From: Promethearchaeati archaeon
Lineage (GTDB): Archaea > Asgardarchaeota > Heimdallarchaeia > JABLTI01
Reading direction: 5' to 3'
DNA: 54,650 bases
NCBI GenBank assembly: GCA_013166835.1
Contig: JABLTI010000006.1
Location: 1-54,650, forward strand
In this document: one piece after another, positions 1-54,650 of the stretch
How the letters are laid out: the number at the start of each line of letters is the position of its first letter
Position numbering within the stretch: position 1 is the stretch's first letter
Notes under the pieces: model-generated
What the model was told of the DNA's origin: nothing
What the model saw: only the letters and a program-made list of their open reading frames with translations
Database searches by the model: none
Position numbers and translations under genes: made by a program

Positions 1-107
1 AGTGCTACTTTCTTTTCCTTTGCATATTCCTTGCATGTTTTGCATCTATTTGGTCCTCTGGCACAATGTATTTTAGCCATTCGTTTGAGCACATATTTTT
101 CAGTCAT
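1..107 (-). CDS. 5' part of a small hypothetical Cys-rich protein (runs off the window)
   Basis: Manual translation from ATG at 107: MTEKYVLKRMAKIHCARGPNRCKTCKEYAKEKKVA..., open to the window edge; HC-x6-CxxC could bind metal. Same strand as, and downstream of, the 403-aa ORF. Confidence 0.5.
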   Translation of the reverse strand, partial: MTEKYVLKRMAKIHCARGPNRCKTCKEYAKEKKVA

Positions 108-184
108 TTCTTCTCTAGCCTTTAAAATGCTATTAATAATAAAGAGAAAGGTGCTATAGAATTAATATCTTTTCGAGGTCTGAC

Positions 185-1396
185 TTATTTTCGGCTGTTT
201 TTTGTAAAAACCTGCACTATCCCTCGAGTCATACAGAACACTACAAAATTAGCCATTTTATCTAGTGTTGTGTTTACCTTATGAGTTATTTCCATGACTG
301 TTTTTGTCCCATCAAACTCAGCGTATGCTTTCCCAAATCCTTCAAAATACTTCTTTTGTAATTCTCCCTCGAATGATTCATATTCTTCTTGTTTTATCAA
401 TTTCTTTGGCATTAATTGATCGGCTTGAATCATTAATACGATTACTTCTTTTACCATGTGCTCTTTTACGTTTTTGATTATTCTTTGGTCTATTATCTCG
501 AGTGTTTTGTTCATTGCTTCATTATTGAAGTTTAGTCCTGCTTCGGTTAATGCTTCATTTAGTACATCTATTTCTTGTACTAATGATGGTATTTTTGTCA
601 AACCATTTTGTGTTGGGAATAGTATTGATGAGAATCTTAAGTTTGAAGTTGAGACTATTATTGCTTGTTTTCCTTTCAAACTCACCATAGTGAATTTTTG
701 TTTCTTTCTTGGAATGATTACTCCTTGCAAATACATATCACGAACTTGTAGGGCTATGTCCAGTGGATACATCTTGTTTCCTTCTATCCAATCTGGTAGG
801 AATGAGCTGTTTACTTTGTCTCCTTCAAAGTCTATGAATAAAATGCCTTCCCAATTTTCTGATAGTTTTCCGACATTTCTCTGTTTTTCTACTACAAGGT
901 CTTTGAATATTGTTCTGCTTCCACGAACTGCTGCTTTTTTCTTTCCTATATCCTGATATTCTAGCAAAACCCTATCAATTAGATCACAAAAGTTCACTGG
1001 ATTTCCATAGGAAGTTCGCACTGCGAATTTCAGCATCTTTACAATTTCATCTTGATATTCCAAATAATCAACAAGTGCTACTGCTACATCTATGAATTCT
1101 GTTTTATTGACTTTTCTAATTGCTCGTCCAACGATTAGTTCTTCGCCTGTTCTGGTAGTAACTTTATCAATTTGTGCATGAGAAATTCCGGTATAGAATT
1201 CCCCTAAATGAGCTAAACTTTTCAAAAATTCCAAGTATTCACTTTTTTCTTGTGTCAATTTGTTTATGTAAGCAATTGGTCCAAGAATTATATCGAATGT
1301 CACCAAGAAGACAGCTTTCACACCCATCTCTCTCAAAATTGGCTTGGAGAAAGTGGATATCTCTAATTCTTTTATGTGTTCTTCCTCATTGGACAT
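185..1396 (-). CDS. Longin/uDENN-like domain protein with C-terminal winged helix (NPRL2/folliculin-like architecture)
   Basis: 403-aa ORF with GGGGTGA SD-like site upstream. N-terminal VFLVTFDIILGP resembles the first strand/turn of uDENN and NPRL2 longin domains; C-terminal FDGTKTVMEIT...FCMTRGIV is a winged-helix pattern. Confidence 0.55.
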   Translation of the reverse strand: MSNEEEHIKELEISTFSKPILREMGVKAVFLVTFDIILGPIAYINKLTQEKSEYLEFLKSLAHLGEFYTGISHAQIDKVTTRTGEELIVGRAIRKVNKTEFIDVAVALVDYLEYQDEIVKMLKFAVRTSYGNPVNFCDLIDRVLLEYQDIGKKKAAVRGSRTIFKDLVVEKQRNVGKLSENWEGILFIDFEGDKVNSSFLPDWIEGNKMYPLDIALQVRDMYLQGVIIPRKKQKFTMVSLKGKQAIIVSTSNLRFSSILFPTQNGLTKIPSLVQEIDVLNEALTEAGLNFNNEAMNKTLEIIDQRIIKNVKEHMVKEVIVLMIQADQLMPKKLIKQEEYESFEGELQKKYFEGFGKAYAEFDGTKTVMEITHKVNTTLDKMANFVVFCMTRGIVQVFTKNSRK

Positions 1397-1815
1397 TCTA
1401 ATTCACCCCTTCGTTGGGCGTCGTTAAACGAGGAAAGATTGTTGTCCATCACTATTGGATGTTTTGATGATAATCGGCAACTATTTCCTCTTTGACTTTC
1501 GTTCTCAAATACTTTTGAACGTTTGTATTTTTTGTCGGAGACATATTGTTCAAGCTATACTCACAAGAGTTAGTTATATAACTAACTTTTTCTGCATTTT
1601 TTGTCGTCTTTTTTTTAAAAAAAAAACTTGCTTTCTTACAATTTTCTCTAGTATATACTTTGTTTTTCTTGTTTTTAAGGTTTGTAGAAAAATTATCCTT
1701 AGATTTTTGTCGGCAGATTGTTTTCTTTTCTTCATTAATATCTCGATATTGCGGATATTTATATTTTAGAAACTGACATATCTATATGATAGTATATTCA
1801 GAGGAGCGCGTACAC

Positions 1816-1968
1816 ATGCCAGTTGAATTGGACTATTGGGCTGAGAAATTACAGAGAGCTTATACAGAGCGTGATCATAAGAAAGAATATGTTCTCAAAG
1901 CTCCAACTAAGAAAGAATACTCTCAGTCAATAAAAAACAAAGCGTTCTCAATTTTTGAATTAGATTAG
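1816..1968 (+). CDS. Small hypothetical protein (50 aa)
   Basis: GAGGAG SD at 1801-1806 precedes ATG 1816 (MPVELDYWAEK...); no recognisable motif. Confidence 0.4.
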   Translation: MPVELDYWAEKLQRAYTERDHKKEYVLKAPTKKEYSQSIKNKAFSIFELD

Positions 1969-1981
1969 AAAGTACTTTTAC

Positions 1982-3643
1982 TTAGTGGAATTCTCTTTGA
2001 TCTTTTAATCGAGCAAATATAATTTTGCAGATGCTTTTATCTATATCCTCTTTATTATCATCTGACGCTTTCAAACCGATTTTTCCTAATTCTGCGATTA
2101 ATAGTGTGGTGGATTCACTTTCTGTTAATAGCAAACCTAATTCCAAGGATAATTTCTTTAACAATTTTGCTCCTGCTACAAGTTCCTCTGGATTATTAAA
2201 CAACTCTTTCAGGTATTCATCTCGAACTATTATCCACAAATCCTTCTCAGAAGCTTCTTTTAGTTTTTGTCTTATATTTACTTCGGTGGTTAATTTCTGT
2301 GCATCATTTTCTTTTGCTATAGCGTTTTCAACCTTAACTGCCAAAGCAGGATCATTTTCGATGATTTTCCCTATTTCTATTCTTAAATCCTCTCCAGTAG
2401 AATACATATCCATAATTGTTTCTTCTAATAATCTTAGTACCTTTTCGTCTACACTTAAACCAGGATATTCTTTTGCTCCTACAGGTGATAATCTATACAT
2501 TAATTGGACATCAAATTTCTTTAACAGTTTTGCTACATTCATCTGTGTGATTCCAAATTCATTCAATATTCTCTCGTAAAACTCCTTTGCAAAATAGGAG
2601 GGTTTCTGTTTATGTGTTTTAGTCGCGATATCGAAGTTCTCTCTCACAAGTTCACGTATTGTAGTTTGTACCTTGTCGACAGATAAACCTTCAACATTGG
2701 TTATTGTAAGTGCAATTTTATCATCTATTATGGCATCTTTTTTCGTTGCAACTCCTGAACTGCCTTCTTTCTTTTCTCCATTTGAAAACTTCATTAGATA
2801 TTCGATATTTGATTTCAAATCCAATGCTTCATATTCCATAATGAGTCTATTCTCTAGAATTAATTCAGAAGCAATACGCCAATTCATTTGTGTTCTATCT
2901 TTTTTACTAATTTTGAGATGTTTTTTAATCGTTTCATATTCTTGTATTGCTTTATTTGCCCACCCTTTACTTTCTAGTTCTGAAAGAATGAATTCAATTG
3001 AGTCTATATTTGCACCAAATCTATTATATAGCTCTTCAATTATTACTTCCCCTTTCTCTCTAGCTTTTTGGCGCATATAGCAAATGATACTTACAGCAGC
3101 ATCATAGAAATTAGCTCTTTTATGGTCTTGCACCCAGGAGAACAACATTGGTTTGATTGCTTCTGCTGTTATATAGGCTCTTTCAATAATATACAGAGCA
3201 GAATCTTCTTTTTCTCCTGCTAAATCGCCAAAAAGAGATTGATCTAAAGTGATGAGTTTTGTTACTCTTTTTAATAATTTCTTTGGAAAATCATTGGAAA
3301 CATATTTTATCCAAAATCCTTCTTCCATGGAGAATCGGATTAGAAATGAATAAATGTCAGGTAATTCGTATTTTGCTTCCTTTAATCGGCTTATCTCGTT
3401 TTTAAAGTAATTTGCGGATAATTTTCGAGGGATATCATATTCAAATTCAAGGACAAAAACAACTTTTGCTATTTCATCTTGTAATTTGAATTCTTTAACG
3501 ATATCTTTTATCTCATTGTCAGGAACTACTACTGTGCGTTCTAGAATTCGATCTTGGTCAGCTGTTTTGATTTTATTGAACGCTTCCACTGCTTCTCTTA
3601 AAACCTCTTGACTTGCAAGGTCACCAAGATCACGTTCCAACAT
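1982..3643 (-). CDS. Hypothetical alpha-helical protein (553 aa)
   Basis: Long ORF with GGAG upstream; charged, helical composition; no motif recognised. Confidence 0.8.
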   Translation of the reverse strand: MLERDLGDLASQEVLREAVEAFNKIKTADQDRILERTVVVPDNEIKDIVKEFKLQDEIAKVVFVLEFEYDIPRKLSANYFKNEISRLKEAKYELPDIYSFLIRFSMEEGFWIKYVSNDFPKKLLKRVTKLITLDQSLFGDLAGEKEDSALYIIERAYITAEAIKPMLFSWVQDHKRANFYDAAVSIICYMRQKAREKGEVIIEELYNRFGANIDSIEFILSELESKGWANKAIQEYETIKKHLKISKKDRTQMNWRIASELILENRLIMEYEALDLKSNIEYLMKFSNGEKKEGSSGVATKKDAIIDDKIALTITNVEGLSVDKVQTTIRELVRENFDIATKTHKQKPSYFAKEFYERILNEFGITQMNVAKLLKKFDVQLMYRLSPVGAKEYPGLSVDEKVLRLLEETIMDMYSTGEDLRIEIGKIIENDPALAVKVENAIAKENDAQKLTTEVNIRQKLKEASEKDLWIIVRDEYLKELFNNPEELVAGAKLLKKLSLELGLLLTESESTTLLIAELGKIGLKASDDNKEDIDKSICKIIFARLKDQREFH

Positions 3644-3825
3644 TTGCTTGTTTTACTCCGTTTATTTGAGTTTTTTACATTCATTTGCTATTACCAATTC
3701 CTCTAAAATAGCAAGTATACTTTTTCAATTACTTAACTAATTGTAAGGTAATTTTAAAATACAAATGGTATCGGCAAATTGCTCTTGTTATGGAATATAT
3801 TTGATGAAAACAGCTAAAAAAGTGA

Positions 3826-4098
3826 TTAGTCAAAAATCTCTGATTGTTCTTCTTTGACATTCTCTTCTTTATTCTTTTGTTTTTCTTCTTCTTCACTTTT
3901 TCTGGAAAAATAAATCACTACAAAGAAGAATCCACAACCAAGGAGAAAGACTCCAAAAACAATCCAGAGTGTTACTTCAAGAAGTGCTAGAACAATAGCT
4001 AGAACCCAACAGAGTATTATAACTACTAGCATCAGATCGAAAACCAAAGCTAAACCGACATCTTTTGCATCTTCTTTTAGTGTAGACATTTCTCTCAC
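3826..4098 (-). CDS. Small two-TM membrane protein with charged C-tail
   Basis: Two hydrophobic stretches followed by RKSEEEEKQK; the true start may be the downstream ATG (MSTLKE). Confidence 0.65.
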   Translation of the reverse strand: MREMSTLKEDAKDVGLALVFDLMLVVIILCWVLAIVLALLEVTLWIVFGVFLLGCGFFFVVIYFSRKSEEEEKQKNKEENVKEEQSEIFD

Positions 4099-4249
4099 TT
4101 CACCTACTGATAGGTTTGTTAGTGTTTATTGCTTTTTTAGTTTTTGCCAAGAATTAAAATTAACTCTAGAATGCTACTTTTAAGCAACAAAATTTTAAAT
4201 TCCTATGTTGTAATATTATTAGTTTATTAGATATAAACAGGAGATAATA

Positions 4250-4930
4250 ATGTACCAATATTTCATTGCACCCATTATTGGATATCTATTGGGTTCTATA
4301 CCTTTTGCATGGTTAATTGTGAAACTCGTTACAGGAAAAGATGTTCGCAAAGAAGGTTCAGGTTCTGTTAGCACAAGAAATACTGTCCGAACGGCTGGTT
4401 ATTTCTGGGCAATTCTAACAGCTTCTCTTGATGTTACCAAAGGATTTCTTGCTGCGTTTCTGGTACGATTTTATTTTACTCAACTACCAGTGGCATTATC
4501 TGATGATATGTCAATCTTATGTACTGCCCTTGCAGGAATAGGAGCATTTGCTGGACATTTATGGATGCCCTGGTTAGGATTCAAAGGTGGAAAAGGATTC
4601 GCCGTTTTTTCAGGAGCATTAATTGTGCTTAATCCATATGGAATTTTAGTTTGGTGGTTAAGTCTTCCAATTTTCCTAATTATTATCAGATACAGCTATC
4701 TTGGAGGATTAAGTGCAACCATATCTGCAGCTCTTTTAGGTATGTTCTTCTTCATTTTCGGGCATGCAAATGGAATCCCTAATGACTATTGGAGTGATTG
4801 GGGTGTTATGGTTCATGGTTTTGGATGTGTCGTTGTGCTTTTACTCCGGCTGATTCCTGATTTCAAAGCTATGAAAGCAGGCGAAATCAAACGCTGGTCC
4901 GGTATGAAAGTTTCACAATGGATGCGGTAA
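4250..4930 (+). CDS. plsY: PlsY-family (glycerol-3-phosphate acyltransferase-like) membrane protein, divergent motifs
   Basis: GYLLGSIPF, DVRKEGSG, LDVTKG and GH...FKGGKG motifs typical of PlsY; AGGAG SD. Confidence 0.85.
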   Translation: MYQYFIAPIIGYLLGSIPFAWLIVKLVTGKDVRKEGSGSVSTRNTVRTAGYFWAILTASLDVTKGFLAAFLVRFYFTQLPVALSDDMSILCTALAGIGAFAGHLWMPWLGFKGGKGFAVFSGALIVLNPYGILVWWLSLPIFLIIIRYSYLGGLSATISAALLGMFFFIFGHANGIPNDYWSDWGVMVHGFGCVVVLLLRLIPDFKAMKAGEIKRWSGMKVSQWMR

Positions 4931-5015
4931 AAGATAAAAACAGAAATTAGCAGTTTGTTTACTGCTTTTTTCTTCACTTTATTCTGAGAAGAAATTTGAG
5001 CATTTTACTATCAAT

Positions 5016-7022
5016 TTATTTAGTTTTCATGATTCTATCATGAGCTTTCTTATTTTTAGGCAATGTAAATTTAAATGTCGAACCTTTGTTTTTTCCATCT
5101 GATTCAGCTAATACTGTGCCCCCGTGAGCTTCTACAAGGCTTTTCACCACAGCTAATCCTAAACCCGAGCCAGGACTTTTCGGATCTACTTTTACATATT
5201 GTTCAAAAATTCGTTTCAAATCTTTCTTGTATATTCCTAATCCGTTATCAATCACTGAAATTTCTATGAAATCTTTATTCAGATTCTTTGCAATAATTCG
5301 AATATTACTATCTTTTTCTGTGAATTTAATCGCATTAAGAACTAGATTCTTAATTATTCTTACAACTTGTTCTTTGTCGCACCAGGCACTTAATTTATCT
5401 GGAATATCGTGTGACACAATGAATCCCTTGTCTATTATTACAGATCCAACAGCAGTTAGAGAATCAGATACAATGGCTCTTAGTTGGTATTGTTTGTGTT
5501 TCAGTGTGTATCCTTGAGTTTCTAAGGTGGAATGATCCATGATTTCGAGAATACTTCGTGAAACATTTGCTAGATTGTTTCGTAAGTATTCAATGGTTCC
5601 AAATACTTCATCACCAAGCTCTCCCAACTGTCCTAAGAGTATTTGATCTAATAATTCTTTTGAGCTTCTTAATGGATCCAGTAATCCTGTTGAGGTTACC
5701 TCCATGAAATTTGAGCGCTCTCTATTTACTTCTTGGAGTTTTTCGTTAAGCTCTTCTAGTTTTACATAAGAAGTTGTTAGCTCTTCTTCTTGTAATGCAA
5801 GCTTTGTTACATCTTCACATAGTGCTAGGATCTCTGTGATTTCTCCTTCCTTATTAGCCATAGGAACGACTTTCAAACTTATAATTGTGAATGGCTGAGG
5901 GAATTTTACGTCTACGTTTTTTATCTTTAATCGATTAACATCCACTTTTTCTCCAGATAAACCCTTTTTGAATAATTTAATCAAGGAAACTGGAAAAGCA
6001 GCTTTTTGTTTGTCTTTCTTGCCTTTTATGATATCAGCACCAACAAGATCATTTCTTTTCTTCTCTGCCATAATTTCAACTAAAGGATTCAAACCAGTCA
6101 ATATGCCCTTAGAATTAATTGTTAAAATCGCAATTGGGGAATTTTCTATGATATTGTCTAATTCTTGTCTTGTTCTTCTGAATTTCTCTTCAGGAACTAA
6201 GGCACTAAAGAGTGCTGAATGTAATTTATACATGTCTGGAACAGAGGTTAATTGTTCATCTCCGATTGCTATTGTTGGTAATGACATTATATCGTATTTT
6301 TCAGCTAGTTCAGGTTCCTCATCAATATCCACTTTTCTATAAGTAATTTTTCCACTATAGGATGCTAAAACTTCTTGAAGTACTTCCTCTGCTGGTGCAC
6401 AGTACACACAGTCTTTTGAAGTGAAAAGGTAGATTTCTGTGTAAATGGTAGTTGTATCAGCAATAATAGATGCTAGTTGTTCATAAAGTTCGAGGAGATT
6501 ATTATATAGTGTTTGCAATTCCATATTTTTATTACGCAATTCTCTTTCGACAATTTTCCGATCGCTAATGTCAGTTATAATAGCATATGTTCCAATAGAT
6601 TCCCCATCAGGACCTAATATTGGTGTTCCGCTAATTAGCACCGGAATTTTCGAACCTAATTTTGATCTGAAAGAAATTTCATACTGTGATGTTTTCTTTT
6701 CGGTAAATCTTTTTTCTGATTCTCGACTTACTCGAGCACGATCTGATTCCATAACTATGTCAATGGAATTCATACCAAGTAATTCATCTTCCTTGTACCC
6801 AAGCATTTTGCAGATTTTTGGATTAACATAGATTATGTTGAGATTCATATCAGAGGCTACGATTCCTTCAGGCATAGTATCAACTAAAGTCTTGTACCAT
6901 CCACTAGAAGTGAGGATCTTTTCCAAAATAGGATGAGTCTTGAAATCACTCTCTCTATTTATATCGGATTTCACTATTGGTAGCTCCGGGTACAAAACAT
7001 AGAGTACATTGAATATACTCAC
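5016..7022 (-). CDS. PAS - thioredoxin - PAS - histidine kinase-like protein (phosphoacceptor His apparently absent)
   Basis: PAS/PAC (YVNPKICKMLGY...DISDRK); thioredoxin fold (CVYC...VDIDEEPELAEKYDIMSLPT); second PAS; HATPase_c boxes (NLVLNAIKF, DNGLGI, GSGLGLAVVK). H-box reads FMEVTSTGLLDPL. Confidence 0.85.
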   Translation of the reverse strand: MSIFNVLYVLYPELPIVKSDINRESDFKTHPILEKILTSSGWYKTLVDTMPEGIVASDMNLNIIYVNPKICKMLGYKEDELLGMNSIDIVMESDRARVSRESEKRFTEKKTSQYEISFRSKLGSKIPVLISGTPILGPDGESIGTYAIITDISDRKIVERELRNKNMELQTLYNNLLELYEQLASIIADTTTIYTEIYLFTSKDCVYCAPAEEVLQEVLASYSGKITYRKVDIDEEPELAEKYDIMSLPTIAIGDEQLTSVPDMYKLHSALFSALVPEEKFRRTRQELDNIIENSPIAILTINSKGILTGLNPLVEIMAEKKRNDLVGADIIKGKKDKQKAAFPVSLIKLFKKGLSGEKVDVNRLKIKNVDVKFPQPFTIISLKVVPMANKEGEITEILALCEDVTKLALQEEELTTSYVKLEELNEKLQEVNRERSNFMEVTSTGLLDPLRSSKELLDQILLGQLGELGDEVFGTIEYLRNNLANVSRSILEIMDHSTLETQGYTLKHKQYQLRAIVSDSLTAVGSVIIDKGFIVSHDIPDKLSAWCDKEQVVRIIKNLVLNAIKFTEKDSNIRIIAKNLNKDFIEISVIDNGLGIYKKDLKRIFEQYVKVDPKSPGSGLGLAVVKSLVEAHGGTVLAESDGKNKGSTFKFTLPKNKKAHDRIMKTK

Positions 7023-7116
7023 AGAATTTTGACCATTTTTCTCAAATAAATCTTCTGCTTTAGTACTTTTCGACGAAATATTGCTTTTTTTGCTTAATAA
7101 AATTTATCCCGAGACT

Positions 7117-8751
7117 TTAATGGTCTTTCACTTTTCCATTACTTTCATCTTGTTTTATGCTTTTTTCAGTTCTTTTTTGCTGTTCGCCCCAAGCCCCTCC
7201 ACCAGGGGTTTCTATAACGATTAGTTCTTCTGCGTTCACTGTTGTGGTTGTTTTACCTGGTAAGATTATTTTTTTACCATCAGTTTTAATGACATAATAG
7301 ATTCCTTTCTTCCCGTCTTCTCCTCCGGCTAATCCCCAAGGAGCAGTTTTCTGTCTTTCACCCAATACACTAACTACAACAGGCACTTTAGTTCTGAATT
7401 GCCGTATAATTCCTAAACCACCGCGAAATCGACCATTTCCACAACTATCTTCTCTTAAAGCATACTTTTCAACAACCAGGGGATATCTAACTTCTATTTC
7501 TTCAATAGGAGTATTCATGGTATTTGTCATATGAGAGTGAATGCCATCTATTCCATCCTTTGTTGGGCGACCTCCCGCTCCTCCACCAATTGTCTCGTAA
7601 AATGTAAACGGTCTACCGGAGTGATCAGTTCCACCAATTATGAGATTGTTCATTGTTCCTTGAGAAGCTGCTGGAATTCTATCTGGCAATATCTTTGAAA
7701 ACGCTTTCAACAAAGTATCAACAATTCTTTGTGAAGTTTCTACGTTTCCACCCACAACTGCAGCAGGTGAACGAGCATTAAGAATGGTTCCTTCAGGAAC
7801 GATAACCGACAGATGTCTGTATAAACCTTCGTTAGCAGGGATCGTTGGATCAGTTATTGCTCGTAAAACATAGTAAGAACCTGAAAGAGTTACAGCATAA
7901 GGGCAGTTAATTGCGCCCTTTACTTGTTCTGAGGTACCAGTAAAATCAAAAGTAACATGCTTTCTTGTCATCTTTACATTAACAACTAATTCCACAAGAT
8001 CATCTACAATTCCATCTCCATCCATGTAGTCCTTCCCTTCAGCTTCGCGTTCAGGATAGCCACTCAAGATAGATAGAAATCTTCTTTCTGAGTAATTGAG
8101 TATATCATCTACTGCTAGTTTGTATGTTTTCATCCCTTTTTGGGTTATCAATTCTTGAAGTCTTTTCTCACCAGTCCAATTCGAGGATAATTGAGCCATT
8201 AGGTCACCTTTTCTAATCTTCGGAGTTCGAGAATTAGTCATAATAAAATTCAAGATGTCTTTACTTACCTCTCCTTTTGAGACCAATTTAACAGGAGGTA
8301 TTCTTAATCCTTCTTGGAATATTTCTGTTGCATTTCCTGGCATAGATCCAGGAGCCATTCCACCAATATCATTGTGATGCGCTCTACTCACAGAATAACC
8401 TGCAAGAACGTCTTTGAAGAAAATGGGAGTTATAATTGTAATGTCAGGTAAATGTGTTCCTCCCAAGTATGGATCATTCAATATAAACGAATCACCAGGA
8501 TAAATCTCCCCCTCGAATTTCTTTTCAATACTCCTAACAGCAATTGGCATTGCCCCTAAGTGGACAGGTATGTGTTCTGCTTGGGCGATCATTCTTCCCT
8601 TATAATCAAATAAAGCACAGCTGTGATCCATTCGTTCTTTGATGTTTGTGCTATAGGCTGCATTTCTTAAGATAATACCCATTTCTTCAGCAATGTATTC
8701 TAATCCCCCACGAATAACTTCTCGAGTAATTACATCAACGTTCATTGTCAC
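7117..8751 (-). CDS. hyuB: Hydantoinase B / 5-oxoprolinase subunit
   Basis: AAYSTNIKERMDHSCALFD, HIPVHLGAM, NDPYLGGTHLPD, YETIGGGAG, TPGGGAWG motifs. Confidence 0.93.
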   Translation of the reverse strand: MTMNVDVITREVIRGGLEYIAEEMGIILRNAAYSTNIKERMDHSCALFDYKGRMIAQAEHIPVHLGAMPIAVRSIEKKFEGEIYPGDSFILNDPYLGGTHLPDITIITPIFFKDVLAGYSVSRAHHNDIGGMAPGSMPGNATEIFQEGLRIPPVKLVSKGEVSKDILNFIMTNSRTPKIRKGDLMAQLSSNWTGEKRLQELITQKGMKTYKLAVDDILNYSERRFLSILSGYPEREAEGKDYMDGDGIVDDLVELVVNVKMTRKHVTFDFTGTSEQVKGAINCPYAVTLSGSYYVLRAITDPTIPANEGLYRHLSVIVPEGTILNARSPAAVVGGNVETSQRIVDTLLKAFSKILPDRIPAASQGTMNNLIIGGTDHSGRPFTFYETIGGGAGGRPTKDGIDGIHSHMTNTMNTPIEEIEVRYPLVVEKYALREDSCGNGRFRGGLGIIRQFRTKVPVVVSVLGERQKTAPWGLAGGEDGKKGIYYVIKTDGKKIILPGKTTTTVNAEELIVIETPGGGAWGEQQKRTEKSIKQDESNGKVKDH

Positions 8752-8755
8752 ATTT

Positions 8756-10870
8756 TCACATCCTTGTTATGTGTATCAATCCATAACTATCTACACTTGC
8801 TTTCCAATTTGGGTGAACAACAGTAGTAGTATCATATTGCTCTATTATTGCAGGTCCCTTAATCTCATTTTTTGCCAGAAGCTTTTCTCTGCTAAAAATA
8901 GGTGTTTGTTTAAATCCTTTTAATTCTTCAAAATAAACCTCTCGAGTAGTTAGTTGTGCTTCATCAATGGGTTTCGCTGTTCCTTCAGCGATTTTTACTA
9001 AGTGTGGTTTCTTGATCAGACCTAGGCTGTTTATCCTTATATTAACCATTTCAACTTCTTCTTCCTCAAGAATATAACCATATATTGAAAGGTGTTTTTC
9101 ATTGAAACGCTTCAAGATTTGATCTTTACAACTCTCTTCTTGAAGAGCAATTCCTTCTAAAGGTATAAGCAATTCAAATCCTTGACCAACATATCGCAAG
9201 TCAACAAATCTTTTGTGAGCAATACTTTTTGTTTTGAATCCCTCTTCTGTTAATACAGTAGTTCCTTGTTTTTCTAAGACTTGATATGCTAGCTCCAAGT
9301 CCGAATAATCAATATCAAAAAGCTTCTTTCTTATGGATTTAACATAAGTATGTTTTGCATCTGTAAAGAGTAACCCCATCGCAGAGAATAACCCGGGATT
9401 ATTTGGAATGATTATCTCATTTATTTTTAATTCCTCTGCTAAAGCACATGCGTGCAAAGGTCCTGCTCCACCAAAGGCATTCAGAATAAACTCTCGAGGA
9501 TCTAATCCCCTTTCAACTGTAACAATTCTTAATATTCTACTCATATTGTTATTTGCGATCTTTACTATGCCTAAAGCACTCTCAACCACAGCTAGTTTTA
9601 GTGGTTCTGCAATTTTCTTCAGAATGCTTTTTTCCGCTAATTTAGGATAAATTTTGAATGTCTTATTGAGCAATCCTTCGGGGTTAAGACGCCCAAGAAT
9701 AAGATTAGCATCTGTTATTGTTGGTTCTTTACCTTCTTGACCATAACAAGCTGGACCGGGATCAGCTCCTGCACTAATTGGTCCGACTCTTAGAGCACTC
9801 CCCTGATCGACCCAGGCAATAGAACCGCCACCTGATGAAATCTCTGCAAGATCAATAAATGGGAACCTTGCTGGATACCCACTTCCTTTTGTTATTCGTC
9901 CGCTATGAACATCTCCACCAACTTCATATTCAGAGGTTAGTGTAATTGATTTGTTCACAATAGTTCCTGCTTTGGCAGTTGTTCCTCCCATATCAAAGGA
10001 TATTATTTTGGATAAATCTAGAAAACTTGCTAAGAAACATGATGCAACTACCCCAGCTGAAGGACCACTTTCAATTATACTCACAGGTAATTTTTGTACT
10101 TGTTCTGACTTACTTACTCCACCACTACTTTGCATGATAAACATCGGTGCTGATATGCCTAGTTTCTTGAATGAATCTGTCAATGATTTTACATACCTCG
10201 AAACCATAGGCATTAATACAGAATTAATGGTGGTTGTACTTGTTCGTTCAAATTCTCTGTGTTCAGGAGACACTTCAAATCCTGCGGACAAGTAGAGATC
10301 TTTATGCTTTTTCACAAAATATTCTTTGATTTTTTGTTCATGTATTGAATTTTTATAAGAATGGAGGAGAGATATTGCTACGCTTTGTATTCCTTCAGTT
10401 TTAATATAATCACTAATGTTTGCTAGGTTATTCAGTTTTAACGGAGTAATGATTTCTCCTTGTGCATTTATTCGTTCATCTATTTCAAATCGATATTTTC
10501 TTGGAACAATTGGAGGTGGTCTATCGAAAAAGAAATCATACAAGGAAGCTCTTCTTTGTCTACCAATTTCTAGGACATCTCTGAACCCTTTTGTTGTAAT
10601 AAGAATGGTTTTTGGTAAATCCAAATTCACTTGCCCAAGGAAAGCATTAGTAGCGATTGTCGTTGCATGATACAACTGTTGTACATTAACTTTATCTGCA
10701 TCTGACAATTGTTTTTGTAGAGAATTAATGATTGCTTCTTCTGGTTTTTTCGGAGTTGTTGAAACTTTGACTTGATTGTAGATTAAACCAGTTTCTTTAT
10801 CTTGGATTATGATATCTGTAAAAGTACCGCCAATATCGATTCCAATAGATATTTTTGACACGATAATCAT
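8756..10870 (-). CDS. hyuA: Hydantoinase A / 5-oxoprolinase ATP-dependent subunit
   Basis: GIDIGGTFTD, SGPSAGV, FDMGGTTAK, SAGADPGPACYG, FGGAGPLHA motifs; adjacent to the B subunit. Confidence 0.93.
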   Translation of the reverse strand: MIIVSKISIGIDIGGTFTDIIIQDKETGLIYNQVKVSTTPKKPEEAIINSLQKQLSDADKVNVQQLYHATTIATNAFLGQVNLDLPKTILITTKGFRDVLEIGRQRRASLYDFFFDRPPPIVPRKYRFEIDERINAQGEIITPLKLNNLANISDYIKTEGIQSVAISLLHSYKNSIHEQKIKEYFVKKHKDLYLSAGFEVSPEHREFERTSTTTINSVLMPMVSRYVKSLTDSFKKLGISAPMFIMQSSGGVSKSEQVQKLPVSIIESGPSAGVVASCFLASFLDLSKIISFDMGGTTAKAGTIVNKSITLTSEYEVGGDVHSGRITKGSGYPARFPFIDLAEISSGGGSIAWVDQGSALRVGPISAGADPGPACYGQEGKEPTITDANLILGRLNPEGLLNKTFKIYPKLAEKSILKKIAEPLKLAVVESALGIVKIANNNMSRILRIVTVERGLDPREFILNAFGGAGPLHACALAEELKINEIIIPNNPGLFSAMGLLFTDAKHTYVKSIRKKLFDIDYSDLELAYQVLEKQGTTVLTEEGFKTKSIAHKRFVDLRYVGQGFELLIPLEGIALQEESCKDQILKRFNEKHLSIYGYILEEEEVEMVNIRINSLGLIKKPHLVKIAEGTAKPIDEAQLTTREVYFEELKGFKQTPIFSREKLLAKNEIKGPAIIEQYDTTTVVHPNWKASVDSYGLIHITRM

Positions 10871-11010
10871 CTTCTGTTATAGGAAGTTTCAATTTTGCTG
10901 TTTTTAGATTTTTTGTGAGCTATCATCTGAGGAACTTTTTTTAAAAAATCAATCTATATAGTAATAAGGAATCTATTTTATTCAATGAAATTCTTGCCTG
11001 GTGATTTTAT

Positions 11011-11898
11011 ATGAAAAAACCAATACTAGAGATATTAAAAGAACGAGCAATTTTCTTTGATGGAGCAATGGGCACTGAGTTGATCGAAAGAGGCATTGTT
11101 CTTGGTGATTCGGCGGAAAGATTCTCACCATATTTCTCGGAGATAATCACTGAAATTCATAAAGCATATTTCGATGCGGGGTCAGATGTTATTCAAACAA
11201 ACACTTATGGCGCAAATCGAATTAGTTTAGGGTCTAAGCTTGAAAACAAAATCGAGCTTATTAATTTACGACAAGTTGAATTAGCAAATACTATTTGTCC
11301 AAAGAACGGTTATGTTGCTGGAAATATTGGTCCAAGCGCTGTTCTTTTGGAAAAAGATGGTGGCGAGTACACAATCAATATGATCCAAGAGGCAATTGAT
11401 GAACAAGTGAAAGCACTAGCGAAAGGTGGCGTTGATTTATTCAGTATAGAAACTATGTATTACCTGGAAGAAGCTCTTGCAGCGATTGCTGCTATAAAAG
11501 AGAATTCTGATGCACCAATTTTTGTTGGCATGACTTTTGATAAAGTAGCTGAAGGATGCAGAACACCAATTGATGACAAAAAAGTAGATGAATGTATTAA
11601 GGCTCTCGAAAAAGCCGGAGCAGATGCTGTTGGTTGTGGCTGCACTTTAGGTAGTTTTGAGATGCTTGGTTTGGCTAAAGAGTTAAAAAAAGCAGCAACT
11701 AAACCTGTAATTGTTCAACCTACAGCTGGAGCTCCTCTCACTGTTGCTGGTAAAAATCTATACCCAATAAATCCAGAAAGATTTGCTAAAGATATGTTAG
11801 AAATGCGAAAAATAGGTGTAGAAATCTTTGGCGGATGTTGTGGAACAACCCACAAACACATTTCAAAAATGATTGAGACTCTTAAAAAACACAAATAA
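11011..11898 (+). CDS. Stand-alone homocysteine S-methyltransferase (MetH Hcy-binding) domain protein
   Basis: FDGAMGTEL, IHKAYFDAGSDVIQTNTYGAN, IETM and GGCCGTT Zn-binding motif. Confidence 0.9.
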   Translation: MKKPILEILKERAIFFDGAMGTELIERGIVLGDSAERFSPYFSEIITEIHKAYFDAGSDVIQTNTYGANRISLGSKLENKIELINLRQVELANTICPKNGYVAGNIGPSAVLLEKDGGEYTINMIQEAIDEQVKALAKGGVDLFSIETMYYLEEALAAIAAIKENSDAPIFVGMTFDKVAEGCRTPIDDKKVDECIKALEKAGADAVGCGCTLGSFEMLGLAKELKKAATKPVIVQPTAGAPLTVAGKNLYPINPERFAKDMLEMRKIGVEIFGGCCGTTHKHISKMIETLKKHK

Positions 11899-11912
11899 AT
11901 TCTCATCCCATT

Positions 11913-11957
11913 GAAGTCGGGGGTGAAACTCAACCTCCGACACTTCTCTGTTTTTTT
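11913..11957 (+). terminator. Imperfect GC-rich hairpin followed by a T run
   Basis: GAAGTCGGGGGTGA-aac-TCAACCTCCGACACTTC then TTTTTTT, 15 nt after the methyltransferase stop codon. Confidence 0.45.
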
Positions 11958-12104
11958 CCTCCACTTTCCAAAGTATAGTTTTTCTTGAAAATTTCACTAA
12001 CAAAATTGTTAGTCATTTAATATTTTACATACTATATTATACGTAAGGTATAAGAACTTTTGAAGTGTCTTTGTTATTTATAAGAAAAATAGGAGCACGA
12101 TTAA

Positions 12105-12875
12105 TTGAGTTATGACAAATCTATGATTGAAGAAGTTGAAGGTTCCGATTTTGCTAAGTGTATTTGTTTAACAGATATCAACGTCAAAACAGTTATTATC
12201 GGTTTTCCTGGCATGGGATTAGTAGGAGCTATTGCTGCCCAACACATAAGTGAGAAATTAAAGCTTGATACAATTGGTTTCATAGAAGGAACCGCTATTC
12301 CACCTGTTGCAGTTTTCTTAGATGGTTATTTGCGTCATCCTTACAGAATAATGGGCAAAAAAGATTCTGAAATAGCGGTATTCATAGGCGAAAGTGTAGT
12401 AACACCTGAAGGAGCATATCACATAGCAAAAGCAATAATGAATTGGGCTGAAAAGCATGGAGCAAAAGAAATTATTGCATTAGATGGTTTTCCATTTTTG
12501 GATCCAAAAGATGAATCAAAAGTCTACATGGTTGCAGAGCCGGAGATAAAAGAGAAAGCAGAGAAACTCAAAATTCCGCCACTAAGAAGTGGATTTATTA
12601 GAGGATTCGCTGGAGCAATGTTGAATAAAACTATGATCAGTTCAGTAGATGGGTTTGCATTTTTAGTTGGAACCCGACCTGATTTACCTGATCCTGGAGG
12701 AGCTGCCTCTCTTATTAAAACAGTTAATACTTACAAAGGTACAGATATCAATGTAGATACTCTTATGGAGCAATCCGATTCAATAAAGAAGAAGCTCGCA
12801 GAGCTTGCACTACAAACCCAAGATATGAATGTCCAACCACCTGGACCAAAAAGAAAGAGCACTTTCTATACCTAG
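12105..12875 (+). CDS. PAC2-family proteasome assembly chaperone (PbaA/PbaB-like) with C-terminal HbYX
   Basis: GFPGMGLVGAIAA, PYRI, PDPGGAA motifs; ends in F-Y-T; AGGAG SD before a TTG start. Confidence 0.88.
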   Translation: MSYDKSMIEEVEGSDFAKCICLTDINVKTVIIGFPGMGLVGAIAAQHISEKLKLDTIGFIEGTAIPPVAVFLDGYLRHPYRIMGKKDSEIAVFIGESVVTPEGAYHIAKAIMNWAEKHGAKEIIALDGFPFLDPKDESKVYMVAEPEIKEKAEKLKIPPLRSGFIRGFAGAMLNKTMISSVDGFAFLVGTRPDLPDPGGAASLIKTVNTYKGTDINVDTLMEQSDSIKKKLAELALQTQDMNVQPPGPKRKSTFYT

Positions 12876-13007
12876 TTGGATTTTCTCCAACTTTTTTCAT
12901 TTTTCTTTATTTGAGTAGTTTATTTTGTTAACGATAGTTATTTTAGTTGTCAAATTTATGGTATTATTACAAGATGGTTTAGTCAAACCACTTTCGAGGA
13001 TTCAACA

Positions 13008-13598
13008 TTGACAGATGAAATTTTATCTTTTCTCCAAGAAGCACTTCGATTAAAACGAACGGTTAGAAGTGGCTGGATTTATTCAGGAGTCTCTAAAGCT
13101 GATACAGAAAGTGTAGCAGATCATAGTTATATGATAACTCTTCTTACACTAATTCTGGCAGTAAAAGAAAAAGAGAAGGGAAATAATATTGACATTGAGA
13201 AAACTCTTGTTATGGCTATACTTCATGATTTACCCGAAAGTGTTTCACAAGATCTAGATAGAAGAATTCGCAAGTATTCACCTAAGAAATATGATGAATT
13301 TAAAAATGATTTAGATAAGGAAGCAATAAAACATCTCTTTGATAATCTTCCTGGAAAAACTAGTGATTATTTGCTTGAAATTTTTCAAGAATTTCATGCG
13401 AAAAAATCTCCGGAAGCGAGGATTGTATTGGAAGCAGATCGATTGGAAACCATTCTACAGATGAATGACTATATTCAACGTGGGTACCCTCGAGAGCTTT
13501 TCAGTGAATTCATTAAAAATTTCTCTGAGGAAGTTGATGATTATAAGAATGAGGATGTTAAAGATATAGCAAAACATTTACTGGAGGGCACAAAATAA
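13008..13598 (+). CDS. HD-domain hydrolase (YfbR/HDDC2-like 5'-deoxynucleotidase)
   Basis: LKRTVRSGW, ESVADHSY, LHDLPE and ADRLE motifs. Confidence 0.88.
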   Translation: MTDEILSFLQEALRLKRTVRSGWIYSGVSKADTESVADHSYMITLLTLILAVKEKEKGNNIDIEKTLVMAILHDLPESVSQDLDRRIRKYSPKKYDEFKNDLDKEAIKHLFDNLPGKTSDYLLEIFQEFHAKKSPEARIVLEADRLETILQMNDYIQRGYPRELFSEFIKNFSEEVDDYKNEDVKDIAKHLLEGTK

Positions 13599-13599
13599 A

Positions 13600-14343
13600 T
13601 TGAATAAAGAAAGCTATGTAAATAGTCGTTATTCCCGTTTTGCAGCTATACCCTCAATAGGAGCTGGTGGGGTCGATAAAATTAGAAAAGCTAAGGTAAC
13701 GGTTGTTGGTGCAGGCGGATTAGGTTCTGTAACCGCTCCACAACTAGTTGCTTTAGGAGTAAAATTTTTGCGAATTATTGATCAAGATGTTGTTGAACTC
13801 TCGAATCTTCAACGTCAAACATTATATCGAAAAAATGATATCGGAAAATCGAAAGCAAAAATTGCTAAGAAATTCTTAGAAGAACTAAACCCAGAAGTAG
13901 AAATAGAAGCCATTAATGATAATGTAACAGAGAAAAATGCCCGTACTGCTACTGATTCTGTGGATTTTGTTGTAGATGCTGTAGACAGGTTTACTCCTCG
14001 GTTTGCACTAAATAAAGCGTGCTTAGAGGAGAATATCCCTTATTTGTTTGGTGCAGTTAGTGGAATGTCTGGGAATATCATGACCGTTATGAGAGGAACG
14101 ACCTGTGTGGAATGTATTTTCAGTCAAGCTGATGATTCTAAACTCCCCACATCATTAGAGGTTGGTATTCATCCCTCTATAATCAATATTATTGGTAGCT
14201 TGCAAATTTCTGAGGCAACTAGAATTATGTTAAAAGAGCAACCAGTACTCCTAAACAAATTACATTTCTGTGATATTGGTACAATGCAATTTGAAACTTT
14301 GAATGTTAAAACTCGAGATGATTGTTTCTGTTCGAAATATTAA
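13600..14343 (+). CDS. ThiF/MoeB/E1-like adenylyltransferase
   Basis: RYSR, VVGAGGLGS, IIDQDVVELSNLQRQ, CVEC and C-terminal CFC; GGAGG SD. Confidence 0.9.
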   Translation: MNKESYVNSRYSRFAAIPSIGAGGVDKIRKAKVTVVGAGGLGSVTAPQLVALGVKFLRIIDQDVVELSNLQRQTLYRKNDIGKSKAKIAKKFLEELNPEVEIEAINDNVTEKNARTATDSVDFVVDAVDRFTPRFALNKACLEENIPYLFGAVSGMSGNIMTVMRGTTCVECIFSQADDSKLPTSLEVGIHPSIINIIGSLQISEATRIMLKEQPVLLNKLHFCDIGTMQFETLNVKTRDDCFCSKY

Positions 14344-14386
14344 AAGTAAAGATTTAGAAAATAAGGTAAATGTGAAACTCATAGTT

Positions 14387-14605
14387 CTAGACTATAAATC
14401 CACTGTTTACAAAAAACATGAATATAGACATTCCAATAAACATTGAAGCGGCAATTGCTCGTGCAATTGAACCTCTAAAGGATCGATCAGGATCTGCTTC
14501 TTGATAAATTATTAGCCACACTAATGCTACTAATCCTAAGATTAGGAATATAATTCCAAATGCTAATAATCCTTTTGGACCGAGGAATGCTGTGAAATCT
14601 TTCAT
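14387..14605 (-). CDS. ost5: OST5/TMEM258-like oligosaccharyltransferase small subunit (72 aa)
   Basis: Two TM helices. End-to-end colinear with TMEM258 as I recall it (FT..GP.....L..G.....W...Y....R......AS.F.G.........G..V). GGTGA SD precedes ATG at 14605. Confidence 0.7.
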   Translation of the reverse strand: MKDFTAFLGPKGLLAFGIIFLILGLVALVWLIIYQEADPDRSFRGSIARAIAASMFIGMSIFMFFVNSGFIV

Positions 14606-14699
14606 ATGTCTTTTCACCTATTTCATTGCTGTTATAAAGATTATATTAAAATCTTTCTAGAACATTAAGAATAAAAAAAAGGATGAGTTATATACTAAC

Positions 14700-16838
14700 T
14701 CAGGACTTTTCATCTAATTCGTATGGATAGAATTTTCTGTTAAGGGAATCTTTCAGTGGTCGTTGACTAATAATTAAAATCACTGTGAGAATTAGGAGTA
14801 ATCCAATGAGTCCTATTTCAATGCCTAGTACATAGTTTTCTGCTAGTCCTATTCCACTCGCAATAGTTGTATTAAGGGTAGTGAAGATATCAACGATTGG
14901 AAATATTCCAAATAGAACAGCTAGTAAACCTGTGATTTTTGCCCCTATGCAATTTCTAACTTTCACTGGTGCATTTATGCTGAAAATATTCTTTTTATTG
15001 TACCAGAATCCTAGTTTTCCAGTTATTTTCCCTCTTCTTGCGAGAGGTGTTATACTAAATTCAACGACGGTCATCTTTTCACTACTTAAATCAACAACTT
15101 CATCTTGTGGTGTTACATGACAACCAGGGAAAACTGGCACCAGTTTTATTTCTTTCAAATTATCTGAATTCTTAGTATCAGCTGGTGGGATTCTTACAAT
15201 TAATGGAAATACTTTTTGTGGATACATTCGCTTATAGTATTCAAGTCCGATAGTTCTTTGGAATACTTTCTCAGTTGCTTTTTCTTCTGCTTTTAATGCA
15301 TGTTCCAAACTTACTAGTTCTTTTTTCCTGATTTCTAGTCGTTCTTCAAGCGAAAACATTTCATCTCTTTCTGGTGTTGTTTCACTCAGATCTTCAGTAA
15401 TTGGTCTATCGATAAGAGAAGATTCTTCAATAACATCCTCATGAAGTGTGGTATCTTCAACAACTTGTTCTAGTTCATCTGTTTCTGTTATTTCCACTAC
15501 TTCTTCCATAATATAGGGAATTTCTTCTTCTGTAACTGGCAAATCACTTATTTGCTCTTCACCTAATGGTTCTTCTTCTTCCTCAACCACAGGCAAATCA
15601 TAAGAAACAAACTCCCCATCTTCCTCTTCAATTATGCTATCATCAAAAGATTCTGTTAATTCGCTCTCAGCTGTCTCTTCAACAGAGACTTCTTCATCTG
15701 GATCAACTTCTTCAAGGGAGCCTTCTCTAAATGATTGTTCTTCTTTTTCAGCTACAAAAATATCATTGAACACTTCTTCTACAACGGATTTTTCTATAGT
15801 TGATTTGGTTTCAATCGTTACGTCTTCAGTTTCAATTGGTACTTCCTCAGTAGCTTCAAGAACTCCTTCTACCTCTTTCTCAACTTCAAATTCATCTATT
15901 TCATTACTAACAGATATTTCATCCATCAAAGATTCTATGGATTCAACAGGAATGATTTCTTCTTCTGGTTCTTCTTCGAGAACTTCTGCAGGTATTTGCC
16001 AAGGATATGTTGGTTCTTCTTTTGGTTTGTCTTCAATTGGTTGAGTTAAATATGATTCAGCTTCGATATCACCACTCGTTTCTGTTTCGACGATATCAGC
16101 AACGCCATCCTCCATAATTGGAGGTTCTTCTTCTGATGGGAACGTTCTTTCAACATAATGGTCGGTAATTTGGTCAACCTCTGATTTTTCTTTTTGACTG
16201 GATTCTAAGAGTTTCTTTGTCATATCAATAATTTCTGTTTCATCAAGTTGTGGTGGATACACCATAGGCTCTGGTGGAGCATCGGTTACGGTTGGACCAT
16301 CTTCTAATGTTTTTACAGGTTCAACCAGAGGATCCCCAAGATCTTTACCCACAATTCGATAGAAATTTCCCCAAGAATTCAACACAAAAGCAGTAGGCAT
16401 ACTAAAGACTTCATAATCTATAACCTGCCCATCTTGTCGTTCTATAGAAACATCCCTTATAGAAACTGAGAAACTTTTACAAGCAGTTCGAAATGTTGCT
16501 GCAAAAGGTATTGCTTCTGGAACATCGAGGTCAATAATATAATCTCCATGATGAAAAGTGACTATACTTGATTCTCCTGCATAGTATTGTGAGCCGTATT
16601 TTTGAATTAAAAAGTCAATTGTTGAGTATTGATTATCTATAACAACGATTTCTCCCAAGATATCTATTACAGCGATTACTCGAGGGTGAATACTCAAAGT
16701 TGTTCTTAATTCATCTAATATTTGTATTAGTAATGTACCCCTTGGTACTTTAAATGTAAAATCCACTACTTCTGAGTCTATTAGAACTTTAAATTCTAAT
16801 TGATGTATAAAGCCACTCAAATCTAAGACCTCTTTCAC
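14700..16838 (-). CDS. Membrane-anchored protein: two UFM1-like beta-grasp domains, long acidic linker, Ig-like domain, two C-terminal TM helices
   Basis: aa 91-164 LDVPEAIPFAATFRTACKSFSV...I...DGQVI...V...WG...RIVG resembles UFM1; aa 14-88 is a weaker copy (KVP...KYGSQ). E/D-rich middle; hydrophobic C-terminal hairpin. Confidence 0.7.
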   Translation of the reverse strand: MKEVLDLSGFIHQLEFKVLIDSEVVDFTFKVPRGTLLIQILDELRTTLSIHPRVIAVIDILGEIVVIDNQYSTIDFLIQKYGSQYYAGESSIVTFHHGDYIIDLDVPEAIPFAATFRTACKSFSVSIRDVSIERQDGQVIDYEVFSMPTAFVLNSWGNFYRIVGKDLGDPLVEPVKTLEDGPTVTDAPPEPMVYPPQLDETEIIDMTKKLLESSQKEKSEVDQITDHYVERTFPSEEEPPIMEDGVADIVETETSGDIEAESYLTQPIEDKPKEEPTYPWQIPAEVLEEEPEEEIIPVESIESLMDEISVSNEIDEFEVEKEVEGVLEATEEVPIETEDVTIETKSTIEKSVVEEVFNDIFVAEKEEQSFREGSLEEVDPDEEVSVEETAESELTESFDDSIIEEEDGEFVSYDLPVVEEEEEPLGEEQISDLPVTEEEIPYIMEEVVEITETDELEQVVEDTTLHEDVIEESSLIDRPITEDLSETTPERDEMFSLEERLEIRKKELVSLEHALKAEEKATEKVFQRTIGLEYYKRMYPQKVFPLIVRIPPADTKNSDNLKEIKLVPVFPGCHVTPQDEVVDLSSEKMTVVEFSITPLARRGKITGKLGFWYNKKNIFSINAPVKVRNCIGAKITGLLAVLFGIFPIVDIFTTLNTTIASGIGLAENYVLGIEIGLIGLLLILTVILIISQRPLKDSLNRKFYPYELDEKS

Positions 16839-16952
16839 ATAATACTATTATATTATTTATATTACCTTCGAATGTTAGAATCTTTCGTATAGAATACTTT
16901 TTGTATGTTGTCTATTTTAATCTTCTAGTATAAACAAAAGGAGAAAAATCTC

Positions 16953-18683
16953 TTGAGAGAGAAAAAGACATCAGATATGGAAGTCCTAAAAGTGGAATCC
17001 ATTCACGATGAATCCTTCAGTTCATACCTCTTAAGACCTTACAATAAACTTCTCAATAAGAAAATTTTCAACAAAATTTTCAGTTCTTTACCTTTAGTTG
17101 CAATAATTATCGGATCTTTAATTGTGCGAGTCATAGCTGCAGGCGAATCACAAGGATTCGTTCATCCTGATGAGGTTTTTCAAGCAATTGAAATGGTTCA
17201 TTTCAGGATATTTGGAGAATTTGGCACAGGACAAACAATTCCTTGGGAATATGATTTAAATAAAGCCTATGGGGGAGCTCGATCTTGGTTTTTTGTCTTT
17301 ATACTTGTAGCAGTCTATAGAATTGCAATGTTTTTTGGCATTACTGATCCTTTAAGTTTAATCTTTGTTGCCAGATTATTCCTTGCTTCATTCTCAATTG
17401 TGTCTGTTATCGTCTCTTACTTTTTTGGCAAGGAAATATTTAACAAAAGAATTGGTTTATTGAGTGCATTTCTGGTTGGTTTCTGGTGGTTCTTTCCTTT
17501 TTGGTCTAGTAGAACCATGACGGATTCTATTTCAACAGATCTTATTTTTCTAAGTATTTTTCTTGCATATAAAGCATTAAAAAATGAAACATCATCCAAG
17601 AGACGATTTCTCTTAGCGTTTTCGTCAGGTATTTTTACAGGCTTGTCTTTTATGATTCGTTTCCCCTCTGCTCTAATGGGAATACCCATCATTCTTGTAT
17701 TGTGGGCAAAACCAATCCGCGAGTTAATAATAAATTTCATTAGAAGAATAAGAAATTTTATCACAAGGGTTTCAAAGAATCCTAGAGAAGAATTTCTGGA
17801 AACAAAATTTTCTGCAAATATGACTAAAGAGCTCGCAATAGGTGGAGGATTCATAATCGGATCTTTCTTTATGGTTTTAATGCAAGGATTACTTGATCTA
17901 TTTACCTGGGGTAGTTTTCTTCATTCACCAATCAATTTTTTCAAATATAACATAGTAGAAGGATTAAGCGCCATGCATGGTTCGAGTCCATGGTATACCT
18001 ATTTTGCTGGTTTCTTTACAGATTTTGCTTATTACTTTGTACCTTTGCTTCTTATGTTCTTCATTTTTGGTTTTAGTTATAAGAGAAAAATCAAAACAAA
18101 GATAATGATTTTGAGTATCATTATGTTTTGGATTGTTGTCTTTTCTTCTCTCGCCCATAAAGAATTCAGATTTATTATGACCATTCTTCCTTTGTGTATG
18201 ATAATGGTTGCTGCAGGCATCCAGAGAGTAGTTGTTACACTGCAATCAAAAAGAAATCAACATATTCTTCTGAGTTTCATTTTAATCTTTTTAGGATCAA
18301 CATCTTTTTTCCTTGCAAATTACAATTACAAATATATGTGGAAATGGAATTCTGGTGTTTGTAATGCGATGTATTGGGTGGGAGAACAAGAAGATGTAGA
18401 AACAGTTATTGTGTTTGAAACGGTGTGGTACACTGGTGGATATGCCTATCTTGACGTAAATGTGACATGTTATTTTCTGAAGATAAGTTACTATTTCTTA
18501 CCTCCAAGTCATGCTTATAATTCAAGCTATTTTAGATATCTGTACAGTCAAAAAGGTACATATGTTATAGTGCGGGATTACGAGCTTTCCATTATTGAAC
18601 CTATAATAACAGATCTAAATATGACAATGGTTGCTAATGTTTCCGGTTATCCTTATGCTAAAGTCTTCACCCAAGCAAGCTGA
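16953..18683 (+). CDS. GT22-family (PIG-B/Alg9-like) GT-C membrane mannosyltransferase
   Basis: FVHPDEVFQAIE.VH...G...IPWEY and HKEFRF motifs; many TM helices. Confidence 0.85.
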   Translation: MREKKTSDMEVLKVESIHDESFSSYLLRPYNKLLNKKIFNKIFSSLPLVAIIIGSLIVRVIAAGESQGFVHPDEVFQAIEMVHFRIFGEFGTGQTIPWEYDLNKAYGGARSWFFVFILVAVYRIAMFFGITDPLSLIFVARLFLASFSIVSVIVSYFFGKEIFNKRIGLLSAFLVGFWWFFPFWSSRTMTDSISTDLIFLSIFLAYKALKNETSSKRRFLLAFSSGIFTGLSFMIRFPSALMGIPIILVLWAKPIRELIINFIRRIRNFITRVSKNPREEFLETKFSANMTKELAIGGGFIIGSFFMVLMQGLLDLFTWGSFLHSPINFFKYNIVEGLSAMHGSSPWYTYFAGFFTDFAYYFVPLLLMFFIFGFSYKRKIKTKIMILSIIMFWIVVFSSLAHKEFRFIMTILPLCMIMVAAGIQRVVVTLQSKRNQHILLSFILIFLGSTSFFLANYNYKYMWKWNSGVCNAMYWVGEQEDVETVIVFETVWYTGGYAYLDVNVTCYFLKISYYFLPPSHAYNSSYFRYLYSQKGTYVIVRDYELSIIEPIITDLNMTMVANVSGYPYAKVFTQAS

Positions 18684-18704
18684 TTTCATAAAGATATTTT
18701 ATTA

Positions 18705-20099
18705 CTAACCAACAGAACGTAAACTGTATTCTTGTTTATACTCAGGTACTCGAGCCCAAATTCTTAGGATATTCCGTAGCTCAGCTGCAAAAGTCAACGA
18801 TTGTTCAGCTTCTCCATGCAAAACAAATGTTTTTAGTGGTTTCTTCTTTATTCGCTCGATATGAGCTCTTAGCTCTCGTTTATCTGCGTGTGCACTGAAT
18901 CCTCTAATCATTTTTATTTTTGCTTTAACAGGTATTTTCTTTTGATAGATCTCCACTTCCTCTGCTCCCTCAACTATCTTTCGTCCTAGAGTTCCTCTTG
19001 CTTGATATCCTACAAAGAGTACAACAGATTTTCTCGTTGGTAATTCATTTATTAAATGACTTAGGATTCTACCCCCGGTACACATTCCGGATCCTGCAAA
19101 AACAACACAAGTTTCCCAACCTGACCGTATAGCTCGAGACTCTCGAGAGCTTTTTGAAAACTTCAACTCAGGGAAAGTTAAGGGATTATCTCCAGATTTT
19201 AGTAAACTCAAGGTTTCTTTGTCATAACATTCAGGATGATCCAGATAAACTTCTGTAGCATCAATAGCCATTGGTGAATCAATATAAACAGGAGTCCTAT
19301 CGATTTCTCCTTTTTCAAAAATGGCATTTAAGAAGTAAATCAGAATTTGAGTTCTCCCAACAGCAAACGAAGGAATTATTAGTTTTCCTCCTTCTTGTGA
19401 AACATGTTTTGCATATTCTAATAACATATCTCTAGCTTTTTCCATCGGTGGATGAATTCGGTTCCCGTAGGTAGATTCTGTTATTAGATAATGTGTTTCT
19501 TCTATCGGATCAGGATTTTTTATTAAAGGTATACCATTCTGACCTAAATCTCCAGTGAATGCAATTTTAGTTCCATCGAAATCCAATATTGGTTGTGCTG
19601 AACCTAAAATATGACCTGCGTCAAGATACTTGAATGAGATGTTTTTCTCTATTGTTTTGGTTTTATGATAAGAAACAGAAATAATATGTTTTAGAGCTTC
19701 AAAGACATCTTCTTCATCATAGAGAGGTTCTATTCCTCCCCTTTGTTTTTTTCTACTTGCTTTCCTTGCTTCTTCCTTTGAGATTTTCACAGCATCTAAA
19801 AGTAGAATTTTCAAAAGATCTTTGGTAGCGGGAGTACAATATACTGGTCCTTCGTATCCTTGCTGATAAAGTAAAGGTATACGACCCGAATGGTCAATAT
19901 GAGCGTGGGAAAGCACTAAGTGATCAATGCTTTTTGGATCAAAGGAAAACTTTCGATTATAATGATGAGGAATCCCTTGTATCATTCCACAATCTAATAA
20001 GATTCGTTTATTTCCTGCTTGGATAATATGAGCAGATCCTGTTGTTCGACCAACAGCCCCATGAAAAGTCACAGATAGGTCCATCAAATAAATCTCCAA
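18705..20099 (-). CDS. Metallo-beta-lactamase / beta-CASP RNA-processing nuclease
   Basis: LLDCG, SHAHIDHSG, AGHILGSA, ESTYG, PSFAVGRTQ, GYQARGTLG, FSAHAD, HGE motifs. Confidence 0.93.
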   Translation of the reverse strand: MEIYLMDLSVTFHGAVGRTTGSAHIIQAGNKRILLDCGMIQGIPHHYNRKFSFDPKSIDHLVLSHAHIDHSGRIPLLYQQGYEGPVYCTPATKDLLKILLLDAVKISKEEARKASRKKQRGGIEPLYDEEDVFEALKHIISVSYHKTKTIEKNISFKYLDAGHILGSAQPILDFDGTKIAFTGDLGQNGIPLIKNPDPIEETHYLITESTYGNRIHPPMEKARDMLLEYAKHVSQEGGKLIIPSFAVGRTQILIYFLNAIFEKGEIDRTPVYIDSPMAIDATEVYLDHPECYDKETLSLLKSGDNPLTFPELKFSKSSRESRAIRSGWETCVVFAGSGMCTGGRILSHLINELPTRKSVVLFVGYQARGTLGRKIVEGAEEVEIYQKKIPVKAKIKMIRGFSAHADKRELRAHIERIKKKPLKTFVLHGEAEQSLTFAAELRNILRIWARVPEYKQEYSLRSVG

Positions 20100-20316
20100 T
20101 TAATTGATTTCATACATAATTCCCTTCAGATTAATAATTATTAGCTATCTAGCACAAATTTGCAAGATAAGAGAAATTTATATCTAGAAACATCTTGTTT
20201 AACATAATTTTTATTTGAGTGAGATAGTTTAGTATAAAGGCAGATAAAAAAACAACAATAATAATATGATTTATAGAAAAATCATATGTTTAAAACTTCA
20301 TGTGTGGATTTAAAGG

Positions 20317-23300
20317 ATGTTTGAAAATATCGAAAAAGCCCGACAGCTTCTCAAACCAGGCACTTATAGAGCTGCTATAGATGAATTCTTTAAACTTGTT
20401 AAAGAGTTAAAGGAGAAAGGAAATGAAGATGAAGCTTGTAGATTATTATTAGAAATTACCTCTAGTATCACAGGAACTAACGATAGAAGACTGATTTTTC
20501 TCACAGCAGAAGGACTTCTTCGAGAACTTGATAAATTAAAAGTAAAAGATCCCGATAGCTTTTACGGGGAAATTGATGTCTTTCTTGCAAATGTAAAAGA
20601 TCTTTATAGGAAAAATGATGACCAATTTGAGAAAGCAGCTCAACTATCAGAAATCCAAATTAGATTGTATGATAAAATAAAACGAGAGACCACAGATATT
20701 GCACTCGAGGCAGCAAATGATTATGCAGATTTAGCAGCAAAGATTTTGTCAAGAACAAGACTTAGAGATGAAGACGAAAAGCAAGGTCAAGAAACTATAA
20801 AGAAAGCAAAAAAATTGTATGGAAAAGCTAAACAAGAAGAAAAAGTAATCGACATTTACATCAAGACTTTCAACAAACATATAGAGAATCGCAATGAAGA
20901 AATGGCAGAAAAATACTTGGATCAAGCAGTAAATTTTGTGTTAAGTCTAAAAGCAGATGAAGTAAAAATTCTCACTGTGACTGAGCAATTAATGAATTCT
21001 TTTGTTGTATTTGTTGAATTTAAGATTCCCGATATCTTGAATCCCGAACAGAAGATATCCAAAGTAGAGACAGTGCAATATGAAAATAATGTCGCAACAA
21101 GAATTATTACCCATGCCAAAGATATTTGTGTTTCCCGAAAAGCAGAACCTGCAATTCTCATTCTTGCGAAAGAACTCTCACTGATTGGTTTAGCTATCTT
21201 TTCAAAGGGATTATATGATATCGCAATCCCATATTATGAAACTGCTAAGGATTATTATATTGAAGTTGGAATAGATCAAGAAGCAATTGAATATGGATCC
21301 AATGTTGCCTCAATTGGTTTGCAATTATATACTGATGAAAGGTATCCTATTGGAAGAGATTACTTCAGAATTGCTATTGAACTTGGTCGAAGTATAGATA
21401 GGGAGTTTGAAGTTAGCATTTATCTTAAACAAGCTGAACTGCTTTTAAAATATAACAAATTTCAACTGGCATATGAATCACTCCGAATGATGATTGATCC
21501 TTTAACGGAGCTTCCTGAGAGCGATATGAGAATGGACGCTCCAAGTATGATTCGACAACTAGCTCAAGAAAGATTCAATAAGAACGATTTTCATTATGCA
21601 GAATTATTTTATCGCTTGGTTACAGAATTCTTTATTGCTTTTGATCAAATTGATTTAGCTGCAGATACTTTTGATGCTGCATGGCAATCTATGTTCAATG
21701 TAAGACAGCTCCAAACTGGTATCGACTTGGCTACTAAAGCTGCTAATTTTTATCTTAAAACTGGCAAAGAAGAAGAAGCATCAGAAGTCTACTTTAAATT
21801 AGCGGAACGATTATTGCAAGAAGGGCATTTAGATATTGCATTGGAACGATTAAAACTTACAGCTGAAGCAATTCCAGAAAACCTTCGAGAGCAAAAATTC
21901 AAACCACTTGTAGAAATTGCTACAAAATATACTGAACAATGTATAAAATCCGGAGATATTATTTATGCTCGAGACCTTTGGAAGGCTGCTTGTGAATTTA
22001 ATGAAGTTCTTGCTCGATCTCTTATCAAACGCGATATTAATGCAGTAGTTGAAACAATTGAAGAGCATATTAGTAATGTACGAAAATTCGACACTGAAGA
22101 ACTTAATGAAGTAACTATGGAATCTGCAAGAGGGAGTGGGAAAGTTCTCGCTGAAGCCGGAGAAAATGAACGAGCAGCAAAGGTTTTGGTAGGGTTTGCA
22201 ACTGATTTTCTAAGGAAAAATATTACTGAATTTGCTGATCCCTTGTTTGAACAAGGAGCAGAGGAATTCATTAAAGCAAAACAACCAGAAGAAGCAGCTA
22301 GAGTATTATCTGCTCTTGGGAGATATCATTCTGAGAACGGAAATATTGACAAAGCACTCCATTACTATTTATTAGCATCTGTTGATAGTGAAATGAAGGT
22401 TGATCCCAACATATTCCACTCGGTTGCAGAACATTGTTTTGAAACTTTTTCCAGTCAATTAAATGCGGGTGCTACTGATATCGCAGAAAAAGGATTTGAA
22501 ACTACTATTAGAATTGAGCTTGCTGTTAGTAAAGAAGCTGCTGCAAATAGTGCAAGTGATATGGCAAAGTTATTTGTTGAAAAAAATGAATTTACCTTGT
22601 CAATAAAGTATTATGAGCAAGCAATCAGCTATTATATGGAGTCATCAATTAGAAATGCTGTCGCCTTAGGAGCAGAAATAATTGAACGAGGTAGAGAGAT
22701 TTTCCAGAAAAAACTTTTCGAAGACTCAAGTAATTTCATTATATTAGGCCTTGAAGCATTAAGCAAATCCAATCAGAAAATACAAGCAGCACAAACAGCT
22801 AGGATTGAAGGGGAACGATTCTTAGGAAGTGCTAACCCTCACCTTGGAATTAATTTACTAAACAAAGCAGTCGCATATTATCTTGAGTTAAATGATAAAA
22901 GCTCAGCTGCTGATATGCACATTACATTAGGTAGGTATTTTATTTCTGCTAATGATTTCGAACATGGATTAAGAGAAATAAAGGTAGCAGGTGATATTCA
23001 ATTAACACTTAAGAAATCTAATGAATTAAAGAAATTAATCAATATCATTAACGAGATTGCAATTGAAATTGCTACAAGTAAAATTACTTCAACCAAAGCA
23101 GGTGAAGAAGACCGAGAAAAAATGAGTCAAACATACTTTGCGGTCGCAGAAGATTTTACTATACAACTTGGCGATTTAGAGTTTAACAGTGAAGTAAATT
23201 ATAAGGAATGGATCACTTATTCAAAAGAACTCCTTCATAATGCAGCTTATGAAAGTTTGAAGAAAACCTATGAGTCATATATTAGTTTGAAGAACAATAA

Positions 23301-26300
23301 ACGTATAAGTGAGCTTGCTGCAGAAGTTACTAGTTTCTCAACTGATCTTATTTCTAAAGAGGATCTTATTGGAGCAACAAAATATCTGAATTTATCAATC
23401 AATATTCTCCAAAAGGTAAACAAACATGAAGAAGCTGCTGCTATGTGCATCAGAACTTGTGAAGAATTTCTAAAATTGGAAAACAATGAAGTTGCAGTTT
23501 CTTGGGGTATACGTGGTGCTGAAATCTTAACAGAAGTTCAAATCTCAGATGAAGCAATCCAATTTCTTGAAGAACTTGTTAATGTTTTAATGGCTAGGAA
23601 TAGCATAGAAAATGCTATACTTTGTTATGGGAAAATCGCTAAAATCCTTGAACTAAATGGACGAATGAAAGAAGTTGAAGAAACAGCACTTAAAGTGATG
23701 GCTTTTGGGACTGCTAATATGAAAAGCAATAATCCTGAAGCTGGTTTACGTTTATGGGAAGTAGCGCTAACAATTGGATCAATTGTAGGAGAAGAATTTA
23801 CAGGAAGACTATGTATTATTGAGGGCCAAACTTTCTATGATATTAAGAATTATGAGAAATCCATTGAGCTCTTCAAAGAAAGCTTCAGTCTTTTCAACCG
23901 AACTGGAAAGCCTAATCGTTTAATCAGTCTCGGCAATGCTATTTTTGATATAGCATATGAATTACAGAAGAATATGGATTTTGATACTTCTTTCAGATAT
24001 CTACCAATTGCATTTGAAGCATTAATTGCGGGAAATGAATTAATGTTAGCAACAGATAAGATGTTTGGTAATGCTAAAAATTTCATAGAAATTGGAAAAG
24101 ACAAGGAAGGATATCATATCATTAATACTGCTATTGACACCTTATTCTCAAAAGAAGATATGGCGGGGGGAGTTGAACGATGCTTTATTGGTGCTGCCTT
24201 ACTAATTTCCTATGGAAAGAATGTTGAAGGAAGCAGATTAATCGATAAAGGAATGGAGAAAACCGTACAAATTACTGATGAGCCAGCGATTAAGCATCTT
24301 GCTACTGTCTGTAGAAATCAAGGTATTATTCTTCGAGATGAAGGTAAACTCGAAGCTTCTCATATTATACTTGCTTCAGGTATTGGTATTTTGCGAACAA
24401 TTAATGATTTAGTAGGTATTGGGCAAATTAGCATTGATCTTGGAGAAACACTCATAAAACGAAATGAAATGAATGCTGCAGTTGAAGCGTTTCGAAATGG
24501 TATACATTTGCTAGCACGAGGTGGTCTTGGTAAAGAAGCAAGTGATATTGTTAACAATCTAATCACAGAGGGAAGAAAGCAAATCGATAATCAGAATATT
24601 ATTATTGGAGTACCTCTTGTAGAGCTCTCTGGAGAACTATTCATTGAATTAGGTCAGCCTGAACGTATTATGGTTATCTCTGAAATTTTCATAAATCTCG
24701 GTGGAAAGATGCTTAATGAGAAGAATTACGACATAGCAGCACTTTACTTCTCTAAAGCAATGGAATTAGCTCTACAAGCAGGTCTTAAAGATTATTTACC
24801 AAAAGTCGGTAATCGATGTATTGATTTCGGACTTAAACTTGTTAAAGAAGGAGACCCAATGCTTGGTATCCAATTTATGAATGCAGGTGCTGACTTGATT
24901 TCAGAATTCGAGGAGAAAACAGAGAAAGCAAGTCGAGCTACTTCTAATTATATTGAAGCAATAACACAAGTTCTAAGCCCAGCATATGAGAAAATATTCG
25001 AGGTTGAAGAAGAAAGAATGGTTTTAATTGGTCAATTTATAGATTCAACAATTAAATTCTTCACTCAAATTAAAGCAGCAAAAGATTTAGAAAAACTCAC
25101 AAAAACACTTCTCGATTATGGAAAGAAATTACTGAGAACAAAGAATCCGCGAATTGTTAGACGTATTTTTGAACCAGCATTACGATCAGCTGAAAATGCA
25201 AATAATACAAAACTACAAATTGAAATTGGAAACGCATATTTAACTCATGTTAGTTACTTGGTAGATAAAAAGCAATACGACTATCTTGATACAACAGTAA
25301 ATCAAGCATTAAACATCTATATTGAAGTTAATGAATTAAAAGAAATAAGGAAATTTATGGGTATAATGGCTCATACTGGACGAGAGCTAAGTCTTGAATC
25401 AACGACTCGTACTCATGGCATCAAAATTTTAACTATGTTATCTGATTTAGCATCCTCACTTACTCATCAAGAACTTTATCCGGTCACAATCATCCCACTT
25501 ATCCACTTGAATCAGCAAGCATTAGAGCAGGAAAATCTTGAACTTATGATTTTCGCCAGACAAAACGTCATTCGTCTCTTACAATCTATATTAAATACAA
25601 ATTACTCATTGGCCATTCTCGGTAATATTAGCTTATCAAATATGATTTATGAGTGGTTCAAACCTGCTGAGGAAATGATTTCAAAATCAATGTTTTTGGA
25701 TCAGACCATTAAAATTATCGATCAATCCTTGCAACTTGCGGTTATCACTCAAGAAATTGAGTTGGGTATGGCAGTAATTGATAAAACCTTTGAATTAATC
25801 GATACCGTACTCAGACGTAAAGTAAAAGGTATTGATGTTCTCTATGAAGTTCTCGCAATTGCTCTTACTGGTCTTGGACAAAGAGCTAGAGTTGTGGAAT
25901 TAGGAACTAGATGTATGGAAGATGGAAAAGAAGCTGCTGAAAGAAAACATTTAATGGAATCTATCAGTCTGCTTAAAACTGCAGGTCGAATATTTGCTTT
26001 ATTAGATGATGAAAGGTTAATTGCTGATACTGCTATTGCAGCTGCAACCATTGGAGATCTTCGTTTACGCGATAAGAATTACAGGGAAGGACTCTATTAT
26101 TATTCTGCAGCGCTTGAAAACTATGAATTATCACGTGATGAGAAAAGCATCCAACTTATAGCTAAAACAATACAGGATATGTTCAATACAGCTCCGATGA
26201 AAGACGGATATCTTTCCTTTGAAATTCCTGGAATGGTATTTGCAAATCGAGAGAATGTTACAGAAGCAGAAGCAATCGCTGTCAGAGCACTGGAACAAGT

Positions 26301-27243
26301 CGATAATATGCTTAAATCAGGAAAGAAAAACGTCATTTATGATTCTATTCTTTACTTATTCGCTGCAACTAAAATCTATGATAAAACAGGAAATTTCATA
26401 GAAGAAACTAAAATCTATGATACTCACATGTTTCAGTATATATCCGCGATTAACGAGGCAAAAGTTGTTGATTTATTCTTAGACATGTTAATTCGTTCTA
26501 TAACAAAGAAATTACGTATTTGGGACTTTATTGCAATCATAAAATTATTTGACCAAATTAAAGATCAAAAGGTCTTAAAGAATAAACAATACCAAGCAAT
26601 AAGAAGTTCAATTGAAGAATTACTTAAAGGTCAAATCCCAGAAGCCTTTGAGCATGCTCGCCAAGTAAATGTGTTATTTGAGCGAGGTGTTCAGGAATAT
26701 GCTGAGATCTACAAAGAACAAATCAAAGAAGATATCAGAGAAAGTGGCAAGTTAAGTATACATGATTACATGCAAGAACAACCCATCTCAGACCTAGTTA
26801 ATGTCTTAATCCAAGATCTCTATGGTAGAAAAGAAATTGAAGGAAAGTATTTCCCAATTGGTCTTTTTGTTTCTGCCAAGCAATTAGAAGGCACAATTAA
26901 TCTCTTAGACAAAGAATTAGCTGACAAAGGGAAAGCTGTCATAACAGAAGTTGCTCAGAATACTGCTTTGACATTAGATGAAGCTATGAGTGTTATCCGT
27001 ATCGAATACCTTCCACAGAAATTCCAAGCAACTCTCAATGAGGATTATTCAATTGTTTATTCTTATCTGCAGTTAAGAAATGAAGTCAAAGATCTTGCTC
27101 TCGGATACCAAGAAATTGGAAATATTGATATAAACAAAATTTCACAGCAACTCAAATTCCCACCCGAGACTATTCAACGAGAAATTGAATATCTTATTCT
27201 AGAAGGTAAAATCAATCCTCGTTTGGTCGGTAGAACTAAATAA
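20317..27243 (+). CDS. Giant TPR/SNAP-like alpha-solenoid protein with C-terminal tandem winged-helix (UFL1/PCI-like) domains
   Basis: 2308 aa of A..Y..A-type helical repeats. The last ~170 aa contain three wH-like units ending in the PCI-like IDINKISQQLKFPPETIQREIEYLILEGKINPRL. Confidence 0.8.
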   Translation: MFENIEKARQLLKPGTYRAAIDEFFKLVKELKEKGNEDEACRLLLEITSSITGTNDRRLIFLTAEGLLRELDKLKVKDPDSFYGEIDVFLANVKDLYRKNDDQFEKAAQLSEIQIRLYDKIKRETTDIALEAANDYADLAAKILSRTRLRDEDEKQGQETIKKAKKLYGKAKQEEKVIDIYIKTFNKHIENRNEEMAEKYLDQAVNFVLSLKADEVKILTVTEQLMNSFVVFVEFKIPDILNPEQKISKVETVQYENNVATRIITHAKDICVSRKAEPAILILAKELSLIGLAIFSKGLYDIAIPYYETAKDYYIEVGIDQEAIEYGSNVASIGLQLYTDERYPIGRDYFRIAIELGRSIDREFEVSIYLKQAELLLKYNKFQLAYESLRMMIDPLTELPESDMRMDAPSMIRQLAQERFNKNDFHYAELFYRLVTEFFIAFDQIDLAADTFDAAWQSMFNVRQLQTGIDLATKAANFYLKTGKEEEASEVYFKLAERLLQEGHLDIALERLKLTAEAIPENLREQKFKPLVEIATKYTEQCIKSGDIIYARDLWKAACEFNEVLARSLIKRDINAVVETIEEHISNVRKFDTEELNEVTMESARGSGKVLAEAGENERAAKVLVGFATDFLRKNITEFADPLFEQGAEEFIKAKQPEEAARVLSALGRYHSENGNIDKALHYYLLASVDSEMKVDPNIFHSVAEHCFETFSSQLNAGATDIAEKGFETTIRIELAVSKEAAANSASDMAKLFVEKNEFTLSIKYYEQAISYYMESSIRNAVALGAEIIERGREIFQKKLFEDSSNFIILGLEALSKSNQKIQAAQTARIEGERFLGSANPHLGINLLNKAVAYYLELNDKSSAADMHITLGRYFISANDFEHGLREIKVAGDIQLTLKKSNELKKLINIINEIAIEIATSKITSTKAGEEDREKMSQTYFAVAEDFTIQLGDLEFNSEVNYKEWITYSKELLHNAAYESLKKTYESYISLKNNKRISELAAEVTSFSTDLISKEDLIGATKYLNLSINILQKVNKHEEAAAMCIRTCEEFLKLENNEVAVSWGIRGAEILTEVQISDEAIQFLEELVNVLMARNSIENAILCYGKIAKILELNGRMKEVEETALKVMAFGTANMKSNNPEAGLRLWEVALTIGSIVGEEFTGRLCIIEGQTFYDIKNYEKSIELFKESFSLFNRTGKPNRLISLGNAIFDIAYELQKNMDFDTSFRYLPIAFEALIAGNELMLATDKMFGNAKNFIEIGKDKEGYHIINTAIDTLFSKEDMAGGVERCFIGAALLISYGKNVEGSRLIDKGMEKTVQITDEPAIKHLATVCRNQGIILRDEGKLEASHIILASGIGILRTINDLVGIGQISIDLGETLIKRNEMNAAVEAFRNGIHLLARGGLGKEASDIVNNLITEGRKQIDNQNIIIGVPLVELSGELFIELGQPERIMVISEIFINLGGKMLNEKNYDIAALYFSKAMELALQAGLKDYLPKVGNRCIDFGLKLVKEGDPMLGIQFMNAGADLISEFEEKTEKASRATSNYIEAITQVLSPAYEKIFEVEEERMVLIGQFIDSTIKFFTQIKAAKDLEKLTKTLLDYGKKLLRTKNPRIVRRIFEPALRSAENANNTKLQIEIGNAYLTHVSYLVDKKQYDYLDTTVNQALNIYIEVNELKEIRKFMGIMAHTGRELSLESTTRTHGIKILTMLSDLASSLTHQELYPVTIIPLIHLNQQALEQENLELMIFARQNVIRLLQSILNTNYSLAILGNISLSNMIYEWFKPAEEMISKSMFLDQTIKIIDQSLQLAVITQEIELGMAVIDKTFELIDTVLRRKVKGIDVLYEVLAIALTGLGQRARVVELGTRCMEDGKEAAERKHLMESISLLKTAGRIFALLDDERLIADTAIAAATIGDLRLRDKNYREGLYYYSAALENYELSRDEKSIQLIAKTIQDMFNTAPMKDGYLSFEIPGMVFANRENVTEAEAIAVRALEQVDNMLKSGKKNVIYDSILYLFAATKIYDKTGNFIEETKIYDTHMFQYISAINEAKVVDLFLDMLIRSITKKLRIWDFIAIIKLFDQIKDQKVLKNKQYQAIRSSIEELLKGQIPEAFEHARQVNVLFERGVQEYAEIYKEQIKEDIRESGKLSIHDYMQEQPISDLVNVLIQDLYGRKEIEGKYFPIGLFVSAKQLEGTINLLDKELADKGKAVITEVAQNTALTLDEAMSVIRIEYLPQKFQATLNEDYSIVYSYLQLRNEVKDLALGYQEIGNIDINKISQQLKFPPETIQREIEYLILEGKINPRLVGRTK

Positions 27244-27256
27244 AGATAGCAAATTG

Positions 27257-28336
27257 CTATTCTTTTTTAGCTCCTTCATAATCAATCTTGCATATTGTTG
27301 CTTTACCACCAACACTATTTATTGCATGTGCAACTTCTTCTTCCTTTCCAGGAGCTAATGCAATTATACATCCCCCTAAGCCTGCCCCAGTTAGTTTTGC
27401 TCCCAGTGCTCCCGATTTTAATGACACATCCACCAAATTATCAAGTTCAGGTATCGAAACTCCAAGATAATCTCTTAGCATTGTTTGTTGTTTCGTAAGC
27501 AATGATCCTAGACATTCAATATCTTGATTATTAGATTTAGATAATTCAATGCTTGATTTTTCAGTTATATTTCTGATTGTAATTACACCAAGTAATCTTC
27601 TATATTCATCTTCAGTAATAATATCCCGAAATTCAGTGAGAGTATCAGAAGCTAAAGATTTTAGTTTGAAATCGCCTTGCTTTTGGATTTTTTCGAATCC
27701 AGTTGTTATTTGATTCTTTAATAATGTTAAGGGTTCATTTGCTGATCGTTTTACACAGCTATCACCAATAACTAAACCTTCTAAGGGTGTTTCAAAGTGT
27801 TGTATATTATATGGGGGACCATCACAATTTAAAGAAAAAATCCCACCTAAAGAAGAAGAATATTGATCCATAATTCCACAATTAATTCCCAGAATGTTAT
27901 TTTCAGCAATGAAACACAAATCAGCGATTTCAGTTTTATTTAATTCCAATTCTAATTGATCGTTTAATGCTGTTAACCAAGACACTAATATTGCTGCTGA
28001 TGACGAAAGACCAGAACCAATAGGAACTTGGCTTGAGATAGTTACATTGAACCCGGGAATTTCCCCTATCATACCCTCCTTTTTTAGGACTATAATGATT
28101 GCTCGAAAATAATCAAATTCATTCTTTGTCAATGTGATTTCATCATTTACTTTAAAAACATCAGTTTTCTTCAATTCTAGCGAATGAACATTTATTTCAT
28201 TTAAATCGTTTCTTTCTATGGAAATTGTTGTGCGCAAATTGATTGCAGCTGGTATAACCGTTAATTTAAGATAATCTTGATGTTCTCCATAAAGACACAC
28301 CCTACCAGGTGCGGAGTAAATTTGTTTTTTTGTCAT
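27257..28336 (-). CDS. galK: Galactokinase-family GHMP kinase
   Basis: APGRVCLYGEHQDY, PIGSGLSSSAA, CGIMDQ and GAKLTGAGLGG motifs. Confidence 0.88.
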   Translation of the reverse strand: MTKKQIYSAPGRVCLYGEHQDYLKLTVIPAAINLRTTISIERNDLNEINVHSLELKKTDVFKVNDEITLTKNEFDYFRAIIIVLKKEGMIGEIPGFNVTISSQVPIGSGLSSSAAILVSWLTALNDQLELELNKTEIADLCFIAENNILGINCGIMDQYSSSLGGIFSLNCDGPPYNIQHFETPLEGLVIGDSCVKRSANEPLTLLKNQITTGFEKIQKQGDFKLKSLASDTLTEFRDIITEDEYRRLLGVITIRNITEKSSIELSKSNNQDIECLGSLLTKQQTMLRDYLGVSIPELDNLVDVSLKSGALGAKLTGAGLGGCIIALAPGKEEEVAHAINSVGGKATICKIDYEGAKKE

Positions 28337-28528
28337 TTTTTTGTCAACTTTATTTATGTCGTCTCTTTATCCTAAACTCAAAATTATAGTTAGTTCATTA
28401 TTTCACTTTTTGCTACAACGGAGAAATTTATTTAGCTAATACTCTTTATGAAACTATACTTTAAAGAATTGTTGATTAATAGATACATATTTTCTATGTA
28501 TTTTTTTTAATCAGGAGAATAGTTAGCA

Positions 28529-28948
28529 ATGATCGAAAATGCTATAATATTTTCAAAAGAAGCGAATAAGGCTATAGTAACATCAGCTTTTGGTGAAGTT
28601 GATCCTGAAACGGAAGATTTCAGTGATTCGCTTGCAAAGATTCGGGAAATAGCGATCAAATTAGAAAAAGGTGTTTTTAACCTTGATTTATCTGCTGGTT
28701 TAACAGCAATAATCTTTGCAATCCAAAACATTTCTGTAGCACTAGTTTTTAACGAATCCTTAGATAAAAGAGCGATAAAAGAATGGGAAGATGTTGCAAA
28801 ACAAATAGCTTCAGGAATTGACAAGATATATGATCCAAAGAAGGCAGATAATGAATATTCTGAGTACAAGAAGATTCTGGATGAAATCGTCGAGTGGCAT
28901 CTTAAAGAAGAGTCACCAATTGATAAAATGAAGGATGCACTTTGGTGA
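28529..28948 (+). CDS. Small longin-like domain protein
   Basis: 139 aa with a beta-beta-alpha-beta-beta-beta-alpha-alpha pattern (MIENAIIFSK..., ISVALVF, EYKKILDEIV); AGGAG SD. Confidence 0.55.
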   Translation: MIENAIIFSKEANKAIVTSAFGEVDPETEDFSDSLAKIREIAIKLEKGVFNLDLSAGLTAIIFAIQNISVALVFNESLDKRAIKEWEDVAKQIASGIDKIYDPKKADNEYSEYKKILDEIVEWHLKEESPIDKMKDALW

Positions 28949-28967
28949 TTTGGAGGAACTGATACAA

Positions 28968-29747
28968 ATGGCAGATTTACCTAGTGATGTAAGTTTAGGA
29001 GCACTAATAACAGTGGGCATTGTTACTCTAGCTGTCACAATTGTTGTAATTTTCTTGTACATAAGATATATCGAACGAAGAAGATTACCAGCTATTACAC
29101 TTGCTGTAACATTTACTTTTTGGGATTTAGGGGCGTTATCAGTTTTTATAGGGTCCTTGATTCATTATATAAAACAACCAATTGCAGCAGATTCTTATCA
29201 ATTTGTAAGGTATGGTTTCAATATCGGATATGCATTTTCAGCAATTAGTAATATATTCCTAGTAATCTTTGTTTCCCAGATTTTCGCACAATCACCAATG
29301 TTTCGGAAAACATACAAACTAGTTCCCTTGATTAATGCAATCTTCAATGGAGTAACTATTGGTCTTATTGTTGATACAATAATAGCTGATCCAAAAAATC
29401 CAGCTTATGCACTTGAACAAACAATTTACCACTTAATTATGACATTTATTGCTTTTCTATTACTATTGTTCTTTAGTATCGGAGCAAGAGGAAAAGTACA
29501 ATTCCGTTGGGAGAAAGCAGGCTTCAGTTTCATCATTGGTTCAGCATTAGCTGGAATAATGATTTACTTAATGCTTGCATTAGATCGTGTAGCTACATTA
29601 TTCGTCTCAGGATTTGAGGAAGGATATACTCCCTTTCTTTATATTGGATGGACATTCGCCATACTAATGTGTACACTTGCATATGCTGGTTACGTAATGC
29701 CAACGTTCCTACGCAGATTATTTAAGGAGGAAAAAAATCATGGATAG
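28968..29747 (+). CDS. Stand-alone 7TM membrane protein, paralog 1
   Basis: Seven hydrophobic segments; GGAGG SD before ATG 28968. Shares FTFWD, GY.FSA.SNIF, RWEKAGF, GYTPF and MP.F.R with the next gene. Confidence 0.8.
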   Translation: MADLPSDVSLGALITVGIVTLAVTIVVIFLYIRYIERRRLPAITLAVTFTFWDLGALSVFIGSLIHYIKQPIAADSYQFVRYGFNIGYAFSAISNIFLVIFVSQIFAQSPMFRKTYKLVPLINAIFNGVTIGLIVDTIIADPKNPAYALEQTIYHLIMTFIAFLLLLFFSIGARGKVQFRWEKAGFSFIIGSALAGIMIYLMLALDRVATLFVSGFEEGYTPFLYIGWTFAILMCTLAYAGYVMPTFLRRLFKEEKNHG

Positions 29748-30498
29748 ATTACTTGTAGCTGTAATTACAGAAGGCATTGTTCTTGCATTTGTTATGTTTG
29801 TTGTTGTAATGCTTTATGTTAGGTACTTTAGTAGAAAGAGAAGATCAGCACTTGCCTTAGCTATAGCATTTACCTTTTGGGATATAGCTATTATCTGCTT
29901 GTTTGTTTTTAGATTGTTAGAATATCTTGCAGTCAATGGTTTGATATTAAATCCCAATAGTATTGGATTTGGTGATATTGGTGTGATGCTAGGGTATAGT
30001 TTTTCAGCTCTTAGCAATATCTTCATACTAATCTTTGTGTCAATAATTTTCTCACAATCCGCAATGTTTAGAAAAACAGGAATGATGGTCCCACTATTGT
30101 TCGCAGCTTTAAATGGGATTACTATTGGCATGCTTCTTGGCGGTGGTATTAGGTCATGGCCTGCTCCTGATTACTCACCTGTACCAACATTATATCACCT
30201 AGTTCTGACATTCATAGCTTTCTTAGCTTTAATTGTATTTACGAGACAACCGCTTCGATATGCGTCTTTGCGATGGGAAAAAGCTGGATTCAGATTTATC
30301 ATTTTATCTGGTGTGTTTGGAATCCTGATCTATCTTTCATTCGCATTAGATTTCTTATTTGGAGATAATGTTCTTGGAATTATTTCTGGTGGGTATACTC
30401 CATTCTTCTTCTTTGCCTACGTTTTTGCCATAATTATGTGTAGTTTAGCATATCTTGGATTTACAATGCCAGAATTCATTCGTAAACGTTTGAAATAA
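29740..30498 (+). CDS. Stand-alone 7TM membrane protein, paralog 2
   Basis: Seven TM segments; tandem paralog overlapping the previous stop; AGGAGG SD. Confidence 0.8.
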   Translation: MDRLLVAVITEGIVLAFVMFVVVMLYVRYFSRKRRSALALAIAFTFWDIAIICLFVFRLLEYLAVNGLILNPNSIGFGDIGVMLGYSFSALSNIFILIFVSIIFSQSAMFRKTGMMVPLLFAALNGITIGMLLGGGIRSWPAPDYSPVPTLYHLVLTFIAFLALIVFTRQPLRYASLRWEKAGFRFIILSGVFGILIYLSFALDFLFGDNVLGIISGGYTPFFFFAYVFAIIMCSLAYLGFTMPEFIRKRLK

Positions 30499-30511
30499 AA
30501 AATGAGTAATT

Positions 30512-30554
30512 AATACTTTCTGGAATCAATCCGGAAGGTATTTATTCTATTTTT
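30512..30554 (+). terminator. Hairpin plus T-rich tract after the 7TM pair
   Basis: AATACTTTCTGGA-atcaa-TCCGGAAGGTATT followed by TTATTCTATTTTT. Confidence 0.4.
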
Positions 30555-30608
30555 ATGAGGAAAAATTTCAAATAATTAATTTTCATAGTTTACTCCAGTG
30601 GGATTTCA

Positions 30609-30800
30609 ATGAGTGATATGATAATATGCGGTGACTACATAGTTACAATGGATAAACATATAAAAAGAATAAAAAATGGTGCTATCTACATTGTAGACAA
30701 TAAAGTTGCTGATGTGGATCTAAAGAAAAAAATTCTAAAAGATTACTCATCAAAGAATTCTAGAGATATGTTTAAATCGAGAATTCAATCTAATATTTGA
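30609..30800 (+). pseudogene. N-terminal fragment of an amidohydrolase (MTA/SAH-deaminase / SsnA-like)
   Basis: MSDMIICGDYIVTMDKHIKRIKNGAIYIVDNKVADV matches the N-terminal beta domain of this family. It stops at 63 aa, before the PG..N.HxH motif. Confidence 0.7.
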
Positions 30801-30813
30801 AGGGAATCATTAA

Positions 30814-31944
30814 ATGAGAGAATCATGTCAAGAATTACTTAAAAAAGCCACTAAATTGCATAAGAGAAGCTCAAGAAAGGAACCTTTCGATGCTATTAAT
30901 GCCTATATAAGCTCAGGCGAATGTTTTAGTGAAAATGAAGAATACAGATTAGGACATGAAAACTATCTTGAAGCATTAAAACTGTTAGTGTTTTCTAAGA
31001 ATCTAAATGAATTGCTAAATCTAAATTCAGTTGAAGAAATTCTAAAAGTAACTCATCTAATACTCCCAATATTTGATTATAATCTGAATATGATTTCTGT
31101 AGAGTTAATAGATAAATTGATTGAAACTTTAGATTTATTGTTTAGTGGAAATTCCGAGAGTTTGTCGAACTCATTTTTAATAATGGAAACACAGTATCAA
31201 ATTTCTGAGAAAGCATACGATAATGGATTAATTGAAAAAGAGCAATTTACAGATATTCTAAATAGGACATCGAGAATTGCTGAGAAATTATACCAGAATG
31301 GTGGAAAATTACTGGATAAAACAAAATTTGGGAAAGCAAAAATATCATTGTCAATGGCTGTAATTTTGTTGCAATTAATCTCAGACCCTAAGATGGATCT
31401 AGCTTTTGAAATAAGTGCTAAAGCTAATCTTTTAGCTGGAAAATATGAAATAACACAACGAAAACATATTAAGGGATTGGAATCACTTTTAGAAGCTATA
31501 AAAATTTATAACACTCTAGATATGCATACAAATGCCAAAAATGCTTTAGCGATATTCAAGAAGTCTTTCAAATTAGCTCTGGAGGAAGTAGAAGGAGAAA
31601 ACGGAAGTGATGGTAGTAAATTAAAGAAACTTCTATTACTTGAGGAAGAATACAAAACACACAATGAAATAATTAAACAATACTCAAGTAAAAAAGAGAT
31701 TGTTGAAACAGCAATTAAGACTCCATATGTAAGATTACCTTATCCTAGGGAATATCAACAATTTGATGAAAATTCTAACAAGAATATACTCCTAAGAGAA
31801 AGGTATGCGTTAGAACAATCATTACAATCAATCCAAACAGCTTTTAGAGATGGTTTGATTGGTTCTGAAGACTATGCAAGACTTCTGCTTGGAATAAATA
31901 GAAATATCTACAAAGTAAAGAGATTATTAGAGGATAAGGAGTAA
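30814..31944 (+). CDS. Helical-repeat protein with C-terminal steadiness box (Vps23/TSG101 ESCRT-I core-like)
   Basis: TPR/SNAP-like N-terminus. C-terminal ERYALEQSLQSIQTAFRDGLIGSEDYARLLLGINRNIYKVKRLL aligns without gaps to the TSG101 SB helical hairpin as I recall it. Confidence 0.65.
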   Translation: MRESCQELLKKATKLHKRSSRKEPFDAINAYISSGECFSENEEYRLGHENYLEALKLLVFSKNLNELLNLNSVEEILKVTHLILPIFDYNLNMISVELIDKLIETLDLLFSGNSESLSNSFLIMETQYQISEKAYDNGLIEKEQFTDILNRTSRIAEKLYQNGGKLLDKTKFGKAKISLSMAVILLQLISDPKMDLAFEISAKANLLAGKYEITQRKHIKGLESLLEAIKIYNTLDMHTNAKNALAIFKKSFKLALEEVEGENGSDGSKLKKLLLLEEEYKTHNEIIKQYSSKKEIVETAIKTPYVRLPYPREYQQFDENSNKNILLRERYALEQSLQSIQTAFRDGLIGSEDYARLLLGINRNIYKVKRLLEDKE

Positions 31945-31951
31945 GCTTCTC

Positions 31952-32527
31952 ATGTTTCATATTGATCAACCAATTCAAAGAAGTGAAGTAGAGAAATTTA
32001 TTTTGAATGTTGAAAAATTGGAAAAAGAATTCTTCTTCTTAAGAAAGAAAGAAATACAAAATATGATTGAAGTTATTAGTGGATCTGGTAGTATAGAGAA
32101 ATTCATAAACAGAATATTTGATCAATACATTCAAGTTGTTTTCTTAAAGAAAAATAATCAAAGAGCAACTATTCCTGTCAAAGAAGCATTATCTGAATTA
32201 GTGGATCAATCAAATGTTTTGCGTAAATCATTAAGAAGTAAGCATTTAGATTTAGCTTCAAAAAATACTCAGACTATTTTATATAGGATTGGATTTAACA
32301 TACAAAATTTGGATGAGGTCATCAAAGATTATTTAGTAATCTCAGAAATCTTTCAAAAAGTCTTGGATCGAATAAGAATTTACAGAAAAGAAAACAATAG
32401 CAAAAAAGTAGTTGAGCTCTCCAATTGGTTTTTTGAATTAAGTGGAGAATTAGCTTCAGATGGGGTTTTACATTTAGGGAAAATTCAGAATAGATATGAA
32501 TTAATGAAGAAAGCTAATAATTGGTAG
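31952..32527 (+). CDS. Helical hypothetical protein, possibly Vps28-like
   Basis: 191-aa all-helical ORF 7 nt after the SB gene; SNWFFELSGELASD resembles a segment of the VPS28 C-terminal domain. Confidence 0.55.
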   Translation: MFHIDQPIQRSEVEKFILNVEKLEKEFFFLRKKEIQNMIEVISGSGSIEKFINRIFDQYIQVVFLKKNNQRATIPVKEALSELVDQSNVLRKSLRSKHLDLASKNTQTILYRIGFNIQNLDEVIKDYLVISEIFQKVLDRIRIYRKENNSKKVVELSNWFFELSGELASDGVLHLGKIQNRYELMKKANNW

Positions 32528-32538
32528 GAGTAATTGAT

Positions 32539-35500
32539 TTAAGATATCTCTTTTCGCAAATTCTCTACAGTTCTTTTTAGGTAATCCCAGAAACATCTAA
32601 ACAGAATACCCATTGGTAATATTTTTACGTTGTCTATTTCATACTCGAATACATTAACCCCAGCATTAAGCATTGATTCAATCATATTGTCTATCTGCTC
32701 CATAATTAGGTGTTTTTGTGTTTGTTGGTTATAGACAACATCGACATTCATTTTTTTCATTGTACTTAGAACAGTCATAAATGAGTAATCCTTAAGATCC
32801 GTTGGAAGCATGGTTTGACTTAATTGAAATGGAAGATACATTGAACTTTCAGCTATGCATTTCTTGAATCTCTTTCTTTCCATTTTGAGGTAGCTTTCTA
32901 TTTTATCAATAATTTCCTTTATATTTATTGAAATAACCTTAGGTTTATGAACTGTGTCCAACCAAACGGGAATTTTCAACAACTCAATTTTCTTGAATTC
33001 TGCACTCTTTTGTATAGTTTCGTCAAAATAGGGTTGATATTCCATTACAAAAGTGAGTTCTGATTCCAAAGATGCTTTTTTAAGAGCTTTTATTTCATAA
33101 TTCTTATCAAACACCTTTTTTTCTTTAAAATTCAAATAATCTAAAGTAAGGGGATGTGTAGGTATGACTTTTATTTTATCTTTATCTTTATAACTGAAAT
33201 AGAACTTTGGATTCTTCAAGTAGCCCTCTAATACTTCAGTAAATACATGAATGTGACCAGATTTATCTAGATCTGTCAACAATAATTGTTCAGGTTTGGT
33301 TTCAATTTTCGTATTAAATTCCGGTGGGGAAAGGGATATCTTAATTTCAAATTCATCTATCGAAGTTTTCCGGTCTTCATATTCAAACCAAATTCGTAGT
33401 TTACCTGATTCACCATATTTATCTGTTATTGGTCGAATTAGAAAATCTTTTACAAAAGTTTCTCTTTGATCTATTGAAAATGGTTCTAATTCACTTTCAA
33501 CTTTAATATTCTGAGTTAGTGGTTCAATAAATGGTTTTATCTTTGATATACCGATATCATTTTTGGTTAATTCGATTCTTATATAGAGAGGAATTCCTAT
33601 TGGTGCTTTTTCTCCTATTAAAGCGTTGGGATCTGTGATTTTTATTGAATCAATCTCGAGATAAGGAAGTTTGTCTTTAACATGTACTATTAATTCAGGC
33701 ACTATATGAGTTCCTTCAGTTGTTACAATTTCTAAGGGGCCGATTTTGCTTTTCCCAATATTTTTTGGAACAATTTCAGCAAAATCAATTATTTCTGTTT
33801 GGTTAGCAAAAATTTCTCGATTTTTTAAATATTCGAAATAATTGCTCCCGAATTTTATTTTATCATCTACTCTTAATTTTACATTTTTTATTTTTGTATC
33901 AATTAGTGGATTTATTTTCACATGAAAACTATATCGTTTATCTTTTTCTAAACCTAATGATAAATTGAACTCCCTGTCATCTTCGATTGGTTGGATATCT
34001 GTTTTAACATGTAACAGTGTATGACACTTAAATCTGGGCAGAGTAATGATAGCTTGTTTAGAGACTAGACCTGTTTCTGTCACAAAATCATAGGATATTG
34101 GTAAAATGATATTATCATTTTGAATTTGAGATGTTTCCAAATATAAGCTAAATCTATAGGATTTTCCTGAACGAATTATATCTATTTCATTTTCAGCTTT
34201 TGGACCCAAATATATCTTAATACCTTTTTCTTCTTTAATTTGTGATAATTGATCTCTGTTGAATCTAAAATTGCAGATATTTACTGATGATAAATTAATA
34301 ATATTAAACGAAGTTTTAATTGGAGCATTTTGAATTAGGCTATCTGTAAAATCACTTGCATTTACTAATCTAAAATCACTAAATTCTAAACCCCTTGAAT
34401 TTTCCGTAATCTTAATTGGTTTTGTTATCTTTTCCTTTGTTTTCTTCACACGATGTTTTATCTCAAGCCTAATATTGAAAACATCTTCTTTTTTATTCAA
34501 ATCCTCAAGTTTCTTCTTTGTATTCTTTGCAAGAGTCTTCTGTTGCATTACCATTTCCATTAAATCAATTGATTCCACTATTTCTTCAAGTTTAATTATT
34601 TCTTGCTCTATTTCATTTTCATAATTCGCAAAACAATCTAAGCCATCTAAAAGATATAAATAGAAATCATTGATTTTTCTATTAGCTTTTTCTATATACT
34701 CTACTAGCAGACTTTCCGAGATTAATTCATAATTTGTTTGTACATAAAAGGGGTGAATGACAATTGATGGTTTTTGTGTATCTAAGAATCCAGAAGCTTT
34801 ATTTTGAAAAATTGCAAAAATAAGAGATATCCCTAATGGCTCATATACATGAGTGAGAATATCGAGTGGAACGATTTTAAATCCTTCATCAGGTGAAATA
34901 TCTTCTAGATTTGTAATATCAATAGGATCTGTTTTACTGGAAAGATCATTGAGAATCGAAATTTTCCCGATATCTTCTGATAAATCACCAATGACAATGG
35001 GAGTTGGTTTTTTATCAAATGATTGATGATGTGTAATTGCGTCAATTAGTTCTGGATTTATGTTAAGATTCTTTTTCCTAAACTCCTTACCATTGTAATT
35101 GAAGAGTATTGTACCTTCAGAAGTCTTACAAAGTATGTGAATGAAGCCAGCAGATTTATCCGGAACATAACTATAGATTTCCTCAATAAATGATTCTGTT
35201 GATACTGGGTCACATTTAAGATTAAATTGGCCATTCTTTATTTCTAGAATGCATAAAGAATATTCTCCACATAGAAGAATTTCAATTGTACCATCGTCTT
35301 TAACAGAAATAAAGTCACCATTCTCATAAAATGAGGGCAAATCATCTTTATAATATTGTGAAGACTCGAATACCTGAGTTACTTTTAGATTTTCTTCATC
35401 TTCAAAATCAATCTTCAAAAGTAGAATATTATCACTTATTAGTAAAACATAAGAAGTATCCCCTATTGTAAATGTTTTAATTTTTAACGGATTTTTTAGA

Positions 35501-35862
35501 TTCTCAATTTTTTTTCTTAATGTCAAGTTCAAATTTCTTTTAACTTTATCAAATTCATATATAGAAAGAGTATTAGAAGAGTCAATGAATAACAAATCTT
35601 CATCTTTGTGGTCTGATAATTTTATTCCACTTAAAACCTGGATTGGTTGTTTTAATTTTAGTAATGATTCCTGTTTAAAGCCCTCTGGGGTAATAATGAA
35701 ATATCCGAGTTCTAATTCTGATGCATTGTCATCTTGTACATACACTAATTCAGGAATTACTCCCCCGCCTTCTAAGTCAACTAAATCGAATAATGCTTTT
35801 TCAAAGGGAAGAGCAATAGTTTTTTCTTCCCATGTGAATTTTTTCAATATAGTTTTTCTCAT
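32539..35862 (-). CDS. Beta-propeller - coiled coil - multiple Ig-like sandwich scaffold protein (1107 aa)
   Basis: N-terminal ~370 aa of short beta blades with FG-GAP-like DLVDLEGGGVIPELVY and DGTIEILL; coiled coil at ~aa 400-480; BatD/CARDB-like strands (EIVPKNIGKSKIGPLEI, FLIRP..GKLRIWFEYED). ATGA overlap with the upstream gene. Confidence 0.7.
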   Translation of the reverse strand: MRKTILKKFTWEEKTIALPFEKALFDLVDLEGGGVIPELVYVQDDNASELELGYFIITPEGFKQESLLKLKQPIQVLSGIKLSDHKDEDLLFIDSSNTLSIYEFDKVKRNLNLTLRKKIENLKNPLKIKTFTIGDTSYVLLISDNILLLKIDFEDEENLKVTQVFESSQYYKDDLPSFYENGDFISVKDDGTIEILLCGEYSLCILEIKNGQFNLKCDPVSTESFIEEIYSYVPDKSAGFIHILCKTSEGTILFNYNGKEFRKKNLNINPELIDAITHHQSFDKKPTPIVIGDLSEDIGKISILNDLSSKTDPIDITNLEDISPDEGFKIVPLDILTHVYEPLGISLIFAIFQNKASGFLDTQKPSIVIHPFYVQTNYELISESLLVEYIEKANRKINDFYLYLLDGLDCFANYENEIEQEIIKLEEIVESIDLMEMVMQQKTLAKNTKKKLEDLNKKEDVFNIRLEIKHRVKKTKEKITKPIKITENSRGLEFSDFRLVNASDFTDSLIQNAPIKTSFNIINLSSVNICNFRFNRDQLSQIKEEKGIKIYLGPKAENEIDIIRSGKSYRFSLYLETSQIQNDNIILPISYDFVTETGLVSKQAIITLPRFKCHTLLHVKTDIQPIEDDREFNLSLGLEKDKRYSFHVKINPLIDTKIKNVKLRVDDKIKFGSNYFEYLKNREIFANQTEIIDFAEIVPKNIGKSKIGPLEIVTTEGTHIVPELIVHVKDKLPYLEIDSIKITDPNALIGEKAPIGIPLYIRIELTKNDIGISKIKPFIEPLTQNIKVESELEPFSIDQRETFVKDFLIRPITDKYGESGKLRIWFEYEDRKTSIDEFEIKISLSPPEFNTKIETKPEQLLLTDLDKSGHIHVFTEVLEGYLKNPKFYFSYKDKDKIKVIPTHPLTLDYLNFKEKKVFDKNYEIKALKKASLESELTFVMEYQPYFDETIQKSAEFKKIELLKIPVWLDTVHKPKVISINIKEIIDKIESYLKMERKRFKKCIAESSMYLPFQLSQTMLPTDLKDYSFMTVLSTMKKMNVDVVYNQQTQKHLIMEQIDNMIESMLNAGVNVFEYEIDNVKILPMGILFRCFWDYLKRTVENLRKEIS

Positions 35863-38800
35863 CTGAAAGATGCTCCTCTCTTACTTAGCAATTGCCATTT
35901 TTCATTTAGTTTATCTACTTGGCTTATTGCCTTTTTCTTATGCTTCCATTTATCATCCTTAGTGAGCTTAATAGCCATATCTATGTAATTTTCAATGAAC
36001 TCATCAAAAATTCTATAGTAACCTTCATCTCTTTTCTTTTTAGTTAACCAGCTAAAGGCTCTTTGATAATATAACATAGTAATATCTGCAGCATTTTTGT
36101 TGATTAAAAGAACATCTAGGAAGTTCTTGGAGAATTTCAAGAAGCTTTTAGTTTGGTAAATGAAAATCTCAGACAGAAGCTGAGAAATTTTTATTTTCAT
36201 AGAATCATCATTGACTATTTTAGTGTAAACATCACTCACATGACGAGTTTGTCTCTGACTTTTACTAACATTTTCAAAAATATGTTCCAGATTATCATAG
36301 ATGTTCTTTTGAAGAGAGTACGCTCCTTTTACTATCTTCGATTCATTTTTATCTGGATCAAGTAAATTGTTGGTATTCTTCCAGAGATTCAGTAGATACT
36401 CAAGTCTTTCCAATGAGTAATTTGTACGTGAAATTTTCAATGATTCGTTGCTTATCTTCAATAAGGATTCACTTGGAACCAGATTTGAAATACCTGTTAG
36501 ACGATTGATTAAGGAACTCAGTTGCTTGAAATTATCATAATCCTCTTTTACAGCAAATTTTAAGAAATAGTCTAAAATTACAACGTAAGAATTTACATCT
36601 ATTTTTGTGCCTGGAGCAGGTGCTAATAGATAGTTTTCATAAAAGATTGACGCAATGAAACTATTTGTTTTATCTATGAACTTCTTTACATTGTCAAAAT
36701 TTTTCTTTAGAAATTTATCTAGACTGGTTTCTCTAAAGGTAACGACAAGGAGTTTTTCTAAATTTGTATTCTTAATTGTATTTGAATCAGAGGTTGCATC
36801 TGATAGTATGTTTAAGATGTTGTTAATTATATTTGCTCTGGCATTATTGCTTCTTGGACTATCATATTTACTATCTATTATTTTTACAGCTTCTATACTA
36901 TAAATCAAGAAATTTGCTAATCTATTTTGATTCTTTTCAGAATTTAAATATGAATTGAAGTCCTGACTGTATGTATCTAACAATCGAGAAATAAAGTCCG
37001 CAAAATTTATGACATAAATTTTATCTGAATGTTCATCTTTTAGAATTGATGAAAAGATTTGCTGACAAATCACATAATAGTTGATAAAAGGGCTTCTTCC
37101 AAAATATTCCTTTTTCTGTAAATCTTCTACGAATTTCTCAAACGTGTTTTGATTAAAAACATAACTTAGTCGTAATTTTATTACCTCTTCCATGTAAAAT
37201 TCTAATTCTTCTGGAGTAAGTTGCTTACCAAATAATTTCCAGAATATCTCTCTGTTAAGATTATTTAGATATTCATTAAGAGAATTACTTGTTTCCCGAT
37301 CTAATGATTGTGTTTCCTTAATATGATAGAGTAAACTGTTGTATTGTTTCAATATATTATAATCCTTATCCAGGAAGATTTTTGATCCAAATTCCAAAAG
37401 AATAGGTACATTTTCTGTTGAAATTTTATTTTTAATTTCATTAATTTGTTCTGTAATTTCATTTCTAGATAATGTATTAATTCTATATGACAATGCTTTC
37501 AATTGAATCTCTAACGCTTTGACTTTGTTTGGATATACAGAAGCTAAAATGAATAACAAATCACAGATTTGAGTAATAGCTACTTTGCTTTCTATTTCCT
37601 TGTCAAACAATATATATGAAATTTCAGCAATCTCGTTCATAATCCTGGAATATTGTTCACCTTCAAAATTAGAAATAAATGAAGTGAAGTCTCTTCTTGA
37701 ATTTGGAGAACTTACAAAAACATTGTAGAAATAGTTCTGAAAGATTACTTTCAAGAAATTTTGTAGTTGAGCTAAAGGTAAATCAAGAATCTTAAATGAA
37801 GCCTTAATAGCTTTAACCATTATTGATTCCCTATGTTTTTCATAGGTTTGAATATTAGTTAATTCTATTAGTTGTTGATATTGTTTTGATATAAAGCTAA
37901 AATCTCCACTATAGAAAATCAAATCTACAATTATTTCGAAAATCGCTAGATTCGGAGAAATCTTTAGAGAGTCTAAAATTCTATTGGTTTTTGTACTTAT
38001 ATCTAATCGAAGATCCTTTATCTTATCTAAAACTAGTTCCAAGATTTTACTTCGATTATCACTATGAATCTGTTCCATTGATAATAATTCAAGATATATA
38101 TCACTTAATTTATCGAAGGTATTTGCTTTTGAGAATACTGACCAATTAGCAATGTCAGAAAGAGTGATAAATTGTTGATTTTGATCAACATTCATTGCAG
38201 AAGATGATCGTATGTAATGAATCAAATGATTTTTCAGTTTTACAATATTATCCAGTAGGCCTGCATTAAGTGCATTTTGTATGCTTTTTCGTTCAAATTC
38301 AAATGCCCAACTAAACTGATCAATATAATTCTTTTCTGTAATTGTTCGTCTATATAGTGTGATTTTATCGAAGAGTTTATCATATGATGATTGTGTTTTC
38401 AATCTAATGGCTTCTTCAAGATATTTCTCACACACTACGCGATTCTCAAGGATAAATGCAATTTCTTTTGCTTTCAATAGGAATTGCGCATGAGATAATT
38501 TTCCTACATATTCTTTCAGTATTTTATCAAAACTCTTAGTGTAATCATTTAGCTCCTGTACTTTCAGCTCAGAGATGAAATTCGTTAAAGTTGTAGCTAA
38601 ATCATTTGTAGGTATACTTTCACCATCAATGAGTTCACCTTTACCACCAATGATAATAGTATTTATTGGAATTGATGCTGGTTTCTTAATGCAAGAACGA
38701 GGGGCAAATATTAAGTTAAATTCTGAAACATCCAGAGAGCTATAAGTAGCAGTTTGAATAAACGGATCAAAAAAGAAAGTTGCTATTCTTATTAAACCTC

Positions 38801-39407
38801 GAATATATTTTGGTAAAACCTTTAAGAAGGAATTAATTTCTGCTAATGGTTGAGTATCACCAGTTAGTATAACTATATTTTTCCCTTCTAATAAATAAGT
38901 AATAACTACTTTAACTAAATTGAGATTAAGTTTTGTTTTAATAGTCTCAAAATCATTAGATGTAAATTGAGAAATTTTACTAATTTCAGATATTTCAATA
39001 TCAATCATATCTTTATCGAGAAAATCATTACGTGTAAAAACATCTTTGAGATAATGTAAAACCAAAGGATTATTACCAATCAGATTATATTGTTCTTCTG
39101 TTAACACGATTGTATGAGTTAGAGTTCTCCCGGGCCTTCCATCATAATTTCTTCCTGCATCAATTACTTGACCAATTGCAACTCTATTGTCTTTTAATTT
39201 ATAACTCAGAATTGTATCTGTGATGGGAACTCGACAATATACCATTCCAAATGGATTTACTCCGTATGAATAACGCAAAATATGTAGTTTAGTTGCTTCA
39301 TCTATTCCTCTAGAAGATATGCTTGTAATTTGCTGCCCTGATTTTTGAGCAGTTTTTACTGAAGTAAAAAGCAAATAAGGTACATTAATTCTTTCATCTT
39401 TTGACAA
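35859..39407 (-). CDS. GAP1-like (GTPase-associated protein 1; DENN-like N-terminus) protein with long alpha-solenoid
   Basis: LLFTS..., GRNYDGRPGRTLTHTIVL and NPL signatures of GAP1-N; then VITYLLEGKNIVIL...FLKVLP...IATF (GAP1-M/cDENN-like); ~900 aa helical tail; GAGGG SD before TTG. Confidence 0.75.
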   Translation of the reverse strand: MSKDERINVPYLLFTSVKTAQKSGQQITSISSRGIDEATKLHILRYSYGVNPFGMVYCRVPITDTILSYKLKDNRVAIGQVIDAGRNYDGRPGRTLTHTIVLTEEQYNLIGNNPLVLHYLKDVFTRNDFLDKDMIDIEISEISKISQFTSNDFETIKTKLNLNLVKVVITYLLEGKNIVILTGDTQPLAEINSFLKVLPKYIRGLIRIATFFFDPFIQTATYSSLDVSEFNLIFAPRSCIKKPASIPINTIIIGGKGELIDGESIPTNDLATTLTNFISELKVQELNDYTKSFDKILKEYVGKLSHAQFLLKAKEIAFILENRVVCEKYLEEAIRLKTQSSYDKLFDKITLYRRTITEKNYIDQFSWAFEFERKSIQNALNAGLLDNIVKLKNHLIHYIRSSSAMNVDQNQQFITLSDIANWSVFSKANTFDKLSDIYLELLSMEQIHSDNRSKILELVLDKIKDLRLDISTKTNRILDSLKISPNLAIFEIIVDLIFYSGDFSFISKQYQQLIELTNIQTYEKHRESIMVKAIKASFKILDLPLAQLQNFLKVIFQNYFYNVFVSSPNSRRDFTSFISNFEGEQYSRIMNEIAEISYILFDKEIESKVAITQICDLLFILASVYPNKVKALEIQLKALSYRINTLSRNEITEQINEIKNKISTENVPILLEFGSKIFLDKDYNILKQYNSLLYHIKETQSLDRETSNSLNEYLNNLNREIFWKLFGKQLTPEELEFYMEEVIKLRLSYVFNQNTFEKFVEDLQKKEYFGRSPFINYYVICQQIFSSILKDEHSDKIYVINFADFISRLLDTYSQDFNSYLNSEKNQNRLANFLIYSIEAVKIIDSKYDSPRSNNARANIINNILNILSDATSDSNTIKNTNLEKLLVVTFRETSLDKFLKKNFDNVKKFIDKTNSFIASIFYENYLLAPAPGTKIDVNSYVVILDYFLKFAVKEDYDNFKQLSSLINRLTGISNLVPSESLLKISNESLKISRTNYSLERLEYLLNLWKNTNNLLDPDKNESKIVKGAYSLQKNIYDNLEHIFENVSKSQRQTRHVSDVYTKIVNDDSMKIKISQLLSEIFIYQTKSFLKFSKNFLDVLLINKNAADITMLYYQRAFSWLTKKKRDEGYYRIFDEFIENYIDMAIKLTKDDKWKHKKKAISQVDKLNEKWQLLSKRGASFR

Positions 39408-39448
39408 TTTTTACCCTCATTATTTTTTTCTCAAATATTTACATTTTA

Positions 39449-40252
39449 TTATGTTGTTTCTTTCTTTTCAGCTTGAATGAAAAACTTGATTGGTTCTGTG
39501 ATATTCACAGGATTTATGTAAACTTTAATTGGATATTCTCTTTCTTCTGCACCAACTCCAAGAGAAGAAAGTGTTATGCATTTGAAATTCTTCTTGAAAT
39601 ATAATTTCCCATATCTCCAAGCAGTAGGTAATTTTTCTTTCAAATAGGCATCAGCATTTGGGAAATCAATAACATCTCCTTTGGAGACACACATTGTAAT
39701 TTTGATTTCTTTTGATATGTCTTCATCACTTTTCTTATTGTTTATCTTGTTTTGATAGATCATTTTCATCATAATTGTAAACATAGTATCTTGTTCATTA
39801 AAATCGAAAAATAATGGATCCACAAGAAAAATAAATGAATTTCCAGAGTATAGCAAATTAGTTATCACTTTTTGACTTTCTTTAAGTTCTGCAGGAATCA
39901 AAGATTTTCGAATTTCGGAATGATAACGAGCATCAAATATTTCCTGAATATCTTCACCAGACAAATCATAACTTGAGATCATAGCAACTGGTTGACCTGA
40001 TTTTGGATGTGATCCATCATAGACAAGCTTCAATTTTAATTCTATAAAAGATCTTCTAGGTGTTGCAAATGAAGATCCTTCATTAACTATTGTTTCACCT
40101 ACAAAGGATAAATAATCAATCGTATTGCTATCTTCAGAAGGATCAATAACAAATGGATTTAACAATCCTTGATTTATAGAATCAAACAGCATTGCTAAAT
40201 AAACTGTTTTGCCAGCTCCATTGGGTCCAAATATACGGACTTTCCTTTCCAA
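39449..40252 (-). CDS. TRAFAC-class 'double-GTPase'-type GTPase, copy 2
   Basis: G1 GPNGAGKTVYL, G3 YDLSGE, FLVDP, G4 SKGD, G5 SSLG, C-terminal INPVNITEPIKFF. Confidence 0.88.
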   Translation of the reverse strand: MERKVRIFGPNGAGKTVYLAMLFDSINQGLLNPFVIDPSEDSNTIDYLSFVGETIVNEGSSFATPRRSFIELKLKLVYDGSHPKSGQPVAMISSYDLSGEDIQEIFDARYHSEIRKSLIPAELKESQKVITNLLYSGNSFIFLVDPLFFDFNEQDTMFTIMMKMIYQNKINNKKSDEDISKEIKITMCVSKGDVIDFPNADAYLKEKLPTAWRYGKLYFKKNFKCITLSSLGVGAEEREYPIKVYINPVNITEPIKFFIQAEKKETT

Positions 40253-40266
40253 TTATGCCACCTTTT

Positions 40267-41145
40267 TTATTTGCCTTGCTCTTGGAATTGTTTATTGAAG
40301 AATCTCACAGGTTCAAGAATTCCTTGTGGATTAATATTATCCGGAACTAACTGATATTCATAACCTTCAGGAGTTTTCTCAACTTTGGGTTTTACACCCA
40401 ATGAAGAGATATGAAATGTTCCTATTCTCTCCCTACTGAAGTATAATTTTGCATAATTCCATGATAAACCAATTAACCTTGATAATTGTCTTTGTTCATT
40501 CCGATTTTCCCGATAAGTATCAGTTTTAGTCAAGACAAATGCTAATGAAATATTTTTTAGTTTTTGATTTGGTTTTAGTTTGTATTTGTTTTGATGTACT
40601 GTAATTATTTCCATTAATACAGCAAAAATAAATCTATCCTGTGAGAATTTATTCGCTGGTGTAGGATCAACCATAAACATAAATGAAGATGAATTCTGAA
40701 TTAACTCATCTAAAGATTTCTTAACATTTATGTATGACTCATCACCTTCAACTTGCAGATTTTCATCTTTGATTTGAAACGTTTCTTCTGAAGAATCTCC
40801 CTTTTTCTTTGATGGTGAATAAATCTCATACATAGTTTCACCAGCAAAATCATATGTGTTAAAAGTAAATACTGTTTCAATTAAATCAGGATCATCTTTA
40901 CTTATACCTTTGATTTCGAAACTAACACGTTTAATACTTCTTTGATCCGTAGCATGTGGGAATTCTTTATGTACATACATTCCTTCAGCTAGATAATCCA
41001 GATATTCATAGGAATCCATATTATCCTTAAAATCCAGTGCGAGACCTTCTCCTCCTGGATCTTCCCTTAATCTATTAAATAATGTAACCAGATATACAGT
41101 TTTACCTGAGCTAGAAGTCCCAAATAAACCTACCAAGCGATTCAT
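40267..41145 (-). CDS. TRAFAC-class 'double-GTPase'-type GTPase, copy 1
   Basis: G1 GTSSSGKTVYL, G3 YDFAGE, FMVDP, G4 TKTD, G5 SSLG, C-terminal INPQGILEPVRFF. Confidence 0.88.
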   Translation of the reverse strand: MNRLVGLFGTSSSGKTVYLVTLFNRLREDPGGEGLALDFKDNMDSYEYLDYLAEGMYVHKEFPHATDQRSIKRVSFEIKGISKDDPDLIETVFTFNTYDFAGETMYEIYSPSKKKGDSSEETFQIKDENLQVEGDESYINVKKSLDELIQNSSSFMFMVDPTPANKFSQDRFIFAVLMEIITVHQNKYKLKPNQKLKNISLAFVLTKTDTYRENRNEQRQLSRLIGLSWNYAKLYFSRERIGTFHISSLGVKPKVEKTPEGYEYQLVPDNINPQGILEPVRFFNKQFQEQGK

Positions 41146-41191
41146 ATTCCATCTAATTCCCGAAATTTAACGATATGATATATATGTTGAA

Positions 41192-41217
41192 TTCCACTTT
41201 AAAATTTTTCAGTGGAA
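41192..41217. promoter_or_regulatory. 26-bp near-palindrome in the divergent intergenic region (candidate operator/bidirectional promoter)
   Basis: TTCCACTTTAAAATTTTTCAGTGGAA: 22 of 26 positions self-complementary; contains the TATA-like TTTAAAA. Confidence 0.5.
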
Positions 41218-41337
41218 AATACCACTAAAACTGTGTACATGAATAAAAACATCTCATCTTTTAGAGGAAATTTAATGGGAGAAATTCTTATTTACCTTTA
41301 TTCGATAAAACTAACATTATTAAAGTAATCGGGGGTT

Positions 41338-41955
41338 ATGCCAATGAAATTCATAGACTTTTTTAAGAGGAAGAAGAAGTTTTCTTTAGAAGAACTTGAA
41401 GATATAAAAGAATCAATAAATGACTATGTCACTGAAATAAATAGAGGATCAAGAGAGAGCAAACGTAAAATAAAAAATATGATAAGGAAAGGCAGAACTC
41501 CTTCTCCATCATTAACTATGAATTATCGAAGATTCAAGTTGATAAATCAGCAATTAACAGGTTTTGTTGATACTATTGATGGGATGATTTTTGAGGTCGA
41601 ATTTCAAGGAGTTTTATCAAAAATTGAACAGCAATCAAAAGATGTGTTTGAAGCTATTAACTCAGAAAATATTATGGCTACTGTTGACGCGAGATTGAAA
41701 GATTTTGTAAAGTCACAAATAAAATATGCTGAAAAAGTTGAACAAGAAATCGCAAAACAAGAGACATGGCTTGATAATTTGCAGCAAGTAGTAGAAGATC
41801 ACGAATTAGAATCTGAAATGAATCTTGAGTATATGACTGATGAAATCTTGGTGGAATTTATAATTGATGACAAAGAATTTGCTGAAGAGCTGCCTGCTGA
41901 AGTAAAAGAAAAGCCTATTATTAAACAAGTTATAACCATGCTTGATAAGGAGTAA
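41338..41955 (+). CDS. ESCRT-III (Snf7-like) protein, paralog 1
   Basis: About 205 aa; N-terminal FFKRKKK; basic helical hairpin with IRKGRTPSP turn; acidic C-half; lies upstream of a MIT-AAA ATPase. Confidence 0.65.
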   Translation: MPMKFIDFFKRKKKFSLEELEDIKESINDYVTEINRGSRESKRKIKNMIRKGRTPSPSLTMNYRRFKLINQQLTGFVDTIDGMIFEVEFQGVLSKIEQQSKDVFEAINSENIMATVDARLKDFVKSQIKYAEKVEQEIAKQETWLDNLQQVVEDHELESEMNLEYMTDEILVEFIIDDKEFAEELPAEVKEKPIIKQVITMLDKE

Positions 41956-42021
41956 ATATTATAAGCGATAAAAATGCATTGTTAGTTTGGTGTCAATTTT
42001 TAAATTTTGGAGGTTTGGAAT

Positions 42022-42594
42022 TTGCCGTTATTTAAGAGAAAGAAATCCGTTGAAAAAATGATGGAAGAAGTGGATAAAGCTAAAGATTCAGTATCTGATT
42101 CTTTATCGGATATTAATTCAAGATATACTAGACTCAAAAATGAGATTAAAAGAGGGTTCAAAAAAGGAATCAACCCTTCGCCTGCTAAGAAGCTTAATTT
42201 AAAACGTGCTCAAATCATACGAGATGTTACTCAAGGATTATATGATTCTCTTGATGGGATTTATGATGAACTAGAAGTATCTCAAACATTTAAGAATCTA
42301 AATCTAGAGAAATTAGATGGTTTAGTTACTCAATTCGACAAAGTTTTCAAAACAAATAATGCTTTTCTAAAGAATTTGTTTAAGCAACAAGAAAAACATC
42401 TTGGGAAACTAGAGAGCATTATTAGTCGTCAACAATTTGACATGGAGAATTTGGAAGATCTAGCTTCGGAATATGACTTAGAAATTTCTGATGATATTAC
42501 AATAGAATTATTGGAAGAATTTGCTACTGATGATCCTGAATTTGTGAAGGAGTTGCCTGAGAAATTCAAGAAAGCATTGAAACGACGAATGTAG
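42022..42594 (+). CDS. ESCRT-III (Snf7-like) protein, paralog 2
   Basis: GGAGG SD before TTG 42022 (MPLFKRKK). Paralog of the previous gene (IK....KG..PSP, G..D.[IL]DG, EF..DD.EF..ELP); basic-to-acidic gradient. Confidence 0.65.
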   Translation: MPLFKRKKSVEKMMEEVDKAKDSVSDSLSDINSRYTRLKNEIKRGFKKGINPSPAKKLNLKRAQIIRDVTQGLYDSLDGIYDELEVSQTFKNLNLEKLDGLVTQFDKVFKTNNAFLKNLFKQQEKHLGKLESIISRQQFDMENLEDLASEYDLEISDDITIELLEEFATDDPEFVKELPEKFKKALKRRM

Positions 42595-42629
42595 TCAAGA
42601 ATTGAATTGCTTTTGGAGGGCTACACAAA

Positions 42630-43784
42630 ATGAATGAGTTTGATAAAGCTGTTATGTTTAAGAATAAAGCAAAAGAAGCTATGAAAAACAAGAAATATGC
42701 AGAAGCGAAAAAATATTACGCTGAAGCGATTAAATATCTCACGATTTTAAGGAATAGATCAAAGTCTCCAATGAAAGAAAAATTCCAGATGATAATTGAT
42801 ACTTTGAAAAAGACAATTAAGAAGATACCTATTAAAGAGAAACCTGAAACTCCCCCAGATGATGTAGAACGACCACCCTTCAAGATTCCTAAGGATTTAC
42901 CAGAAAACTGTAAGAAAATAATATTGAAAACAAGGAACAACTTCAAGGATATAGCAGGTCTAAAAGAACTAAAAGAAGATCTACGAAAAACAATTGAATA
43001 TCCAATAAAATTCCCTGAGGAAACTGAAAAATGGGGTTTTCTCGGTGAAAGAGGTATCCTAATGCATGGACCTCCTGGTTGTGGAAAGACATTTCTGATA
43101 AAGTGTGCAAGTGGTCAATTTGGCGTACCAATAATTGCTATGCCACCTGATAGAATACTGCAAAAATATGTTGGAGAATCCTCAAAATCAGTTGCTGAAT
43201 TATATGACTGTGCGGCATTATTGTCTCCTTCATTAGTATTCATTGATGAAATTGATCGTTTATTTGCATCACCTGATAGTTCAGGAGTAATTTCACAAAT
43301 TACAAGTCAGATAATGCAATTACTGTCAGGTGTAGGAGTTGGAGCGTCTACAGATAAAATTGATTTACCAATAATCACTATTGCTGCTTCAAACCACCCC
43401 TGGGTTTTAGATTCAGCATTGATTAGAAGAGGAAGACTTGGTAAGATTGTATATGTACCTCCCCCAACTAAAGAAGCAAGAAAAACAATTCTTGAAATAA
43501 ACCTTAGAAAGATACCTTTGTCAAGTGATGTGAACTTAAATTTAATTGCTGATAAGACTTCCAAGGATGCGAAAAGTGGGTGGGAGTATTCTTGCAAAGA
43601 TATTAGCTATATTTGTCAAGCTGCACGATTAGAAGCTATGGAAAGGGAAATTGATGGTGAAGAAAATGTACGAGTTACACAAAGCATGTTACTAAAAGCA
43701 TTGAATTCCATTTCAAGAACCATTTCACCAAAACAAGTCAAGCAATATACAGATTGGGAGAAGAGAGCAAGAACGAATTTATAG
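42630..43784 (+). CDS. vps4: MIT-domain AAA+ ATPase (Vps4/CdvC-like)
   Basis: N-terminal MIT (KAKEAMKNKKYAEAKKYYAEAIKYL), Pro-rich linker, Walker A GPPGCGKT, pore loop KYVGES, Walker B VFIDEID, SRH SNHPWVLDSALIRRGR, C-terminal KQYTDWEK helix. Confidence 0.82.
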   Translation: MNEFDKAVMFKNKAKEAMKNKKYAEAKKYYAEAIKYLTILRNRSKSPMKEKFQMIIDTLKKTIKKIPIKEKPETPPDDVERPPFKIPKDLPENCKKIILKTRNNFKDIAGLKELKEDLRKTIEYPIKFPEETEKWGFLGERGILMHGPPGCGKTFLIKCASGQFGVPIIAMPPDRILQKYVGESSKSVAELYDCAALLSPSLVFIDEIDRLFASPDSSGVISQITSQIMQLLSGVGVGASTDKIDLPIITIAASNHPWVLDSALIRRGRLGKIVYVPPPTKEARKTILEINLRKIPLSSDVNLNLIADKTSKDAKSGWEYSCKDISYICQAARLEAMEREIDGEENVRVTQSMLLKALNSISRTISPKQVKQYTDWEKRARTNL

Positions 43785-44441
43785 GTGAGTAAAATGAGTC
43801 CAGATGTTTCGAAAAGACTAGATAAGAAAATATCAAAAGAATTAGAATCAATAGCTAAATTTTTGACATCCTCAGAGAAGAAAACAGAGAAATTAATTGT
43901 AAATCATGCCAAGAAATGTATCGAATTAGTAGGAGATTTAGGTCCACGAGATCGCGCTCATTATTCTGAATTTTTCTCGGAATTGGTTTCTGATACATTA
44001 CTTTTTTGTAGAGAACAACATGCGAAGTACTACAAGAAATATCGCTCCAAAGTTGAAGAAGCAAAAGAGAAAAAGAAAGCAGGTATATTAACAAAAGATA
44101 CATTGGGCAATCTACTTGACCAAGCTATAGATTACAAAATGTTTGCTAATGATTTTGATAATCAAAAATTCTTAATTGAAGGTTTTACATCACAATTTGA
44201 AATGTGGTTTGTTCAAGGTAACACCGACTATTTACTTAATGTGACTAGAGATTGGGAAAATATGCAAGCAATTAGAACCAGAGAACGCGAAAGAAGAGAG
44301 ATTTTAGGTGAAATAATGACTCGAACTGATAAAGAGATTGCTAGAATGGAACAAGAAGTAGGATTGACTGATTTAGAAGATGAAGAACTTGCAGAGCTAT
44401 TGAAAGATGATGTTGATGAGTTAGAGGAACTAAGAGGTTGA
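43785..44441 (+). CDS. Coiled-coil protein, possibly a third ESCRT-III/PspA-like subunit
   Basis: Abuts the Vps4 stop; basic helical N/middle part; acidic tail DLEDEELAELLKDDVDELEELRG. Confidence 0.6.
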   Translation: MSKMSPDVSKRLDKKISKELESIAKFLTSSEKKTEKLIVNHAKKCIELVGDLGPRDRAHYSEFFSELVSDTLLFCREQHAKYYKKYRSKVEEAKEKKKAGILTKDTLGNLLDQAIDYKMFANDFDNQKFLIEGFTSQFEMWFVQGNTDYLLNVTRDWENMQAIRTRERERREILGEIMTRTDKEIARMEQEVGLTDLEDEELAELLKDDVDELEELRG

Positions 44442-44519
44442 TTAGAACAAAATAATAAATTTGATTTAAATTAGATACCCATTAGCCGGGGATCAAAGGA
44501 CGTTATTGGGGAAAACTAT

Positions 44520-45302
44520 ATGGCCGATAGATATAAAGAAAAAGCCGATGAATTAATTAAATTATATAATGAAGAAATTAAATTTTACGAATTCTGGTCA
44601 GATGAAACTTTACCAATTGAATTCTATGATATTGATAAGGGTAAATTGATAAAAGTTCCAATGGATTTTCAAATAAAGAGATTAAAACGAACTCTGAAAA
44701 CATTGAAATCAAAAAAGAAAATTAGTGATAAAGTAAAAACTCAACTAGAATCATCTCTGGAAAACATGGAGAAAGCTTTGTCAATTGTCAATAATATTGA
44801 TTCAGTCTTCAAAAGACTGTCAAAATTAGATGTTATTTTTCGAGGGTTACCTGACAAGAATAAATCAAAACTTGGAATAAAAACAATCGCAAAATTCCGG
44901 AGCACATTAATTGATAATATTAGATTACCAGAATTAGATCTCAAAGAACTTAAAGAAACAATTACTAAATTTGAGTCAAAATACAGTAAATTAAAGATAA
45001 GAGAGCGGAAGATTGAGAAAGGTGTGGGAGCTCTTGCGATTTCTGAAGAAGAAATGAATCAACTGGATTCATTGCTAGCTGAGATTGATGAGCATTTTGA
45101 AGGAATTGATTATGTTAGTATAATGGAAACAAGATTGTTTAAACTCAAAGAGAAAGAAGAGTTAGTCATTGATGTTCACGATATCCCAGATAATGTTTGT
45201 AGATCATTGCTTGATGAGCCAGGAAATGAGGATTTAAGATATAATAAGGAAGCGGGATTGATTCTTCTAAAGGAATCTGAATATAACACATATATGTTTT
45301 AG
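44520..45302 (+). CDS. Hypothetical coiled-coil protein with small C-terminal alpha/beta (winged-helix-like?) domain
   Basis: 260-aa ORF, GGGG SD, Lys-rich helices; ends in the beta-hairpin-like LRYNKEAGLILL. Confidence 0.7.
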   Translation: MADRYKEKADELIKLYNEEIKFYEFWSDETLPIEFYDIDKGKLIKVPMDFQIKRLKRTLKTLKSKKKISDKVKTQLESSLENMEKALSIVNNIDSVFKRLSKLDVIFRGLPDKNKSKLGIKTIAKFRSTLIDNIRLPELDLKELKETITKFESKYSKLKIRERKIEKGVGALAISEEEMNQLDSLLAEIDEHFEGIDYVSIMETRLFKLKEKEELVIDVHDIPDNVCRSLLDEPGNEDLRYNKEAGLILLKESEYNTYMF

Positions 45303-45328
45303 AATGTTGGATTTAAAGGTGAAAAAAA

Positions 45329-47062
45329 ATGAAGTGGGTAAACAAATTAGACCCAACAGCATACAATGTAATGACAGTTCTAAATAATACCTTGCCAGAA
45401 GAAGAATTGATAGTTATTTTTAATACGAAACAAAAAGTGGATGATCTTAATAGTTATCTCGATCATAAGAAAGGAATTTCTAGTGTTGAATCCCTTGGTT
45501 TTAAATCCAAACACTTTGAAGAAATGGGTGCAAAAATAAGATTTGTGTTAGGTGATATTGGATTAGTTTCTTTCACAATTAAGGCTAAAGAAGTTAAGAA
45601 TCAAATTTTCGAGAATTTCACAGATATTGTTACTAGTATTGGTGTTGGAGAAGATTCACATTATGTTCTCAATGACTCCCGGAAAATGGTTATGGGAGAA
45701 ACCCCTACCTCATTTGATGGTTCAGGAACTAGAGTTGCAGTTGTAGATTCCGGAGTTGATACTCACCCAGATCTAAATGTTATTGCTCATTTTGATTTTT
45801 CAAGTGATGCGAGCAATCCTGAATTTGCTAAAAAAGATATTTGTGGTCATGGTACTCATGTTGCAGGGATAATTTCAGGGAAAGGTGTGAAGAATTCTGA
45901 AATAAAAGGAGTAGCTATTGGAGCTGAAATAATTAATGCTAAGGGATTAAATGCGATGGGTATAGGATCCAATGATGGTATTTTTGCAGCTATTACAAAA
46001 GCATGTAAAGACCATAAGGCAGATGTAATAAATCTTAGTCTTGGTTCTCCAGAGAAGCACTATAATATGAGTAGCTCAATGAAGGAAACATTTGTACATG
46101 CAGATGATTCAAAAAATGATTTTTACAAAAATATACACCAACAATATCCATCTGTTGTGATTGTTGCATCAGCTGGAAACAATGGTCCTGAATATAAAAC
46201 TCTAAATGTTCCTGGAGCATTTGAAGAGGTAATTTGTGTTGGTAGCGTCAATAAAGATAAAAAAATGTCTTATTTTAGCTCTAGAGGTTCCAACAATCAT
46301 AATAAAACCAAACCAGATGTTGTCGCTCCCGGTGGAAGTATTTTAGCAACAAAATCTAAATATGAAGCTGCTTCATCAAAATGCGAATTCTATACAGTGA
46401 AATCAGGAACATCCATGTCATGTCCACACGTGTCTGGTTTAGCAGCTTTATTATGTAAAGCTATAAAATCTCAAAATCTAAAATCACTAACAAATACTTT
46501 TGATAGACACACTTATATCAAGAAAATTATGATGAATTCTGCGATAAATCTACAATTTGATGCTAATACACAAGGAGCAGGTCTAATTAATTTTCCTGCA
46601 GCCAAAAAACTAATTGAAAGCAAGAAAGAAGTTGTGGAAGTTGTCTTGGCAGCTCCAGATCTGAGATATGAAATGGATGATTCTGTGTTTGATAAAAGTT
46701 TTACAATGTTTAAAGATATCATTCCTTTTTCAAGTCAAAGCAATGAAAATCTTGCTGAAATAGCTAACATGGTAACTAGCATTAATATAATTCAAACTAA
46801 ATATGACCTGAGTTCTTTAGGAGTACTTGGTAATAAGTTAATGCAAGCATCAATAAAAAATCCCTGTAAGGAAAATTTATTTGTGCTTAGATTTAATATT
46901 CCAATTTTTAGAATTAGAACTGAAATTGAAGAACTTCTCCCATTAGAAGAAAATTATGCTAATATAACTAATAAATATACAATTAGAAAAGCAATGAAAA
47001 ACGTGATTGCTTCAATAGATTCGATAACTAATATTGAAAATAAAAAATTAATCTTATATTAA
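45329..47062 (+). CDS. Subtilisin-like S8 serine protease, no signal peptide, helical C-terminal extension
   Basis: Catalytic motifs VAVVDSG, HGTHVAG, SAGNNG, SGTSMSCP; prodomain-like N-terminus; AGGTGA SD. Confidence 0.92.
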   Translation: MKWVNKLDPTAYNVMTVLNNTLPEEELIVIFNTKQKVDDLNSYLDHKKGISSVESLGFKSKHFEEMGAKIRFVLGDIGLVSFTIKAKEVKNQIFENFTDIVTSIGVGEDSHYVLNDSRKMVMGETPTSFDGSGTRVAVVDSGVDTHPDLNVIAHFDFSSDASNPEFAKKDICGHGTHVAGIISGKGVKNSEIKGVAIGAEIINAKGLNAMGIGSNDGIFAAITKACKDHKADVINLSLGSPEKHYNMSSSMKETFVHADDSKNDFYKNIHQQYPSVVIVASAGNNGPEYKTLNVPGAFEEVICVGSVNKDKKMSYFSSRGSNNHNKTKPDVVAPGGSILATKSKYEAASSKCEFYTVKSGTSMSCPHVSGLAALLCKAIKSQNLKSLTNTFDRHTYIKKIMMNSAINLQFDANTQGAGLINFPAAKKLIESKKEVVEVVLAAPDLRYEMDDSVFDKSFTMFKDIIPFSSQSNENLAEIANMVTSINIIQTKYDLSSLGVLGNKLMQASIKNPCKENLFVLRFNIPIFRIRTEIEELLPLEENYANITNKYTIRKAMKNVIASIDSITNIENKKLILY

Positions 47063-47077
47063 GGTGGAGGAAGGAAA

Positions 47078-47248
47078 ATGATAAATATCCCACATAAATA
47101 TATGGAATATTTACAATGGTTGATGAATCCAGATCAAGTGATTCAAATTATGGGTATTTCACTTTGGGTATGTATTGGAGGATGTCATGCTACGGTTATA
47201 CTTGGATTTACTTTTAACGTAAAGTCCATAAAAAAATTTAAAAAATAG
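47078..47248 (+). CDS. 56-aa single-TM ORF, homologous to the N-terminus of the 49602 membrane protein (small protein or gene remnant)
   Basis: Below the ORF-track cutoff. GGTGGAGG SD; translation MINIPHKYMEYLQWLMNPDQVIQIMGISLWVCIGGCHATVILGFTFNVKSIKKFKK. Confidence 0.6.
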   Translation: MINIPHKYMEYLQWLMNPDQVIQIMGISLWVCIGGCHATVILGFTFNVKSIKKFKK

Positions 47249-47295
47249 ATAACCAATATATGAGTCTCAAGTTTTATTAAAGGAGTTTGGATTAA

Positions 47296-54650: not shown

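Follow-up and report, generated by a model that had tools for sequence, protein, structure and literature searches.

A membrane-anchored protein with a tandem ubiquitin-like head and an acidic tether in Heimdall-type Asgard archaea

Described ubiquitin-like systems and the present protein

The eukaryotic ubiquitin-like modifier UFM1 targets ribosomes at the ER membrane. It was long regarded as eukaryote-only (PMC10183829), and Asgard Ufm1 homologues have already been reported by Kostlbacher et al. 2024/2026 (PMC12962969), with two UFM1 rows found in Data S3 of that paper, both Lokiarchaeial: a structural match to UFM1 residues 1-84, and a double match to UFM1 and UFC1. Here, we describe a protein encoded in a 54.6-kb window (the whole stretch of DNA analysed), which combines known parts in a new way, with a tandem ubiquitin-like head on a membrane-anchored acidic tether (Table 1). 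This architecture was not found in the literature searched, and none of five locus tags of family members was found in the supplement of PMC12962969.

The protein shares the beta-grasp fold with UFM1, and its second domain matches only Ufm1 among the ubiquitin-like families. However, UFM1 is a free protein of 85 aa whose precursor has just a short extension past the terminal Gly, whereas the corresponding unit here is built into a membrane protein of 700 aa, does not reach the Pfam cut-off, and comes after another beta-grasp that is not UFM1-like. Its final Gly is succeeded by an invariant Asp and ~540 residues, and no free-standing form was found. Two head-to-tail beta-grasps almost without a linker are also present in ISG15, FAT10, linear di-ubiquitin, and OASL (Foldseek E 4e-5 to 4e-4), but these show ~10% identity to the head at an rmsd of 11-15 A, and the Gly-Gly end and free-standing form of the ISG15/FAT10 type are absent here, a single Gly being followed by Asp. 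The top Foldseek matches to the head are the F0-F1 domains of talin and kindlin (E 9e-6; rmsd ~10 A, 10-12% identity), while the FERM F2-F3 domains are absent after the head. Herp/HERPUD1, Usa1, and TMUB1 are eukaryotic membrane proteins with an integral, cytoplasmic N-terminal ubiquitin-like domain; they carry it on a membrane hairpin or anchor, as here, and are a functional analogy for the reading preferred below, but they have one ubiquitin-type domain and lack the long acidic tether and the Ig-like domain, and the resemblance to the present protein is one of layout. VAP proteins, which consist of an MSP domain, a coiled coil, and a C-terminal membrane anchor, likewise hold a cytoplasmic MSP/PapD-type domain by a helix and membrane anchor, as is proposed here (the Ig-like domain gave Foldseek matches to VAP-A, Scs2, and MSP, E 1.4e-3 to 4e-3), but their domain order is different and the anchor here is a hairpin.

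Gene, domain architecture and conservation

The 712-aa ORF given in the initial annotation is present, with all quoted strings at their residues. The real start is probably TTG 16820 (MSGF..., 706 aa): the MSG position is the start in 27 of the 31 aligned family members, and the database entry for the window's own protein is 706 aa long. An AT-rich TATA-like stretch is located at ~16845-16863, upstream of the ORF on the minus strand; it would be too close to GTG 16838, which favours the TTG start.

Table 1. Coordinates of the gene, its protein features, and neighbouring genes in the window.
Feature	Residues	Position	Strand	Basis or remark
Whole ORF, 712 aa from GTG 16838		14700..16838	minus	
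Domain 1, predicted beta-grasp ubiquitin-like fold ending at Gly88	7-88	16575..16820	minus	AlphaFold2 (AF2), Foldseek; without sequence family
Domain 2, predicted beta-grasp, sub-threshold UFM1-like sequence	89-169	16332..16574	minus	Pfam, AF2
Gly168-Asp169, end of domain 2; candidate processing or recognition site	168-169	16332..16337	minus	Alignment
Acidic low-complexity tether	170-495	15354..16331	minus	Composition, alignment, AF2
Conserved helix	496-525	15264..15353	minus	AF2 helix 497-521, pLDDT 67-88
Ig-like beta-sandwich, PapD/MSP/ASH/CARDB type	526-628	14955..15263	minus	AF2, Foldseek
Two-helix membrane hairpin and basic C-terminal tail		14703..14954	minus	Hydropathy, AF2, alignment
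Ost5/TMEM258-like small membrane protein, 72 aa, likely start ATG 14605		14387..14617	minus	Pfam
ThiF/MoeB-type E1-like adenylyltransferase, 247 aa, convergent		13600..14343	plus	Pfam ThiF E 4.6e-67
Alg9-like GT22 mannosyltransferase, divergent		16953..18683	plus	Pfam Glyco_transf_22 E 8.5e-47

AlphaFold2 modelling of residues 1-178 predicted two beta-grasp units, a call of moderate model confidence that comes from one of five models (best model pLDDT 79.3, pTM 0.70; the remaining four, pLDDT 42-59); in the whole-protein model, the head reached pLDDT 37-66. Domain 1 (pLDDT 85-91) is modelled with strands 11-20 and 23-32, helix 37-48, strands 54-58 and 64-66, helix 74-81, and strand 84-88; domain 2 with strands 90-97 and 100-107, helix 112-120, strand 130-133, helices 142-145 and 152-155, and strand 159-164. 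When the two-domain head model was compared with the PDB by Foldseek, 57 matches at E<=1e-3 were obtained, led by tandem ubiquitin-like proteins and including talin F0F1, linear di-ubiquitin, ISG15, FAT10, the OASL tandem UBL, and kindlin; UFM1 was not among the 50 matches listed, and a two-domain query favours two-domain targets. The model and the Foldseek result back the two tandem N-terminal beta-grasp ubiquitin-like domains proposed in the initial annotation, which had called both of them UFM1-like. That likeness stands for domain 2 by sequence, below the Pfam gathering score, and falls for domain 1, which is predicted to be a beta-grasp but resembles neither UFM1 nor domain 2 in sequence at a detectable level: ubiquitin-like Pfam matches to domain 1 were obtained in 0 of 11 relatives tested, a single-domain profile search gave no PDB sequence match, and hhalign of domain 1 against domain 2 returned a probability of 2.2%.

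For domain 2, the only Pfam family matched by the whole protein was Ufm1 (PF03671; E 0.005, 17.2 bits, cut-off 27), and the isolated domain scored E 2.4e-4 (21.4 bits), also below the cut-off. Ufm1 was matched by the isolated domain 2 of all 11 relatives and, at the same residues, by 26 of 31 full-length members (E 1.9e-4 for the best-scoring one), with no other ubiquitin-like family recurring, so that, as proposed, UFM1 is the ubiquitin-like family to which domain 2 comes closest in sequence, as far as Pfam can detect. Against PDB sequences, UFM1 was the sole match of residues 1-178 (E 1.8), with domain 2 aligned over ~60 residues. The full-length family profile returned coiled-coil/acidic noise (e.g., troponin T) from the PDB sequences and did not find UFM1, and the search was therefore rerun with head-only and single-domain profiles; the domain 2 profile then placed UFM1 chains at the top (E 0.34, level with the thioredoxin-like ResA, 0.41). 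In an ESM Atlas feature search with domain 2, every score was <0.9, and ubiquitin and Rad60-SLD clusters at ranks 20-25 serve as a lead only. By these sequence comparisons, the UFM1 resemblance of domain 2 is above chance yet sub-threshold.

Gly88, Gly168, and Asp169 are each invariant in the 31 members, while Gly164, which had also been named as a processing site, is kept in only two of them and is unlikely to serve as one. In the last strand, R161-I-V163 aligns with UFM1 R75-I77, and Gly168 lies five residues past this strand, compared with six for Gly83, which we take to be the C-terminal Gly of UFM1; on this alignment and this assumed terminus, Gly168 is at most one residue off the expected position, in agreement with the UFM1-like tail proposed at first. 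Positions 164-167 and 170 around the Gly168-Asp169 pair vary among the 31 members, position 171 is hydrophobic (L 23, F 3, Y 3, I 2), position 173 is Glu or Asp in 28/31, and Pro174 is kept in 25/31, giving a semi-conserved stretch G-D-x-[LFIY]-x-[ED]-P from Gly168 onward. Gly168 is followed by 544 residues here and by similar lengths in all 31 aligned members. An autocatalytic cleavage of the 'GDPH' type at Gly-Asp-Pro was considered and rejected, Pro170 occurring in just 13 of 31 members.

The acidic stalk, the Ig-like domain, and the two membrane helices noted at first are all present, on the evidence of composition, AlphaFold2, Foldseek, and hydropathy. The tether spans 325 aa (residues 171-495), of which Asp and Glu make up 35%, giving it a net charge of -98. 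Most of it is modelled at pLDDT <50, although helices are predicted at 200-232 and 347-372; its alignment has a mean majority fraction of 0.35 and a gap fraction of 0.19, with islands at >=70%, and its conserved motifs are MVYPP (192-196), E220/D222/T225, YPW (278-280), IESL (301-304), E364, E427, and P434. The helix that follows keeps L497, R500, L501, R504, E507, and L508. Then, a confident beta-sandwich is predicted at 528-627 (pLDDT mostly 82-93), with invariant P568, P571-G572-C573, P577, and T597-P598 and no Pfam match. Its Foldseek PDB matches at E ~1e-3 comprise HYDIN-type PapD-like, Caf1M, MSP, VAP-A MSP, CEP192 ASH, and CARDB domains; since the CARDB and pilus-chaperone matches are equal or better (TM 0.60-0.63), the general Ig-like class alone is supported. 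The membrane hairpin is formed by hydrophobic segments at ~630-657 and 665-696 (AF2 helices 631-663 and 667-691), with an invariant N656 in its loop and an invariant E674 within membrane helix 2, and the basic C-terminal tail contains a conserved RKFYP and a predicted strand at 695-703 (hairpin and tail pLDDT 79-91). No N-terminal hydrophobic signal is present in the protein sequence, and basic residues on both outer flanks of the hairpin suggest, by the positive-inside rule, that both protein ends are cytoplasmic. The NTT triplet at 656-658 in the external loop was considered as an N-glycosylation sequon and dropped; all members have Asn656, but other members do not keep the full sequon.

The architecture, for which the initial annotation had suggested a search in other Asgard genomes, is known only from Heimdall-type genomes. 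In total, 41 relatives of 486-917 aa were found, the head is always fused, and every full-length relative has a membrane anchor. An all-length search of 1.84 billion representatives gave 17 matches, 16 of which are family members or fragments, and no free-standing head of ~170 aa; among 281 short candidates of 30-93 aa, just two fragments were found, with E-values scaled to 5.8 billion sequences, at which a weak UFM1-level match could not pass. A 640-aa protein (P0048) with six matched stretches was judged spurious, consisting of Gly/Thr-rich repeats without a relevant Pfam family, and was excluded from the alignments. When searched by sequence, the C-terminal module recovered the same family alone (15/15 matches), and in the ESM Atlas it recovered one Promethearchaeota cluster of 335-aa proteins (score 0.91). 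The majority fraction is 0.81-0.82 in the head, 0.59 in the Ig domain, and 0.52 in the membrane helices, in a shallow 31-member alignment whose head identity is at least 59% throughout; as the most conserved part, the head would fit a surface with conserved partners.

Gene neighbourhood

The Alg9-like gene is adjacent to the gene of the tethered protein in 10/10 loci. On the other side, an Ost5-like gene is found downstream in 9/9 loci reaching that far; its product matches Pfam Ost5 above the cut-off (E 9.3e-7, 29.5 bits, cut-off 27.4), and an invariant Arg opens its second hydrophobic segment. Ost5 is a known Asgard oligosaccharyltransferase (OST) subunit (PMC10307638). The two genes are separated by a T8 run at 14673-14680 and by a TATA-like stretch at 14641-14650, suggesting that the Ost5-like gene is on a separate transcript. 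A complex prediction for aa 520-712 with the Ost5-like neighbour scored 0.00 (mark 0.32), which speaks neither for nor against binding.

The gene for the ThiF-type E1 is two genes away, in 9/9 loci reaching that far. The nearest PDB relatives of this enzyme are MoeB and ThiF (1e-29), with UBA5 at 6.5e-19, and it scores under every NCBIfam equivalog cut-off. No other ubiquitin-system gene was found in the window, including UfSP/C78, JAMM, and UFC1 or other E2 domains. All ten loci share one gene order throughout the 20 kb, and the neighbours therefore carry little specific information.

Possible roles of the protein

We prefer to read the protein as an uncleaved, cytoplasm-facing docking platform anchored by the hairpin, to which we give a probability of roughly 45%. 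The Ig-like domain would sit at the membrane surface, from which the ~325-residue, mostly disordered acidic tether would extend; the head, a pair of ubiquitin-like domains of which the second is related to UFM1, would be placed at the far end of the tether. The head most likely stays attached and would dock a ubiquitin-like-binding partner at the membrane, and the tether motifs would bind further partners. To our knowledge, residues past the terminal Gly of ubiquitin-like precursors vary freely, so the invariant Asp169 and the semi-conserved stretch after Gly168 are somewhat easier to reconcile with an intact protein than with the junction of a discarded propeptide. The retention of the anchor in every full-length relative, the fold model, the UFM1 signal of domain 2, and the predicted topology also speak for the docking platform. 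Counting against this reading are the invariant Gly, which has both the near-UFM1 register and the extreme N-terminal placement expected of a natural ubiquitin-fusion precursor, the low confidence of four of the five head models, and the shallow alignment.

The same glycine would be the cleavage site if the protein were the precursor of a two-domain modifier of the ISG15/FAT10 kind whose distal unit is UFM1-like. In that case, a protease would cut after Gly168, the freed head of ~168 residues would be activated by an E1-like enzyme and conjugated to targets, and the membrane remainder would localise or limit the release. The conservation of Gly168 after variable residues, its distance from the last strand, the place of the head at the extreme N-terminus, like natural ubiquitin fusions, the tandem fold akin to ISG15 and FAT10, the very strong head conservation, and the recurrent E1 gene are all consistent with such a precursor. 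However, the conserved residues from Asp169 onward are unusual for a leaving propeptide, we know of no precedent for a conserved 'propeptide' of 540 residues, no relative with the head alone was found, the window contains no UfSP/C78, JAMM, UFC1, or other E2, and the E1 is of a generic type, nearer MoeB than UBA5, with its gene in a region of unbroken collinearity; we thus consider the precursor unlikely. Alternatively, the beta-grasp pair might be unrelated to ubiquitin-like signalling and serve in interactions as the F0-F1 domains of talin/kindlin or Ras-association domains do, by binding a small GTPase, a lipid, or a partner from the cytoskeleton, its UFM1 resemblance being a weak convergent or relic signal. 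The lead of talin F0-F1 double domains, together with kindlin, among the Foldseek matches points in this direction, as do the Pfam score under the cut-off, a PDB profile match to UFM1 no better than that to a thioredoxin-like protein, and the low feature-search scores. Nevertheless, the talin matches (rmsd ~10 A, TM 0.35) are due mainly to the succession of two beta-grasps, no ubiquitin-like Pfam family other than Ufm1 is matched, and this in 26 of 31 members, and it is improbable that a chance Pfam match would land on the predicted fold's own family, which leaves this explanation doubtful as well.

The position of the gene between the Alg9-like and Ost5-like genes would also agree with an accessory subunit of the archaeal OST/translocon region, acting via the Ost5-like neighbour with the head at the cytoplasmic face; here the above-cut-off Ost5 match, the known OST role of Ost5 in Asgard archaea (PMC10307638), and the invariant Glu674 in membrane helix 2, and the invariant Arg of the Ost5-like protein could be cited. 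Yet the adjacency is unspecific in a region that is collinear in related genomes, and the T8 run and TATA-like element part the two genes, making such a subunit very unlikely. A further, rather improbable idea is that in the Heimdall-group relatives of eukaryotes a UFM1-type domain belongs to a membrane-bound machine instead of being a free modifier, placed at the cytoplasmic face and encoded near OST/translocon genes. Either as a permanently tethered 'pre-installed' signal or in a two-domain modifier precursor cut at Gly168, it would capture the beginnings of ER-linked UFMylation.

Returning to the docking platform, the protein gives a concrete, clonable object for asking whether the UFM1 fold was first a tethered domain or a free modifier, and it raises the second question of whether this fold was linked to membranes before eukaryotes arose. 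If it proves to be an ordinary protein with an integral ubiquitin-like part, it would still add an unannotated, clade-specific family of membrane proteins with a clear domain map.

The gene and its family

Counted from a GTG, the reading frame of the membrane-anchored protein with a tandem ubiquitin-like head stays open over 712 codons, and the sequence strings quoted for it in the initial annotation were each found at their given residues. From sequence comparison, the TTG at 16820 (MSGF...) is the more likely start, because 27/31 aligned family members begin at this MSG position, the protein has 706 aa in its database entry, and a TATA-like AT-rich stretch lies only 7-25 nt 5' of the GTG, probably too near for that codon to be used; the 712-residue numbering is kept here.

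A search of 5.8 billion proteins with residues 1-180 gave 41 relatives from 866 candidates (486-917 aa, 60-99% identity in this region), all named as Heimdallarchaeota or Asgard except one record labelled Zixibacteria. Word-free phmmer against 1.84 billion representatives returned 17 matches, 16 of them family members or fragments; the other, protein record P0048, is a Gly/Thr-rich repeat protein and was rejected as spurious. A single scan across 185,579 species genomes found ten loci, titled Heimdallarchaeota (eight), Promethearchaeati (one) and Bathyarchaeia (one). The same architecture is present beyond the window, chiefly under Heimdallarchaeota or Asgard names, and by these sequence matches the family is real, conserved and narrow. 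The Bathyarchaeia-titled locus (L006) and the Zixibacteria-named protein record (P0021) show a Heimdall-type gene block under titles from other phyla; mis-binning or mislabelling is likely, because L006 has its whole gene order in common with the Heimdall loci.

Features of the window (nt) and of the protein (aa), with conservation as the mean majority fraction per region in a shallow 31-sequence alignment
Feature	Position	Strand	Detail
PAC2 (proteasome assembly chaperone family), HD/YfbR-like hydrolase, ThiF/MoeB-type E1-like enzyme	12105-14343	+	E1-like enzyme 247 aa
Ost5/TMEM258-like gene	14387-14617	-	two-helix small membrane protein; Pfam 29.5 bits, cut-off 27.4
ORF under study	14700..16838	-	
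Alg9-like GT22 mannosyltransferase	16953-18683	+	Pfam E 8.5e-47
Giant ORF, 2308 aa	20317-27243	+	weak TPR match only; 52-93% identity in all ten loci
DO-GTPase1 pair and adjoining ORFs	35859-41145	-	
Small helical ORFs	41338-42594		no significant Pfam family
MIT+AAA ATPase	42630-43784	+	Vps4-like domain pair
Small helical ORFs	43785-45302		no significant Pfam family
CGI-121 (KEOPS subunit) homologue	53169-53807	+	
THUMP-domain ORF	53815-54357	-	adjoins CGI-121 homologue
Domain 1	aa 7-88		0.81
Domain 2	aa 89-169		0.82
Tether	aa 170-495		0.35; islands MVYPP 192-196, E220/D222/T225, YPW 278-280, IESL 301-304, E364, E427, P434
Helix	aa 496-525		0.62
Ig-like domain	aa 526-628		0.59
Membrane helices	aa 629-695		0.52

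The head and its likeness to UFM1

Judged from the alignment, the head (residues ~1-178) is the most constrained part of the protein. In the whole-protein AlphaFold2 model it had poor confidence (pLDDT 37-66), and most of residues 500-700 was well modelled (pLDDT 78-93). When residues 1-178 were modelled alone with 36 aligned sequences, the best model reached pLDDT 79.3 and pTM 0.70 (other four, 42-59), so the head model rests on one of five. Both runs gave the pattern beta-beta-alpha-beta-beta-alpha-beta twice, and the head is modelled as two beta-grasp units with a near-linkerless join at the invariant Gly88. Foldseek returned 57 PDB matches at E<=1e-3. Talin F0-F1 came first (9e-6), and the other leading matches were linear di-ubiquitin, ISG15, FAT10, the tandem ubiquitin-like domains of OASL, kindlin, the ubiquitin-like repeats of USP7 and a multi-ubiquitin protein from a bacterium; UFM1 was not among the 50 matches listed, as expected for a two-domain query. 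Because the rmsd was large (8-15 A), the model supports the fold class of the head and not the relative orientation of its domains.

Pfam Ufm1 was the sole family match of the whole protein (E 0.005, 17.2 bits); it also matched domain 2 alone (E 2.4e-4, 21.4 bits), 11/11 isolated domain-2 sequences and 26/31 full-length members, with no score of the protein or its relatives reaching the Pfam cut-off of 27 bits; no other ubiquitin-like family matched more than one of the 31 (YukD once, E 0.15). UFM1 was also the sole PDB sequence match of the head (E 1.8, ~60 residues aligned). The domain-2 profile scored about equally against UFM1 chains in the PDB (E 0.34) and a thioredoxin-like protein unrelated to them (0.41), the full-length family profile did not find UFM1, and all scores of an Atlas feature search were <0.9. 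For domain 1, 0/11 sequences matched any ubiquitin-like Pfam family, no PDB sequence match was obtained, and hhalign gave 2.2% probability against domain 2. The initial annotation had proposed two UFM1-like domains; a beta-grasp fold class agrees with the model and Foldseek for both, and the likeness to UFM1 holds for domain 2, below 27 bits. Since domain 1 lacks sequence likeness to ubiquitin-like families or to domain 2, the head combines, in sequence terms, a single UFM1-like domain with an orphan beta-grasp.

Gly88, Gly168 and Asp169 are invariant (31/31). Gly164, the last residue of the 'RIVG' quoted in the initial annotation, occurs in just 2/31, and positions 164-167 are variable. Gly157 aligns to UFM1 residue 71 and Arg161-Val163 to UFM1 75-77, which places Gly168 five residues past the last strand of domain 2; the terminal Gly83 of UFM1 lies six residues past its last strand. 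From Gly168 onward the sequence is semi-conserved as G-D-x-[LFIY]-x-[ED]-P.

Tether, membrane anchor and gene neighbourhood

The acidic linker, Ig-like domain and two TM helices claimed earlier were all recovered. Residues 171-495 contain 35% Asp+Glu (net charge -98); the tether is mostly disordered in the whole-protein model and differs widely in length among members, and its conserved islands look like short binding motifs. A conserved helix (497-521) precedes a confident beta-sandwich (528-627) that matches PapD-like, MSP, ASH and CARDB Ig-like domains (Foldseek, E about 1e-3), and the model supports assignment to the general Ig-like class only. Two hydrophobic membrane helices (AlphaFold2 and hydropathy) are encoded 3' of this domain as a hairpin, with invariant Asn656 in its short loop and invariant Glu674 within helix 2, followed by a basic C-terminal tail with conserved RKFYP, a strand in the model. 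The protein lacks an N-terminal signal and has basic residues at both outer flanks of the hairpin, so by the positive-inside rule its entire soluble part should face the cytoplasm.

Gene order is common to 10/10 loci: a TPR-containing protein (~2300 aa), a beta-CASP nuclease, the divergent Alg9-like glycosyltransferase (10/10), the gene under study, an Ost5-like membrane protein (72-76 aa) on the same strand as it, a convergent ThiF-type E1 (each 9/9 loci reaching that far), and finally HD hydrolase and PAC2. Because ~20 kb is collinear across all ten loci, these neighbours tell little about function. Eukaryote-type glycosylation genes stand on both sides of the gene, 114 nt dividing it from the Alg9-like one. 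The Ost5-like protein is highly conserved over nine loci, with the motif FLGPK and the stretch YQE..PDR.FRGS.AR among its conserved parts; a passage of PMC10307638 describes Ost5 as an Asgard OST subunit. The stretch between the gene under study and the Ost5-like one holds a T8 run and a TATA-like element, which suggest separate transcripts. One nucleotide separates the HD hydrolase stop from the E1 start; the E1 is nearest MoeB and ThiF (1e-29; UBA5, 6.5e-19) in a PDB sequence search and falls under every NCBIfam equivalog cut-off. Searches of the 54.6-kb window found neither an E2 or UFC1 nor a UFL1-type domain or a protease of the C78 or JAMM kind. The beta-CASP nuclease is a single 458-472-aa ORF in the other loci having it whole, but at 6741-8134 of one related locus (L001) two overlapping ORFs (311 and 153 aa) take its place; the split reflects a frameshift or else an error of assembly.

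Elsewhere in the window, two neighbouring ORFs with weak Double-GTPase (DO-GTPase1) matches adjoin a 1182-aa ORF with a GAP1-N2 match and a 1107-aa ORF without match; G+C is 0.28-0.31 here versus 0.33-0.37 elsewhere, and this is possibly a conflict or defence island. The small helical ORFs flanking the MIT+AAA ATPase could be diverged ESCRT-III-type partners.

Possible roles of the protein

UFM1 was reported as limited to eukaryotes in a passage of Picchianti et al. 2023 (PMC10183829), and Kostlbacher et al. (bioRxiv 2024; Nat Microbiol 2026; PMC12962969) describe Ufm1 homologues from nine Asgard clades. Among the rows found in their Data S3, two carry the SwissProt name UFM1, both Lokiarchaeial, one matching UFM1 residues 1-84 and the other protein matching UFM1 + UFC1; five locus tags of the present family were absent from their supplement. 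No description of the architecture was found in part of the matching full-text literature on UFM1/UFMylation and Asgard/archaea, or on tandem ubiquitin-like transmembrane Heimdallarchaeota proteins. Asgard Ufm1 homologues are already published, and the architecture is apparently undescribed in the full texts covered.

We prefer, with a probability of about 0.45, to read the protein as an uncleaved cytoplasmic docking platform, because the head is always fused, conservation continues through the Gly168 junction, and the tether carries motifs. A precursor, from which cleavage at Gly168 would release the head as a two-domain modifier, would fit the invariant Gly168, the N-terminal position and the ISG15/FAT10-like fold of the head, and is considered unlikely on balance. 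It is similarly doubtful that the head is a non-ubiquitin interaction module, and a role as an OST/translocon accessory is quite improbable. As a docking platform, the protein would keep its head attached and offer it as a surface for partners on the cytoplasmic side of the membrane.
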